Position numbers and translations under genes: made by a program
DNA from: Amphiscolops sp. MND2022
Taxonomy: Eukaryota
Direction: 5' to 3'
Length of the DNA stretch: 64,000 bases
Assembly: GCA_964187785.1 (NCBI GenBank)
Contig: OZ076409.1
Location: forward strand, 37,016,001-37,080,000
Shown here: one piece after another, positions 1 through 64,000 of the stretch
Numbering within the stretch: the first letter of the stretch is position 1
Layout of the letters: the number at the start of each line of letters is the position of its first letter
Notes under the pieces: generated by a model
Database searches by the model: none
What the model was told of the DNA's origin: nothing
Seen by the model: the letters and a program-made list of their open reading frames with translations, nothing else

Positions 1-456
1 CGCCGGTGGTCAACCGGTGAGCACCGGTGGAAACATTTTATGTTGTTTACAAAATATTGCAAAAAATCGTGACGCGAGCCTGTAATTATTTTGTTGACGG
101 TCCAGCATTTACCTCTGCACAATCAACTTTTATGTTTAGTTTGTTTTGCCTTAGATATAATTGTTCTGTAGCATTGCCTACGTCGCGGCTTGCGGACACG
201 TAGTGCCAAACTTTCTTTATCGCTGCAGATTTAAGTTTTTGAAAATTTAAACTACTTCCCGAATCCATAATGAAATAATGACATATTTATAATGACGTAC
301 ATAATCAAAAAAGTACGTTTTCAATAATTTTCCACAATCCACAATTCATTTTTTCAAAGTCCACCGGCGGCCACTGGTGGAAATAGTGACTGGTTATACA
401 AAATTGCCTCCATCGGTAGTCACTGGTGTTAGTTTGCGGTGGAGTGCCAGTACGGG
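1..456. mobile_element. Right part of a MITE with CCACCGGTGG-type subterminal palindromes; left end outside the window
   Basis: Clustered variants of ccaccggtgg at 1-30 and 361-430. It ends in CCAGTACGGG at 456, which resembles the terminus of the MITE at 35982-36726. Confidence 0.5.
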
Positions 457-687
457 TAATGTGGTACAGCCAGTATTGAACTTGGTCATTTTTCATTCGG
501 TGGCCCCAAAGTTAAGTCTATCCACAGTTACGTGATAAGTCTAATTTTGTGCGTCTTTTTATTCCAAAATTCTTCCAAATTCCGCCAAATCTCCACAATC
601 TCCATCCACTTGACTATTTTAGTTACTTGACTATTTCAGTTACTTGTATATCCGAATTTTGACGTTATATCCGAAGCAAATTGTGTT

Positions 688-2527
688 CAGGGCCCGGATT
701 TTCATGCGTAAAAAATATGCCAAATATGCGTAAAAACATGCGTAAAAAATCCTAAAATATGCGTAAAAATATGCGTAAAAATTTATTGGTTTTCATACAC
801 AGTATTATACCAATAGACACATAAATGGTGTTTCAAGTTTTCAATGGTAAGTGACATTCTTTGTGGAGTTTGAATTTGTCCCATTTCTGAGAAAACTCTC
901 TCTATATCGGCAGAAACCAGGGGTGCATATCGGTAAATTGGAGCATCTAGTGGTGGCACATCAGAACTGACTCTCTCTCCTCTCAGAATTTTTGCAAAAT
1001 CTTGCAAAATTTTAAAATCAGGATTTCGGGTTAAAACAGCATCGAGTTTCTCTTTATAGTTGTCGCCTTGTACGTTGACAATAACTTTCTCCAAAATAAC
1101 AAACTGATCACACAACGACAGTCGTCCCTGTAACTTCGTAATGGCCTCTGGTAAAAAATCGAAAGATGCAACTAAAAATGCCATTTCTTGCATGAGCGCG
1201 TTGTCCATGAGGTCCAAAATTTTCGTGATTTCTGAATTATTGGGTTCTTCACTTCCCAAGTGAATCAGAAATTGTTGAAATTCGGCAAAATACTTGGCGT
1301 AATAAAACACTGCAATTAGCCACGAAGACCATCTGGTGATAACAGGCACAGGCGGTAAGGGCAACCCTGTCAATTCTCGGAATAATCGTTGTCTGCGACT
1401 ACAATTGCAGAATAATTTTGCCACCTTCGATATGAAAAAATCAGTAGCAGAATTTGTGGATCGAACATTTTCTGCAAGCCGATTTAAACCGTGGGCTAGA
1501 CAGGTAATGTGTAGCAGTTTCGGGAATAAGCCTTTTAACAGCTTGCCTGCTTTAAGCATGTAACTGGCACCATCTGATACAAATAAACGAAATTTTGAAT
1601 AGTCCATCTCGTCAAAAATCGAGCAAAGACTCGAATTAACTATTTGGTTTATGGCTACAGCATCCGTTTTCTCAGTCTCAGCAAGATTAAAAAGCATTGG
1701 TGGCTTTAATTCGTTGTCTAAAACTCCAATTAAAACACCAACCAAAAATCTACCTGCGGGGTCTGTCGCTTCGTCTACCATAATGTAGTAATTTTTCCCA
1801 GTAACCGCCTCTTTAATTGCTGATATAACTTTATTGAACTGTTTCGGCAAATAATTCTTTCGAAGTGTAGACTCGTCTGGAGCTGCCTGGCCCGACCATG
1901 TCTCCAACAGGGATTTTACTTTTCGACATTGAAGTTTGTGAAATGGAATAGCTGCTGAGGTAAATGCTTCAGTAATATGATCAAAGAATTTGTTAGAAGT
2001 TTCATCCGAAAACTTAAGCGCATCCTGTCTCTTTGCATTTAATGATAACTGCCTTTTATGCCTGTCGCTATCTATATGCTGGTGTACTCGAAAATTAATG
2101 TTCGAAGCTGAATAATCGAAGCCATTAACACATAACTTGCAAACAATTTTGTTACTCGATTGCTCGTAATTCCAGTTTTGCATACCACCAGGCAATGTCT
2201 TCACATAGTCAGAACCGTGCAATTTGTGTTTTGGCATCTTGGACAAATGCACAGTAAGCAAGATCAAATGGCAATACAATACTGTAAACACTGAGAACGA
2301 ATAAAGCAGTGCCAGACAGACAGGCACCACATAACCGCAATGTTTGCTCACTGAAATCTGTCACACTCACATACACATTCCTGAAAGTAAATTGTCACTG
2401 CAGTCCAATTCCTTGTCAATTTTGGCTAAATATGCGTTAAGTTCATGAAAATATGCGCAAAAATAAATTTAGGCCAAATATGCGTAAAAACATGCGTTAT
2501 GAACTTCTCATATAAATCCGGGCCCTG
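688..2527 (-). mobile_element. Complete hAT-superfamily (CGGBP1-like) DNA transposon, 1,840 bp
   Basis: Perfect 14-bp TIRs CAGGGCCCGGATTT (688-701) and AAATCCGGGCCCTG (2514-2527). Perfect 8-bp TSD ATTGTGTT (680-687, 2528-2535). Subterminal ATATGCGTAAAAA arrays at both ends. Confidence 0.95.
783..2237 (-). CDS. hAT-type DDE transposase (CGGBP1-like), ~484 aa from the first ATG (MPKHKL...)
   Basis: Uninterrupted ORF. N-terminal zinc finger (CKLC...H.....RH), catalytic motifs YIMVDEATD and FVSDGASYM, CLAH (CxxH), TRW, and ADIERVFS. The ORF track starts upstream at a non-ATG codon (2351). Confidence 0.9.
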   Translation of the reverse strand: MPKHKLHGSDYVKTLPGGMQNWNYEQSSNKIVCKLCVNGFDYSASNINFRVHQHIDSDRHKRQLSLNAKRQDALKFSDETSNKFFDHITEAFTSAAIPFHKLQCRKVKSLLETWSGQAAPDESTLRKNYLPKQFNKVISAIKEAVTGKNYYIMVDEATDPAGRFLVGVLIGVLDNELKPPMLFNLAETEKTDAVAINQIVNSSLCSIFDEMDYSKFRLFVSDGASYMLKAGKLLKGLFPKLLHITCLAHGLNRLAENVRSTNSATDFFISKVAKLFCNCSRRQRLFRELTGLPLPPVPVITRWSSWLIAVFYYAKYFAEFQQFLIHLGSEEPNNSEITKILDLMDNALMQEMAFLVASFDFLPEAITKLQGRLSLCDQFVILEKVIVNVQGDNYKEKLDAVLTRNPDFKILQDFAKILRGERVSSDVPPLDAPIYRYAPLVSADIERVFSEMGQIQTPQRMSLTIENLKHHLCVYWYNTVYENQ

Positions 2528-4591
2528 ATTGTGTTTCACCATGGAGGTAAATTTTTGATGAAGTGTCTATTGGTAGCCAATTGAAGGATTGAAGGCGGAA
2601 ATTATGCCGGTGCATAGCGGGCGTCTTGTTAGATTTTGAAATCTGTCACCATCTTGAAATACTGGCACAATCGTCTATGAGCAGTTTAGCTAACATTTTT
2701 TTCTGTTTTTACATAATTATTTTCAAGCAGCTTGAAATTTTATATTTTATGTGGATGCTAAAAGAACCCAAATTGTTCGCTTTTGACTTTTTTGCTCGTT
2801 AGATGAGTAGAATTTTCGATCAGGTGGTCAACCGAGCATTTTGTTTTTTTTTCTTTCGTGTCTTGCTTTTTGGAATCTTGGTAAGATTCGTATATGGAGT
2901 TACAAAAATACGTCAGAATCTTGTTTTCAAATAGCTCCAGTGTCAGTACATCAGTGGAAATCAATAAAAGAATAGAGATTTTATTTATTTCAGATATGTC
3001 GAATGTCTGAATTATCAAGACTCAAATTAATCTAGCATGAATCTGTTAAGGTTATTTTTTCGGAATTTTAAAAATTTACAATAGAAATAGAACACTCGCT
3101 GTCTGAATTTTGTTTCGATATTTTTCGATCGATGCAAAAAAGTGATTTTTAAGCTAATAAATTTCTCAGAGCATAGTTTGTTGCACAATTTTTTTAACTG
3201 TCACGATATTTCTCTTTCAGAATGCATAACAATGGATGGATTAAATAATGAGCTGGGTACGGAGAAGGTGGAATAATGGACTTGCGATGACGGCTCCCCT
3301 CAATGGGAAAATGACATTGAAAGGCTTTGTCTCTTTCAAAATCAATATCACAGCTACTTCCACTACCGCCCCGTCGCTTTTCTCAACATTTGACTGCCGC
3401 TGTCTTGGTTTCCACTGCAGCCGTCTATCATTAACAGTGTATTTACTATTCCATTTTTGCAGAGGGGGCAAAAAGTCAAAATAACACCCCAACCATGACC
3501 AAACTAAAGCTTTTTAGCATACAAAACAACCCCCCCCCCCACAACGGGCGATGAAGAAAGTGACAGAAATTTGCCCAGAAGTGCTGCATCTCTCATATTT
3601 TTTCACCTTTTTACACATCACTTTTTATCTCAAGTCACATCTAGAAAGACAAAAGGTAAAACTCTATGTTTTCCACACCCCTTTAAGTACTACCACTTCC
3701 TGAAAAGACATGTTTGTTAGGAAACGCCTTGGTGTATTCAAAAGTAAGTCGAAATCTCAACTCAAAGGTATTCATCACTGTATAGAACGAGGGACGGAAA
3801 ACAATTTTATTAGTTGGAGAGAGTGTGTCGTCTTTAGACATGCTACCTGCCTTAGTATTATCTAGGAATTAATCCTTGGTCGATTGTGCCTTTTTGAGGG
3901 AAGGAAAGACGTTGTGGGGAGGATTTGATTGGAATAAGTCTACCCCGTGCTTTGATTTAATACCAAATGGAAAATAAGGAAGCCAAATCTGAGAATAATA
4001 CTCACTTCAATCTAGATGCCACACGCAAAATACTATTTTTTCTTATTTTTCCTGCTTGGCTTTTAGAAAGATTTTCAACAGAATAATTCGCAAAGTTTAC
4101 AGATCGTTTAAGGTTTTCTTATCATGTACAAATCTAGCCGTTTGATTCCCTAATTAAGCATTTTATTCCAAGTTTTGATAGGCTGGGATTCAGAAGCATC
4201 TAGCTGGTATTTTAATATACTAACAGAAATTTAAATAGCTTGGATTTAGTTTATTTTTGGTCATTTGCATTCAAAATGGAAATTAATCTTAGAGACAAAA
4301 AAGTCTTGAAATGACAAAAATCAAATGTTGTTTTTATTCTATCCAATTACTTGTCGTAACACTGCAAGCTTCTTTTTACTCATGGTTCCTTACACTCCAT
4401 GAGCTCGATAAAATTATTCTGAAATCACAGCTGCAGTTTTCATTGTTTCAAATTTAGTGTATATTTGATGCAGTCTGAGATAATAATGTATCAATAAATC
4501 CATGGTAAAGACATTTGGCGCCGGTAAAAAAAGTCAGTCTGAAAATTTCGAATGTCATTAACGCCCAAAGTAGGTATTTGTGAACAGATAC

Positions 4592-4650
4592 TGTCACATA
4601 CCTCTAGAATCCTAAACTCAGGAGTGAAGCGAAGCGGAGCGACGTGCCGT
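4592..4650 (+). repeat. Partial copy of the 'GAGCGAAGCGAAGCGGAGCGACGTGCC' core repeat
   Basis: Similar to 6812-6868 and to the reverse complement of about 18985-19037. Confidence 0.6.
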
Positions 4651-5814
4651 TATTGGTATAGCTTCTTGGTTATTGGTTATCGGCTGGTTTCGACAAGGGC
4701 CGACCAGGAGGGACCCAAAGTGCCTTGAAAAGTGGAAGGCCGAGACATATTGCAAATTTTTTTATCGGTTTTTACCTAAATTCCAAAAAATAGTCTTTAA
4801 CGTTACTTCCGATCCTCTCAGACGAAATTTCTCTGGAGGTGAGTACCTGCAACCAGACATTCCTGCATTGTATCAGCATTTATATGTTCCTGCAACAAAT
4901 GGGATGCATAGTAATAATAAAAGTAAGTACATGTATGTAAGACATAGAATCACACCTCAAACGTGCATGGATTGTAAAAAAACATTATGTAATTCTTTCC
5001 TTGTGAGTGTCTGGTCACAAAAAAGCCGGGTGTCTAATTCAGGAACCAGAACATTCCGTAGCTTGCAAGTGTTTTTTCCTATTTTTTCTTACTTTGTGTA
5101 CCGAATACGAGAACCAAGTGCAGGTTTAGCTCTGCTCGTATGAAAGGCGTGACAAATAATTAATTTTTCAACAGGCTTGGGACGTAAAAGTCTCAAATTT
5201 CGCTGCTCATCAACTGCATTTCGCTCGCCTAAAGCAGATCCTTCTGACGCAGCTTTGAAGAGCTGCAAACGCTGGCTGCAAAAAATTGCTCTGAAGCAAA
5301 AAGGCTATTTTAAACTTGAATTTTACAGCTTTCTCGTTTTAGTATTGAGCAACTGCATTTCAATGTATTTGCACAGTGTCACCTTTAAAAAACTCTCAAT
5401 GTTTGATTTTACATAATATGTTAGCAGGTCTGCACTAATATGCATAGGAATTCAAATTTTATGAAGTTATGGAAAGGTTGAAACATTTTTGTCCCAAAGA
5501 CTCATTTTGCTGCCATCATAGATTTAAAACTGTTAAAATAGTCATCCAAGATGTGTTAAAACAACACCATGATGGAATTAAAACTGTCCTAAATATAAAA
5601 GGGATCACTCGAATCCAAAATGAAAACTTTTATATTGAAAAAATTAAAATTTTAGGATTATCTCATTCCAGGAAGTTGCCATGAAGGACAGAATGAACAA
5701 TGAAGACATGCGGAAAAATAAAGACAACTAATTTTGAGGGGGATTTTATGATCAGATTGAGAAATATGTGCAGGAAAAACGACAATTTGCTACTTTAAAT
5801 TGTCAAAACACTCA

Positions 5815-6450
5815 ATAATTACCAATATCTACTGGCGTACATCAGGGTTCGGTTTGGGGTCCTTTTCTCTTTCCATTTATGAACGACATGCCAAATCTTT
5901 ACAAAAACAGCTCACTCGTTCTATTTTCGGATGATACGACTCTTATACATTCAGTAAAACGGGCGGATGATCGTCTAAGATCCGATTTAACGCTGTCATC
6001 ATATTCATTTGCATGTAATAATTTAACAATAATTGTTGAAAACATGAATGCATGTATTTTGCATGCGGCCAATGGACTGTTGTCTATTATGAAGGTTCTT
6101 TCTAGGTACAAACATCAGAAAGTTCATACTGACAGAAATATAGAATTTAGGGAGCATATAGAATTTTTCGTCAAGAAAGTGAATTAATTTTGGGGTCATG
6201 TATACGGAATTGGCCAAATGTATCTTTAGAACTAGATGATTTTACAAGACGTTTGCTAAAACAAGAATCACATGGCTCTTTTTGCACATGGCACTGCTGC
6301 AGAACCTAAATCAACGAAAACTGGAAACGTTCAACGGAAAACTGTTATAGCATTTTTTCTCGAAAAAAGTATCAGTCGTTCGATAAACTTGCCGATAACA
6401 TTTTGTCAAAGATGCTTGACTTTTATTTTATTGAAATGTCAAATAAGCTC
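5815..6450 (+). pseudogene. Degenerate non-LTR (CR1/L2-like) reverse transcriptase fragment
   Basis: Translates across frameshifts as GVHQGSVWGPFLF...NDMP...LVLFSDDTTL, matching the LINE RT motifs GVPQGS.LGP.LF and FADD. Multiple stops and frameshifts. Boundaries approximate. Confidence 0.75.
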
Positions 6451-6650
6451 TTCTAGGAACTGCGCTTCATTAGATACAATAAAAAGATATTTCGAAACCC
6501 TGTGTTAAAACTCGCTGGGCGCTAAGAAGACTTTGTCAACATCTAGTAGTACAGTATCATCGAAAAAGTCTTTGTCAAAGTCGCTCCTCAAAGCTCATAT
6601 TTGAAGGACTCATTTGAATCTGATTCGATCATTTATAGGCAAAACATTGG

Positions 6651-7247
6651 GGGAGTGACAGATTTCGTCCCAAACAGATTTCGTCCCACATGGAAATTTT
6701 GACAGATTTCGTCCCACACAGATTTCGTCCCATTTTTTAACAATAAAACAGATTTCGTCCCATTTTTGACAGATTTCGTCCCAAATAATTATTGTAACGT
6801 AGTCAGCTATGTTCACATACCCCTAGTGCCCTAAATACAGGAGCGAAGCGAAGCGGAGCGACGTGCCATGTGTCGATGCCTCAATGTTGCTACTTGGCGA
6901 AGGGAGCGAAGCGACCGAGCCATACAACAAATATGCTAACCTCTTCAAAAAAATTAAGTTCCATACATATTGGCTGTAACAGCACCGAATGAAGAATCAC
7001 TGAATAGATTATACCGATTAGCGCTTAATTTTGTGTATAGCATAGAATAATTTCCCATACTATTAGTACTGTATATACTGTCAAAAATGGGACGAAATCT
7101 GTCTAAAATGGGACGAAATCTGTGTGGGACGAAATCTGTCAAAAATGAGACGAAATCTGTTAAAAATGGGACGAAATCTGTTTGGGACGAAATCTGTCAA
7201 AATTCGACGTGGGACGAAATCTGTCTGGGACGAAATCTGCCACATTC
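6651..7247. mobile_element. Mutator-type MITE / foldback element
   Basis: Left array of ACAGATTTCGTCCCA and inverted right array of TGGGACGAAATCTGT. Flanked by a perfect 9-bp direct repeat AAACATTGG (6642-6650, 7248-7256). Confidence 0.85.
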
Positions 7248-8050
7248 AAACATTGGTCTATCAAATCAAAAAAAGTTTTTTCCAAAATTATTTCTCTACA
7301 TGTCGTGGATAAAAAACTTTTCCTCTGTACTTTTGGCAGTTTTTCTCACTTAGGCTTGCAAGATGGTAGTTAGAATCTAAATTCAGATGCTTTTAATTGT
7401 AATTTCAGTTTTTAGGGTGTAAATTCGGAGAGGATTGATGCTCCTTCTGCGTCCATATTGGATGTCATTTGGTTTTTCAGATTTAATTGTTCAAGTACTT
7501 TCTACATCCCATGAAATTAACTACTACTTTTTCTTCAAAACAAAGCAGCCATGGATAAAATTACTGATAAAATAAACTGATAGTTTCAAAAAACATGTAG
7601 AATGAAACCAAACCGAAGACGCTTAAGGACTCGCCTGCATTAAGCACTTGTTCAACAAACAAAATCATTTTACACTGGAATAATTACATTTTTCCATTTT
7701 GTTTAAACTATGAGCAATTGCGCAGTTTAATGCAACGCCTAAATTATCTTAAGAGACTGAGATATTTAAAAAAAATTTTAATTCACATTGTCGGTTGCTT
7801 TCTTGTGTTACTCAAACGGAAATCCTTGTGTAACTGTTTTGAGTGCACCAAGAACGTGCTGAGAAAGACCAAGACACTAGTTTTGTTGACCTTCAATATT
7901 TTTTATTTGACTTTTGGTTTAATTTGATTTTTGCCTATTTGATTTTTGGTTTAATAGTTTCATTTATTTCTCGGGTCATCTATTGAGTCTCAATTTTTCA
8001 TTTAAAAATCATAATTAACCGTCACTGAGTGTGAGATTCAAATTCTTGAA

Positions 8051-8475
8051 AACAAGCCAGGAACGGCCCAAGTCGGCGCCATATCTAAGGCTCAAAAGTA
8101 GCAAAAGGACTTCAATGTGTCAAGTATTCTCTTCTACAGTACCCGCGTGAAGAAAAAATCGAAAAAATTCCTAATTTTGTTGAAACTTTTTTTCGAAATT
8201 TTTTTTCGAATTTTTTTGGTCTCCGGTAAATCGCATAGTGTCGAAAAATGTAAAAGGAGGCCTTTGGGAGGTTTGAACATCCATACTTTTGCAAAAAAGT
8301 AAAGAAACGAAGGGGGGACCCTTTGGAGACATTTTAAAAATTTGCGAAAAAAAGTGTCACCAAGCCGAAAAACACCTGCACAATAAATATATTGGTCATG
8401 GGCGGGACTCGAACCCACGTCCTTCTGCTTGGCAGACATCAAAAACTATCCTAATTAACCTCTATGCTAAGTGGC
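8051..8475 (+). mobile_element. Helentron/DINE-1-like non-autonomous repeat, 5' part; split by the BEL insertion and resuming at about 16824-16935
   Basis: Begins AACAAG...AAGTCGGCGCCAT..., shared with copies at 18063 and 26059 (minus). GTGGC is duplicated at the BEL junctions. Superfamily assignment rests only on resemblance to the DINE-1 5' end. Confidence 0.55.
8395..8475 (-). ncRNA. tRNA-derived Pol III-promoter-like sequence inside the repeat (not a canonical tRNA)
   Basis: Minus strand: A-box TAGCATAGAGG (8469-8459), B-box GGTTCGAGTCC (8415-8405) within T-stem GTGGG/CCCGC, and hairpin TCTGC-CAA-GCAGA. No proper acceptor stem. Confidence 0.6.
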
Positions 8476-8645
8476 TGTTGACAAGCAATTGATAAGATTA
8501 AAAGCAAATAAGAATCGTTCCGTTTCAAGGTAGCTTGGCCTAGCGGTAGAATACAAGGCCGGACAGGTAAAATATTTCCTATTTCAGACAAAAGATCTAA
8601 ATATTTTTTCTTGATTTCAGTAAAGTAACCTTGAGAAAAGGCCTT
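8476..8645 (+). repeat. 5' LTR of the BEL element (truncated; matches only the first ~200 nt of the 3' LTR)
   Basis: Near identity to 16418-16615 apart from a 29-nt deletion between two CCGG. Similarity stops after GAGAAA(A)GGCCTT and no PBS was found. Confidence 0.8.
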
Positions 8646-8741
8646 TTTTCAAAAACGCTGATTTTTTGAAAAAAATCCTTGTGAACTTGCTGTTGACTCA
8701 ATAAGTTTTGCACTTAAATCAAATTTTACCTTGAAAAACAA

Positions 8742-9337
8742 ATGGTACTTATTGTAGCGGCTAGTTCCGTTGATCATGCTCTTGACACAATAAACCCCGA
8801 AAACCGAAAAACCTATAAACAGAAAATTTTCTCAATCCCACGAAAAATCCTCGAAAAATTGTGCAAAACTTGCTCTCTAAAGATCTTGCCGAAAAAACTG
8901 ACATCATTATTTGGCATGATGTGCTGAATAACAGTATGTCTAAACATGAGAGCAACAATTATCGAGCTTTACCAGTCCTACAATTGTTAGAAATTTTGAA
9001 ATCGATTGAAAATAAACTCCGGGCTCTAGTGTACTGCCACCGATTTCGTACACCGAACATTTATCAAACTTTCAAGGAATTAGAAAACTCCACGAACATT
9101 AAAGTGTTCAGCATCGTTGAAGATTTCATTTCCACGAGAAAACATAAAGATCCCGACTTTCTCAAGAAACTCAAGGCATTACACCAGAGCCCCGAGATTG
9201 AAATCAAACACATTGACTTCATTCTGCGCACCGAGAGCGAGCTTGACGCTATCACCGACAAAAGCCGCCCCAAGCGTCCCAGTAAGCGCGCCCGAAAGGC
9301 CATCAAGAGCGCAGCTGCCGCCGCTGCTTCGTCCTAG
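8742..9337 (+). pseudogene. Accessory ORF upstream of BEL gag, SGNH/GDSL-hydrolase-fold-like, one frameshift at about 8840
   Basis: ORF 8742 (MVLIVAASS...KIFSIP) joins ORF 8861 (..VQNLL..DIIIWHDVLNNS..ALH..) and ends in a basic tail KSRPKRPSKRARK. Motif spacing resembles SGNH blocks I, II, III and V. Confidence 0.55.
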
Positions 9338-9374
9338 ACCCCTTCCAACCGTCTTTACTGTACTGTAGTTACGG

Positions 9375-9530
9375 TGTCCGGACTTCATTGTCCGGTTGAA
9401 ATTCCTACAGTAGTTTACCCGTCTTCTTGAGTTGTGTCCGGACTTAACTGTCCGGTTGATACTCAGAAGTCTACTCCCCGTCTTTCTTCCTGCCGTTTGG
9501 ACGGTGTCCAGACTTTATTGTCTGGTTGAA
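9375..9530 (+). repeat. Three spaced copies of a 6-bp-stem hairpin in the BEL leader
   Basis: CCGGAC-ttcatt-GTCCGG (9378-9395), CCGGAC-ttaact-GTCCGG (9438-9455), CCAGAC-tttatt-GTCTGG (9508-9525). Confidence 0.85.
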
Positions 9531-9881
9531 GTTTTTTCGGCCTTCTTCCGCATCTTCAGCACTTAGTATTGGACGAACCATCATTTTTTTCGGGAAGAGC
9601 GTGTTTTTAAATCATCGTCTCGTCCCATGTAACTTCTCCCCGTGTCTTGTTACTATTTTTAAAAACAAAAAATTGAATTATTCCAATACCGTTGCTGTTA
9701 TCGCAAGATACAGCTTCCATCAACTCAACGCCCATACCGTTAACCCGAAATCTCTTTCGGTCAGCTGTGTCTAGGCTTAATTGCTTGGTTGACGCTGTCA
9801 AAGAGATCACTCCTCTATCTACCTTGAATAACCCGTTTCTCGCTACTTCAATTCATTCTCTAACAAAAGATCACGTCAAAG

Positions 9882-12800
9882 ATGACCGACACCAGACAAG
9901 ACAAAGTTAGAAAACTTTTCGAAAGTCGTGCCAAAGCTGAGACCGAGTTACAACGATTGCAAGAAAAAGTTCAAGATGCCGTGGAGAACAAAGACAGGCG
10001 AGTCCGAGTCGAAAGACTTGTTACTTCCTGCGATGAAGCAATGACGAAACTGTTTGTCAAACATGAACAACTTTTCGAACTCGCTGGCAAAACAGAAGAG
10101 CCATCACTTGTTAAACAAGATTTGGAAGCTTGGTTGAAGGAAGTGACCACTCGAAACAATGAGATCTTGAAGAAGGCTCGTGATTACATCGATCAATGCC
10201 CACTAGTCGATGGAGCATCTCAATCGTCAACGACTGTCACCAAGAGAAAGCAACCAAGCAAAACGTCAGCTTCAAGGACATCTAGACAATCGAGAACATC
10301 CAGTCAACGGCAACGAGACTTGCTAATTGCTAACTGCCAAGCAACGTAAAGAGGAGATAGAAAGGCAAAACGAAGCCGCCCTTAGAATTGCAAAGCAACA
10401 GCAGGAGCTGGAACTCGAACGTCTACAGGAAGAACAGGAACTACTTAGACTGAGGACCGACTGACTTAAGAAAGAACAAGCACTTCGAGTTGAACAGTTA
10501 GAAGAAGAAAACCGAAAGAAACTAGCTGAAGCAACACTCACTGAGCTTGAACTGACCGAGGACTTGTCGGACGCTCAATCGGAGTTTCTAGACACCGTTT
10601 CACAACTAGCGGCTTCGACTAAAGCTGACGATGCTGTCCGAGTCAGCGAGTGGGTTAACAATTCACCCGTTGCTAGTGCAAGTGATCCCACAAATACTGT
10701 AAGTTTGGAACCGAACGCCGTTATCGTCACTACTGCAACACAAAATTCAGTCAACAGAGGAGCTCCCACAACTAACCCTCCACCTAGTATCCCAGCAGTG
10801 ACTCCTATCGCCCCTCAAGCTGCGCCAACGATCAACAACATACCACTAGCTACAGGACCAGGTTCAATAGTTTACCTACCAAACACTGACCACGTCCAGG
10901 TTCCCCAGTCGACCACAACGCTTCAGGGGACAAATGCTCCATCGGTAACTGCTTCAGCCTCAGCTTCTTTGGCAACCGCCACGTCAATTCCGATTTCAAC
11001 AGTCACCGTTCCCGCAAGTCATGTTCTTCCGAATTTATCAGCCTGGACGTTTCTGACAGGACCAAGTAACCCGCCCGTGACAGTAAACCCAATAACTTCG
11101 AGCGCCACTGTGTTTCCGACAGTTTTACCGGCTACTAGTGTCGCCCCAACAGCTTCGCCTGTTATCCCAGTCTCCGCTGGAGGAACAGTATACTATATTA
11201 ACCCGACGTCTCTTGCAACTGTGCCCGCACCAAGCAGCGCACCAGTACCGACTACTTTCCCGGCCGTTCCTTCAACAGCAACACTATTGGCAACCCCTCA
11301 ATTCGTCAATGTACCGCAACCTGCAACCACCAGTTTCACTGTCCAAGATCTTGCGCAACTGTTAGCGTCATCGAAGAGGGACCACCTCCCAGAATGGAAA
11401 CTGGCCTAGTACAGTGGGGATCCACTTCAATGGCACGAGTGGTTCGGCCAGTTCAGGAGTGCCATCGATTCAGCACCCCTTACCGTTGATGTGAAACTGA
11501 CCTACCTGAAACCACTGGTGTCCGGTAAGGCAAAAACCGCTATAGCCGAGTTTGCGTACTGCTGTACTATGTACAAAGACGCGCTGAAAACGTTGGAACG
11601 AAAGTTTGGGCAACCTCAGACTGTTGTTAGTGCCTACCTCGACAAACTTGCCAACTATCCCCCAGTAAAGATGCACAATAGCGACAGTATCTTCAGCTTT
11701 CTGCCGCAGTTTCCTCACTGGTTGGTGTTTTCAAATCCTTGAACTACCTGCAGGATATGTCGAGTGCTTCTCTCCTGGGCCAAGCGGTTCAAAAACTTCC
11801 ACCAAATTTGAAGGAAGCGTGGTCGATGAACACCGTCAAACGGAATCTGGATCGGCTGACTTTGATTCACTTTAACGACTGGCTAAAAGAGAAAGCAGAG
11901 GCACACGAAAGAATGAAAGCCGCCTCCAGTAAACCAAGATCTGAAGAAGATCCTGTCACTACCGTAACCAAGACCATAACAGGAACCAAGGTCTTTGCGG
12001 CGACCACCAGTAACCAAGGAAACAGCGCTAGCAAGGTTAAAAGTGAGAAACAATGTGTAGCTTGCAAGGACAGTCACCCGCTTTGGCGTTGTACAGTATT
12101 CCGCCGAAAAACTCCGACAGAGGGAACCAAGCTAGCCGCTGAGATCAAACTTTGCTTCTCTTGTCTAAACGAAGGACATTCATTCCGGCAATGCCCGCAA
12201 CCAAGAAAATGCACAAAAGACGGCTGTAGCAGCTCTCATAACCCCTTACTTCACGGGTCCGACAGAATTTTTCCACAGAAAAGTCCCGGCGACGCGAAAC
12301 ATTCTCAACGTAAAACGACAAAGGTCAGCCAAAGACAAACAGGCAGCAAAAGCTCCGGCATGCATTCCGTAACCGACGACAAAGGCTTGTTGCAGATAAC
12401 AGAAGTCGAATTGACATCGCCGTCGAGCTCTGCTAAAATTCTTGCTTTATGTGACTCAGCTTGTAGTCATTCATGGATCTCGAGAAAATTAGCCGACAAA
12501 CTACAAGTTAAGGGCTCAACAACCAAGTTAACCGTACATGGGATAAACTCCCAAAAACTGATTGACACGGAAACAGTTGAGCTTAAGTTGACACCCGTTC
12601 ATTCAGGTGGCTCTTGTTCAGCTTTTCCTGTCACTCCTTACGTCCGAGACGATTTGAAAGTTGGAAACGACACTATCGACGTTGACAAACTGAAAACGAC
12701 TTACCCGCATCTGGAACCGATCCCCCTCAGCAAGTACAGCTATTCAGACGTTGAGATGATCCTTGGTCAGGATTTCTTCCACTGTATCCGCCCATTGGAG

Positions 12801-15800
12801 TACTTCGGAGCCGACCGTTCGAATACTCCAATAGCCGTCCGTTCACCGTTGGGTTGAGTACTCAGTGGTCCGCTTCCTTCCACCACGGGTCTTTTCTCGA
12901 CATGTTTCAAAGCTGTCGCTAGCACAGAGAATGATTCTATTCTTGCCGAACAACTTCGCAGCTGGTACGACATTGAGTCATATGGTGCCTACAAACAAGT
13001 TGACTCTCGCTCCGCAGCCGATGCGCGAGCGATGAAAATCCTCGAAGAGACGACATTCAACGATGGCTGCCGTTACCAAGTTGGAATGTTGTGGGCCGAT
13101 GAAGAAAGTACGTTGCCGAACAACTACTTCTCGACTCTTGTACAACTTAAGTCGTTAGAACACCGCCTTGGAAAAGATCCTCAACTGAAAGAGAGTTACA
13201 GCAAGACTATCAGAGAGGACTTCGAAAAAAGGTACATCGTTCGAGTCGATAAATCGTTCCAGTCGATAAATGTTTCCGTACCGATAACCGTCGTGAGTGG
13301 TACTTGCCACATCACCCTGTAGTACACTAACACAAACCCGGCGAAGTGAGAAGAGTTCTCAATGGTGCTGCAAAGTTCCATGGACACTCTTTGAACAACG
13401 CCCTTCTAACCGGTCCGGATCTACTGCAAAGTTTGATCCATATCCTCTTCAGGTTCCGTCAATTCCCCAAGGCCGTGTCCGCTGACATTGAAGGTATGTT
13501 CTTACAAGTGGGAGTTATACTGAAAGACCAACCGTCCATTCGTTTTTTGTGGCGGGAGGATCCATCAACTGAAGTTGCTGTTTTTCAGTACGTAAGACAC
13601 ATCTTTGGGTCGAAGGACTCTCTGACTTGCGCAAATTACGCTCTGAAGAGGACCGCAACCGACAACGCCGACAAATTTCCGAAAGCCGCTCAAAGCATGC
13701 AGACGAATTTCTACATGGACGACTACCTCGAGTCTAGTCCCACTGCCGACGAAGCTACCCAGAAAGCCAAAGACTTAGTGAAATTGCTTTCGCTGGGTGG
13801 ATTCAATATAACTAAGTTTGTGTCTAACGACAGAAACATCTTGCAACAAATCGAGCCAAATTCTGAGTGCCAACCCAACGATGGTAAACAGTTACCGACA
13901 ACTGAGGAATCATCGCACGTACTTGGCCTCAAATGGAACCACGTCCCAGATACACTTGTTGTTAGCCGAGGCACCACTCCCGACACAAACCGAACTGTTA
14001 CTCAACGAGTTGTTCTCAGCCTCGTCTCCGCCGTGTACGACCCTATTGGGCTCGTAGCACCGTACACCGTGAAAGCCCGACTTCTGCTGAAAGACAAATG
14101 GAGACAGAGCGGTCAGAAATGGGATGATCTTCTCCCGGAGGACATTGTAACCAAGTTTTTGGACTTGGAATTCTGAATTGGGAACTCTTAGTGAACTCGT
14201 GATCCCAAGAAGTTACTTCCAGCAACATGTCGAGTGTTTGGAGTTACATATGTTTGGTGACAGTTCGCAAGATGTCTTTAGTGCCGTAGCTTTCCTCAGA
14301 GGGAAAGTCAACACTGGAAATGGTTGTTCTACTGAAATAGACTTTGTGTTTGGCAAAGCACGAGTTGCGCCAATGAAAGCACTTACCATTCCCAAACTCG
14401 AACTACAGGCCGCGTTGCTCGCTGCGAGATTGAGGAACGAATGGCAACGCGCGCTCACTTTGCACATTGATCGAACATTTATGTGGACTGACAGTACTAC
14501 GGGTCCTTCAGTGGCTACATTCTCTTGAGAAACAGCCGGTATTCGTAGCAAACTGTGTTGCAGAGATACTCGAACTGACAACTACAGATGAGTGGTACCA
14601 CGTGCAATCCGCCGACAACCCTGCTGACGCCGGAACTAGAGGTTTGTCTGCCAAGACTCTTCTGCAAAGTAGTTGGTTAAATGGCCCTGAATTCCTGAAA
14701 ACAGATGAATGGCCCTTCAAGCTTTCCGAAGACTTTCGACAGAAACTGAAGCAAGTAAAACTGGATACGACTGACGAACTAGTTCCTAAGTCTTCTTCAA
14801 TGCTGTGCGAAACCCAAGTTGCAATTGTAAAAACTTTCGAGTGGCAGAAGTATTGCTCATACGAGAAACTCCTGCGCATTGCAGCCTATGTTTTGCGGCT
14901 CTCACCAAAGAACAGAGACTACAGGACTATCGCAGGCGCCATTATTGATCCGGCCGAACTTGAAAATGCCGAACCACCGCCTTTTCTACCTGAGTCAGGC
15001 GGAATCATTCCACGTTGAGAAAGTAGTTTGCTGAAGTCAACCCCGCTCAGTAAAATTTCAAAACTTGCGCAATTTTCTCCCTTCATAGGACCCAACGGGC
15101 TCCTTAGAGCTTCTGGTCGAACAAAAAACCTTGACGTTGCAACCTTCGATGTGAAACATCCCATTCTGTTGGACGCCCGACATCCCTTGGTTCGACTCTT
15201 GTTAGAACACACGCACGTTCAACATTGTCATCAAGGTGTTGACTACCTGCGCGCTCTGATACAGCAACGCCTTGCGGTGGTAAAACTGCGAGCAACTTTG
15301 AGAACAATAGTTTCGAGGTGTGTTACATGCCGCAAGCGAAGGGCTGAAACCATTGCTCCAGTGATGGCGGACCTCCCGCGAGAAAGACTTGCTTTCAAAG
15401 AACCCCCTTTCTCGAACACAGGTGTAGACTATCTCGGACCCTTCTTTGGAACCGTGAGGCGGTCCACTGAAAAACGTTGGGGATTCCTTTTCACATGTCT
15501 CACCACTCGCGCTGTCCACTTCGAAGTAGTACTTAGCATGGACACCAGTAGCTGTGTGATGGGAATAGAAAAATTTTGCGCCCGTCGTGGAACCCCATGA
15601 GTAATCTGGTCCGACAATGGAACAAACTTCGTTGCTAGCGATAAAGAACTTTTGTCCAACATCAACAACTGGAACCAGCAAGTCCTCGGAGAAACACTTG
15701 TAAAGAAAGGCATAAAGTGGAAGTTTAACCCACCAAGTGCTCCCCATCACGGAGGTGTTTGGGAACGCCTAGTTCGGAGCTTCAAGCTTGTTTTTTATGC

Positions 15801-16301
15801 CGTTTTAGGAAACCGCCGTTTGACAGACGAAGTCTTGACGACCACGTTCTGCTTGGTAGAACCATGTCTCAATGCTCGTCCAATCACTCCCGTGAGCCCT
15901 GAAGCTACTGACCTCGACGCTCTCACACCAAACCACTTTCTACTGGGAACTGCCAGCTCAACATTGCCATCACACTTCCGCCCCGAAATAGACCATCGAA
16001 AGCGATACGTTCGAGCTCAAGCGTACTCAGACGCAATTTGGAATCGTTGGCTCAAGGAGTACGTTCCAAACCTCAACCGTCGCTCCAAATGGTCCAAGTC
16101 GTCAGACCGAGACCTGAAACCGGAGATCTCGTCTGATTAGTCGAACCGACCGCACCAAGAGGACACTACCCACTTGGTCGCGTAGTGAAGTTAAATTACG
16201 GCACCAATGCCATCGCCGGTTCAGCCGAAGTCAAGACATCTACCGGAAACCCAGTTGTCAAGCTCGCTCCCGTTCTCCCCATTCCCGAACAAACTATATA
16301 A
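9882..16301 (+). pseudogene. BEL/Pao gag-pol polyprotein, disrupted by many stops and frameshifts
   Basis: Coiled-coil N-terminus; capsid-like region (LPEWKL..YSGDPLQW); CCHC knuckles at about 12055-12245; protease LCDSACSHSWI; RT (ADIEGMF, FYMDDYL); RNase H (HMFGDSS, TIPKLELQAA, NPADAGTRG); integrase (H..H, CVTC, GVDYLGP, SDNGTNF, GGVWER). Confidence 0.93.
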
Positions 16302-16417
16302 TTTTGTTTTTGCTTCATTTCACCGTACATTATTTACATTATTATATTTCTTGTAACATGTAAAAAAAGTTTTTATTTGATTGACCCGTTTCTTCACATC
16401 TTCTTGGGCCCGGAGGA

Positions 16418-16823
16418 TGTTGACAAGCAATTGATAATATTAAAAGCAAATAAGAATTGTTCCGTTTCAAGGTAGCTTGGCCTAGCGGTAGAATACAAGG
16501 CCGGTATTCGACCGGCCTAGGTTCAATTCCCGGACAGGTAAAATATTTCCTATTTCGGAAATAAGATCTAAATATTTTTTCTTGATTTCAGTAAAGTAAC
16601 CTTGAGAAAGGCCTTGCTATTTGTGTTACTGTTGTTTGTAATTGTTGTCAAATATTATTTAATCATTTCGTTTTTTTTGCCGCTTTACATATAATAATTT
16701 GATTGCCTTTGTCATCATTGTGGATTCGAAACTTGATAGAAATTGGCCTCAAATAATCAATTGTTAACTGCCCTTGTTTTGAAAAACGATCTATAGAGAC
16801 CGACCATTCTATAGTTATCTTTA
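16418..16823 (+). repeat. 3' LTR of the BEL element (~406 bp; ends TA rather than CA)
   Basis: Follows the PPT, matches 8476-8645 and is bounded on the right by the TSD GTGGC. Confidence 0.75.
16471..16540 (+). promoter_or_regulatory. tRNA-like internal Pol III promoter within the BEL LTR
   Basis: A-box TGGCCTAGCGG (16478-16488), perfect 8-bp hairpin AGGCCGGT-attcg-ACCGGCCT (16498-16518) and B-box GGTTCAATTCC (16520-16530). Confidence 0.65.
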
Positions 16824-18062
16824 GTGGCAGTAGAAGTTACAAGTGTGGCAGTTAGTGGACGCAGCTTATAATGCTTATGAAATCTGTCACTTCGTTGGTC
16901 TTTAAAAAATTCACTGCTATAGTCTGCGTTTTCTAAAAATTGATAGTTGACAAAACAGTCACAGTTTCTTTAAAGACTAGTATAGTGTGGACATTGTCAG
17001 ATACATTCGTGATGTACATTGAGATGAAAACTTAGGGAAGTTAAGCACATACGGAAGGAAAATGAGCAATGTAACATACACGTATTATCAATAGTTCCCA
17101 AATGATAGAAAAAAAGTTCCTGCCTAATGCGACACCTTAGGATCCAGATATTAACTTTGTTCACACTATCTGTCCTTATGAAGTAACACATTCTTTTTTA
17201 GGAAACTACCGTCAAATTTTTTAGAGAAAAATTTAAAGAGGGATGGTTTTTCAAACTGATGTGATTGTTTTTTCAAAACAGGAAGTTAACTTCTATAGTT
17301 TTTCGTTTCAACTAAACTTTTTCCACGGGACAGAAAGCCAATCGATTCATGGATCTATGGATTCTTTTGATTTTTAGGGGCAATAATTCTCCTTGAATTC
17401 ATTGGTTGTTATCATTTTATCAATTGAATAGCACCCTTAAAGTGCATGATGATATGAAAGTCTTACTGTCACCAAGGCTTTGTTGCGTCAAAGCTGGACA
17501 ATACATGAAGCAAAGTCTACCTATCGATATACCTATATTTTAGCCATTACAGTAATCAGAATCAAAACCAATTTTTACTTCAAAGAACCAATTTGGGTTC
17601 TAATCGTAACTACAAAATGAGCACAATCAGACTCAAGTCTTTCAAACTATTACATGAAAGATTGCATTCAATTGAAAGCTATAACTAGAGCAGAACTTTT
17701 CAATTATGATCTTGAAACAAAATTTCAAGAGGCTAACATTTGTTGGAAAATATTTCGGCAACTGTCATCTGATGCAGATCTTGAAACAGTTCTTGTCAAA
17801 ATCAAGAGCTCAGATGATCTCAAATAATTCTCAGAAGTCTTTGTCTTTGATGGCAAAATGTCCGAACTAAGTGTCCGAACCATTTTACTAGGAAGTATTC
17901 ATTTATTCCTCAAATAGGCATCCTACGATTCAGAAAAAAACACAGAATACATACGTTATCCCATCGAGCGAGTATTACCCAGTGTAAAAACTCTTTGAAC
18001 TCTTGCAAAGAACCTTGGATATTCTTGGATTTCTTGGTAAGAATATTGCCAAGACTCTAACC

Positions 18063-18360
18063 AACAAGACGGGAACGTCTAAAGTCGGCGCCATACCAAG
18101 GCTCAAAAAGCGCAAAGTTTTTAAAATTGTAGAAGGGGGGACTCTCTTGGCTTTTTGAAAATCCAGTTTGTTGCAAAATATCAAAAAAATGAAGGAGCGA
18201 CCCTTCGGAGACATTGAAAAATTTCGAAAAAAAGTCTCACCAAGCTGGAAAAAGGGGCGGGGAAAGTCTCATAGCGTCGAAAAATTGGAAGAGGGACTCT
18301 TCTGGGTTTTGCATTTCAAGGTAGAGGCCTTTGGAGGCGTTCAAAATCAAGTACTGAGAA
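18063..18360 (+). mobile_element. Helentron/DINE-1-like repeat, truncated copy
   Basis: AACAAGACGGGAACGTCTAAAGTCGGCGCCATACCAAGGCTCAAAAA, homologous to 8051 onward. Right end approximate. Confidence 0.55.
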
Positions 18361-18884
18361 ACCCTGCGAACCTGGATATTATGTCCTCATAGCAATCTAC
18401 GGTACCACAATTCAGACAAATAGCTGACTTGCAGCTGTGATTTCAAAGTTAATCGCTCAAGATCATAAAGTCTTATTGCTTGCAGTTGCTCTTTTGAATT
18501 TTGTTTTCCCGCCAAGTGCCTTTTATATCATGACCCTTCAATAAGATAGGGAACGCGAACTTTTTCTAAACCAGTTATGAGCTGAGACTGTAAATTTTAA
18601 CAACTTTTTGTTTATTTTAGACAGTATTTTGAATGAACGCGCATCATTTCTCTATACAATAAATCGCAAACAAATCTAAGTATGTAAACTTATCTATGTA
18701 TTTATGTAAAATGAAATTTGGTTCGATATCATTTCACCACACGTTCATGTCGTTTCTAGACCTGGTGCCGAGGTCTGAAAAGCAGGAAAAGTGGATCGCG
18801 CACTAAACCAAAGACTTTTATGCTTGCAAAGGTAGAGGAAAAGCCGGTATTTTCCCTATAAAATTTACGCAGCCGGCCTGAAAA

Positions 18885-19160
18885 CTCCTGACTAAGTGTG
18901 GTCCCTACAAGAGGTTAGCAAATTTGTTGTATGGCTCGGTCGCTTCGCTCCCTTCACCAAGTAGCAACATTGAGGCATGGCCATATGGCACGTCGCTCCG
19001 CTTCGCTCCTGCATTTAGGGCACTAGGGGTATGTGAACATAGCTGACGACGTAATAATAAAAATCCGACAAACTATGCAAGGACCACACTTAGTAAGGAG
19101 AAATCGCTTGGGACCACACTTAGTAAGGAGAAATCGCTTGGGACCACACTTAGTCAGGAG
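18885..19160. mobile_element. MITE with 21-bp TIRs and an internal 30-bp tandem repeat
   Basis: CTCCTGACTAAGTGTGGTCCC (18885-18905) and GGGACCACACTTAGTCAGGAG (19140-19160). About 2.7 copies of GGACCACACTTAGTAAGGAGAAATCGCTTG at 19081-19160. Confidence 0.8.
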
Positions 19161-19672
19161 TACCGAAAAGCCAAAGGGTTCCCTTTGATGTTTTTTTTTG
19201 GCACTGTTCGACTTTTGTTCTATTTTTTTTCAAATTGAAGCCCTTTTGATTTTTAGAAGGAACAAAGCTTCTTACCAACATAGAGACCTCCTTTTTTCAG
19301 GCACTGTGCGACTTAGCAAAGGAATATTTTATCACAAAATTTTAAGGTTTTCGAGGTTTTCTGTTAAGAAAGACCGATTTCCGAGTCTTTAGGGGGACCT
19401 GTTGAAACCTCGGTGAGACTGATGAAAGTTGTGAGCCTAAAGGGGCCCACCTTTGAGTAATTTCGGTAAGTTGCGTCTTGTTTTCGTATCAAACTTTTCC
19501 AAAAATTCGCATCTGGTTTTTGCGATCTTTTCAGTCAAATTGTAAGAGTCATTTTTAACCCCTCCGAAAAAGTTTGTTGTAACAGTATACGAAAGAGATC
19601 GCAGTGACACTGCTCCTTTTGTTGGTGATTAGTTTCAAGTTGTTTTTCTGGTAGTACTACGATTAAATTAGG

Positions 19673-20643
19673 CGATTACCAGAAATTTCGTCGTCGGAAA
19701 TTTCGTCGTCAAAATTTTCGTCGCGAGAAATTTCGTCGTCGGAAATTTCATCGTCGGAAATTTCGTCGTCGGAAATTTCGTCGTCGGAAATTTCGTCGTC
19801 AGAAATTTCGTCGTCAGAAATTTCGTCGTCGGTGATTACGTTCTATAAAACGTCGCATTTTCTTTTATCTATTAGGAACCGTCTAATTATTGAGTCTTAA
19901 TAATTATCGATAACTGTACAATTATTACTATCATTGACTACTTTCTGTTATGGTTTTGAGAGAAAAGTAGAGAAAACCCCCCAATGCAATGGATAGGATT
20001 ATGTCGACATCAATTATTTCATTGGACCAAAGTTTCAACGCAAACGATGTCGACATTATGGTATTTGAACCTTCTTGTTTTTTATGGTCTTATTTACCTC
20101 GACGCAGTTTGGGTGGAAGATGACATGGTCCAAAATTCCCCCCGGAGCAAGCTTGAATTGTTTTGTAAAGCCCCGGTTTAAACAAAATGTTTCAGACCTT
20201 ATCCCCCCAGATACACCTTGTTTCTCATTTCCCAACACGAAGTTGTTTCGACACTTAAAGCAAAAATTATCATGATTTTTTGATAATTTTCTGACGAAAA
20301 GCAAAAATTCCCCCTGGAACAAGCTTGAATTGTTTTCCACCGGTAGGACGGAAAATAAACCATTGCTCAATAAGAGTCTTGATGAGTTGATTGAATGCAA
20401 TTAACTTTTTGACTCAATTTTGGTGTCAAAATGAAATTTGTTCCTGAGATCTCATTTTAATAATTAAATAATTGAATAATTCAATTGATATCTTTTGGTG
20501 AACACTGTTATTCTAATCAATACGACGAAATATCTGACGACGAATTTTCTGACGACGAAATTTCTGGATTTGCTATTACGACGAAATTTCCTACGACGAA
20601 ATTTCTGACGACGAAATTTCTGGCGACGAAATTTCCGCCTCCC
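19673..20643. mobile_element. Foldback/Mutator-like MITE with 15-bp subterminal arrays
   Basis: About 10 copies of GGAAATTTCGTCGTC at 19681-19830 and inverted GACGACGAAATTTC copies at 20522-20636. AATTAGG flanks both sides (19666-19672, 20644-20650). Confidence 0.8.
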
Positions 20644-21094
20644 AATTAGGTTACAGTGGAAATTGACTTCCAAGACGCATTTGAATACTTAAACAGTCTG
20701 GTGAAACTACTAATGACTCTGGGGTGAAACGATTTTACAGTAAAATGGGGTTAAACAAAGACACACCAATTCAAGAGCTACCTTGGCTTCAATTTCTCAT
20801 ATCCGACACTTTAGGGTATTTTTCGCCTCTCAAATGATAGCCATACTATGAAACATGTTGGATCAATTTATGGCTTTTCTTTGAAACCGGTTTTCTTGGT
20901 GATTTGTAAAGACTTTTTTGAGTGCAAATATTTCGAAAACAGTAGAGAAACATAATTGCCGTCAGAAGTTGTTTCCCAGCTACAGAATATTGATAGGTTC
21001 CCGTTTCTGAATATTGTTCTTTGCAGCAATGGATCCTTGTGTTAAAACACGAATTTAGGTGCTGTTTTCCAATCAATGCTCAAGTCAAAAACGT

Positions 21095-21515
21095 AAAGCG
21101 ACAATTCGTCCCAAGCGACGATTCGTCCCTATCAATTCGTCCCAATTATTAAAAGCTGCAATTTGTCCCCAATTTAATGGCCAATAGACCTTTGTAATAG
21201 TGAATCCAGAAAGATTACAATTAGAGGCAGGTGCCAACAATTAATTTTCACATTCCACGACTAGTACGTTAAAATGCAACATTTTTAAATTATTCTCACA
21301 TGGTTGAATGAATTCATTTGTGGTTGGTTCGATTATTTCTTTCGTTTGAACCTTCAAAAGGTTGTTAATTAGCTGATCAATTAAACAATTTGGGACGAAT
21401 TGTCGCTTTTTACCAATGGGACGAATTGTCGCCTTTTCAAAATGGGACGAATTGACGCTTGGGACGAATTGTCGCTTGGGACGAATTGTCGCTTGGGACG
21501 AATTGTCGCTTGGGC
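21095..21515. mobile_element. Foldback MITE with GCGACAATTCGTCCCA arrays
   Basis: Left copies at 21098-21145 and inverted TGGGACGAATTGTCGCT copies at 21391-21514. TSD not resolved. Confidence 0.7.
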
Positions 21516-21745
21516 AAAAAGCAAATTTGTCAAAAAAGGAGAATTATTCAATTCTAAGTTTTATTGCGTCAATTTTCCTTGCGCGTGAAGGTTTGTGGGT
21601 AAGTGTCATGATGAGAAGATAGATAGGCTAGTTAACAATGATCTATATTATTTTTCATTCTAGATAATATCATTTTGATTTGAATTCAGTAACTCGGGGG
21701 ACAAAACGAGTCGCTTTAATCAAGAAAGATGAACTCGTTACGTAC

Positions 21746-22013
21746 CTGTGATTAGACTGCAAGTAATTAGGGGTAAGATAAGCATCTTGAGCATACGCAA
21801 CATGATTTCTCCCGGGAATTTCAACACGTAGATGGTGTAAGGTTCCGGCTCGTACGATCTAAGGGCAAATCCGACAATTGCGCCCAGCAATACGGCTAGA
21901 ATTGTGAGATACAACAGAAGATCGTCCAGGAAAAAGTCTCTGACTTTCTGCAGGGCCGTTTTTGGGGGCTCGTTCTTCTCGGCCTCTAGGTCATCGGCTC
22001 GGTTTTCTCCCAT
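21746..22013 (-). CDS. SLC1A: First coding exon of an SLC1-family (excitatory amino acid / dicarboxylate:cation symporter) transporter
   Basis: MGENR...LLYLTILAVLLGAIVGFALR...FPGEIMLRMLKMLILPLITCSLITG is the EAAT TM1-TM2 signature. Splice donor CAG|GTACG follows SLITG (GT at 21745-21744), where SLC1A genes typically have an intron. Confidence 0.92.
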
Positions 22014-25000
22014 CTTTATTTTCTAACTGTCACGATAATACGGCACAGGAAAATAGGTGGAAAAAAGCAAACAATTCTGGTAAGTTATGGAACGGTGAAA
22101 ATTAAATATTTGCTCTAAATGTTGGAAATGTTGTTTATGGGACTGTTGTAAGAGAGAATAAATTCGGTGATATTGCAGCTAGCAATTTGGTTGGTCGATA
22201 TCTGCGCAAAATTGTAAGAAATTGGAAGGGATCGCTGCGAGATTGAAAGGAAGGAGGATCTACAAAAAGCAGGAAAGAAGAGCAATCGCTTCAAGAACAG
22301 TTGCAGCGGTAATACCAGCAGTAGTTATAGTAATATTTTCAGTAATAATATTATTATAACCAAGTCAGCAGCGTACACAGATTTGTGACGGAGAAAAGTA
22401 ATGGCAAATATGAGCTGTTTAGGCCAATCTGATGGGAGCTGCCTTCTTTTCCTTTTTTCTTCTCCTTCGCCTTCTACTGATTAAAATCACGGCAAGCGGC
22501 GGAGCAAGCAGTAACAGGAGTAAAAGCTGCAGCAGTTATTACAGTCTGATTACCTCACTCCTCGTTCTTAGTTCCTCCAGTACTGAATACTTTTAGTGGT
22601 GATGGTGGCAACTGCGCTGCTTCTGCTAATGGTGGTGGTATACTACTTGGTGGCGTTACTTGGTACAGCTGATGGCGACGGTAGTTTTGCACCGGTCGGT
22701 GGAGACGAAGAATTTATACTACTCGCGATTGTAGCACCGATTGCAAAATGATAAAGGTGTTCTTTACCGTTGGGATAGATTGAATTAAATAAATAAAAAC
22801 TGAGATGAGCTCAATTGCTGAGCGAGCAGAGGATATATCTTCTTGAAGAAGCTGGGAGAGAAACACACAAGAGAAAGCACAATATAGAATGTAAGGAAAC
22901 GCACACGCACACGCACGGTTTTTCTTTTCACACTTGAGTTTTCTTCTTCTTACGATGAATTTTGATTGAAGGAAAATTGTTTTATTTGAGACAACAACAG
23001 CCAAGACCTTTGGTCATTTTCGTACCACAGAGCAGGAGATAAGAATTTATAAGTAACTTCACAAGCCCACAAATGTAATAGAGGAATACCCAACAAGATT
23101 ACGATTAAGAACTTCTGCAAAAGTAAAAATATAAACAGTAGGACACGTTTTTCTGCACTTGAGGGTTTATGTTCAAGTTGAAAGATGAAAGAGCTTCAAC
23201 CTGAGAACTTGTTCCATCGGTTAAGCAGGGTAGAGGACTGTAGAAGAAGTGTTTGATGTCTGAAACAACACAAAATTATCTCAACTTTCGGAGATAACTA
23301 GTTGTCTGACCGGTCAAACCGACTCCGGTCGAAAACTGCGTCTTGATGAGATGATCAGAAGGATCTCAAGTATGACCAAGTTGCAGAATTACAACTTTAT
23401 ACATTAGTTCAGTATAGGGTAATTTAATTCTGTAATCAAAATTCACTAAAGTAGTTAATAGGAACCATTCACTAGTTCTTCGGCCTGATTTTACGGTGAT
23501 AAAAAGGCACGTTATGTTTTGTTTTTGAGCATGAGGTGTTTCTCAACTAGAAAGCGAAGCGGTAAAATCACAGAGGTTTTTATGGCTTTGAAGTTTCGGT
23601 GCTCTCGGAAAAGTTGAATGAAAGACCCAGCATAGTATGCAACTTTCATTTTCCTTTCATTTTTTCTATGTCCACCTATGTCCAAATGTAAATTATCTCC
23701 CAAATCAAATCATGCCAGAGGACTGAATGACGTTTGAAAAACTTGTGAACTAAACTTCCTCAAATAAATAAATTCCGGAATGAAATCCTTTATATGAGCA
23801 CTTCGCAATTTTGCTTGTTCCTACTTATAAAACAGACAATTTAATTTCGATCTAGTTTTATATAAAGTATAGTTTCGATATAGTTTTATATTTATCCAAT
23901 CAAAGAAAGAGTCGTAGTCCCGAAAAAACTTGTCGGGGCACCTTCTGAAAAACACTCGGTTAAAAAGTGCAACACCGTTTTGCATTGATAATTCTTCAAA
24001 CTAAGAACCTCAAAAACTACTAACTTGAACAATCCATATAGTATAGGAGATTCGATCAATTTATGAAAGTTCTTAGTTCCTGTTCTTTTGTTCCTGAATT
24101 TTAAAACGTATTTAACTGCAAACACGTTTTTCGCAGAAGAGAGCATCTTCAACAAGAATTGATATGAACACAGAGCAAATATACCAAATTACCGGTAAGT
24201 AATGTCAAAACCGGGAAATGTGTTTCGTACTTGCATGTTTTTTTCTTAACACTCCCAAAAAACTGTTTGTGTTGCAAAATTCTTTTGAGATGCTCAATGT
24301 ATGAGTCATTTTTAAATCAAGACATAAGAGAAAATAAATGTTGAAAAAAACTCTTTCACAAATGAAGCTGATTGAATGAGCGCGTTATCCACAGAATACC
24401 ACTACAAAAATGTATGATCGTAAAATATTCATTTGTGGAGAATTTGAACCATGAAAAAAAGAGCCCAGAACCGCCGAATGTTTAAGTTTCGACTGTTTTA
24501 AAGCAAAATTGGTATACTGTTTGAACGCTTTTGTGGGTATTGTTAAAATGTCTAAATCGAGGTTATACCGTATGATGTGTCGGTATCAAAAATGAAACAA
24601 ATGAATCAACTCAAACATGTACAATAATACAATAAAATGAAAATTGATCCAACTAATTAATTTCAGTTTGTTAGCCAACAACTCAATGACTGTTTTCTTC
24701 ATATTGGTGTGACCTTCGCATGTCACATCCCACCTCTGATTAAGATCGGTTGTTTGGGGTATTCGGTGATAACTCCGTATATTACGGTTTACACTGTAGT
24801 TATGTGTAATGGTCCGTCTGATACAGTTTTCTTGTTCCTCACAGTCTGTCTGTGGTCTGGTCTGGTTGCCCTGTAAGACATCACAGTTAGACAGTTGTCT
24901 GTTTTCCTTTTATTGATGTAGTAGGGTACGCTGCCTAGTCTTTAGGATTGTTTTGCAAATGGTAGTCTCTGACTTTTTTTACAGGTACTGTAGGTCCATT

Positions 25001-25624
25001 AGTTATTTGTTCCTAACCTGTACCAGTCTTGAGAGTGACATTGGTTTCTTTTGCGTGAATCTGCAGTCCTCTTGGTTAGTGTGGACTGGTTTTCCATCAT
25101 TATTGTTTAAGAAGTTAAAATCATCGTCAGATATTAAGCGCAAGCCCTGTTCCATTGGCTTTTCAGTAGACTTTAAGGGAGATGTAAACTGTCCTCTCTC
25201 GTTGCGAGGTTCTATTCTTCTCAGCCAGTCTTCGCTCTTTTCGGTATTATATGCTCGTGGCGGCTCTTTTCTACTGTACCCGCAAGATGCCGGTGGTCCG
25301 GTGGTTTTTGAGCATGATGGCTGGTCAAGCGGCCGTCAGTCTGGTACAAATTCGATTTGGTCGGCGTTGCACTGCTCTCAAACACTAGTGGTTGTGATAT
25401 TTGCTTTCAGTGGACTGTTTTTTTTGGTAGTTATCGTATTCGGAACCCGGGACCGTTGTTTGCGGTTTAATGGCAAATTTGCTATAGAGTGAGCACTTTT
25501 TATAGACTTTTTAATGTAAGTGAACAGGTAGTTCTTTTCTCCACTAATACTTATCTAACTCAATGATTTTTTTGGCTGACAATCGTTCGCCTTCTGTATC
25601 TGTCTTTGGTGTCATTCGTTTTCT

Positions 25625-26059
25625 TTTTAGGCGATGCTTTTTGAAGTGAAACACGACTATTAAAGTGACGTTTTTTTTCAATCCACATTAGGTGAAAAAA
25701 ATAGTTCTTGAAAGTTCTACGAAAATTTATGATACCAAAATGAATCCATTTGGGAAAATCATCATCTTTTTCTTCCTTTGTAACATACAATACCGGGAGA
25801 GACCAAAGGGTCCCGCTTTTGGTTTTTTTGACACTGACTTATTTCGAAAAAAAAATTCACCAAAGTGTACCAATCTATTTTTTGATGTTTTGCAACAATG
25901 GATGTTAATAAAGGCAAAAAAATCACCCCGGCGCGCCAATTCGGTCGAAGTTTTTGGGGATTTCAGGTAATGTAGAAGAGAATCCTTCGACAATTTGAAC
26001 TCCTTTGGTTATTTTTGAGCCTCAGATATGGCGCCGACTTAGGCCGATCATGGCTTGTT
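25625..26059 (-). mobile_element. Helentron/DINE-1-like repeat nested in the old gypsy element
   Basis: Reverse complement begins AACAAGCCATGATCGGCCTAAGTCGGCGCCATATCTGAGGCTCAAAAA. The far end resembles 16905-16935. Inserted in a T-rich site. Confidence 0.6.
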
Positions 26060-29000
26060 TTACTTTACCAGAGGGTCGGTGGTTTCACCGGTGGTTATGT
26101 CGACCGAGAAAACTTCTGGAATCGACTAGAACAGCATTTTCTAATATCAATAACTTGTTCTTGGTTTTCATTTAACCTGAATGCAACACAGGGTGGTCGA
26201 AGTACGCTGCGTTTAAGGCTGCGTACAGGAAACTTTTGGGGATGATAAATCTATCATCAACCATGGTATTTCAACACTGGTCCGTCAGTCTCTTTGATCC
26301 CAATTTGCAATCATCTGGGATCTGGTTGAAGTTGTTTTCATCTACGCAGCATTGTAGTGCGATTGGGTACGGATCAGCGGCCGTTTCCTTGAGTAATGTT
26401 TTCAATCTTAGCATGAGTTCTAGTCCCGGCCCATCTAACATCTTCTGGCTGCTTGATCCCGATGGCCATCGCTTCCACAACCCGGTTTGTTCGGACATAA
26501 TCTATTGGTCCACATTTGTTTTCTTGTACGGGATTGGCTTTCGTAAGATGTTATTGGATTTAGGGTGTTGAGGAGACCGTAGAGTCGATGTTTTTAATGG
26601 TCTCCATTAGCGTTTCTGCTGATGTTCCGGGCTTTTATGGGATGGGATCGCTAAAGTCCTTGAGAGAGCCGCCGACGTTTGTGTCTCCACTCTTACTTCC
26701 GTTTTGGGCAAAAGTCGATGCGTTTGATTTATCTACGTTCTCCATTTCTCCGTTGTCCATGATCCCCGGGATAAGGATTTCTAGATCCAGTTCTTTATGC
26801 CATTGATAGCGCATGTTAGCGGGTTTGGCAAGTTCGATTCTTCTGTAGACTAATTCTTGCGTCTCAGTGGATTGGTCTGTTTGATCGATTCTTCCTCTAA
26901 TCGTGTCGTCAGCGACACATTGGGTTTTGAGTTTACCATCTGTGGGAAACTTGTTCGGATTCTGTGGGGTATGGATGTTACTATCGCTCATTTTGTCAGA
27001 AGATATTTTTCATCTTTGATAGTAAGTTTGAATTAATTCGCTATCAAGTGTGAAACTGTATGGCGGCTGTTAAACTGGCATCGGCGGGTATCAGTTTGCG
27101 TGCGCGTTTCATGAATGTTTGATGTCTTGTCCGTGATAGCTTTTACTGATTGGCTGAAAATTTGTCCGATGCGGCAATTGACCGTTGCTAGTGGCGCGAT
27201 GACGTTGATTACAAAATCGACTTTGTATTTTTCTCCCGGTTTCAAAACTTCGGCAGGTTTCCGGCTGGTAAACTTGTTGAATATGATTTTTTTCGTGCTA
27301 TGTATTTCAGATCGAAGTGGTTTTATATGCCTTGCCGTCGAGTTAGTCTGGCACTGTATTGTTTATTTGTTTTAGTTTTCTTCAGGAACGGTTCCAGAGC
27401 GTATTGATCGGAGAACAATTGGAACTGTCTGTATAAAAGAAATCTAAAATGTTCCAACCCAAAGTCACCGCTAATAGTTTATCGACAGAATGTTTCTTTT
27501 CTGCTTCATTCAAATAGCGACTGGCCAAGGTTATGGTTTTAAGTTTCCATTATCTTGTTGTTGCCATAGCAATGTTTCAAGACCAGTGTTGCTAGTGTCC
27601 GTCGTGACGTTATTTTCTTTGTTTTCGTGTTAGTGTGCAAGGCGTGGTTATGATGTTAATTTTCGTTTTCATTTTGTTGAGGTTGATGTTCCGTTCTTCC
27701 GTTTGATCTCCTTTGTTCCTTTTCTCATTACTGGTCTCTTGTTGCCCGTACTTTCGATTAGGTCTGATATATTATTTGCGAAATTTTGAATTGCTCCCAA
27801 AAAAGTTTTCAAAGTTTTGGTGTTCGTCGTGGGGTTTAGGCTCTTAGCTGCGTCGGTTTCTTCTTTCATTTTCATTTAATTTTGTCCTGTGAGATTGCAT
27901 GTCCCAGCCATACCGCTTCCTTTTGGTAGATTTTTGATTTCGTTTTGCCTGCTCTGTACCTTTCGTTTTCTTTTTTTTGTGAGTACTGATTTTAGTTTTT
28001 GATGTGTTGTTGTTTCGCACCGCGTTTCCCAAAATTTTTATACAATCATACGGCCGAGTATGCGGCCTATTTGTTCTTGAATTACTGTTTGTCTATCGAC
28101 AGCACCGTTAAACCCCTTTAGGTAGCGGTGGTACGTTGGTTTCTCTTCCGTCACAGTGTTCCGGGAGCTAGTTTCAATTTTCCGTAAGCGAAGTCTAGAT
28201 CTTTAGCCGACATCCAGATTGGGTTGGTGTCGTTTTTTGACAATTCTGAGGATGATTGGCATGTATTGTCTTTTGTTTATGCAGCTCTTGTTCATTTTGC
28301 TGGCATGCAGTGCAAATTCGACAGATGTGTTTTTTTCAACTCTTAAAACTACGGGCGATACGAAACAGTCTTGCTCGAATGCTTTCAATCTTTCTATTCG
28401 ATTTGATTAGTCGGTCTAGTTTGAATTTTTTTACGTCACCTTGTAAATGGCATGGCGTCGGTCGCGTTTTCTGTTGTTTTCGGGAGCATTCCGACGTTAA
28501 TTGTATTTTTAAGTCGGTGTTCTTGATTATGTGGTTTATTTTCAATGAATTGCGAACTTTTCAATGATTTGCGAAATTTTCGATGAGTAATTTCTGATTG
28601 ACTTCTCTTCGTACAAAAACTTTGTTTACGGAAATTGGTTATATTTTCAGCTATTTTACTTCAAGCAAGGGTGTGATATTGTATCTTTTGGTAAATAGCA
28701 GTGATAGTATTGTCGTTAGTTTTTTGAATACCGTGATCACCCCAATTTTCCCACAGCTATAATTTTTTTTCACATCCTCAAACCTTTTTGTCAGAGGTTG
28801 GATATCCATTGTGTTGTACAGGGTTTGGTTGTTAGGCAGAATTGTGACCGGAGAGCTGATGTCGATGGAAAAAATCTGTTTCTTCCCGTTTAGTTTACTT
28901 TAACGCCATTTTCTTCATTGTTGTCTGGCTGGTAGTATATTGTTAGTTTTTTTAGGATATGGTGTGTTTCTGCAGGTTCGTTTTTTTCCTCTGCTTTTTC

Positions 29001-29227
29001 TTCTTGTTCTTCAGAATTTGCGTCTTTAAGGTGGTTTATTTTTTTCGTGCCGTTTTTGTCCTATTTGTTTCAGCATATCCGTGCAAAAGGCCTTATGTTC
29101 TGGTAATTGTTACAATTCATCTTTGTTGCCGGGCATTTGTGTTGTAGTGTCGAATTTTGTTTTCTGCAGAATCTTCAGTCGTTCTATTGTTTGCGTCAGA
29201 CTTCCGTAAACTTTGTTTTTGATCTCT

Positions 29228-29888
29228 TCTGCGAACACTATATGCCAAAACAAAACACTTACCACAGCCGAGAAATTTTCTTCTGGGTGAAACAAGAGGT
29301 TGGCGAAATACCCGAAGAAAACTGGAAAACACTAACACCATCGGAAACAAGCTCTGTCACTTCAAAAAGATAAAACAAGACCTACTCGAGGCGTCTCATC
29401 AATAGTAAAACTGACAAAAGTATCCAGCAAAAAATAATACGTGGAAAAACCCTGAAAATCAAATCCGTGGAACTTATCACCCAAAGCAATCACGAACAAC
29501 GACACACTTCTACCATACCTCCCGCACTTCTGATATATACATATGTAATTAAATTTATATTATAATTATATTTGTATAAATATAAGAAGTGCGGGAGGTA
29601 TGGTAGAAGTGTGTCGTCGCTCGTGATTGCTTTGGATGATAAATTCCACGGATTTGATTTTCATGGATCTTTCACGTATTATTTTCTGCTGGAAATTTTT
29701 GTCAGTTATACTAATGATGAGTCGCCTTGAGTAGGTCTTGTTTTATATCTTTGAAGTGACAGAGCTTGTTTCCGATGGTGTTAGTGTTTTCCAGTTTTCT
29801 TCGGGTGTTTCGTCAATCTCTTGTTTCACCCAGAAGAAAACTTCTCGGCTGTGGTAAGTGTTTTGTTTTGGCATATAGTGTTCGCAGA
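29228..29888. repeat. Inverted duplication with ~304-bp arms and an almost purely A/T spacer
   Basis: 29228-29531 is the reverse complement of 29585-29888 with scattered mismatches. The ORF track shows the peptide CEHYMPKQNTYHSRE..FWVKQE on both strands. Confidence 0.92.
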
Positions 29889-31632
29889 GTAGTAGCAGCA
29901 ATCTGTCGGTTTTGGGTGTGTCAATATCCGTATTCAATTCACTTTATTTGGTTATTCCGATGCTGACGGTCCCAGATGAGGTCTGGTCTGATTTGTTTTT
30001 TTTTTCATCCATCTTTCACCCATTGGTAATCTTTCATCCGTTAATATCTGATTGATATCGATGTTGTGGATTCTTTCGACGTAGTTCCGGAATCTTTTAG
30101 GCCATTATATCGGTGTATGAAGATTCTTACTGTCTAATCCAGTATCTTTCAGGTATGGTAACTGTATGTTGTTCGTGGTTGTCATGTTTGGTTGCCTTTT
30201 CGGTCAGACAAGTTTGTTACAAGTTCGCTAATTGAATACGCTCTTTCAGACTGTGCTACGTTAAGAGCTCTAAATCTATGTCAAAACGGATGATGTGTCC
30301 AAATAGTTTCAACTGTAGTTCACTGTTTCTTTTTTAATTTTTAAACAAGTACATCAACTCAAATATGTACATCATTACCACAATTTAGATCACAATTGAG
30401 TTAGACAACAACTCTATAACTGCTCTTCTTAATAAAGGTGTGACCTTCACATACCACAAGTAAAAGTGTCCAGCAAGTTCAACTACTGTTTTTTAATGGG
30501 ATAAAGATTGAATATTTTGACTGTTCCATTCAATTTTGGGCACTTTCAATACGCAATGGGATTGTTTTTGGAAGTCTTTGAAGAACATTACTCAGAATAA
30601 AACTTTGAACTTTTTCGTGCAATTTTGCTAATTTTTGAAATTTTTCGAGAACATGGAACTCAACAGAGTGCAACGAGCATTGAATTAGATTCTCAAATCT
30701 TTTTAAAGGGAAATTAGAAGATTATTGTTTGAAAATGCATTGAAATACCACAAAAAGGCAAGTTTCTATTAGCAAAATGCCTTAATTCAACAATAGAAAG
30801 GAATACTATTCGATAAGAATATCCGAAATTTCGTTAACGATTAGTGTCTGAAAACAAATAAAACTGTCAAAAGCTAAACGTGGTAAAAACTTTTTGTGTG
30901 ACGCACTGAAAACGTTAGTTCATTGGAAAAAATCCCGATCAAACGCGTTTTTAGTTGCGCTATATTTGAAAATGTGCTCAACTAATACCTTGACTAGTTT
31001 TTTCTCCTGACTACTGAGCTCGCACTGAAATACTCACCTTTTGCAGACTCCAAACCTGAGATTAATGGTATACACAAGCAGGCCAAGGAGAATAAAGTTT
31101 GATAACTTTCGAAGTTTTCATAGTTTTACCGTTTCCTTAAAGCTACCTAAACAAAAACGGGAAATTCAAAGAAAAGATTTCCTTTCAAAAGCTACTGGAA
31201 TAGTTGGAAAGCTGGAAAGTACTTTCACTTGGCTTAGTGGATTTCTCATTGTTGTGCGTTCCACTGACTGTACGTGCCTTTGAGTCCTGCGGTATACCAA
31301 ATGTTTTAGAGCTTGTATAGATAGAAAAAAGATAACAAGGACCCCTTCCATTTTTTCGACCCTAGGACTCTTTCGTTGAACTTCTTACACTGAAGGGACC
31401 CTCTTTTTAACTTAGCAGATGTCCCAGGCGTCCGTCTAAGATGGGAACATGTATTCAATCTGCCATGATTACAAGAAAGCACAGCCTTACACAATCCCGT
31501 TAAACTAAAACTGACAAGTAAAAAACTGTTTGCACTATTTTAAAAGTCATGTAAATCTTAAATTTTACTTTATGATGTGATTCATATTATGTAATCACAT
31601 AAAGAATTAGTATACTGGCGCTAATATTATGA

Positions 31633-32602
31633 TGTAAGTTAATTGGACACCAAGGCGTACAGGTAAAGGCAACGCGTTCAAATGTTTCCTCGCCTGTCGC
31701 CTTGGTCCGCAAGTCCGAATAGTTCGCTAGCCAATCAGAGCGCAGTATTACTTTCACTTGTTGCTGTACTGTATTATTTATTTAGAGGACTGGACGGCCA
31801 TATGCCGCCTGTCAACAAAGCGCTAGTCCGCTCGTGTCGATTGGACACTGAGTCCGCAGTTAAATTAAAGGCGCTAACCAGTAAGTATTATTGCTTACCT
31901 AATTGATGAAGCTTTGATTACCTGCAAAATACATAATTAGTCCCAAAAGGACTCATGAACGATGCTAGACTGAGTGCTATTACTTGCAGTTCTATGAAAA
32001 GCAGTTAAATGTTGAAACGCATGTAATCTGTTCTATTTCATACATGGATGCTGTTTATTGCATTTATGAACTCATTGGCTTCCCGCCATAACACCCGACA
32101 GGGGAGTCCTTTGAAGTGAGTGACATCATGATGATGCTATTGTTGCTATTTATAGCTGCGTCTATATTTAGAAAGCCCTTAAGGCTATTTTTAGCTCATG
32201 ACTGTTGAAATACTGAATGTCATGTAAATTTATGTATATATAGCCGGGTCACGTAGCCCCGGGGAGACAATTATTCTGATAACGTTACAAACAGTTTGTT
32301 AAAACAATTCGAACAAACCCTTTTGCAAGCTTGAGAACTTAATTTAAATTCTTACCTCTTGCAACAGTCTGATTAGTCAAATAAATAGGGCCATTACAAC
32401 CGCTATAGCTGAGAGAGTTATCCCAGAGATTCAGAACATTGCTAACTCAATGTCCTCCACAGGGCACAGGGACACTGAGGCCAGTTTGTCCCTAATAGTC
32501 AGGAAAACAGGGAAGGTGCATTTGGGCCTAAAATAAAGATTGCGAAGACGGATTCACGATCTGTAGGTGATTTGAGAGATACCACAGGTCAGGGTTCTTA
32601 CA
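31633..32602 (+). mobile_element. Probable solo LTR (970 bp)
   Basis: Termini TGTAAG...CTTACA, a CCAAT motif (~31731) and TATATATA (~32236). GC content is higher than in the flanks. No matching TSD. Confidence 0.5.
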
Positions 32603-33509
32603 GCAGAAGCAAAGGGTTTTGCAATCATAGCGGGCCGCTTAGCGTTTTCCGGCAATGTGTGAATTATTTATCCAAGACTTTTTGTATGCTGAAAATGTGT
32701 TTTTTTTGTTAAGGAATAATGTTTTCCGAGTCTTGGTGACTTCTTTGGTTATTTTTGGTCCAGACCTTTGGTTTTTTTGGCTCTGTGCGACTTTTCTTTT
32801 CAAGAGAGGTTTGTTGTTTTGTTTTCATTGTTGCTTTCAGTTTATAAAATTCGCTTTTGAGCCTAAGGGTGAGGTGCCAAGTAATTTGAACCCAAGTAAT
32901 TTGGTCATTGTCGGTTTTTCCCAACAAAAAGTTTCCAGTTTAATAACGAATTAGAGTTTGCGATATTTTTTGGAAGTAAGCGAAGCATATCGCATTGTAA
33001 CTGCGCCTCTTGTTTTTAGTTAGAGCAAAACGTCTCAACTATTTAAAGGGTCCCCTTCCAGGTTTTCAGCATTATGTGCTTTTTTGGAATGTTGATTTTG
33101 AAAAAAAAACAATTTCCACCTATTTTGGGTTTTTTCTATTGTTTGTGAGATTCTTCTTTAAACTCCCAGCGAATATATTAAAAAAATTGAGCTGACTTTA
33201 GATGTTCTCGATTACAGGGTACCTGTTTTCCTTTATAATCATCAGTTGTAGAACTTGCAAAGGTTTACGTATGAAATGCGTACACTTGAAATGTAACCGT
33301 CTGTGTTTTATCCGAAGGGTATACATTATAACGTTATTTGATATTAGGATCTTGAAATATGAAAAGTTTACTCCTTTCTTTCAGGAGGTTTTCTCTGCGG
33401 GCCAACTCATACAGCAACAACTCATATGAATCAAAACTCATATCAGAAATTTAACTCCTATATTAGAAAAAAACCTGGGGTGTATTGATTTCACGATCTG
33501 AGTTTTCTG

Positions 33510-34605
33510 CTCTGGTTGAAAAAAATGCATTTTTTACACGGAGCTGGCAAGATTTTTTTGCAAGATCTTGTAAGATAATGCATTTTTCGCAACACATCTT
33601 CTAGTATCTTGCAAGGAAAAACTTCCTTTGATGATTCTCACTAAGAGAAAAAATTACTCGAAAGAATCCTTTTAAAGAAAACATTTGCATGCAAGGTTCT
33701 TGAAAGGAAAAGCATTCAAGTGCAAGAATGTCGACAAGAAAGAATTTTCTTGCATAACTTATGACTTTCGCCATTCTTTGGAAAGACACGTCCAAGAGGA
33801 ACAATTATCTGTTTTTTAACCTTTCTGGCTAATGCTTTCAAAATCTTTTAACCTAATCAAAATCTTTCAACTTGATTACTTCTTCGAAGTAAACTTTAAA
33901 GTGAAAAACATCAAACTTATTGAAAGATGTTCGAAAACAATTGAGCCGCTGAACGAAAACTGGACTGGATTAAATTGGTGGCTTCGATACTCATGGAGAG
34001 CTGTAGAGGCGAACGCAATAGAAATTTCTCAAAAAGGTTCAATAAACGTCAAAAGTATCATAGAAACATTTTCAACGTCATCATAGATAGTCAATTAAAC
34101 TGTTTAGCGATGTAATTGAAGAACTTTAGAAAATTTCAAAGGAATCTTAGAGTTTGCAAAAATACGGTGCTTTTTCCGGGTATTTCCCCAATTTGGATCC
34201 TATTCAATAGAAAAAGAACGGTAGAATTGCAAACCGTAGAATTGCAGTTTGACTGTCTCCAAATCGTTTTTCTTCCAAGTTCGTATTTTAGTTGTTTCTC
34301 GTGTTTGTATTTGGTCTTTCGCTTTTCACTTGTTTTTAGGTTATTTTCCAAAACTTAACGGGGCGCTGACTTGAGACCTTCTCGTCTCATTTGGTCTTTG
34401 TTCATGCTGGGATGAATTTCTCAAGTTTGTTACACTGCCTAAAAAGTTCTAAGTACTTTCAAGGAAACATTTCCGCCGCGAACATCATGCAAAGGAAACT
34501 TTTACTTTCAACAGCCTACAAAGAAAACAAGGATCTCTCAAGTAATGAGTTTCCTGCAAGAATCTTGCAAGATCTTTGCTAGAAATGCATTTTTGTCAAC
34601 CAGGG
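33510..34605. mobile_element. CCC-terminated MITE with TCTTGCAAGA palindromic subterminal repeats
   Basis: TIRs CTCTGGTTGAAAAAAATGCATTT (33510 onward) and AAATGCATTTTTGTCAACCAGGG (to 34605). Many (TC)TTGCAAG(A) copies near both ends. Confidence 0.75.
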
Positions 34606-35981
34606 TAGAGGTAAATCTTGTGAAAAGGAAATTGGATAAAAATGAAGTTTAAGTGCAAAGGCACACGTGATACTTGGAATTAGATAGTGTGCAAGTTGAG
34701 TTGCTAATGGCGAATGACATATTCTTTAGATCATGTAAATGTAAGTATCAGCATGTATTTCCCAAATAAGATCTTTCGATAGAAAAGTTTGATTCCTAAG
34801 TGTCATGCATTGAACATGTGTAACTTTCAACGACTTTAGCGTCACAAATGTTTTGCATTCATTTAAGAGTTTGTGCTGATGAAATGGATGTATTCGTTGC
34901 TTGTGGTAAAAGCTCATCGGAAACAATACGCAATACCCATATTGAGCACTCCTTGCGACTCTGTACAGATCAGATTTGTTAAAAGTTACCATCCAAAATG
35001 ACCAATAAACAACTATGACGTCTTCCAAGGTACCAACAATTACTAAACCTACTCCAACAAACCATTTTCCCGTAGCATTGCAGCAACATTCTGGAAAGTT
35101 CAAGTGAATTGAATGAATTACCGTATATAACCAATCCCGAAAAATTGATGAAACAAATCTCTCAAGATATTGAAAATCATGTTGAGCTGAACATTGCGAT
35201 TACTTTTAGTGTTCATCGGTAGAAAATATTTTCCCTGCTTGGATTTTTTCAAAGTTTCATGCAGAATTTTTCCAACGTGAACAAAAAAAACTTAAGCTAC
35301 CTGATTGTTCAAGCAATTCCAAATATCGGCTTTTGAGGTATTTTCAATCACATTGAATAAAGTTCAAGTTTATTCTTCAAGTGAAAGTTATATTTTGTTT
35401 CTACAAAAGTGAATGTTGTTGCCCATAGGAATGTTCTTGATAGCAAAAAGGCTGATAACTGAAAAACTGAGACAGTAACTGTTTGGATCTCTAACGTGAA
35501 ATCAGTCTACTAATTGAAAAACTACATCAAAGCCTAAACAATTGTCTACAACTGATACAACTATTCAACAGTTGTTTCCATACTTGAGTACAATAACAGC
35601 TTGATCTTCAAACGGTTGCGCGTTGAGTATCTTTTTTCGCAAGCATTGAAGTCTTGAGCTGCTCAAGTAGCAAATGGTTTTTAAAAGCATAAAGCGTTCG
35701 AAACCAAACACTCCTCCATCTTTTCATTCCATAAAAGTTAGCACGGCAAATTTTCAATTTATAAATTGATGCAATTTCATAGCAGGGACAACACGAACGG
35801 TTGAAGCGGATTAATTCATTACGTAATTGCGTAATAAATGATGGTTGCTGGGACAAAGACCGATTTTCTCGACGATTTCATAGACACTGAGTGACAAGCA
35901 ATCACGTACTTTTACTGTTGATGGGTTAATCAAAATCAATCGATGAAAAGTTCGACCGAAATTCGTTGATGTTTGACATGA

Positions 35982-36726
35982 CCCGTACTGAGACTCCATT
36001 CAATCCCATCGATGGGCATCGATGGGCCCATCGCAGCCCATCGATGAGCCATCGATGGCCTATCGATGGCCATCGATGGGATTTGAATAAATCGCCCAGC
36101 GCATGGGGGCACTTGTGGAGCATTTTAGGGTTAAATATATCTAATTTTAACCTACTCTCATTTCCTTCTGAGCCTGAGTAAGATTTCTCGAGCCTGAAAA
36201 TCTTTTATTTCGGAGCCTTATCCTTGAATTGTTTTAGAAAAAATCAGAAAAACCTGGCAAATTGCAATTATACGTATGGAAATGCGACGGAATCAAGCCC
36301 CCATTGCTGAGAAAACCATCTGCTTGTAAGAAGAAAAAAATCTGAAATATGCAGAAATTTGACTCTAAAAATACGTTTTTGTTTAAAAAAAATTTGGTGG
36401 AAAATCAACAGAATCCGCTTTTTTTCACAAAGATAAATAATATGGATAACTATGTATAACTTCATTTCCGAATAAAATATTTGGGCATCCTCGAAATCCC
36501 AAGCAAAGCTTAAACAGACTGAAAAACTTGAATGGCGAGAGCTTTGTTGAAATTTTGAAAATGGCCAAGTCGAATGAATTTTCGTGATCAAAAAATTCGA
36601 TTCCCATCGATGGAATCATCGTTAGAAAAACTTCATCGATGCCCATCGATGGACCATTGATGGCCATCGATGGGCTCACGGGCCTGCGATGGCCATCGAT
36701 GATCTGCGATGGGATCTCAGTATGGG
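35982..36726. mobile_element. CCC-terminated MITE with CCATCGATGG palindromic subterminal repeats
   Basis: TIRs CCCGTACTGAG and CTCAGTATGGG. Arrays of CCATCGATGG at 36005-36080 and 36603-36712. Confidence 0.8.
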
Positions 36727-37410
36727 ACCTCAGGACCGCAAAACTGATTTGTTCGATTTGGAATGGGAAAGTTCAATTTCTTTAAAAACTGCGTTGAGTC
36801 TAAGTTTGTCCTGAACTGCTACGTAACAGGTACCTGTAAAAACTGATAACGAAAATAACGAGAAATTTAATGGTAATAAGACCTCGGGAATTGATTAGTG
36901 TGTTTTGCCATATAAGGTTATCGAATCTTTTTCGACCTAGACTAAATCTTAATCCCAACAGTAAACTCCATCTTATCATTGGGTTGTGTTCCGGATTTTG
37001 ATTTTACATCAGTCTCGGTAGACATAACATTTAGTCCATACTCTGTTTCCTTATATGGAAATTATAAAAACCCATACTATGATCATACCATAACTTGAAT
37101 GTTTTCATATAAGCTCATTGCATGAACTAAAAGTTTTATTTATTCCCTTTATAAGAACTAAATGTTTTATTTATGGTCATTGAATTAAACTAAATGTGTT
37201 ATATACGGTCATTATACACCAATTTTTTTAAAGTGAAGAGCATTCTAATTTAGTTGAATACCGAAGCGGAGTTGACAGCCAATTGAAAACGACTTAAAAC
37301 AAAGGCAAATCAATTCCAAAACAACTGAAGCAAGTTATATTTCAAGTGAATCTAGTAAAGAATTAACAAACTTGCGGAAGCCAATGAAAAATTCAGCCAA
37401 CTCAACCTCA

Positions 37411-38129
37411 TGTAACGTCCGGCTAGCGGCGCACATCCCGGAAGTGGGACAATGCCTAGGGTGCTTAAACAGGAGACCGTTGTCTTACTACACTCCTAGA
37501 CATTGGCTTCTCTCCCAAAATGGTCTCCATGGGGGACTTTTCTAACGTCTAAGGAGGCTCCTCTAGTTAGAGCTCCGAGGCGACGTGCCGGCACTCTCAA
37601 AGTCCGGACACGCCCCACAAACCTGTAAAAACGTTCCTACACAATCCTAAGCCTTCCTACGACTTCCTACATACTTCCGAGGTCCAAAAAGTGTTTATCC
37701 AAAAAATACCATTTTGACAGTTAAGGATATGAAATGCTGACCTAGAAGGTCAGGCATAAGCGAAACAGAAAAATATATTACAAATCAACAAATTAAGGGG
37801 GACGAGCCCCAAAGGGGAGTACAGTTACTGTTTGTAGGTTTTCGGGAATCCAGTCATGTCATTCTGGAACGGTTTTGCATTCTCTCCCTGAGGGATGGCA
37901 TAACACCGGGTAGCACTCGTCACATTCGGCTCTGTGCGAATCTTCGTGTCAATAGTCATTCTGCTCTCTGATTCCTTTCTTCTTTGCTCTTTTTTTGCGT
38001 GTTCTCTCTCTTTTTTTGTTTCCTTTTTGGTTTCAACGACCTGCCAGGTCGGCCATTTTGATTCGCACACTTTCTGGTTCTTGATCGAATTTTTCATCGA
38101 AAATTTGGTGCTGACTGGTGGACGTTACA
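37411..38129 (-). repeat. 3' LTR of the large gypsy element
   Basis: Direct repeat of 54603-55321, adjacent to the PPT. Confidence 0.96.
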
Positions 38130-38729
38130 TCCTCCCCGGGCCGTAGTTTGTCGTCCTCGGCAAACGAGAGGATGTTCGCACCCAAAGGGTACTCTGAGAT
38201 TTACACAAAAAATCTTACATCAGAGCTGAACTAAATTGATCTCACATTACTATTCTTTTCGTTTCGTTACTGCATGTTTAGCATTCCAAAGCCATCAAAT
38301 TCAAAAAGCACTAGTTTCGAGGTTAAAAACTCTACAGTCGGCTCTTTTTAAAAAAAGAAAGAAACTTTTTCACTAATCACTCAGTCCAAGTTAAAATTTC
38401 TTTTTCTAAAATTGAGCCCCTGCGCGGCCAGGTGAGTAACAACAGCTTTTGGGCTTAGTAGAAGTTTTAAATTCAAATCAAAACGGGAGGGTACCGAACC
38501 GGGACCCGCCCAGAGGACATAGCTATATCGTATTGTTGCATTGGCAGCATAGTAAAGTAAATATCAAACAAAAAAAATTTCGAAATCAAACTTCATTGCA
38601 CCGAAAGTTTTCAGCACCAGTGAGATAGCGTAGCATAACTAAAACCAAAAGTTTGCACCAATGTTTTGACGATAAGGTCTTCTGTGCTTTACAGTATTCC
38701 AGTGGTCTAGGAGGGTCCAGAGGACTCCT

Positions 38730-41700
38730 TTACCCCAACAGCTGATCTTGTGGGGCTTCCTGCGTGGAAGTGCTGGCCAAGGTGTTCACTGTATTTTGGA
38801 CGGCCGAATCGGGCGCCTCGGAGGGGGGCGATGATTCCTCATCCATAGTCAGTAGGTTGTTAAGCTCCGACTCTATATCCGCCGCCTCCATGTTTGAGAT
38901 ACTAGTCTCCGCTTCGTCTCTTACAGGGGTAGCGGCATCAGAGAGTGTGAAATTGTCGGTCATGGGCTCCTCTGATGGTGGCATGACGTTTGAGATATCG
39001 TCTTGTACCCCTTCCATCAATGACTCATCGGTGTCTTGAGTGAGGTGGGATGTGGGAGGGACGGTCTGGGGGCTGCCAGAGGCAGCTTCGCCCAACCCGC
39101 TAGTTCCCGGGATAGCTTCGGTTGGCTCCAGGTTTGGCAGTCCGTCCGCCAGTTCTTGATGACCATGCTGGGTGAATAGCTGCTTGAATGTTCGTATTCC
39201 CCTAGCGTACTCTTCGCCTACAGCTCGAGTCTGTTCTCGCTGGAGACCATGCAGGCGCACGAATATCTCTAGCGCAATGCGCGGGTTACTGGGAACGTCT
39301 GTGCTCACGGGCAGGTCCTTCCTGTTGGGTTCTCTCGCTACAGTTGGAACAGTCGTTAGCAGCTGTTGAAAAGTCTGGTGGATGGCGAGGTCTACGAGCT
39401 CCGGCTGGGCCCAGCACGTGATGGTATTTAGAATTCTGGCGGTATGATCACGGGGCTCCGCTCTCGCACAGTATACCCTGGAAGTGTCGCATGCATAGGG
39501 ATATAACAACCCAGTGGGCTCCTCTCCTTTCCGGCGACCACCCAATCTTTGGATAATCGTACTCAAGATGCGCAAGACAACTGGCACGTCCCACCCATCG
39601 AAAGTTGCCACTGTTCCATTGTTTGGGTTAAGGGGGGCATGTAGCCAAGCGACCGGGTGGATTTCCATTGGCAGTGGGAGCGAGCTGCGTGCTCGCGCTT
39701 TGATCGTCATTAGGTAGTTGTGCTCCACCTGTTGGCGGTCTTTGATTATGGTGTATGCCATGGGAGGTCGCAAGTTGGCGAAGTTGCGTATTCTTGATTG
39801 ATAGGTGGGACCCTGAAGGGGCCCATTGGAGGTCACGAAGTGTAGAATTGAGAGCGATGGGGCTACTGCAGCCACTCGCAAGGCCTGCGTGGGATACCGC
39901 AAGGCCATAACTGCGCCGAAGATGGGCCAGATTATAGAAGCGATGAGTGGGATCAGGTCCTCTGTTTCCACGAGCATCAATGTTGCCATTTGTGTCGGGA
40001 ACAGGAACCCTGGAAGCTGACTGGGGTCTCGGTTGATAGCCGGGCACTCATCCAGAGGATGCATGATGCCAGCAACATTGACCCAGGTGGAATAAATCCA
40101 CACCAGGAGAGCTTGAATGTTCAAATCTAGTTGCGCTTTCAACTTCAAGGAACCCACCGGGTCCAGAGTTTCAATAAGCGCATATATCCAGCTCCTTTGA
40201 TTTTGCGAAAAGACCAAGAAGCTGAACAGGGCTGAGCCTCCTTTGTTAAGCACGAGTTTCTGTATGAGGGATGACGGTCCTCGGTACATCATAGTCAACC
40301 CCACGGCCATCAAATATGCTAGCATTTCGGTGATGGTGGCTCTTTCCATGGCGTCCATGTACAAGCGCATCCGCTGCTCATCTAGGCCGTACTCGGCCTG
40401 TACTAGGGAGGGAAGACAGAAGGGAGAGATGTTGTGAAGGAACACAGGAAATGGTATGCCTAGCCGCTCCGCGACTTGGCTTAGAGGTTCCCGCAGTTGG
40501 TCGTGCCATGTTTGGTACGTGTGTGTTGGCTCTCGAGTATTCCTTCGTTCGATATCTTGGGCCAGTATTGACAGCATGGCTAAGGTGGGTGATCTTAGCC
40601 CAGGTTCAGCGTCCAACGACACTTGCGCTATAGGGAAGATGGACGAGTACTTCCTATCGCCTTGAATCGTTTCAGTTTTCTTCATCAGGCTCGTGAGTTC
40701 TTTGTGGAACTTGGGTTCGTGCGTCTTTTCATCCAGGGTGGATTCATCTCGGCGTTCAAACCAGAGGTTATCCACCAGGATATCACGCTCATTCTCGTTT
40801 GGGTCATTTACTATCCGGTCTCCGCGCTCGTTCATCGATCGACGGGCCATTTCCATGCCATAGTCGAACGCTGTGGCCTCATCTATTATCATTTGGGAAT
40901 TGCCGCGGTAACCAACGTATGACTGGAGGGCCTTGGAGACTTCGGCGATGAAGGCCGGGTATGAAGCTTCGCAGGGACGCCAACTGTTGTTATTGATGCG
41001 TAGGTTGGGTGCCACAATGTAGAAAGGCAGATCTCTCGCATATGCGGCCTCCGTCACTAAGTACAAGAATTGTTGATGGGTTCGGGGAAGGTATACGTAG
41101 CCTGGAGGTGACATAAACACTGTCCCAGTGGTGGCTTTCTTTCTGCGCATGGCTTGGACAATGTTGGCCATGATCTCTACATAGTTAGTTACCTCGTCAG
41201 TGACGAACCCCTCGGTGAACCTCTCATGGTCCGGCCGGAAGAATTCCAGGGTGCCCCGCAGAGCGAGGTGGTCTATCACGTTCGAATACACCAACAACGG
41301 AGGAGGTGGGATTGTCTCTGTTCCCGCTTGGGTGAACATTTTGTCAGTCACCTCGGCCATCTCGTTCAGTGTGGTACAAGGCATATTCAGTATTCTGACA
41401 TCCATGAGGGTGTTGTGGGAATTGAAGGAAGACTTCATCGTCGAGTCGACGAAGAAGGCTATCCTAGTTTTCTGTAGGAGGTCCTTTCCCATGGGCAAGA
41501 TTGTAACAGGGTCCCGCGCATAGTTCTTGGTTCGCAGGCGGTCTTCGTCAAAGCGGCCAGGGCGCTGTCGGAGGAAGCTGTCGGGAACACGCATGTACGT
41601 TGAGTTTACTCTCTCCAGTTCTGCCCGCATGCATTTGAACCATGGGGGGCATCCGTCCCGAGTGAACACGGGTTTCTTGACGGGGCGATTGTAGAGTACT

Positions 41701-42842
41701 CCCACTGTGGCTTTCTCTATTTTCTGCCTAGTGGCGAGGTCCCCTGTTCCAGTAGCGACCTCGAACTTCTGTCGTAGTGGGTCTTCTGGTAACTTCGTGG
41801 TTGGCACTTCCCGCTGGAGACGCAGTGCGTCGCGTGCAGTGATGTCCAGCTGCCGTTTTTCTGTATGTGTGAGGAGCTCGCGCGTTACTCTCGGTCTCCT
41901 GGTCTCTGGTCGTGTGGGCGATGCAGCGGGGGGTTGCGGGGTAGTGGTCGAGCTCGATTGCCCAGCCTGCTCGGCCGCCTCTCTAGCTCGCTTTCCAGCG
42001 TTAATCTTCTCCCGGAGGTCTACCACGGTGCTGGCCGCCTTGCTCTCAGCTTTCTGCTGTTCTCGTTGGCGTTCTCGCAATTGTGGGTCCATCTGGAAGC
42101 CTACTAAGCTGGCTGGTTCCGAGACTTGTGGTTCGGTTCTGGAGGACGTTTGGATCAATTCTTCATAAGAGTCCTTAAACGTCACTGTTCTCGCGGGGCG
42201 GCTCTCTCTGGGCTGTTCCTCGCTCAGGGTGGTGCTTGTTATGTTGCCTACTTGCACCCCTCCCCCCTGAAAGGCAGATGGAAGCATGAAGTTGGATGTC
42301 TGGGTTGTCAGTAGTTGGATGCCATCCGATGCCAGAGGCATGGGCGGTGTTAGCACTGGGGGTGGCACCATAGGCAGTGTGCAGCTGAATCGTACAGGGT
42401 GTGGTGAGGGCAATGGGGTTGTAGTTGGTGTCTGCAATACCGATTGCGAAATGCGCAGTGATCGCTCCTGGTCCATGGGAGGCCTAGTAGGCTCTCCAAA
42501 GACTAAGTGGGAGCGGGGATCTATCAGGCTATGGGTCAAGTCGTACCCGTGCCAGGCACCGTCGCGAAAGGTGGCAGAGCGCTCTATCGGGCCGACCCGG
42601 CTGGTGATGGTGAGGCTGACATCAGAGTACGTCGCCTGGGCTTGGATTTGGGCGATGATCATGGCAAAGCCAGCGATCATTGTGGGTGTCGCTCCGTTTA
42701 GAAGAGTGTCTTGAACAAGAGCTAGTTGGTCGACTCGACCATCTATTTCGCTCATCATTGGAGGTGCATCGCTCCTTGTGGTTTGTTGGGCACGCGCAGC
42801 GTTTTGGGGTGCAGGCAGGCGGTTTCGCGCAGATGCGTCCAT
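38730..42842 (-). CDS. Intact ~1,370-aa accessory protein at the env position: disordered N-terminus, central SGNH-hydrolase-like domain, hydrophobic helical C-terminal region, acidic tail
   Basis: Uninterrupted 4.1-kb ORF (first ATG at 42842; frame open up to 42959). Motifs RIAFFVDS, MPCTT, LLVYSNVIDHL, VFMSPPG and WRP..SY..FIAEVSKAL at 41465-40925. No signal peptide seen. Confidence 0.8.
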   Translation of the reverse strand: MDASARNRLPAPQNAARAQQTTRSDAPPMMSEIDGRVDQLALVQDTLLNGATPTMIAGFAMIIAQIQAQATYSDVSLTITSRVGPIERSATFRDGAWHGYDLTHSLIDPRSHLVFGEPTRPPMDQERSLRISQSVLQTPTTTPLPSPHPVRFSCTLPMVPPPVLTPPMPLASDGIQLLTTQTSNFMLPSAFQGGGVQVGNITSTTLSEEQPRESRPARTVTFKDSYEELIQTSSRTEPQVSEPASLVGFQMDPQLRERQREQQKAESKAASTVVDLREKINAGKRAREAAEQAGQSSSTTTPQPPAASPTRPETRRPRVTRELLTHTEKRQLDITARDALRLQREVPTTKLPEDPLRQKFEVATGTGDLATRQKIEKATVGVLYNRPVKKPVFTRDGCPPWFKCMRAELERVNSTYMRVPDSFLRQRPGRFDEDRLRTKNYARDPVTILPMGKDLLQKTRIAFFVDSTMKSSFNSHNTLMDVRILNMPCTTLNEMAEVTDKMFTQAGTETIPPPPLLVYSNVIDHLALRGTLEFFRPDHERFTEGFVTDEVTNYVEIMANIVQAMRRKKATTGTVFMSPPGYVYLPRTHQQFLYLVTEAAYARDLPFYIVAPNLRINNNSWRPCEASYPAFIAEVSKALQSYVGYRGNSQMIIDEATAFDYGMEMARRSMNERGDRIVNDPNENERDILVDNLWFERRDESTLDEKTHEPKFHKELTSLMKKTETIQGDRKYSSIFPIAQVSLDAEPGLRSPTLAMLSILAQDIERRNTREPTHTYQTWHDQLREPLSQVAERLGIPFPVFLHNISPFCLPSLVQAEYGLDEQRMRLYMDAMERATITEMLAYLMAVGLTMMYRGPSSLIQKLVLNKGGSALFSFLVFSQNQRSWIYALIETLDPVGSLKLKAQLDLNIQALLVWIYSTWVNVAGIMHPLDECPAINRDPSQLPGFLFPTQMATLMLVETEDLIPLIASIIWPIFGAVMALRYPTQALRVAAVAPSLSILHFVTSNGPLQGPTYQSRIRNFANLRPPMAYTIIKDRQQVEHNYLMTIKARARSSLPLPMEIHPVAWLHAPLNPNNGTVATFDGWDVPVVLRILSTIIQRLGGRRKGEEPTGLLYPYACDTSRVYCARAEPRDHTARILNTITCWAQPELVDLAIHQTFQQLLTTVPTVAREPNRKDLPVSTDVPSNPRIALEIFVRLHGLQREQTRAVGEEYARGIRTFKQLFTQHGHQELADGLPNLEPTEAIPGTSGLGEAASGSPQTVPPTSHLTQDTDESLMEGVQDDISNVMPPSEEPMTDNFTLSDAATPVRDEAETSISNMEAADIESELNNLLTMDEESSPPSEAPDSAVQNTVNTLASTSTQEAPQDQLLG

Positions 42843-43174
42843 TGGAAATGATGATAAAGGAGTGTTTAGCACCGAAGATTGTGATGGCAAGACTGATTTG
42901 GTGTGATAACTGGGGAAGCCGCGCAGAGGCGAAGCAACAGGACAAAACTGAAAAACATGTCACAGTTGGGTTTAAAACGTCACGCAAACGGATGGTCACT
43001 CAAACTTTTTAGGACGAACACACAAAACATAAGGCTAAAAAAATTCATGTGGTTATTACTAAAACTTGCACTCACCGGTGCCTTATTGTTAAAACCTAAA
43101 GTGCTTTCCTAGTTACAAAAGGCAATACAAAAGGCCAGTGGCCTGATTTGCCAAGAAGAGAGCGAAACGTGTTC

Positions 43175-46100
43175 CTAACTACCGCCAAAATCGACTGACG
43201 TCACCGATGCTATCGAGACATAGACGCGATCGTGCAAGATTATCGCAATATTCTGGTCTGCAAAGTGATCGCGTAGCGTGGCGTACCAGGCTGGTAGGAG
43301 GTTCATCGACCGCTCGGGATCATACATGGGCAAGTGGATTCTGGTAATTCGGTTTCGATGGAGCTGGAGTATCAAATTCGTCAAACACGCATGGAGTACT
43401 TCATGTAAGAGTGGGTGTTTATTCGATGCTCGGGTACATAGAAGGAAAATTTCGTTATCCCAAGGTGCAGTTGGCGAGCGGACTAAACGAATTGCGGTGC
43501 CAACTGCCGGCCTTAGGCGAAATATGTTTTCCTGACCGTATTCTCGAATAACATAACGGGTGGTGGCAGAGTAGGAGAGTAAATCTGCAGGGCAACACAA
43601 GATCACAGTGCCAGGGGCTTGCAGGATATCTGTATTGGCATAAGTTATCCAAGGTAGGTAGTTCGGCCTGGTCTTGGGCTGGCTTATGAGCCATTTACCA
43701 GTGGTATTGCTCTGGTCACCATCAGGTTGGGGTGCTAGATGCTGTAAGATCGCTTTGCGGTCCTCCCAGACGGTGTGGCGTAGCGGTCTACCTCCCATGT
43801 TGGTGGATGACCAATCGTGTGCTATGGAGAGTGCTTCGTTGACCGTGACAGGTTTTTCCGGCGTATAAGATTGCCGATCCAAGAAGTATATCTTCGCCTG
43901 TCGGCAGAAGATGACCGCAATCAATTGTAGCCAATGTTGGCTCAGGAACTTGCCGCGATGGATGTCGGCCAGGTGGAAACAGAGTGTACTCTCAGGTTCC
44001 GTTACGGTGCGCAAGCTCTCTAAGCACATCAACAGCGTTGTGGGTGACGAGTAGCCACCATCCTTTGGTGGGCTGGTATATGTCTCCCGGCGGGGAGGCA
44101 ATGCGGTATTTCTCCCACAGTTGGTGTGCGGTGATACAGCGAACCATTTCCGGGCTGCTATCCTCTTCCGTTAGCTCGCCGAACGTTATTGAGGGTGGCA
44201 AGGGCGGTATGAGGGCATGGAGAGTGAACTCCAGACCGCCTCGGTGAGGTGGTGTCCACTCCTTGAATCGGTAAGTGGGGCAGTCGGAGGGAGATGTCGC
44301 GTGCATTGCTCTGAGCGTTTCTTCCAGCGGTGGTATCACTTCTCGCTCTACACTAGTGAATGTTTTCTCTACCGTGATGACTAGGTGGTGTACCAGCGGA
44401 GGGGCCTCAACTTTTTCTCGCTGGGCTTGCACTGTCAGGATCTCGTGTTGTGGGTGATATGGTGCCCTGGCCATTGAGAGTTCCCTTGCAGGGAAGACCG
44501 CTCCCCGGGCCAATCGGTGGTCCGGCGAGTCGCAGGCCAGTCGCTTGACGCAACTACAGTTGCGGGAACCACAGGTTCCACACTTATACCGCGGTGCTCT
44601 ATTAGCTCGCAGTTGATGTCGTAATGTTTGCGATGACGGTCCCATCTCAGAGTTCCGGTTTTCCGGTGGTGATTGGGTCTCGGGTATCTCTTGTAGAGTC
44701 ATGGCTCGGTCCAGTATTCGAGGGGGTGCACGAGTGCTTACCCTTGTCCTAGGGCCTCTTCTGGATCGCGTGGTTTGTGTTCGCGAAGATGTTGTGGTCT
44801 TACTGGATGGTATGGCGCGGGGTCGTCCTCGACCTGGTGGTCGGCCTCGAGGCCGTCCTCTGCGGTTGGTGGTATCGGGTTGTGTTGAGCACTGGACTGG
44901 ACTTCGATGGATCATCTCCTCCTCGCCCTCGGTTCCTGACGGTGGTTTTATTTCCACCGGACTGATTGGGTCCTCCGATCGGGGGCCAAACAGGGGAAAG
45001 TTGCTTAGGGTATCCGTCAGAGACGGATTAGATAGTAGCGGGGCCGAGGTCCCTGAGGGGAATGGTATCAGACTCGGAGGTGCGGCTGGCTGAACTTCCT
45101 CCTGGTCGGAATACAGTGGCTCTAGGTCGTCTAGGTCGGGGAACACCGCTGGCGGTGCTGGGTTCTGGACCGTCGGTTCATTCTCTTTCCTTTCTGAGTC
45201 CGAGTCGGAGGGATATCCGAAGTGGCTGAATCTTCTTCGGGGTATTCCCTGCTCGAGGGCCGTTTGCGTACGAGTCTGAATGGTGCGGGGTGGGACCGAT
45301 CCTGTCGGCTCCATTTCGAACGACGCTTCCGGAAGTTGTTCTGGTAGGAAAGAGTCTCGAGAGACGTCCGATGTTATCTCCTTGTTGCTTTCCTCTACGT
45401 ACGGATCGGCAATAATGGCTACATTCTGGTCCAGCCCAAAGGGCTGGTGTGCAGCCCAGTCCCAGGGGGCGGGCACGTGTCTTTTCAATCTTTCGTAATG
45501 GACCTTTTGACCGGTGTCTAGCACATATAGTCGTCCGTCCTGCAACACATCAGTCACCTTGTGGGGTCCACGCCATGCGCGGATCAGCTTGCGGGTGCCA
45601 CCCTTGGGTATGATATGGCAGAACACCCACACCGCATCGCCTACGGCGTGCGCCTTGGCCTTGAGGTGGCGGTCAAACTTTAGCTTTTGCCTTAGCTGTG
45701 CTTGGTGCGTGTTTCTTCTAACTAGTTCATGGATTTCTTGTTGCCTGGCTAGAAGGTGTTCTACGAATTCTTCTTTGGAGTTGAATCCTCGCGCAGCAAA
45801 CTCCGGGTAGATGAATGACAAGGGAATGGACTTTTCGGCTCCATGTTGGAGCATGTAGGGAGAGAATCCCGTGGTGGCGTGCCTAGTTGAGTTGTAGGCA
45901 CCAAGGATTCCATCAATGTGCTCGTCCCAATCCTGCATTCGCCGCGACGTGTAGACTCGGAGCAGCGTAAGCAGTGTTGGGTTCTGTCTCTCCAAAAGTT
46001 CATTTCCTCGGGGATGCGCCGGTGTGGATGTCACCTTTGTCACCTGTGACGCCTTCATTAACTCCTGCGCGATTCAGCTGTGAAATTCGTGGCATTATCC

Positions 46101-48199
46101 GACTGCATACGGGCTGGAGTGCCGTGCCTGGCAAACCATTTATTGAGGATAATCTTGGCAGTGGTTTGGGCATCATATTCATCGTGGGCACACGGGATAG
46201 CCTCGGCGAATTTCGTGAAGTGGTCTATTATGACCAAGAGACCGGTGTTACCCGACTCGGTTTTGCACAGTTTCAGATGGTCAAATTGCACCAGGTCGTT
46301 GAAGTTGCTGCTGTTGATGTTCTGCAGGGGGTAGCAGGGGTTTCCGGCAGGGTGTTTGGTTTGCTGGCAGGTTAGGCAGTGTTTAATGTGATTGACTATG
46401 TCACGCTTGATGCCCGGCCAAGTGTGGCGCTCTTGTACTCTTGCTAGCACCTTCCCTACGCCCTGATGTCCCGATTCGTCGTGCGCCCTATACAAGATCT
46501 CGTGTTGGTATAGTTGGGGCATTACTATCATGCACGGTCGCACGTGCAGCGCACGCTGTTGCGGGACGTAGTTGACGCAGAGGATGTCGTCCGGATTCAG
46601 GAAGAGCAGGTCTTTCTTTTGGTGGAAGTAGCGCCGCGCGAAGTCCTGCACGTCTTCGGGGAATATGGCGTCCTCCAATGGTTCGTCTTTCATGAGTTTC
46701 CTCAGCGCCAAGAGGTGCACGTCCCTACTCTGCGCTAAGTGCAGATCTTTGAGGCCGCGCCTAGTTAGAAAATGTTCTTGCAGCTCTGTCCCGACAGTCC
46801 TGAGGGCATGGACTTGTCTTTGGCACTCGGGTGGCATCCCTTCAAGCGCAGGGTCAGGTTCTCTAGTGTCTAGGCGTGCCGGTGGTGGCACTCCGGTTGT
46901 GATGCTGAGGATATGATTTGGTCGGTGATCCTCATCGATGGTGGGCGTCGTTTCCCACTGTACTTGAGGGTACCACGGGGCATCACTCGCCGAGGGCTCT
47001 TGCAAGCTCGTTTTGGGCCCCTTCCCCAAGATGTACAGCAGTGGGAGTTGGACTCGAGCTTCCGGTGGAAGCTCTGGGTGGTTTGGTATCAGGCGTCCGT
47101 GTTTATCGAAGTATGGCACGGTGGGAAGCGCTTCATAGTCCTTTTGGGTCATGAAGTTGAACCCCTCGCTCACTTCCGGTAATTTCTCAAGGATTTTCTC
47201 TCGGTGCACACAGTCGTTAGTCCGTTTGCTGAGGCCGTCCACATTCCGGTGCTGCGCGCGAGGTCGGTGGATCGTCTTGAAGTTGTACTGATCCAGACGC
47301 GCTATCCAGCGGCCTATCATGGCTTGGTCCATGGAGTATGTTTTAAGCCACGATAGGGCCTGGTTGTCCACGCGGAGCGTGAACTCTCGGCCTGCGAGGT
47401 ACGAATGGAACTTCTCGATGAAGTAAAACACTGCATACATTTCCAACTTGGGCGCTCCATAATTCAGTTGCGTCTTCGTCAGGGACTTGCTTCCGAAGAC
47501 TATTGGCCGTAGGACGGTTTTCCCATTGTGTTCTTGTTCCTGGTGCAGGATTCCAGCTATTGCCACTGCGCTAGCATCGGTATCGAGCACGAACCGTCCG
47601 TCTTCGTTTGGGGCTGCCATAGCGGTCGCGTTTGCTAGGGCCTCTTTCACGGCATCGAAGGCCTCTTGGTGTTTCACTTCCCAGTGGAAATGTTGATTCT
47701 TCTTGAGCAACTCCTGCAGGGGTTGCACCTTGGCAGCATGAAACGGCACAAAGTCCCGGTAGTAGTTCGCGAACCCCAGGAAGCTCTGAAGCTCCTCTCT
47801 GCTTCTCGGGGGCATCCATTCCTGGATTTTAATCACTGCCTCGGGGTCTGGCTTGATGCCTTCTGAGGATACCACCCGTCCCAGGTACTTTGTCTCCGTG
47901 CGCATGAAGTCGCATTTCTCGGCACGCATCTTGAATCCAGCCTCTCGGAGACATTCGAACACTTCCTTGATTCGTGCGATATGTTCTTCTATGGTTTCCG
48001 TGGCGATGACGATGTCGTCAATGTAAGCCATGACGACACTCCCGTGTCGCTGCTGGATCCGTTGCAGGGCTCGTGTAATGGAGCGCTGGAATGTGGCTGA
48101 AGCGTTGCACAGCCCAAAGGGCATGCGCCGCCATTCGAATAGGCCCAGTTCGCAGGCAAACGCCGTTTTCCTCCTATCGCGTTTCTTTAGCGGTATTTG
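43175..48199 (-). pseudogene. Gypsy Pol (RT, RNase H, integrase, long C-terminal extension ending in a macrodomain), with frameshifts at about 46070 and 44050
   Basis: MPFGLCNA and YIDD (RT); LDTDAS, NY...LE, DNQAL (RH); AHDESGHQG..CLTC, QFDH, SDN, GN..LER (IN); WRGPH (GPY/F-like). Three ORF pieces abut in shifted frames. Confidence 0.92.
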
Positions 48200-51100
48200 T
48201 CAGAAGGCCCACCCTAGGTCGATACTTGTAAAGATCTTCTCATTGCCAATCCGGGATAGACTTTCATCGATCCTGGGCAATGGGAACGCGTCCTTGACCG
48301 TCACGTCGTTGAGCGGCCGGAAGTCACAGCAGAAGCGAAGTTCGCCTGTTTTCTTCTTGACCATGACTATCCCGCTTGCCCACGGCGAGTAGGAGGGTTG
48401 AATTAGGCCAAGGGCCAACAAGTTCTGCACCTCTTGGTTGGCTTTCGCCGCCTTATCAGGGGACATGCGCCGAGCGCCTTCTCTGTGCGGGATAGCCTCT
48501 GGCTCTAGTTCTATGCGATGTTTCGCTATTTTGCACCTCCCTATGTCAGCCTTGTGCTTCATGAAAAGATCATCGTACTCACTCAAGACGCTTGCTAGTT
48601 GATTTCTCGCCCCCTCCCCCCATGAAGAAAGGACGGAGGAGAGGTGTGGACCTGGTATAGGTTTTAGTAACTGTGGGTCTGTCCTAGCATGCTTCTCACT
48701 TTCCGACAACCCTTCCTCGGACATCTCAGTAGAGGACAAAAAGTTTTGAGCAAAAGAACTGAATTCCGAACTCGTCTCGCTCAACCACTCATCTGTATAA
48801 ACTCTATTAACTTGTTCAAACAAAGATTTATCAATTTCGGTTGCCGTATTGGCAGCCACAGGTTGCAACACAAAGTTTGTAGGTTCTGCCTTACCAAGGA
48901 CAGTTTTGGTTGGAATAGTTACGTTTTCGAAGGCGGCAGTGTTTCGTACGGCTATGAAAACAATGCCCTCGTCTCCAACAGACGTCAATGTATCTTCTGA
49001 AACAAAGGGGCACCGTTTAGTGGGCGCAGGTTGTTGTTGGTATGCCGCTGGTTGGGGGGGCTGCTGCTGCTGCTGCATTTTTTGGGCCGGCAGGGGTGCT
49101 GCCGGACATTGATTAGGTTGTGTGATGTTGGCCTGTTGTTGTGGAGGGGGTATCATTGGGTAGTTGTCCGAGCGAGCGGAGCCGCGCATGCGTAAATATT
49201 GTTGTATCGTGAAGCGAAGGGCTTCCACTGTCGGCGGAGCCTCCACGTATTGCTCCGGTGCGTACATCAGCGCGAGGTTTCTTTTCAATTCAAAGTTGCG
49301 TACTCCCTCGATGAATCTTTGCATGATTTCGTATCGACGAACCGTTACCTCCTCATTAGGGTAACCCTGGCTACGCAAGCCCTCGAGGGCATCAAGGTAT
49401 TGCATGTAGTCCTCTTCGCTATTCTGATTGCGGGTTCTGAATTGCTGCTGGATGTGGATTTTGCTGGAGCCTGTCCCAAAGCGACGCGCCAACAGTGCGA
49501 ACACTTTCTCATCCGTGTCCCTCTCGGCCTCGGACTTGTTCGTGATGTAGTCTCTGGCTTCATGCTCCAGATACTCAATTATCGTCCATGCTTTATCAAG
49601 GGGGGTCGCCTTCGGGTGTGCTTTTTCCAAGTGGCGTTTCATCAGCATCATCCACCCATCTGCATTTCCGTCTCGGGTTCCTCTGTACTTCGTGGGTTTG
49701 TTTTTAGACTCTTTGACGGCGAGCAACGGCTCCAAGCCTTTAGACATAGCTGTGGATATTGCTTCTGCTAGTGCCTGTCGTTGGGAAGTCCTCGGCGTGT
49801 CCGGGGCCTCTTCTGCCACCGAGGGCATCTCTTCCACGTCGCTATGTTCGCCTTTGCCTTGTTCTAGGTTCCGCTTGGTTGTCACATTGCGCTGGGTGCT
49901 GGTGGCCACTGGCCGCGGAACAAAGTCCCTGAACGTCTGCGTTCGCGCATGTAGGCGGAATGTCGCGCTGGAATTGGCCGTATAATAGCTGGTCCTGCGG
50001 GTGTTCATTTCGTCGGCAACGGAGTGGAAATCGCCCGAGGCCGTTGCCCCGCGGGCGTACTGGTCGAACGACGGCGGGTCAGTCATGGGGTCTGTGCCGG
50101 CGTCTCGTGACTCTGCGTGGGCTACCTTAGCCATTTTACTAGCTTTCGACGGGTCACGCCTGTACGTCGCGGGTGGAACTAGTTTTGGGGGCCTAGCAGG
50201 CTCCGCTGTGTGCTGTGCCACCGTCCGGTAGGGAGGTTGGTGAGCTGCACTTGTAGAGGGCACATCGGCTTGCTGGTATTTTTGGGGCGCCCGTGACGCT
50301 GTCTGTGCCTGCGGTGCTGGGGTCTGTGACACAATTGCTTTCACGCCTAGCGTCAAATCTTGCATTGCCATCATCAAGTCCGCCATGCGGACATTGGAGT
50401 CCATGTCGCGGCGCTGCATTGTGTTCGTCATTGCCTTCATGCGTTCGTCGGCCTGGCGGTCTCTTTCTCTCATTACTGCAGACATCTCAGCCAAGCGGGC
50501 ATCTGCCGTGGTCTCTCTCTGTTTAATCAGATCGTTGAGAGACGCCATAGACGCCTCCATTCGGCCTTGATTCTGTCTTCCTTCCGCTTGAATTTCCAGA
50601 AGACCTCTTCGCAGCTCGTCCATGTCCCTCATTATCATGTCGGCGCGCATTTCATGTTCGTTGTTTTCCCGCGCCAGCTTCGTCTGGACTTGGGCTAGCT
50701 GAGCTAGGCTACTCTGAAAGTCTTCTCGAATTGTTTGCGCTTCCTTTCTTGCTTTGGTTATCGTTGAGTCAGGTTTGGTGTCGGCGCTGGCTTGAGAGCT
50801 TGGCGTGTGGGACGTTCGGCTCACATTCGCGTAGTTAACCTTTGGACCCGCCGAGGGTGGCGTTCGAAAAACGTATCTTAACGGATTCTCTGTCATGGTT
50901 GTTTTCAAATTCTCGGCCGGCCTACTGGACGCTTTCGCCGGTGCTCCCGGTAGCGCATATCCGCTCCGAAAGGGATTCCCGCCTATGCTATTGGTCATCT
51001 CCTGGGAACCCGAGGGGTTCCTCTCGACAACCGCCGGCCGTCCGTGGGTCCACCTGTGGAGTCGTTAGAGTGTCATTTTGTTCATTGGGGGTGTCAGCAA

Positions 51101-51608
51101 TGCTGGGCTCGGATGTGGGCCCTTGGTTGGAGTTTGGCCAATTTTCCAAGCTGTAGTCAGTGACTTCCAGCGGAGGCCATGTGTTTCTTTGCATGGTGGT
51201 TTCAGCACCATCCTGTGGATTGGTGCTGTCGGGGGAGGCTCGCGAGGAGTTAGGCTGGCTGGTGGCAACGGCTATCTCCGCGTTTTGCTCCTGGCTCGGT
51301 ACGTAGTCAGACATGACTGCTGAAAACATGGCTACTATGGCGGAATCTAGTCTACATTCGTTTTGCTCGGTCGTGGCTTCCGTTCCCCTTCTGAAAGGAT
51401 TTGTGGCGTGGAGATCGCTTATGGTAGCGTTAGCTTCGCGTCGTTCCATGGCCACGGGATGAGATATTGTAGCTCGCGCTGCGTACGAAGTTTCCACGCG
51501 GTACGCAACAAGCAAATTTTTTTTTTGATTTCTCTCTACTCCCTTCCCCCCGCAAAACAAGTGGTAAATGATGGAGTGAGAAGGGTTTGCTTTGGCTGAA
51601 TGACTCAA
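48200..51608 (-). pseudogene. Gypsy Gag plus the start of RT; frameshift near 51000, premature stop at 48200-48202, protease missing
   Basis: Capsid-like region KPTKYRG..DGW...YLEHEARDY...QFRTRNQ..E...YL. RT start PWASGIVMVKKK..LRFCCDFR..IDLGWAF ends at TGA replacing the expected Trp. No D[TS]G protease motif or CCHC knuckle between Gag and RT. Confidence 0.85.
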
Positions 51609-54568
51609 AGGGGTACTATCTAAACTGCACTAACTAACTAACCTACTAAACTATTCGGCGTGCCTAGCCGCTCGGAGTGGCCGGTCTCTTGTGTATTGAG
51701 GTTGAGACCTACTATGTGAGCTCGAACTCCTTCCTGCACTCTCGGAGTGCACTAGGCACACTATCGTTGGTTGGTTTAACTAAAATTTCGTTTGCTTTTC
51801 GGTCACTTAGGAGAAGGTTTGGCTTTCTTAGCAAAATTTTTTCAGTTTTTTTTTGCGATCACAACTACAGATTACTACACACTAAGTTGACTTCTACTTT
51901 TAGGTGACCGCAGGCCTTGCTGCTACCGTTAACTGAAAACTATTGGGTTAGCTTCAAACTCGTCGGCGGAGATTTCTTTTTGTATCCCCCGCGCAGAGCG
52001 CAGTGGGGGTCACTTTAGGTTGTTTTATACGTTTGTACGACAAGGTTGATTCGGGAACAATGGATGGGCGATGGACGGGGAATGATCTGGGGATTGATTA
52101 GGAAGGTGGGGGTTGAGTATTGAGTGGTACCCTGGTCTATGGCCTCACGGCTCGTGGGTAAAACAGTTTACAACGATATGGGTGGTCTCTTCTGTACTTG
52201 TTCTACTTTCTCTACGTATCCCGCAAACCTGGTCTGTGACTGCTTTGGTGCTCCCGGGCACACTCTCGCACCCTCAGGGTACACGAGGCGCAGAGTACAT
52301 GTGGTTATAGCGAGCAAATTGCACCTAGGCGACTTTGGTGGCGGGCAAGAAACGAATTTCGGTTTTTAGGGTTACCGTCTCTTAGTCTCGTAGAGTGTTT
52401 AGTGGGAGGTCGCTGGTCTTGGGGCCAACCCTACGCGGATTTTGTAAGTTCAGTGAGCCGTGTGGGATTTGCTTGATGCGCTAAACAGGTCGTTTCAGCC
52501 CTGAGTGAGGCACGTCAGGACTAGAAGTGCGCGGGTTTTCAGTCAAAATTTGCCCGAAACGCTGTTTTTCTCGTCAAGTAGTACCTCCGGGGAAGGTGAA
52601 AATCACTTCTAGTGCTGCTAGCGACCTGAAAATTTCACACCGTCTATTATACTGGCTAAATCGTGAGGAATTAATCTCCGATTGCGCCAAAAAGGACCCA
52701 ATGGTTGTTACGGCCACTTAACAATGTTTACCGAAAAATTGACTATGTGGTGAAATTCGCAAAAAGTGGTGTAACTCGCGTCCTAGGCGTCCCAGCTACC
52801 TGAAATTTCGCATGCGAGCGTAACTTATGCCCACGCAACGGAAAAATCCGGCGACGAGGTGCCTGGATCAATATCGGGCGATCCGAAGTGACAAAACCTT
52901 GATGTACCAGAGGTACCACTTTTTCGGGTCAAAATTCACAAAAATGTCAATTTCTCAGCTTCGGCTGGTAGTCGGCTGCTCAAATTGCACAAATCGTCGG
53001 GATTTGGTACCCCGAGGACGAAAATAGAAAAATTAGGGTGCCGGGATATCCCGGAGATATCACACCAGGCTCAATCAAATTTTCGATTTTTCGGCAATTT
53101 GGTACACTTTCTGAACAAAACTGCGGCTAAGTTATCTCTGCGGGTATTCACAGTAGGGCTATCAAAATCACGCTACTAGCGTAACGTTTTGCGCTCTACA
53201 CGATTGTGCAATCCGTTTTTAGCTCTTCCTGTTAGGAGAGATTTCAACTTGTTGAAAGTACGAGGTTGCCGAATTCCGAAATTGACGCAAAAATTGTGCG
53301 TTTTCGACTATTTCTCAACAACCACTGCTCAGAATTGCTTGTGGTTTTCGGCGTTTGCAACGTTACGCTCTCTATTAACTGGAAATAGGCAAGCGAAACC
53401 TGGTAGGTTTCAAACAAGGTCTCTCATAAAATTTCTCGATTGCACTTTTTACACCCTCGGGACAGTACTGAAAATACGTGTTTTCGTCAATAACCCGATG
53501 TTTTTTCGGTTCTCTGGTGTTCCGTTTGGTTTTATTAGTAGAGTTAGGACACGTAATAACTTTATTCAGGGGGCTGGGGTAGTTGCAATAATTAATTTGA
53601 TTTCAATAACACTCAGATCTATGGGGGTCCTTCACTCAGGTCTATTTTAATGAAAGAAAAGTGATGTTAAAAGTTCAATTTATATTGGGGGCAGTCAAAA
53701 ACCGTCTTGGTAGTAGTATTGCGTACTACCAAGCTCAACAACAAAATTTTTGGGCCGTTCAAGAGGCTTGGGAACAAACGCCCAAGGCTTCGCCCTTACC
53801 AAAATTGGTCAAAATGGCCAATTTTGCCGACTTTTAAACAAAATTTGCTGAATTTTTCATGTTTTTCAAAAAACAGCCCAACAAAAAATTTTGTTCTCGA
53901 CTTGGTAGGTCTGACAGAACGTTTTTCAGGTATTCCCATAGGCCGTATACAATTCTACAAAATTCTGGCTTCCAAAACGGGAAAATTCGATATTTGAGCT
54001 ATTATTAGTGTTATTTTTGATGTTTTCGAGCTCAAACTTTAAAATAATTGATGCAAACACCCTGTGGGTATTTTTCTCAGTTAGTTTATGCAAAAACAGG
54101 CCTGGGAATACTAGTTTTGGGCTAGAAAACGTAAAGGGAACGAAATAACCCAGTTGTCTTCGGTGAATCGGCACCAGGTGGGGAGGAAGAGGCTATGACG
54201 TGAAGCACCTGCAGTCCTGCACTCAGCTAGCTCGGGTCTTCACGAACCGTCCTCACAGTCCCTGTACATTGCCAATTAGCTGAAAAGAAGCTGGAAAACC
54301 CGTTAAAACACGTTCCGGATAGGCCGGAATAGCTCTTTTAATAAGTACAGATAAGGTGCAAGGGGGTACTCTGTTTCAAACTGTCTTTTTCAGGCTGGAG
54401 ACCTCGGAAACATGCAGGAAACGCAGGAAAAACACTAATACAAGGCCCAAAGGGTTAGAAAAAAGCAGTAAAAGCAATCTAGGACCATCCCAAAAGCTTC
54501 TCCTAGATCCGGACCTTACAGGGCCGGAAAGCAGGAGTTGCTCCTCGCAGGACGCGGTAAGGAAAATT

Positions 54569-54586
54569 ATCCCTCTGTGGTCGCCA
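54569..54586 (-). promoter_or_regulatory. Primer-binding site (tRNA-Arg-like)
   Basis: Minus strand TGGCGACCACAGAGGGAT. Its complement ATCCCTCTGTGGTCGCCA looks like a tRNA 3' end with CCA, resembling metazoan tRNA-Arg(UCG). Confidence 0.75.
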
Positions 54587-54602
54587 TAAAAACTATTCCA
54601 GA

Positions 54603-55321
54603 TGTAACGTCCGGCTAGCGGCGCACATCTCGGAAGTGGGACAATGCCTAGGGTGCTTAAACAGGAGACCGTTGTCTTACTACACTCCTAGACATTGGCT
54701 TTTCTCCCAAAATGGTCTCCATGGGGGACTTTTCTAACGTCTAAGGAGGCTCCTCTAGTTAGAGCTCCGAGGCGACGTGCCGGCACTCTCAAAGTCCGGA
54801 CACGCCCCACAAGCCTGTAAAAACGTTCCTACACAATCCTAAGCCTTCCTACGACTTCCTACATACTTCCGAGGTCCAAAAAGTGTTTATCCAAAAAATA
54901 CCATTTTGACAGTTAAGGATATGAAATGCTGACCTAGAAGGTCAGGCATAAGCGAAACAGAAAAATATATTACGAATCAACAAATTAAGGGGGACGAGCC
55001 CCAAAGGGGAGTACAGTTACTGTTTGTAGGTTTTCGGGAATCCAGTCATGTCATTCTGGAACGGTTTTGCATTCTCTCCCTGAGGGATGGCATAACACCG
55101 GGTAGCACTCGTCACATTCGGCTCTGTGCGAATCTTCGTGTCAATAGTCATTCTGCTCTCTGATTCCTTTCTTCTTTGCTCTTTTTTTGCGTGTTCTCTC
55201 TCTTTTTTTGTTTCCTTTTTGGTTTCAACGACCTGCCAGGTCGGCCATTTTGATTCGCACACTTTCTGGTTCTTGATCGAATTTTTCATCGAAAATTTGG
55301 TGCTGACTGGTGGACGTTACG
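54603..55321 (-). repeat. 5' LTR of the large gypsy element
   Basis: Direct repeat of 37411-38129, on the PBS side. Confidence 0.96.
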
Positions 55322-57438
55322 TCAATTTGAAATGAATATAGAATCACTTCAAATGAATATCGCAGAATGAGAACAAACGTGGCTGTTGTCGATCGCAAAA
55401 GGATTGTTCGTCACGGATGAAGTTTTCTTTTTCACTGCATACTAAACGAGTATATTCTCAGCTATTGATTCATTTAAATTTGGAATTAAATTCATATGAA
55501 GTGAAATTGTATGGCCTCGTTTTCCGTCGTTCGCAGCTAGATCACACTTAAAATGATATTTCACTCAATGTGAAAATATGAAGCGACGCTATGGTTAGGA
55601 TACGACTCAATTTTATTGGTCAATTCACTTGATGCGTAAACATGCTTCATTCAAAGTAAAATTGGTGTATGACTCGCATGTTTACCATAAAATATTGTAG
55701 TAAAACTGAGTCTTTTTCGAATGGAAATGAACTTAGACAGTTTATGCTAAAGGTGGAACTGGAGATCACTACATCTTAACCTCCAGCATCGAAAACCGAT
55801 ATATTGAAAATTTTTGCATACGCAAACTATAACGATGTTATCAAAGTGTTCAAATTCTTCCTATTCTAGCATTCAATATTTTGTTACAGCTATATCTCTA
55901 TATCAGGAAGACTTGTGCTTCATACGAGATCAACCATCAATAAATCAGCATCAGATACCAAATATTGATAGCTGTGCTCACGTTTTCGATAGAAATTGGT
56001 TACATTGATTTAAACGCAGCTAACAAATTCATCAACCTGAGCTTTAATTGACTAAGTTATGCTAATTTACCATGTATGGAAAGCATGTGAACCATATTAA
56101 GGCCATTGCATGATTTGAATGTTTTTCCTCTTGTATTGGTATTGTACGACTCAATTGATTTCATTCATCACCAAATATGATTATCATGATCTAGATGTTT
56201 TTTGCATGAAGATCAACCTCGGAGCTAGTGAACCTAAGTTTTTCCATTTAGATCACATTCAAGCCATTCAAGAGTTTATTCGTTCAGATTTTACACTTTT
56301 GCTCCACCATGATTAGAGATCAATTCGGCAAAGTTCCCGAATAATTCTCAGTACTAACGCTTGTTTTCAATTCAAATCTCATTTGGACCCTAATGTCAGA
56401 TCTCATTGGCAGGGTGTTAGCCTGAGGTCCAAATTATGAAAACAAAACAACCTGATAGTTTGTATCACTAGTTTCTAAAAATGATATCAAAAAGTTTCAA
56501 CGATTTATAAATTATATTATATAATTATAAATTATAATTTTGCAAAGAAATTGATAGCTACTTTTTCCGACACTTTAGAACGATATTTAAAAAGATGCAA
56601 AGCTACAACTTGCACTTCATGTAGTGTAGCTTACTAATTTGTCGCTGAACGCTATGCATATTTATACGCACAAACACAGTCAATGACTGCATCACACTGC
56701 CAAAAACGTTCCGCAATCTTTAGACAGCTTTTGAATTGCAAAAAAATTCAAGCTCCTCTTTGAAATGTATGCTAAGTAGCTTTATTTTGAAATCTGTGAC
56801 ATTACACTCCAGCAGAACCATTCAAAAAGTGTATCAAAGTTGCACCAAATTATCGACTTTTTCGAACATTGAACAGTTTTGGACATTTCTGGCTTGAAAA
56901 ACGTCGAAGTTCGTTATTAAAAAGTATGCTAGGTAACTTAATGTTCCCGTGTTGACCTGGCATGTAGTTCATACCTTGTTTCTGTTCAGTATATGGAAAC
57001 TAGTTGCAATGAATGAAAAACATTTCATGACCTTTGAAAAGGCCTGAAAATAGGCAAAAGAAAATTACCCAAAATTTGATAGTTTCAACGAGCTATATTT
57101 GCACATCGAATAACAGAATGACTTCCTGATTGCAAGCTATCGACTTTTGAAAACTGGAAAGTGATTCGAATATTCAATTTCATCATTTTTACAGGTGCTT
57201 TTTTGGGCTTCAACATCAAAATATCATTTTACAGACAAAAATCGCTCTCCAATTCCTGTTTAACCCACTTTGAATAAGATCGTGTTGTGGGAAAATGTTT
57301 GAGTTATTGTAGCCAATAGTGATAGTGTATTTTTTGATCACGGAAGTATGATCACTTGTTTTGAATCAGCGGAAATTCTCCCATAACTTCAAACATTTGC
57401 TTCTATACTGTTTACTCTTTTCATCGATGTACCTCAGA

Positions 57439-60400
57439 TGTTGTATAACCATATTACAACGGAAAATTGACTTCTCTAAATCAAGTTGAGTGCTTTTAGA
57501 AGTTGAATAATTATTCGGGTTTCATCACGGACTCGTAATTTTTTTGGGAATTTTACATTTTACAACTTAAAATTATCCCACGGACAGGCCGACTGTTCAA
57601 ACGCGTTAGCTACTAGAGTCAGCCTTTACATTTTGGTGCCGCGAAGGTTGCGTTTTGACTGACTATCTTTGACGCCTTAAACAGGAGTGAAACTCTTATT
57701 TAACTGGACCTTGCATTCACGTCACAGGATACCTGATTCGTTGTCCATCGGGTTAACGAACTTATTACACAGCAAGTGGTTTAGCAGAAGTTACTGTACA
57801 AAATTTGTTGTTTTTCGGTGCATTGAAGAATTCATCCAACTACGCAGAATGGAAAGAGCACGAATTGCGGTTTGCTAAAATAACTGAAGCAATAGCACCG
57901 ATATATTCAGAGTTCGAGGATCGAGGAAAGTAAAACTAAAGGCAAAAAGAATAAGCCAAGCATATCGGTAGTCTCTTTCAGGAATACGACAGATTGATTT
58001 ATTGATCAGAACGCGAATGTGAAAGTTGCATTCTCTTGCACCAAGATAATTATCAGTCTGAGCGTCCCGAGGTAATGCAACGTCGGACGAGTGGTCTCAA
58101 ACATCTTTTCAAAGAGTGTCAAGCAATGCTTTTGATACACAGAAGTTTTTCCATAGTTCGACAGCTGTTTGAAATAGGTTTTTGTGATTGTCCGACACGT
58201 TATACAACGCTCGCAGCCAAATTCAAGACGAAAGAGTCAAGACGGCGTCATTATTTGCGCAAGGCGCTAGATCAACTAACGTCAAATCAGCTTTAGCAAA
58301 CGTTGGAGAGATAAAAACCGTATCGGACAAAGCTCTGAAAGAGCAACGAACATTGATGAATTTTGCCAAGCAGGACTTCTTTTCACCGAAGGAAGCCTTT
58401 CTAGCTGAAGTTGAGAGAACTTCAAAAAGTTGCATTTGAATGGATTGGTTACTCAGATTCGAACAGCAATGAAACGAACGCACTATCGATTCGAATAGGC
58501 TGCTGAAACAGTAGTCCAAGTTCTGAAAAACACGACCTTTCGCCTATGACTGAAACAGATCAGGACAAACGCAAGAAAAAGGCTGTAAGCAAATAGGATC
58601 AGAGCTTGCAATTATTGAAAAGTCTCAAAGGCACATTATCACGAGACGAAGCTAATAAATACGAGGGAAGCATGACAAGGTACGGGGGGGTGGCGCCAAC
58701 CAACGTGTGTCAGGAGCTGAAGCGATCCGCCAGTAATATTCTATCCACAATGACAAGTGCTGCCAGTGAGCTTTCGAAGTATCAACATCCAAATAATGGT
58801 TCTCGATCTCCATGACACTGTGAACGTCGTCGACTTGAAAGTCGAGCGAAACTTCTGGAGCAAGAGTCAGGAATGGCGATTGCAAAAAAGAAAAGAGAAC
58901 TTGAGCTGAAACGCAAACAGCGACAATTGGAAATGGGAGCAATGCAAGATGCAACGGAGTTGGCCAATTTACGGGATCAGATATGCCTAAAGATGCAGGA
59001 AATGAAACTACAAATCCAAGAAGCAGAAGGCTTTTGCCCTGGGTCAACAATTAGTCCCTGCCTGATATCTTTACCTTTCGATGAGGAAAAAGAGCAGTAA
59101 TAAAACCTGGATGAATCAAAACAGCAATGTTATAGATTTTTAGAATCAAAAATCATCAGAATCAACAATGCAGTGACTACAGGAAAAACAAAACCTGCGC
59201 GCATGGGCGATGCAGTGGCCTCACCGAGTAGACGACAACCCTTAAAAGTAGATGAACGGAAGGAGCTTTCTACCGAACGCAAGGGCAAAGAGTGCAGCAA
59301 CAGGGATGATAGAAGCGAAAGTCGTTCAAAGTCAAAAACATTCTCACCGAAACAACATCTCAATGCCAACTGCGAAGTCCCAACAGAGTGTCACGTCTGG
59401 TCTCAATGCCGATCTATCAAGCTGGCCTGCCCCAACTGACAGTTCAAACATCTAGTCCACCAAAATTCAAGATGACTGAGTTTGCAGGTGCTCCTCTGGA
59501 GTAGCCCGAATGGTCCAGTCTCTTTATTGCAGTTATTAACCATGCGTCAATCGACGACAATGCGAAAACTAGCCATTTAAAGACGTCGATGAAAGGTACA
59601 GCCAAAGCTGCCATAGCAGGTTTGATTACTGTGGGAACATATATCACACTAGCTGGGACACGTTATGCCGCAACTCTGGTCGACCTCAGACAGTAGTTAA
59701 TGCACAAATGAAACTCCTCCACCCAGTCATCAAATCTCACGACTCGGTAGCTATTATAATTTGTTCCCAACTCATAACAACGTGTGTTGGTGTCTTTAAT
59801 CACTATGGATGCACTTGTGATCTTAGCGCGGTGTCAGTTTTGAACAGCGCTGTACGAAAGCTACCACCAGAGTTTAAAACGAAATGGCTGTTTTATGCAA
59901 AAGGACAGAAATACCAAACAGCAAACTGAAGTAAATTTTGTGAGTAGTTGAACGACGTTGCGTTTGTTCATGATGAACTGCTGAATGAATTGAGACAAAG
60001 CAGCAACATGGAGCCGTTCACGTCGACCGACCAAACAGAACAGCAAGATGGATCATCCAGTAACGAGACTGGGTTGTTCACATTTGATTCTAGCCTAAGG
60101 CTCCTTTTAAATGTGTTGTCTGCGCCAACGCCCATGGACTATGGGTCTGCGATGTTCTCAAGAAATTCACTTCATTGACCAGTAGAAACAGACGAAGAAG
60201 AAAACTTATGACTCCTATCTTTCCGTTAGGGACAAGCTGTGAAGGATTGCAAGATGAAAGTTTGTAGCATCGACTGCTGCAAAAGGCGTCACAACAGATT
60301 GTTGCACCGACCAGAGATGAACAAAAGCCCTAAAAGGACGTCAACAGAGACTGTAGAAACCCAAGAAAGGGTAAGTTTGAACACTTTCGGCATCCTACTT

Positions 60401-63400
60401 TTGTACGAAGTGGAACTCTCAAATACTAGGAAGAGAGTGGAAGTCCTTCCGTAGGTTATTAGTGGATCGAGTTTGTCATGACTTGATAAATCGGTAGCAG
60501 ATCAACTCAGTCTGCTAGGAGTGAAAATGAGTCTAACGGTTAGTGGAATAAATGGTACCGAATGCCACGACAGTCAGCTTGTCAAAGTCACCATTCATTC
60601 AAAGAATCACGGAATTGAAGATCACCAGATGACTATTTACCATAAGTCATTGGCAGCAGTTTTTACGATATTCGAAGAATGGACAGTCATTATCCGCAAT
60701 AGACAAAAGTTCCGTCAACAATTCTAGTCTGCATGATGTCAAAGCTATCTATGGAATAGGTTGCGTCTCATTGACTCGACCTTTAGAATACAAACGTGGT
60801 CAGCCAGGTATGCTATGGGCTATTCGGTGTTCTTTTGGGTGGACAGTCAATGGCCCTTTGCCAAAAAGATTGTGTCGTCGCTGACAGTATGTCATGTTTA
60901 GGCTTATCCGTCCTCAGATTTCGACTTGAGCGAACAAATCAAGACTGGGTGGAACAAAAAAAGTTATGGTTCAGGAGTGAAAATGGACGTGCAACCCAGA
61001 TCAGATGTGAAAGCATGGGCAACTTTGGAAGCGTCAACTCGCTGTGAAAATAGCTGATACGCTGTGGAAATATATCAAAATTTTCCTCCTTCCAGTCTCA
61101 TGAATGTTTATCGTTGTGTGGTAAAGCAGATTCTGTCTCTCGAAAGTCGACTGGCAATAAACCCAGAACATAAAGCAGCGTCTTCAAATACAGTCAAGAC
61201 AGACGAAGATTCGGGTTAAATTCAGAATCTTGAACATACTGATCTTCAAGAGACTAAAAATGAATCCAAGATGATGTTTACCCTATCATCCTGTGAATAA
61301 CCCGAACAAACCTGGAAAAGTTAGGCGCGTCTGCAATGCGGCTACGAAATTCGAAGGACAATCCTTGATCAAAAGATTTTTCAGTGGTCGGAATTTATTG
61401 AAGAATCCTGTGGGGATCGTATGGTGGTTTCGTGAGAAGCCTTTTGACATGTCCCTACAGAGGATTCAAAATGTCTTTTTGTTAGGCGAAAAAACCAATC
61501 AGACGATGTATTAACTTATGAAAACACTCATGATATATTTGGAGCCAAAGACTAGCCAACATTTTCCAATTATGCTTCAAAGCGTACCGCCACAAACAAT
61601 GAAGAAGAGTTCCCAGTGGCTTCTATAATTAGGAAGCGAAATTTTTTCAGGGACGACTTCTTGTATTCCGCTGAAAATATCCAAGTAGCCTAGTCTTTGA
61701 AACGAGACCTCAGATCTTTATCGTAGAAAGGCGGTTTCAGGCTTTCTAAATGGCATGCAAAAGTGGAAAAATTTTGCGAGGAAGACAGTGACGGTGAAAG
61801 AGTTAATGCCTTGGGTTTCGAATGGATTCTCATCTCGGATGATCCTAATTTATGCCGTGGCGTTTCATGTAAAGTGCCTACTATAATCACTCACAGAGAT
61901 ATCCTGTCAGTGGCATCGTCCGTTTTTGACCACTTGGGGTTGGCACGATTCAAATTCGCGCCTTTTTTTGACCGTTTTGGCAGAAGGCCTTGAATTGCCA
62001 TTATGGCTTTCAGCGTGACAGTAATGTACAATTACATGTGTTGTTGCCTACTTGAAGTTTGAGAATGATGACAAAGTCCAATTCTCTTTCGTGGTGAGAA
62101 AAATAGGAGTTGCTCTTATCAAATACACTACAATTCTAAAACTGGAATTTCATGCAGCCCTTCATGCGTCACGGATAAATGTATCAATCAAAGAAGAACA
62201 CGATCTCACCATGGATCAAGTTTTCATGTGAATCGAATCATTGACTGGGATACAATGGCTTAATGCATTTGAAAAGAAGCAGCAAATTTTCGTTGCTAAT
62301 CGTGTCGGCAAATTTTAGAAAACACCGAACTAGGTGAATAGAATTTGGTCCCTGGGGCACAAAATCCAGCAGATTTTGACACGCGAGGGGTGAGAGATAT
62401 GAAATTGCGTCGAGTTTGTGGCTAAACGGGACGTCGTTGCTGAGTGAGAACAATGCTCACTAGCTGAGAACTCTTGCGGCGTGCACTACTTCTGAGGGCG
62501 CTTCAGAAACCTCTCAAGTATTTACCTTTTTGCCATACAAGCCACTTAAGATACAATCTGAACAATCTAGTTCTTGAAATTAAATTAATTCTTATTATTT
62601 GTTCTATTATTCACTCGATTAGCTGCAATCGGGTAAAAGGACTGACCAATCACAGCGCAGAACAAATCATATTGAAATTGGTTCAAAAGAAAGCTTTCAC
62701 AACTGACTTTGAAACCCTAATCAACAGAAAAGATATATATTGAAAGTCAAAAGTTGCACAATATTGCCCGATTCTAGGTGAACAAGTAATTATCAGAGCA
62801 CGTCAAAGGTGATCAAAAATGGTTTTGATTTCGAAACTAACCACCCAAACTCATAACCATCCAAATATCCTATGATACGACTGATGATGCTGAAATGTCA
62901 TTTGGACAACTACCAGCAAGGTGTTGGAAATATGACAAATGAACTGCAACAAAAATTAGGCCTTGGAATTGCCTTGCGGAACACCAAAATCAAACTAACC
63001 TAGCCAAAGAGTGAAGAAAATTGAATTCCTTTAACTTATGTTGGAATGGATTACCTTGGGCCATTAGAGGTGAAGAATATGACCTTGAAAAGATGGGTAT
63101 GTGTCTTAACCTGCCTGTCTGCAACGGCCATACAACTTGAAATGGTGTTTCGCTAGACACTGACATGTCTGAGTGCAGTACGCGATTCATTGCCAGCCGA
63201 GGTCACCCATCGACAGTTTGCAGCGATAATGGTACAAACTTAGTTAGTGCGAACAGCGAGCTGAAGCAAATTGCATCAATTGGCAAAATAGCGAATTTCA
63301 AGTAAAACCTCCTCAAAAAAAGCGCGCTTCGAAAGCTCGCTTCGAAAGCGCGCTTTGCAACCCTGCTGCAGCGCCACATTTCGGAAATGTTTGGGAGCGA

Positions 63401-63970
63401 ATTGTGGAGACATGAGAACAGGCCATTCACCACGTTCTGAATGGTCAAAGGCTCACTGACGAACTGTTAGCTACAATTCTTTGTCTCCGAGCAAATGCTA
63501 AATTTTCGCTTCCTCACGATTTGCTCCAATGATTCTTCCGACGACATGAAGGTTTTGGCACATCATCATTTTCTATTGGGCCGGTCGAGTATTGCTATTC
63601 CTCATTTGCCAGATACGCAAAAGTACCTAAGTCACGGGAAAATGTTTCCAGTTGCCCCAGCTCACATGTTCAACATGTGGTCACGATGGTTGAAAAAGTA
63701 TCTTCCTAAGCTCAGTATTCACCAGAATAGGTACAGAAAACGCTCCCGCTGTAAGAAAATGATCTGGCATGGATTATCGAACATCTTGGAAAACGAGGTT
63801 TTTACCGCCTTGAAAGTGTCAAAAGTGTCATTTTGGGAAGTATAGCAATTTTCAATCTTGTGATGTCCAAATGCAGTCAGGATTGATTTCTCGGCCTATT
63901 ATTAGGTTATCCCGTGTATTTGACCTTATTGGTTGTCTACCTCCTCAAGAGAAACACAGTGCCGGCAATA
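57439..63970 (+). mobile_element. Second BEL/Pao LTR retrotransposon, heavily degenerate; ends uncertain
   Basis: LTR end TTTACA (57630) followed by PBS-like TGGTGCCG (57634). Remnants of capsid (PPKFKMTEFAGAPLE, ~59460), CCHC (CSIDCCKRRHNRLLH), RT (NPNKPGKVRRVCNAATKFEG), RH (TILKLE) and IN (SDNGTN, HHFLLGR). Confidence 0.85.
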
Positions 63971-64000
63971 AAAATGGTCGAAAATTGGCAACTGAAAAAA

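Follow-up and report, generated by a model that had tools for sequence, protein, structure and literature searches.

SGNH esterase domains are known as cargo of several kinds of mobile elements. They occur in the ORF1 of LINE and Penelope elements (PMC3905857; PMC4120745). The esterase of ZfL2-1 is slow, binds acidic phospholipids, has been proposed to contact RNA through an arginine-rich motif, as in lambda N, and carries a histidine, His191, that is specific to transposons (PMC3905857). Vesta LTR elements of rotifers carry a GDSL ORF3 that is shared with Athena elements (PMC5408684), and SGNH ORFs have been reported in Ngaro elements (PMC9210276) and in a fish Helitron (PMC4021074). Esterases are thus a recurrent cargo of LINE, Penelope, Ngaro and rotifer LTR elements. 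The accessible part of a survey of BEL/Pao elements makes no mention of an esterase (PMC3118150), and a term scan of the available text of PMC13524379 gave no match for the terms used. A BEL-borne SGNH gene was not listed in searches of the open literature.

The DNA analyzed here is a stretch of 64,000 nucleotides from Amphiscolops sp. MND2022, called the window in the following, and all coordinates are positions within it. The original prediction for this DNA was that a BEL element carries a stand-alone SGNH-like ORF upstream of gag, and that a gypsy element in the same window recruited the same fold independently. Our results agree with the first part, and point to a different history for the second.

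ORF0 and its BEL/Pao host element

The upstream ORF, here called ORF0, is a broken frame on the plus strand at 8742-9337, and the sequence read-out contained all the motifs that had been quoted for it. Its 5' piece (8742..8840, plus strand) begins with an ATG at 8742, comprises 33 codons running from MVLIVAASS to SIP, covers strand 1 and the block I Ser (motif A/G-A-S-S), and ends at the break. The 3' piece (8831..9337, plus strand) continues in a second frame and carries block III (WHDxxNN, here in IIIWHDVLNNS), the block V His in ALH, and a C-terminal tail rich in Lys and Arg (9260..9334, plus strand), followed by a stop at 9337. The two pieces are identical to the intact relative P0002 at 29/33 and 154/168 positions, respectively, so ORF0 is not a chance ORF. 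A profile HMM built from the family alignment A2 matched the frame of the 5' piece with E 8e-8 and the 3' piece with E 5e-61. The frame does change once, at about 8831-8842, as had been predicted, but the change is not a one-base slip, because the copy measures 596 nt from ATG to stop and is 22 nt shorter than the 618 nt of 205-aa relatives. The block II Gly stretch is gone from the window copy, in agreement with the suggested loss of the Gly after SIP at the break. The tail had been described as NLS-like; it is a candidate RNA-binding motif or NLS, and may serve to bind RNA instead of directing nuclear import.

The location of ORF0 between the LTR and gag was borne out. ORF0 is on the plus strand, its start lies 96 nt past the end of the upstream LTR match, and its stop lies 544 nt ahead of the gag ATG at 9882. 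The decayed gag-pol region (9882..16290, plus strand) is split by stops and frame changes into ten pieces of at least 100 aa. Pfam matches to DUF1759 (2e-12), Peptidase_A17 (4.9e-24), Integrase_H2C2 and DUF5641, in this order, assign the element to BEL/Pao (Belpaoviridae). The part of the 5' LTR that matches the 3' LTR (8476..8645, plus strand; direct repeats D5 and D6) was aligned by blastn with 16418-16615 in 166 of 202 columns with 30 gaps. Both copies start with TG and are alike over 170-200 nt, and the 5' LTR is without 29 nt that are found in the 3' LTR. At the other end, a purine-rich tract is followed by the 3' LTR from 16418 (together 16405..16615, plus strand, up to the end of the part matching the 5' LTR). 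CA ends or 3' ends of the LTRs, a primer site and a target duplication of the element were looked for and not found, and no ORF0 remnant was found downstream of the 3' LTR.

Other arrangements around the start of ORF0 were considered and rejected. An insertion of ORF0 that splits the 5' LTR would leave an LTR remainder after ORF0, which is absent (alignment score 32, shuffled mean 30). A position of ORF0 inside a long LTR was rejected as no remnant lies past the 3' LTR, an argument that fails if the 3' LTR is truncated. A primer site over the ORF0 ATG, compared with a tRNA-like stretch of the LTR, gave a short match, and codons 2 and 3 vary among relatives.

The tRNA-like stretch itself lies at 16476-16540 (plus strand), and a shortened copy is present at 8534-8568; the 29 nt missing from the 5' LTR belong to it. 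It contains A-box- and B-box-like motifs that surround a GC-rich hairpin. ARAGORN reported no tRNA in the stretch and Rfam no family at gathering score, and its fold was not significant (z -1.3). A dispersed repeat at 8049-8475 adjoins the 5' LTR and has relatives at 18063-18252 and 25966-26061; its end (about 8400-8475), on the minus strand, resembles by eye the head of a tRNA-derived SINE. A TCAAGGTAG-like word at 8527-8537 in the LTR also occurs about 70-110 nt upstream of ORF0 in three of the metagenome loci described below (L001, L002 and L009), which may be a chance match. Elsewhere in the window, 783-2360 (minus strand) is an open hAT-type transposase frame of 525 aa (DUF659 3e-10, weak Dimer_Tnp_hAT). 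Arrays of 15-nt and 21-nt units form facing inverted repeats (19667-19861 and 20506-20653; 6655-7243) reminiscent of foldback or MITE termini, and a near-perfect palindrome occupies 29228-29888, with 312-nt arms that are 93% complementary and a 37-nt spacer.

Predicted fold, family and active site of ORF0

ORF0 represents a stand-alone family of proteins of about 200 aa with a predicted SGNH fold, which has been missed by annotation. The fold was modeled with AlphaFold2 on P0002, with 66 alignment rows. The model, with a pLDDT of 75.5, shows a core of five strands and ends in a basic helix, and a three-layer flavodoxin-like fold with five parallel strands is predicted over residues 1-178. A wide structural search returned the catalytic domain of OatA as the best match, aligned over 142 residues at Z 9.5 and an rmsd of 3.5 A, and Z >= 8 was reached by 11 of 48,161 chains. 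Among the best 26 rows, 24 were esterases or O-acyltransferases, six of them titled GDSL, and the other two had uninformative titles; a second look gave the same result. The esterases and O-acyltransferases without a GDSL title are presumably SGNH members as well, some of them according to Table 2 of PMC10792757. The scores are moderate (rmsd at least 3.5 A), yet the list of matches is uniform. In Foldseek searches of PDB and of viral models, nothing reached E <= 0.001; a GDSL lipase ranked second. Atlas features led to clusters in which 21-23% of the members are Lipase_GDSL_2 (score 0.90). Although neither profiles nor Foldseek gave a significant match, the SGNH-type chains at the head of the structural list and the Atlas lead support the fold proposed originally, which ORF0 very probably adopts.

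The family is large and diverse. A search with the 3' piece matched 289 proteins among 378 candidates, and 96 of the 119 relatives among the matches listed are 194-222 aa long. A profile from 66 relatives reached 797 clusters (50% identity) at E <= 0.001 and 483 at 1e-10. No new relative among the matches listed (n=149) is longer than 282 aa, and no longer or fused relative was found among 8000 candidates of 425-2000 aa, which is a weak test. Ten clusters were looked up, and none is named; six have 9-46 members on different contigs, which fits repeats, and four have 1-4 members. Alignment A2 comprises 95 rows, namely 10 proteins from the search with the 3' piece, 80 of the 149 profile-search proteins (near full length) and 5 loci. 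The stand-alone form is evident from 86 of its rows, in which at most 5 residues precede the first strand. The 24 Pfam families matched by the 95 members include no SGNH/GDSL family, and Lipase_GDSL is absent. Weak matches to TPR_ZFYVE26 (12/95) and KaiA_N (7/95) were rejected as short and inconsistent with the fold, and the scores shown were below the cut-off. For three family members, no significant match was obtained in NCBIfam or PHROGs, the sequences of solved structures gave no match to ORF0 at E <= 10, and relatives were not found in viral contigs or in prokaryote genomes.

The candidate active-site residues are widely conserved in A2, with Ser8 in 89/95 rows, Gly34 in 89/95, Asn70 in 79/95 (Ser in 14 rows), Asn71 in 87/95 and His155 in 90/95; the block I Ser was placed from the sequence together with the secondary structure. 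Ser, Gly, Asn and His occur together in 67 of 91 ungapped rows. Ser and His are both present in 85 of the 95 rows and in the window copy, consistent with the claim that ORF0 retains the candidate Ser and His. The spacing of the blocks is 26/36/85, compared with 22/30/87 in ZfL2-1 and 34/29/84 in TAP, as listed in Table 2 of PMC10792757. His66 (90/95) precedes the oxyanion Asn by four residues, the register in which ZfL2-1 has His191 (PMC3905857), and Cys106, found in 61/95 rows, may be the partner equivalent to Ser228 of that protein. Neither the canonical GDS motif nor the DxxH acid is found in the family. Ala7 precedes the Ser in 88/95 rows, and Asp occurs three residues before the His in 0/95 rows and Glu in 2/95. 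In the part of PMC10792757 available, the residue before the Ser in 30 surveyed SGNH structures is mostly Asp, Asn, Gln or Thr, and a main-chain oxygen replaces the acid side chain in 5 of the 30. A Ser-His dyad is thus possible in ORF0, and Glu161 (86/95) or Asp67 (87/95) could be an alternative acid, judging from conservation in the alignment. Activity and inactivity of the ORF0 proteins are about equally probable.

Relatives in LINEs and hairpins downstream of ORF0

A metagenome scan yielded nine ORF0 relatives among 31 pattern matches, with 30-41% identity, and some of them show what lies downstream of the gene. In two LINE families, members of the ORF0 family stand immediately ahead of ORF1, which is a new observation. 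In L004, the ORF0 stop is 99 nt ahead of ORF1, which is followed by an APE-RT ORF2 (L004 417-4838), and by eye its ORF1 shows a Cys/His pattern of the PHD-like kind. The second LINE family, represented by the near-identical copies L005 and L007, has the same layout with a gap of 101 nt; the ORF1 of L007 has only a weak Pfam match, to C1_2, and the two families share 52% identity in ORF1. The resulting three-ORF LINE layout (L004; L005/L007) consists of ORF0, a Cys/His-finger ORF1 and the APE-RT ORF2. In L001, L002, L003 and L008, which end 223-532 nt past ORF0, no next ORF could be identified; L006 and L009 are truncated inside ORF0, and no BEL gag was seen in the nine loci. The position upstream of LINE ORF1 shows that the family extends beyond LTR elements, and points to exchange among retroelements. 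The copies in the BEL element and in LINEs very probably share an origin.

Four hairpins on the plus strand, all with a 6-bp stem and a UUNNNU loop, span the window leader between ORF0 and gag. Hairpin 1 (9361..9412; loop 9384-9389) is set on an outer stem and has a fold z of -4.0. Hairpin 2 (9423..9469; loop 9444-9449) has a fold z of -5.1, and hairpin 3 (9504..9529; loop 9514-9519), in which one pair is changed on both sides from G-C to A-U, has a fold z of -2.9. Hairpin 4 (9750..9807; loop 9777-9782; fold z -3.9) lies about 100 nt upstream of the gag ATG, and its arm and loop equal those of the hairpin of L004 in 15 of 16 nt. A hairpin of this kind is present within 200 nt past the ORF0 stop in 5 of 7 regions (the window, L001, L002, L004 and L005, but not L003 and L008), against a background of 24/638 window tiles, 5-38/300 shuffles per region and 1/8 upstream regions. 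The arm-plus-loop pattern has eight matches in 81 kb searched on both strands, and all eight are on the sense strand past ORF0. A looser pattern made from the window only had 6 matches in the loci, 4 of which were at the post-ORF0 position, and 20 in the window. When nine hairpins are compared, pairing is seen in 49 of 54 cells, and 5 of the 6 pairs vary on both sides. The L005 hairpin shares the loop but not the arm. Of the whole regions (100-143 nt), those of the window and L005 alone folded better than shuffled sequence, those of L001, L003 and L008 did not, and Rfam reported no family at gathering score in the window leader. The pattern was defined after the sequences had been inspected, and L001/L002 and L004/L005 are related pairs, so the hairpin is a strong lead, not proof. 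The relatives P0107, P0137 and P0260 read into sequence that matches the window leader, up to 9409-9473, which indicates a linkage of the gene with the leader in other copies, but not with gag.

The family is very basic, and the fraction of Lys and Arg in the tail has a median of 0.39 (93 family tails). The ORF0 protein might bind the hairpin, although this is less probable than not. The hairpins alone could also be a translation or packaging signal.

Origin, possible function and comparison with known systems

The occurrence of the family in LINEs and a related hairpin behind it favor the exchange of a cassette over separate capture from the host. We consider it slightly the better wager that ORF0 and its hairpins form a cassette that is placed ahead of the structural gene and has been exchanged between LTR and non-LTR elements. 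ORF0 would then be the first gene translated from the element RNA, and its Lys/Arg tail would attach to the hairpins of that RNA. The esterase domain, which is basic and probably a slow enzyme with a Ser-His dyad, might bind or deacylate membrane lipid, and this contact might tether the element RNP to membranes for assembly or transport, as has been proposed for the ZfL2-1 esterase. Such a cassette could pass as a unit between LTR and non-LTR elements.

A stronger version, in which ORF0 and the hairpin are a self-contained protein-RNA module built on an Asp-less SGNH enzyme, is possible but distinctly less probable. It draws on the analogy with lambda N/boxB and Rev/RRE. By this analogy, an arginine-rich tail would sit on its cognate stem-loop and either bring the RNP to membranes or switch on the downstream gene. 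The module would insert before BEL gag and before the ORF1 of three-ORF LINEs, and would be represented by hundreds of families across retroelement classes.

The cassette might also have kept the SGNH fold for RNA binding or as a scaffold and have lost catalysis, like the OSK domain of Oskar, and regulate translation or packaging through the hairpins. The absence of the triad Asp (0/95), the Ala ahead of the Ser and the very basic proteins (median pI 10.4, core 10.0) are consistent with this, and OSK, a known non-enzymatic RNA-binding SGNH fold according to the accessible part of PMC10792757, matches the P0002 model with Z 6.4. However, at about 30-40% identity, 85 of 95 rows still have both Ser and His, whereas OSK has lost them, and a main-chain oxygen, as in 5/30 SGNH structures, or else Glu161 or Asp67, could take the place of the missing acid. 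A non-catalytic cassette is rather unlikely in our view.

It is less likely still that ORF0 is the 5' end of another repeat, LINE-type or non-autonomous, that recombined with or was inserted into a single BEL copy. The BEL-ORF0 link is known from one copy, the window element, and wherever the context of a relative could be resolved, it is a LINE. The match between the LTRs ends at 8645, 96 nt short of the ATG, with the LTR end, primer site and duplication not found, and the upstream read-through peptides vary among close relatives. These observations would fit a passenger, but ORF0 is on the same strand as the element, in the expected slot, without flanking repeats and without an LTR remainder behind it, and the hairpin array extends almost to the gag ATG. 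In addition, a quick tree of 97 rows, in which the deep order was left open, placed the window subfamily on a branch of its own (14 rows, SH-aLRT 99), apart from a LINE-borne branch (10 rows, SH-aLRT 94). ORF0 is probably a regular part of this BEL lineage.

The original prediction favored convergent recruitment, which can be read as BEL and gypsy elements each capturing a host SGNH gene. The gypsy ORF on which this rests does exist. It is a large extra ORF (38730..42842, minus strand) that is open, lies between pol and the 3' LTR, and is kept in relatives. The element spans 17.5 kb (37399-54890) inside an LTR pair (37399-37698 and 54591-54890) that is 97% identical, and the ORF, of 1370 aa, has 11 relatives among 1274 candidates and clusters of up to 342 members. 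A domain at 40896..41483 (minus strand) has an alternating strand-helix order with D-S after the first strand. This SGNH-like order of elements and an Atlas lead, with GDSL clusters at ranks 11 and 24, fit a separate capture, as does the comparison of the domain profile with ORF0, which gave a probability of 0.1% for both the whole ORF and the domain only; the gypsy profile is shallow (Neff 1.6). On the other hand, the domain is only possibly SGNH-derived. Its model has a pLDDT of 54.9 and a best Z of 5.1, with SGNH-type chains scattered among unrelated ones, and by eye the block V site reads W-R-P in the 10/10 rows of alignment A3 that cover it, with Arg and no His. The domain might represent an SGNH derivative without activity and with an origin of its own. 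No cellular donor was seen among the hits examined, and a family common to LINEs, with a His at the transposon-specific position, makes a retroelement donor likelier than a host gene. Two independent captures are very improbable, and the convergence suggested for two LTR clades finds no support in this form, since the ORF0 family also precedes LINE ORF1, which points to exchange. GDSL cargo in LTR elements has, moreover, already been described for rotifer Vesta, in the accessible part of PMC5408684.

The gypsy element also contains, between the integrase and the large ORF, a frame of 331 aa at 43175-44170 (minus strand). The C-terminal half of this frame resembles a macrodomain by eye, and Pfam, PDB, NCBIfam and PHROGs gave no support.

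Finally, a nuclear counter-defence enzyme that deacylates a host silencing factor or chromatin, with the hairpins as a separate signal for downstream translation, would fit the NLS-like tail, the absence of a membrane segment or signal peptide in P0002 (top 19-residue hydropathy 0.9) and a diversity of 797 clusters that would suit a host conflict, but the ZfL2-1 esterase showed no deacetylase activity on histone peptides (PMC3905857), and we regard it as the most improbable of these readings.

The cassette reading can be compared with the known SGNH proteins as the accessible parts of the papers describe them. The cellular proteins OatA, TAP/TesA, PAF-AH and Oskar OSK resemble ORF0 in the predicted three-layer fold (Z 6.4-9.5), but share only 9-15% identity with it, and ORF0 is without the block I Asp and the block V Asp and is unrecognised by the Pfam GDSL models. 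The SGNH ORFs of Ngaro (PMC9210276) and Helitron (PMC4021074) are, like ORF0, stand-alone genes on a mobile element. They belong to different element classes, and the Ngaro ORF follows the recombinase and is recognised by a standard SGNH domain model. The GDSL ORF3 of bdelloid Vesta and Athena/Terminon elements (PMC5408684) is similar to the BEL ORF0 as SGNH cargo of an LTR element and as a type shared across element classes. However, the Vesta ORF3 is a 3' ORF, with clones of 1.3 kb and intact catalytic residues, and neither a hairpin nor a BEL element is described for it in the accessible text; in position, the gypsy ORF of the window is a closer parallel to it than ORF0.

The esterases of the ORF1 proteins of CR1, L2 and RTEX LINEs and of Penelope, including ZfL2-1 (PDB 4C1B), share with ORF0 the SGNH fold, the 5' position and a basic surface, as well as a Pro-Gly block II, a His four residues before the oxyanion Asn and an arginine-rich motif, as far as the available descriptions go. 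4C1B is not among the structure matches listed for the P0002 model. In the LINE proteins the domain stands behind a coiled coil and has GDS and a full Asp-His-Ser triad, whereas ORF0 forms a gene of its own before gag or before a complete ORF1 with Cys/His fingers; it has A/G-A-S, lacks the Asp and ends in a basic tail. ORF0 also differs from ORF1 type IV, as 86/95 rows start at the first strand and L004 and L007 have a separate ORF1. If the cassette reading holds, SGNH cargo would extend to BEL/Pao, a three-ORF layout would be added to the LINEs, and a gene together with its RNA signal would have moved intact between LTR and non-LTR elements. Compared with the esterases described so far, the ORF0 family offers a small, stand-alone and highly diverse version beside a candidate RNA target, so that lipid binding, catalysis and RNA binding become separately testable.

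Follow-up and report, generated by a model that had tools for sequence, protein, structure and literature searches.

The window, i.e. the whole 64-kb stretch of DNA analysed, contains a BEL/Pao LTR retrotransposon ~8.1 kb long, gag-pol included (Table 1). It was recognised from Peptidase_A17 (13331-14173), Integrase_H2C2 (15019-15597) and DUF5641 (15601-16137) domains lying between direct repeats, and the nearest Atlas clusters have both Peptidase_A17 and RVT_1. BEL/Pao is a metazoan group and, as the window also holds an exon of a host SLC1-type transporter (sodium:dicarboxylate symporter family; 21741-22022, minus strand), it is clear that the host is an animal. Close to the start of the LTR of this element is a short cassette resembling a tRNA-type RNA polymerase III (Pol III) promoter, and the gag-pol body adjoining the cassette LTR was read in the window's copy.

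Table 1. Features of the BEL/Pao element, its LTR cassette and the adjoining tRNA-like unit (positions in the 64-kb window)
Feature	Position	Strand	Remarks
Degenerate tRNA-Gly(GCC)-like unit	8394..8476	-	A box 8469, B box 8415; in the flank, separate from the element
5' LTR, TGTT...AACA	8476..9865	+	~1390 bp; start firm, end putative
A box of 5' LTR (8536-8546) and CCGG junction of 29-nt deletion	8536..8562	+	Same deletion and flank in P0147
SGNH/GDSL-fold accessory ORF	8742..9337	+	Frameshifted near 8830-8840; two frames by tblastn
gag-pol	9882..16298	+	Decayed, several stops and frameshifts
Polypurine tract adjoining 3' LTR	16406..16417	+	Same tract next to cassette LTR in 6 other copies
3' LTR	16418..16615	+	Truncated at ~16615, where matching to 5' LTR ends
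tRNA-derived segment	16471..16541	+	71-nt short-variable-loop register; boxes kept, cloverleaf lost; gap-free with tRNA-Gly genes
A box of type-2 Pol III promoter, TGGCCTAGCGG	16478..16488	+	Compatible in 10/11 other copies
8-bp hairpin between boxes	16498..16518	+	Arms 16498-16505/16511-16518; 5-nt loop
B box, GGTTCAATTCC	16520..16530	+	Compatible in 11/11 other copies; both detected changes at a free position
T6 run	16575..16580	+	First Pol III terminator past the boxes, 45 nt after B box

The 5' and 3' LTRs are identical at 164 of 169 aligned bases, apart from a 29-nt gap. A correction to an earlier, sequence-only reading of this DNA is that the 3' LTR is cut off where its match to the 5' LTR stops; beyond the equivalent point, sequence of the 5' LTR does not recur within the 64-kb window. 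With the 3' end of the 3' LTR lost, the target-site duplication is unreadable. The TG start and the polypurine tract are present, while the CA end at 9865 is probable: a similar end sequence occurs in L001, a metagenome locus encoding a distant relative of the accessory SGNH ORF, with 14 of 500 shuffles scoring equally. Three copies of one other subfamily (P0160, a 3' LTR, and P0154 and P0161, 5' or solo LTRs) have ~40 codons in common past the point where our 3' LTR breaks off, and the LTR is therefore longer than 200 bp. No TGG-type primer site was found after the putative 5' LTR end. Instead, A-led sequence follows this end both in the window (9866-9884) and in L001 (83-99), with nine letters common to the two.

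The sequence-only reading described an A box, a perfect 8-bp hairpin and a B box at tRNA-like spacing near the start of the 3' LTR, and all were located as claimed. The first ~45 bp of this LTR are A+T-rich, and it is here that TFIIIB would bind. When the 64-kb window was scored with the generally known consensus strings of the two boxes, two A+B pairs at 25-100 nt spacing were seen, against 0.095 (loose B box) or 0.0 (strict B box) expected from 200 composition-matched simulations. The description of the 5' LTR was equally accurate: its A box is kept and exactly 29 nt are missing between two CCGG, the deletion having taken the hairpin loop, its 3' arm and the B box.

The second A+B pair in the window is part of another tRNA-like unit, which is separate from the element, lies on the minus strand and abuts the 5' LTR. 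This tRNA-Gly(GCC)-like unit has a good T arm, is called by ARAGORN only at threshold 80, and has its expected first base at the start of the 5' LTR, the two standing head to head. Targeted insertion of the element at Pol III genes, an idea prompted by this unit, was considered and rejected, as a B box is incompatible with all five of the other 5' or solo flanks (four distinct, 69-291 nt).

Of the sequencing runs screened for the sequence, one contained 6% of its words, and contigs from that run left the cassette uncovered; no RNA run was among the matches. Other copies of the cassette were recovered as spurious antisense ORFs. As gene callers sometimes predict such ORFs over repeats of this kind, the open antisense frame of the LTR was used as a protein query. 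It retrieved P0146 and P0147 (both of two candidates, and the same two out of 914), and then 11 representatives and three further cluster members. The count of copies used throughout (n = 11, all on other contigs) excludes two matches to tRNA genes and also P0147, which shares the 5' flank and the 29-nt deletion of the window's copy and is therefore an allele or duplicate of this insertion. Six of the 11 copies continue into the purine tract of our 3' LTR and five into unrelated DNA (four distinct flanks), the latter evidently being 5' or solo LTRs. The copies fall into several diverged subfamilies. The peptides fix 44 of the 72 cassette bases, third codon positions being hidden, and a copy said to fit is one that is compatible. 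As the search needs an in-frame peptide across the cassette, frameshifted or cassette-less copies are mostly invisible to it, and sampling of this type gives no share of the family that carries the cassette.

Conservation of the boxes across LTR copies had been proposed as a check on the sequence-only reading and could be followed in these peptides. Both boxes fit at equal spacing in 10 of the 11 copies, where an A box, 31 nt and a B box are compatible in 3' and in 5' or solo LTRs alike. The outcomes which that reading had set against itself, unconserved boxes or a SINE in a single copy, were not what was found, since 10 of 11 copies fit. Insertion of a SINE into the window's copy only was likewise rejected, the 11 intact non-tRNA matches all being located at an LTR start, and the 64-kb window containing the cassette nowhere but in the LTRs. 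An ancient SINE origin of the cassette is possible. P0146 is identical to the window's 3' LTR at all 21 cassette codons. It follows that the family is characterised by an intact cassette and that the 29-nt deletion is later than the insertion. No A+B pair was found at the metagenome loci L001-L003 (all with distant SGNH relatives), whose likeness to the LTR start is at chance level, or upstream of a second, decayed BEL element in the window. The cassette is therefore a trait of a clade and not of all BEL/Pao. Searches of viral and prokaryote contigs with the SGNH or RT protein yielded nothing that could be confirmed. The cassette is a family trait and not a one-off SINE insertion.

The changes that have accumulated in the cassette avoid the promoter consensus. 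With shared changes counted once, 20 distinct changes were detected in the 21 cassette codons, one of which breaks the consensus compared with 6.2 expected (P = 0.006). Five changes lie within the boxes, one breaking the consensus and four being at free positions or to allowed letters (P = 0.002); 40 of the 47 in-box changes that could be detected would break it. This test of box positions is the least exposed to sampling bias because the search used no promoter information.

Spacing is also maintained. The distance between the LTR start and the A box is 51-60 nt (16-19 codons) in 10 of 11 copies, and there are no indels between the A and B boxes in 10 diverged copies, compared with 24 indel events in the 47 nt before the boxes and 16 in the 54 nt after them (summed over related copies), a contrast inflated by the choice of copies for peptide similarity across the cassette. 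Divergence of the flanks at the peptide level results partly from small indels. Five diverged peptides reach past 8645 of the LTR and could not be aligned there above shuffles, while P0147 aligns. The boxes and their spacing are thus apparently under selection as a trait of the family, and the 10 of 11 copies that fit, with changes that avoid the consensus, support a maintained Pol III promoter. The sequence-only reading, by which the family may make a small Pol III RNA or use TFIIIC binding as a promoter or insulator, is supported in this part. The stretch between the boxes is conserved as well (16-18 of 21 codons in diverged copies), suggesting that the RNA is also of importance.

The cassette derives from a tRNA. 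In the tRNA register its stems keep 3/7 acceptor, 2/4 D, 2/5 anticodon and 4/5 T pairs, while the same stems of five real 71-nt tRNA-Gly genes have 7/7, 3-4/4, 5/5 and 5/5. Identity to these five genes is 0.61-0.72 in the A-box region and 0.65-0.82 in the B-box region, but only 0.29-0.38 between them. The peptide search, which is unbiased in this respect, gave as its only non-LTR matches (2/11) antisense readings of tRNA-Gly(CCC) genes, with gap-free alignment. A box-derived pattern matched 49 viral loci, at 47 of which ARAGORN places a tRNA; 17 loci have exactly the box spacing of the cassette and 10 of these are Gly, in a search biased by its own pattern. DNA patterns taken from the cassette matched 0 and 2 loci in viral contigs and one bacterial locus, these three being without a tRNA. 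A functional tRNA was rejected, as cloverleaf pairs are broken, ARAGORN makes a call only at threshold 70 or lower and there is no Rfam tRNA match. Nor did ARAGORN and Rfam match the cassette at normal thresholds, and no known RNA family reached its Rfam gathering score. The tRNA register also rules out the 8-bp hairpin as an anticodon arm. The cassette is evidently tRNA-derived, yet it is no tRNA.

Type-2 promoters work through TFIIIC, which recognises the two boxes and places TFIIIB, including TBP, ~40 bp upstream of the start site. We propose that an ancestor of this BEL/Pao clade captured a tRNA-derived segment of tRNA-Gly-type geometry, either directly or via the head of a SINE, within 120 bp of the LTR start, and that the clade has since retained it as a functioning type-2 Pol III promoter, whose bound complex keeps the LTR start open and insulated. 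We give this reading a probability of roughly 45%, while it is likely that the Pol III promoter works in some role. TFIIIC on the A and B boxes would bring TFIIIB (with TBP) onto the A+T-rich beginning of the LTR, and the 51-60-nt distance leaves room for TFIIIB inside the LTR, so that the promoter would be self-contained. Pol III would start near 16460-16470 and terminate at T6, and the RNA would be ~110 nt long (110-119 nt is predicted for a T6-terminated transcript). The 8-kb genomic RNA would still have to come from Pol II. The feature under selection, which is the least certain step, would be the promoter complex itself, holding the LTR start open and insulated at any insertion site, with the short RNA a by-product or serving a second role. 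Loss of part of the cassette from the window's 5' LTR would represent post-insertion decay by slippage between the CCGG repeats.

The promoter may alternatively work for the sake of its product, a structured Pol III RNA of ~110 nt which might, for example, act as a decoy in small-RNA silencing or give rise to small regulatory RNAs. Several properties of the segment between the boxes favour such a role, and still we regard it as rather unlikely. From 16489 to 16497 just one of 69 informative positions is mismatched across copies, and the inner 6 bp of the hairpin fit 8 of 11 copies while its loop is the most variable part (9 of 40 mismatched). The predicted RNA also has a better fold than shuffled sequences (z between -1.9 and -2.8, depending on start site), and foamy viruses, whose LTRs carry miRNA cassettes transcribed by Pol III, provide a precedent in the sections of Kincaid 2014 (PMC3993851) that describe them. 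However, 9 of 11 copies cannot form the two outermost base pairs of the hairpin; the perfect 8-bp hairpin of the sequence-only reading, although present in the window's 3' LTR, fits as a whole in only 2 of 11 other copies and is a subfamily state rather than a family feature. The covariation check suggested for it gave no compensatory change that could be read, third codon positions being hidden in the peptides. In addition, the stems are far below the length of miRNA precursors and match no Rfam family.

Beyond the B box, a T5 run is possible within 12-46 nt in 10 of 11 other copies, possible meaning no more than compatible with the peptides, and a 12-nt indel distinguishes the subfamilies towards the 3' end of the predicted RNA. 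A 54-nt GT...AG intron (16539-16592), which would excise the T6 run, was rejected because its donor GT and acceptor AG are absent from the other main subfamily. The LTR head can also be drawn as a 145-nt multibranch fold (16465-16609) with a 13-bp closing stem (16465-16477/16594-16607; z -3.5 with hand-chosen ends). As this fold extends past the T6 run, only a transcript made by Pol II could adopt it, and the fold was set aside as lacking compensatory support in other copies.

A stronger form of the proposal, in which the BEL/Pao clade swapped its U3 promoter for a Pol III promoter and the complex both sets the genomic RNA start and shields insertions, is unlikely. If true, it would give a coding element a hybrid Pol III/Pol II LTR, the short RNA might also serve the element, and such LTRs would be a possible source of Helenus-type TRIMs without SINE insertion.

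The cassette could also be a neutral passenger, namely a captured SINE head or tRNA pseudogene whose conservation reflects a G+C-rich, low-indel stretch together with detection bias. Detection does favour intact cassettes, and the B box has been lost from the 5' LTR of the window's copy. The degenerate unit adjoining this LTR shows that tRNA-like sequences occur in the genome, and SINE insertion into an LTR is given as a proposed origin in the account of Helenus by Kojima 2024 (PMC10886601). Neutral change, however, would not spare the fixed positions of a promoter, and the adjoining parts of the LTR covered by these peptides can no longer be aligned. With the cassette confined to LTRs in the window besides, a passenger is quite improbable.

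Cassandra and Ajax are non-coding TRIMs with 5S rRNA-derived Pol III promoters in their LTRs, as outlined for them in PMC10886601. The present element resembles both in having the promoter of a small-RNA gene within the LTR. By analogy with the mechanism described there for Cassandra, Pol III might transcribe from the 5' LTR the genomic RNA, or that of a shorter non-autonomous derivative with the same LTRs, and the promoter does lie at the extreme LTR start, where a genomic transcript would begin. In contrast to Cassandra, whose Pol III genomic RNA comes from a 5S-derived promoter in a non-coding element, such an RNA is unlikely for the present element. In addition to the T6 run, which follows the B box by 45 nt, the sense strand of this decayed copy has 33 runs of at least 4 T, 15 of them of at least 5 T, which makes a Pol III genomic RNA unlikely; T runs are not depleted in gag-pol (5 observed, 3.1 expected). 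The element is also 8 kb long, compared with the 311-1263 bp stated for Helenus (PMC10886601). The comparison with Cassandra made in the sequence-only reading thus stands for a Pol III-type promoter in the LTR and fails, because of the T runs, for a Pol III genomic transcript, and this explanation is highly improbable.

That the cassette RNA is a self-encoded primer of reverse transcription, pairing through its Pol III oligo(U) with the A's after the LTR end, is barely credible and was rejected on pairing: it would account for the missing TGG-type site after 9865 and the similar A-led sequence of L001, but the best duplex between the 3' LTR and the primer-site region is interrupted and reaches only -10.4 kcal/mol, antisense matches between the predicted RNA and the element do not exceed 10 nt, the longest being located elsewhere, and primer-site pairing is described as absent from Helenus too (Kojima 2024, PMC10886601).

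Foamy-virus cassettes are the best precedent in an autonomous element, and Helenus is a closer precedent than Cassandra. Among BEL/Pao elements, Cer7 of Caenorhabditis elegans reportedly carries its own, intact tRNA-Gly gene, which has been proposed as its primer. By that account it and the present element have in common BEL/Pao membership and tRNA-Gly-related sequence; here there is no cloverleaf and no primer-site pairing.

According to the sections on Helenus (TRIMp3) in Kojima 2024 (PMC10886601), the LTRs of this group contain tRNA-derived sequence in which boxes A and B are conserved and tRNA function is unlikely. Helenus elements are presented there as short, non-coding TRIMs linked to Gypsy or Copia and thought to be wholly Pol III-transcribed, with autonomous partners expected to use Pol II promoters. 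The same source mentions tRNA-like parts in 'not a few' of the LTRs in Repbase, eight being TRIMs and the rest undescribed. Like Helenus as portrayed in that source, the present element has tRNA-derived A and B boxes in its LTR, without tRNA function or pairing to a primer site. Unlike Helenus, it is an 8-kb gag-pol BEL/Pao element containing T runs that would stop Pol III. It therefore has the boxes within the LTR that mark Helenus and, at ~8.1 kb with gag-pol, not the short non-coding size.

The foamy-virus cassettes reside in the long U3 of the LTR and are expressed, as set out in the sections of Kincaid 2014 (PMC3993851) cited above. The likeness lies in an autonomous retroelement that has A/B-box units and terminators in its LTR beside Pol II transcription. 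The BEL/Pao cassette differs in its tRNA register, its position 51-60 nt from the LTR start and its short stems. LTRs of Sinbad are described with Pol II motifs in the sections of PMC554778 that deal with them. The available portions of that paper, PMC7084138, PMC10309623 and PMC3286476 contain nothing on a tRNA-type promoter in BEL/Pao LTRs, and no report of one was found in the literature, Repbase entries and most subscription papers being outside the scope of the search.

LTR promoters of this type have thus been known since 2024 for tiny non-coding elements, as described in parts of PMC10886601, and here one is found in a coding BEL/Pao clade with a signature of selection. This allows a direct test of whether a Pol III promoter complex aids transcription of a Pol II retrotransposon or its escape from silencing, and suggests a second possible route to Helenus-type elements. 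With 289 distinct relatives of the accessory ORF alone, LTRs of this kind could spread numerous TFIIIC sites across the host genome.

The accessory ORF, which precedes gag and probably lies inside the ~1.4-kb LTR, starts ~200 nt after the cassette. Many of its 289 homologous proteins are 202-205 aa long, and 119 of the 120 relatives among the matches listed are from ENA or the window itself, most on long contigs. A predicted model of one relative (P0002, mean pLDDT 59.8) is structurally similar to SGNH hydrolases, the best match having a Z of 9.5 and an rmsd of 3.1 (141 residues aligned). Foldseek gave no match to the model at E ≤ 0.001 and no Pfam family passed its cut-off for the ORF. Overlapping peptides provided no convincing link between cassette subfamilies and SGNH subfamilies. 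At L003 a distant SGNH relative (242-823) lies upstream of a purine tract (~1045), that is, as an internal 3' ORF, and the position of the SGNH ORF therefore differs among relatives. In rotifers, Vesta elements are reported to have a GDSL/SGNH esterase as ORF3 of retrovirus-like LTR elements, in the part of PMC5408684 devoted to them. Thus an SGNH-fold accessory ORF in an LTR retrotransposon is common to both, while in the BEL/Pao element it is upstream of gag and probably within the LTR. Just past the SGNH ORF are three imperfect palindromic repeats of 31-33 nt, spaced 60-70 nt apart (9371-9533); L001 has two repeats of different sequence at the matching position.

The window contains several other mobile elements. 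An unusually long Ty3/Gypsy-type element of 17.5 kb (37399-54890, minus strand) has 300-bp LTRs that are 97% alike, a 1409-aa ORF (38730-42959) and other long ORFs without a Pfam match; no A/B pair was found in its LTRs. The second BEL/Pao element (~58000-64000) is heavily decayed and has 24-42% amino-acid identity to the first. A 525-aa ORF with DUF659 (783-2360, minus strand) is presumably a hAT-type transposase. Repeats resembling MITEs or foldback elements are found at 29228-29888, where 312-bp inverted arms stand 37 nt apart, and at 6655-7243 and 19667-20653, where two elements have inverted arrays of 15-21-nt units.
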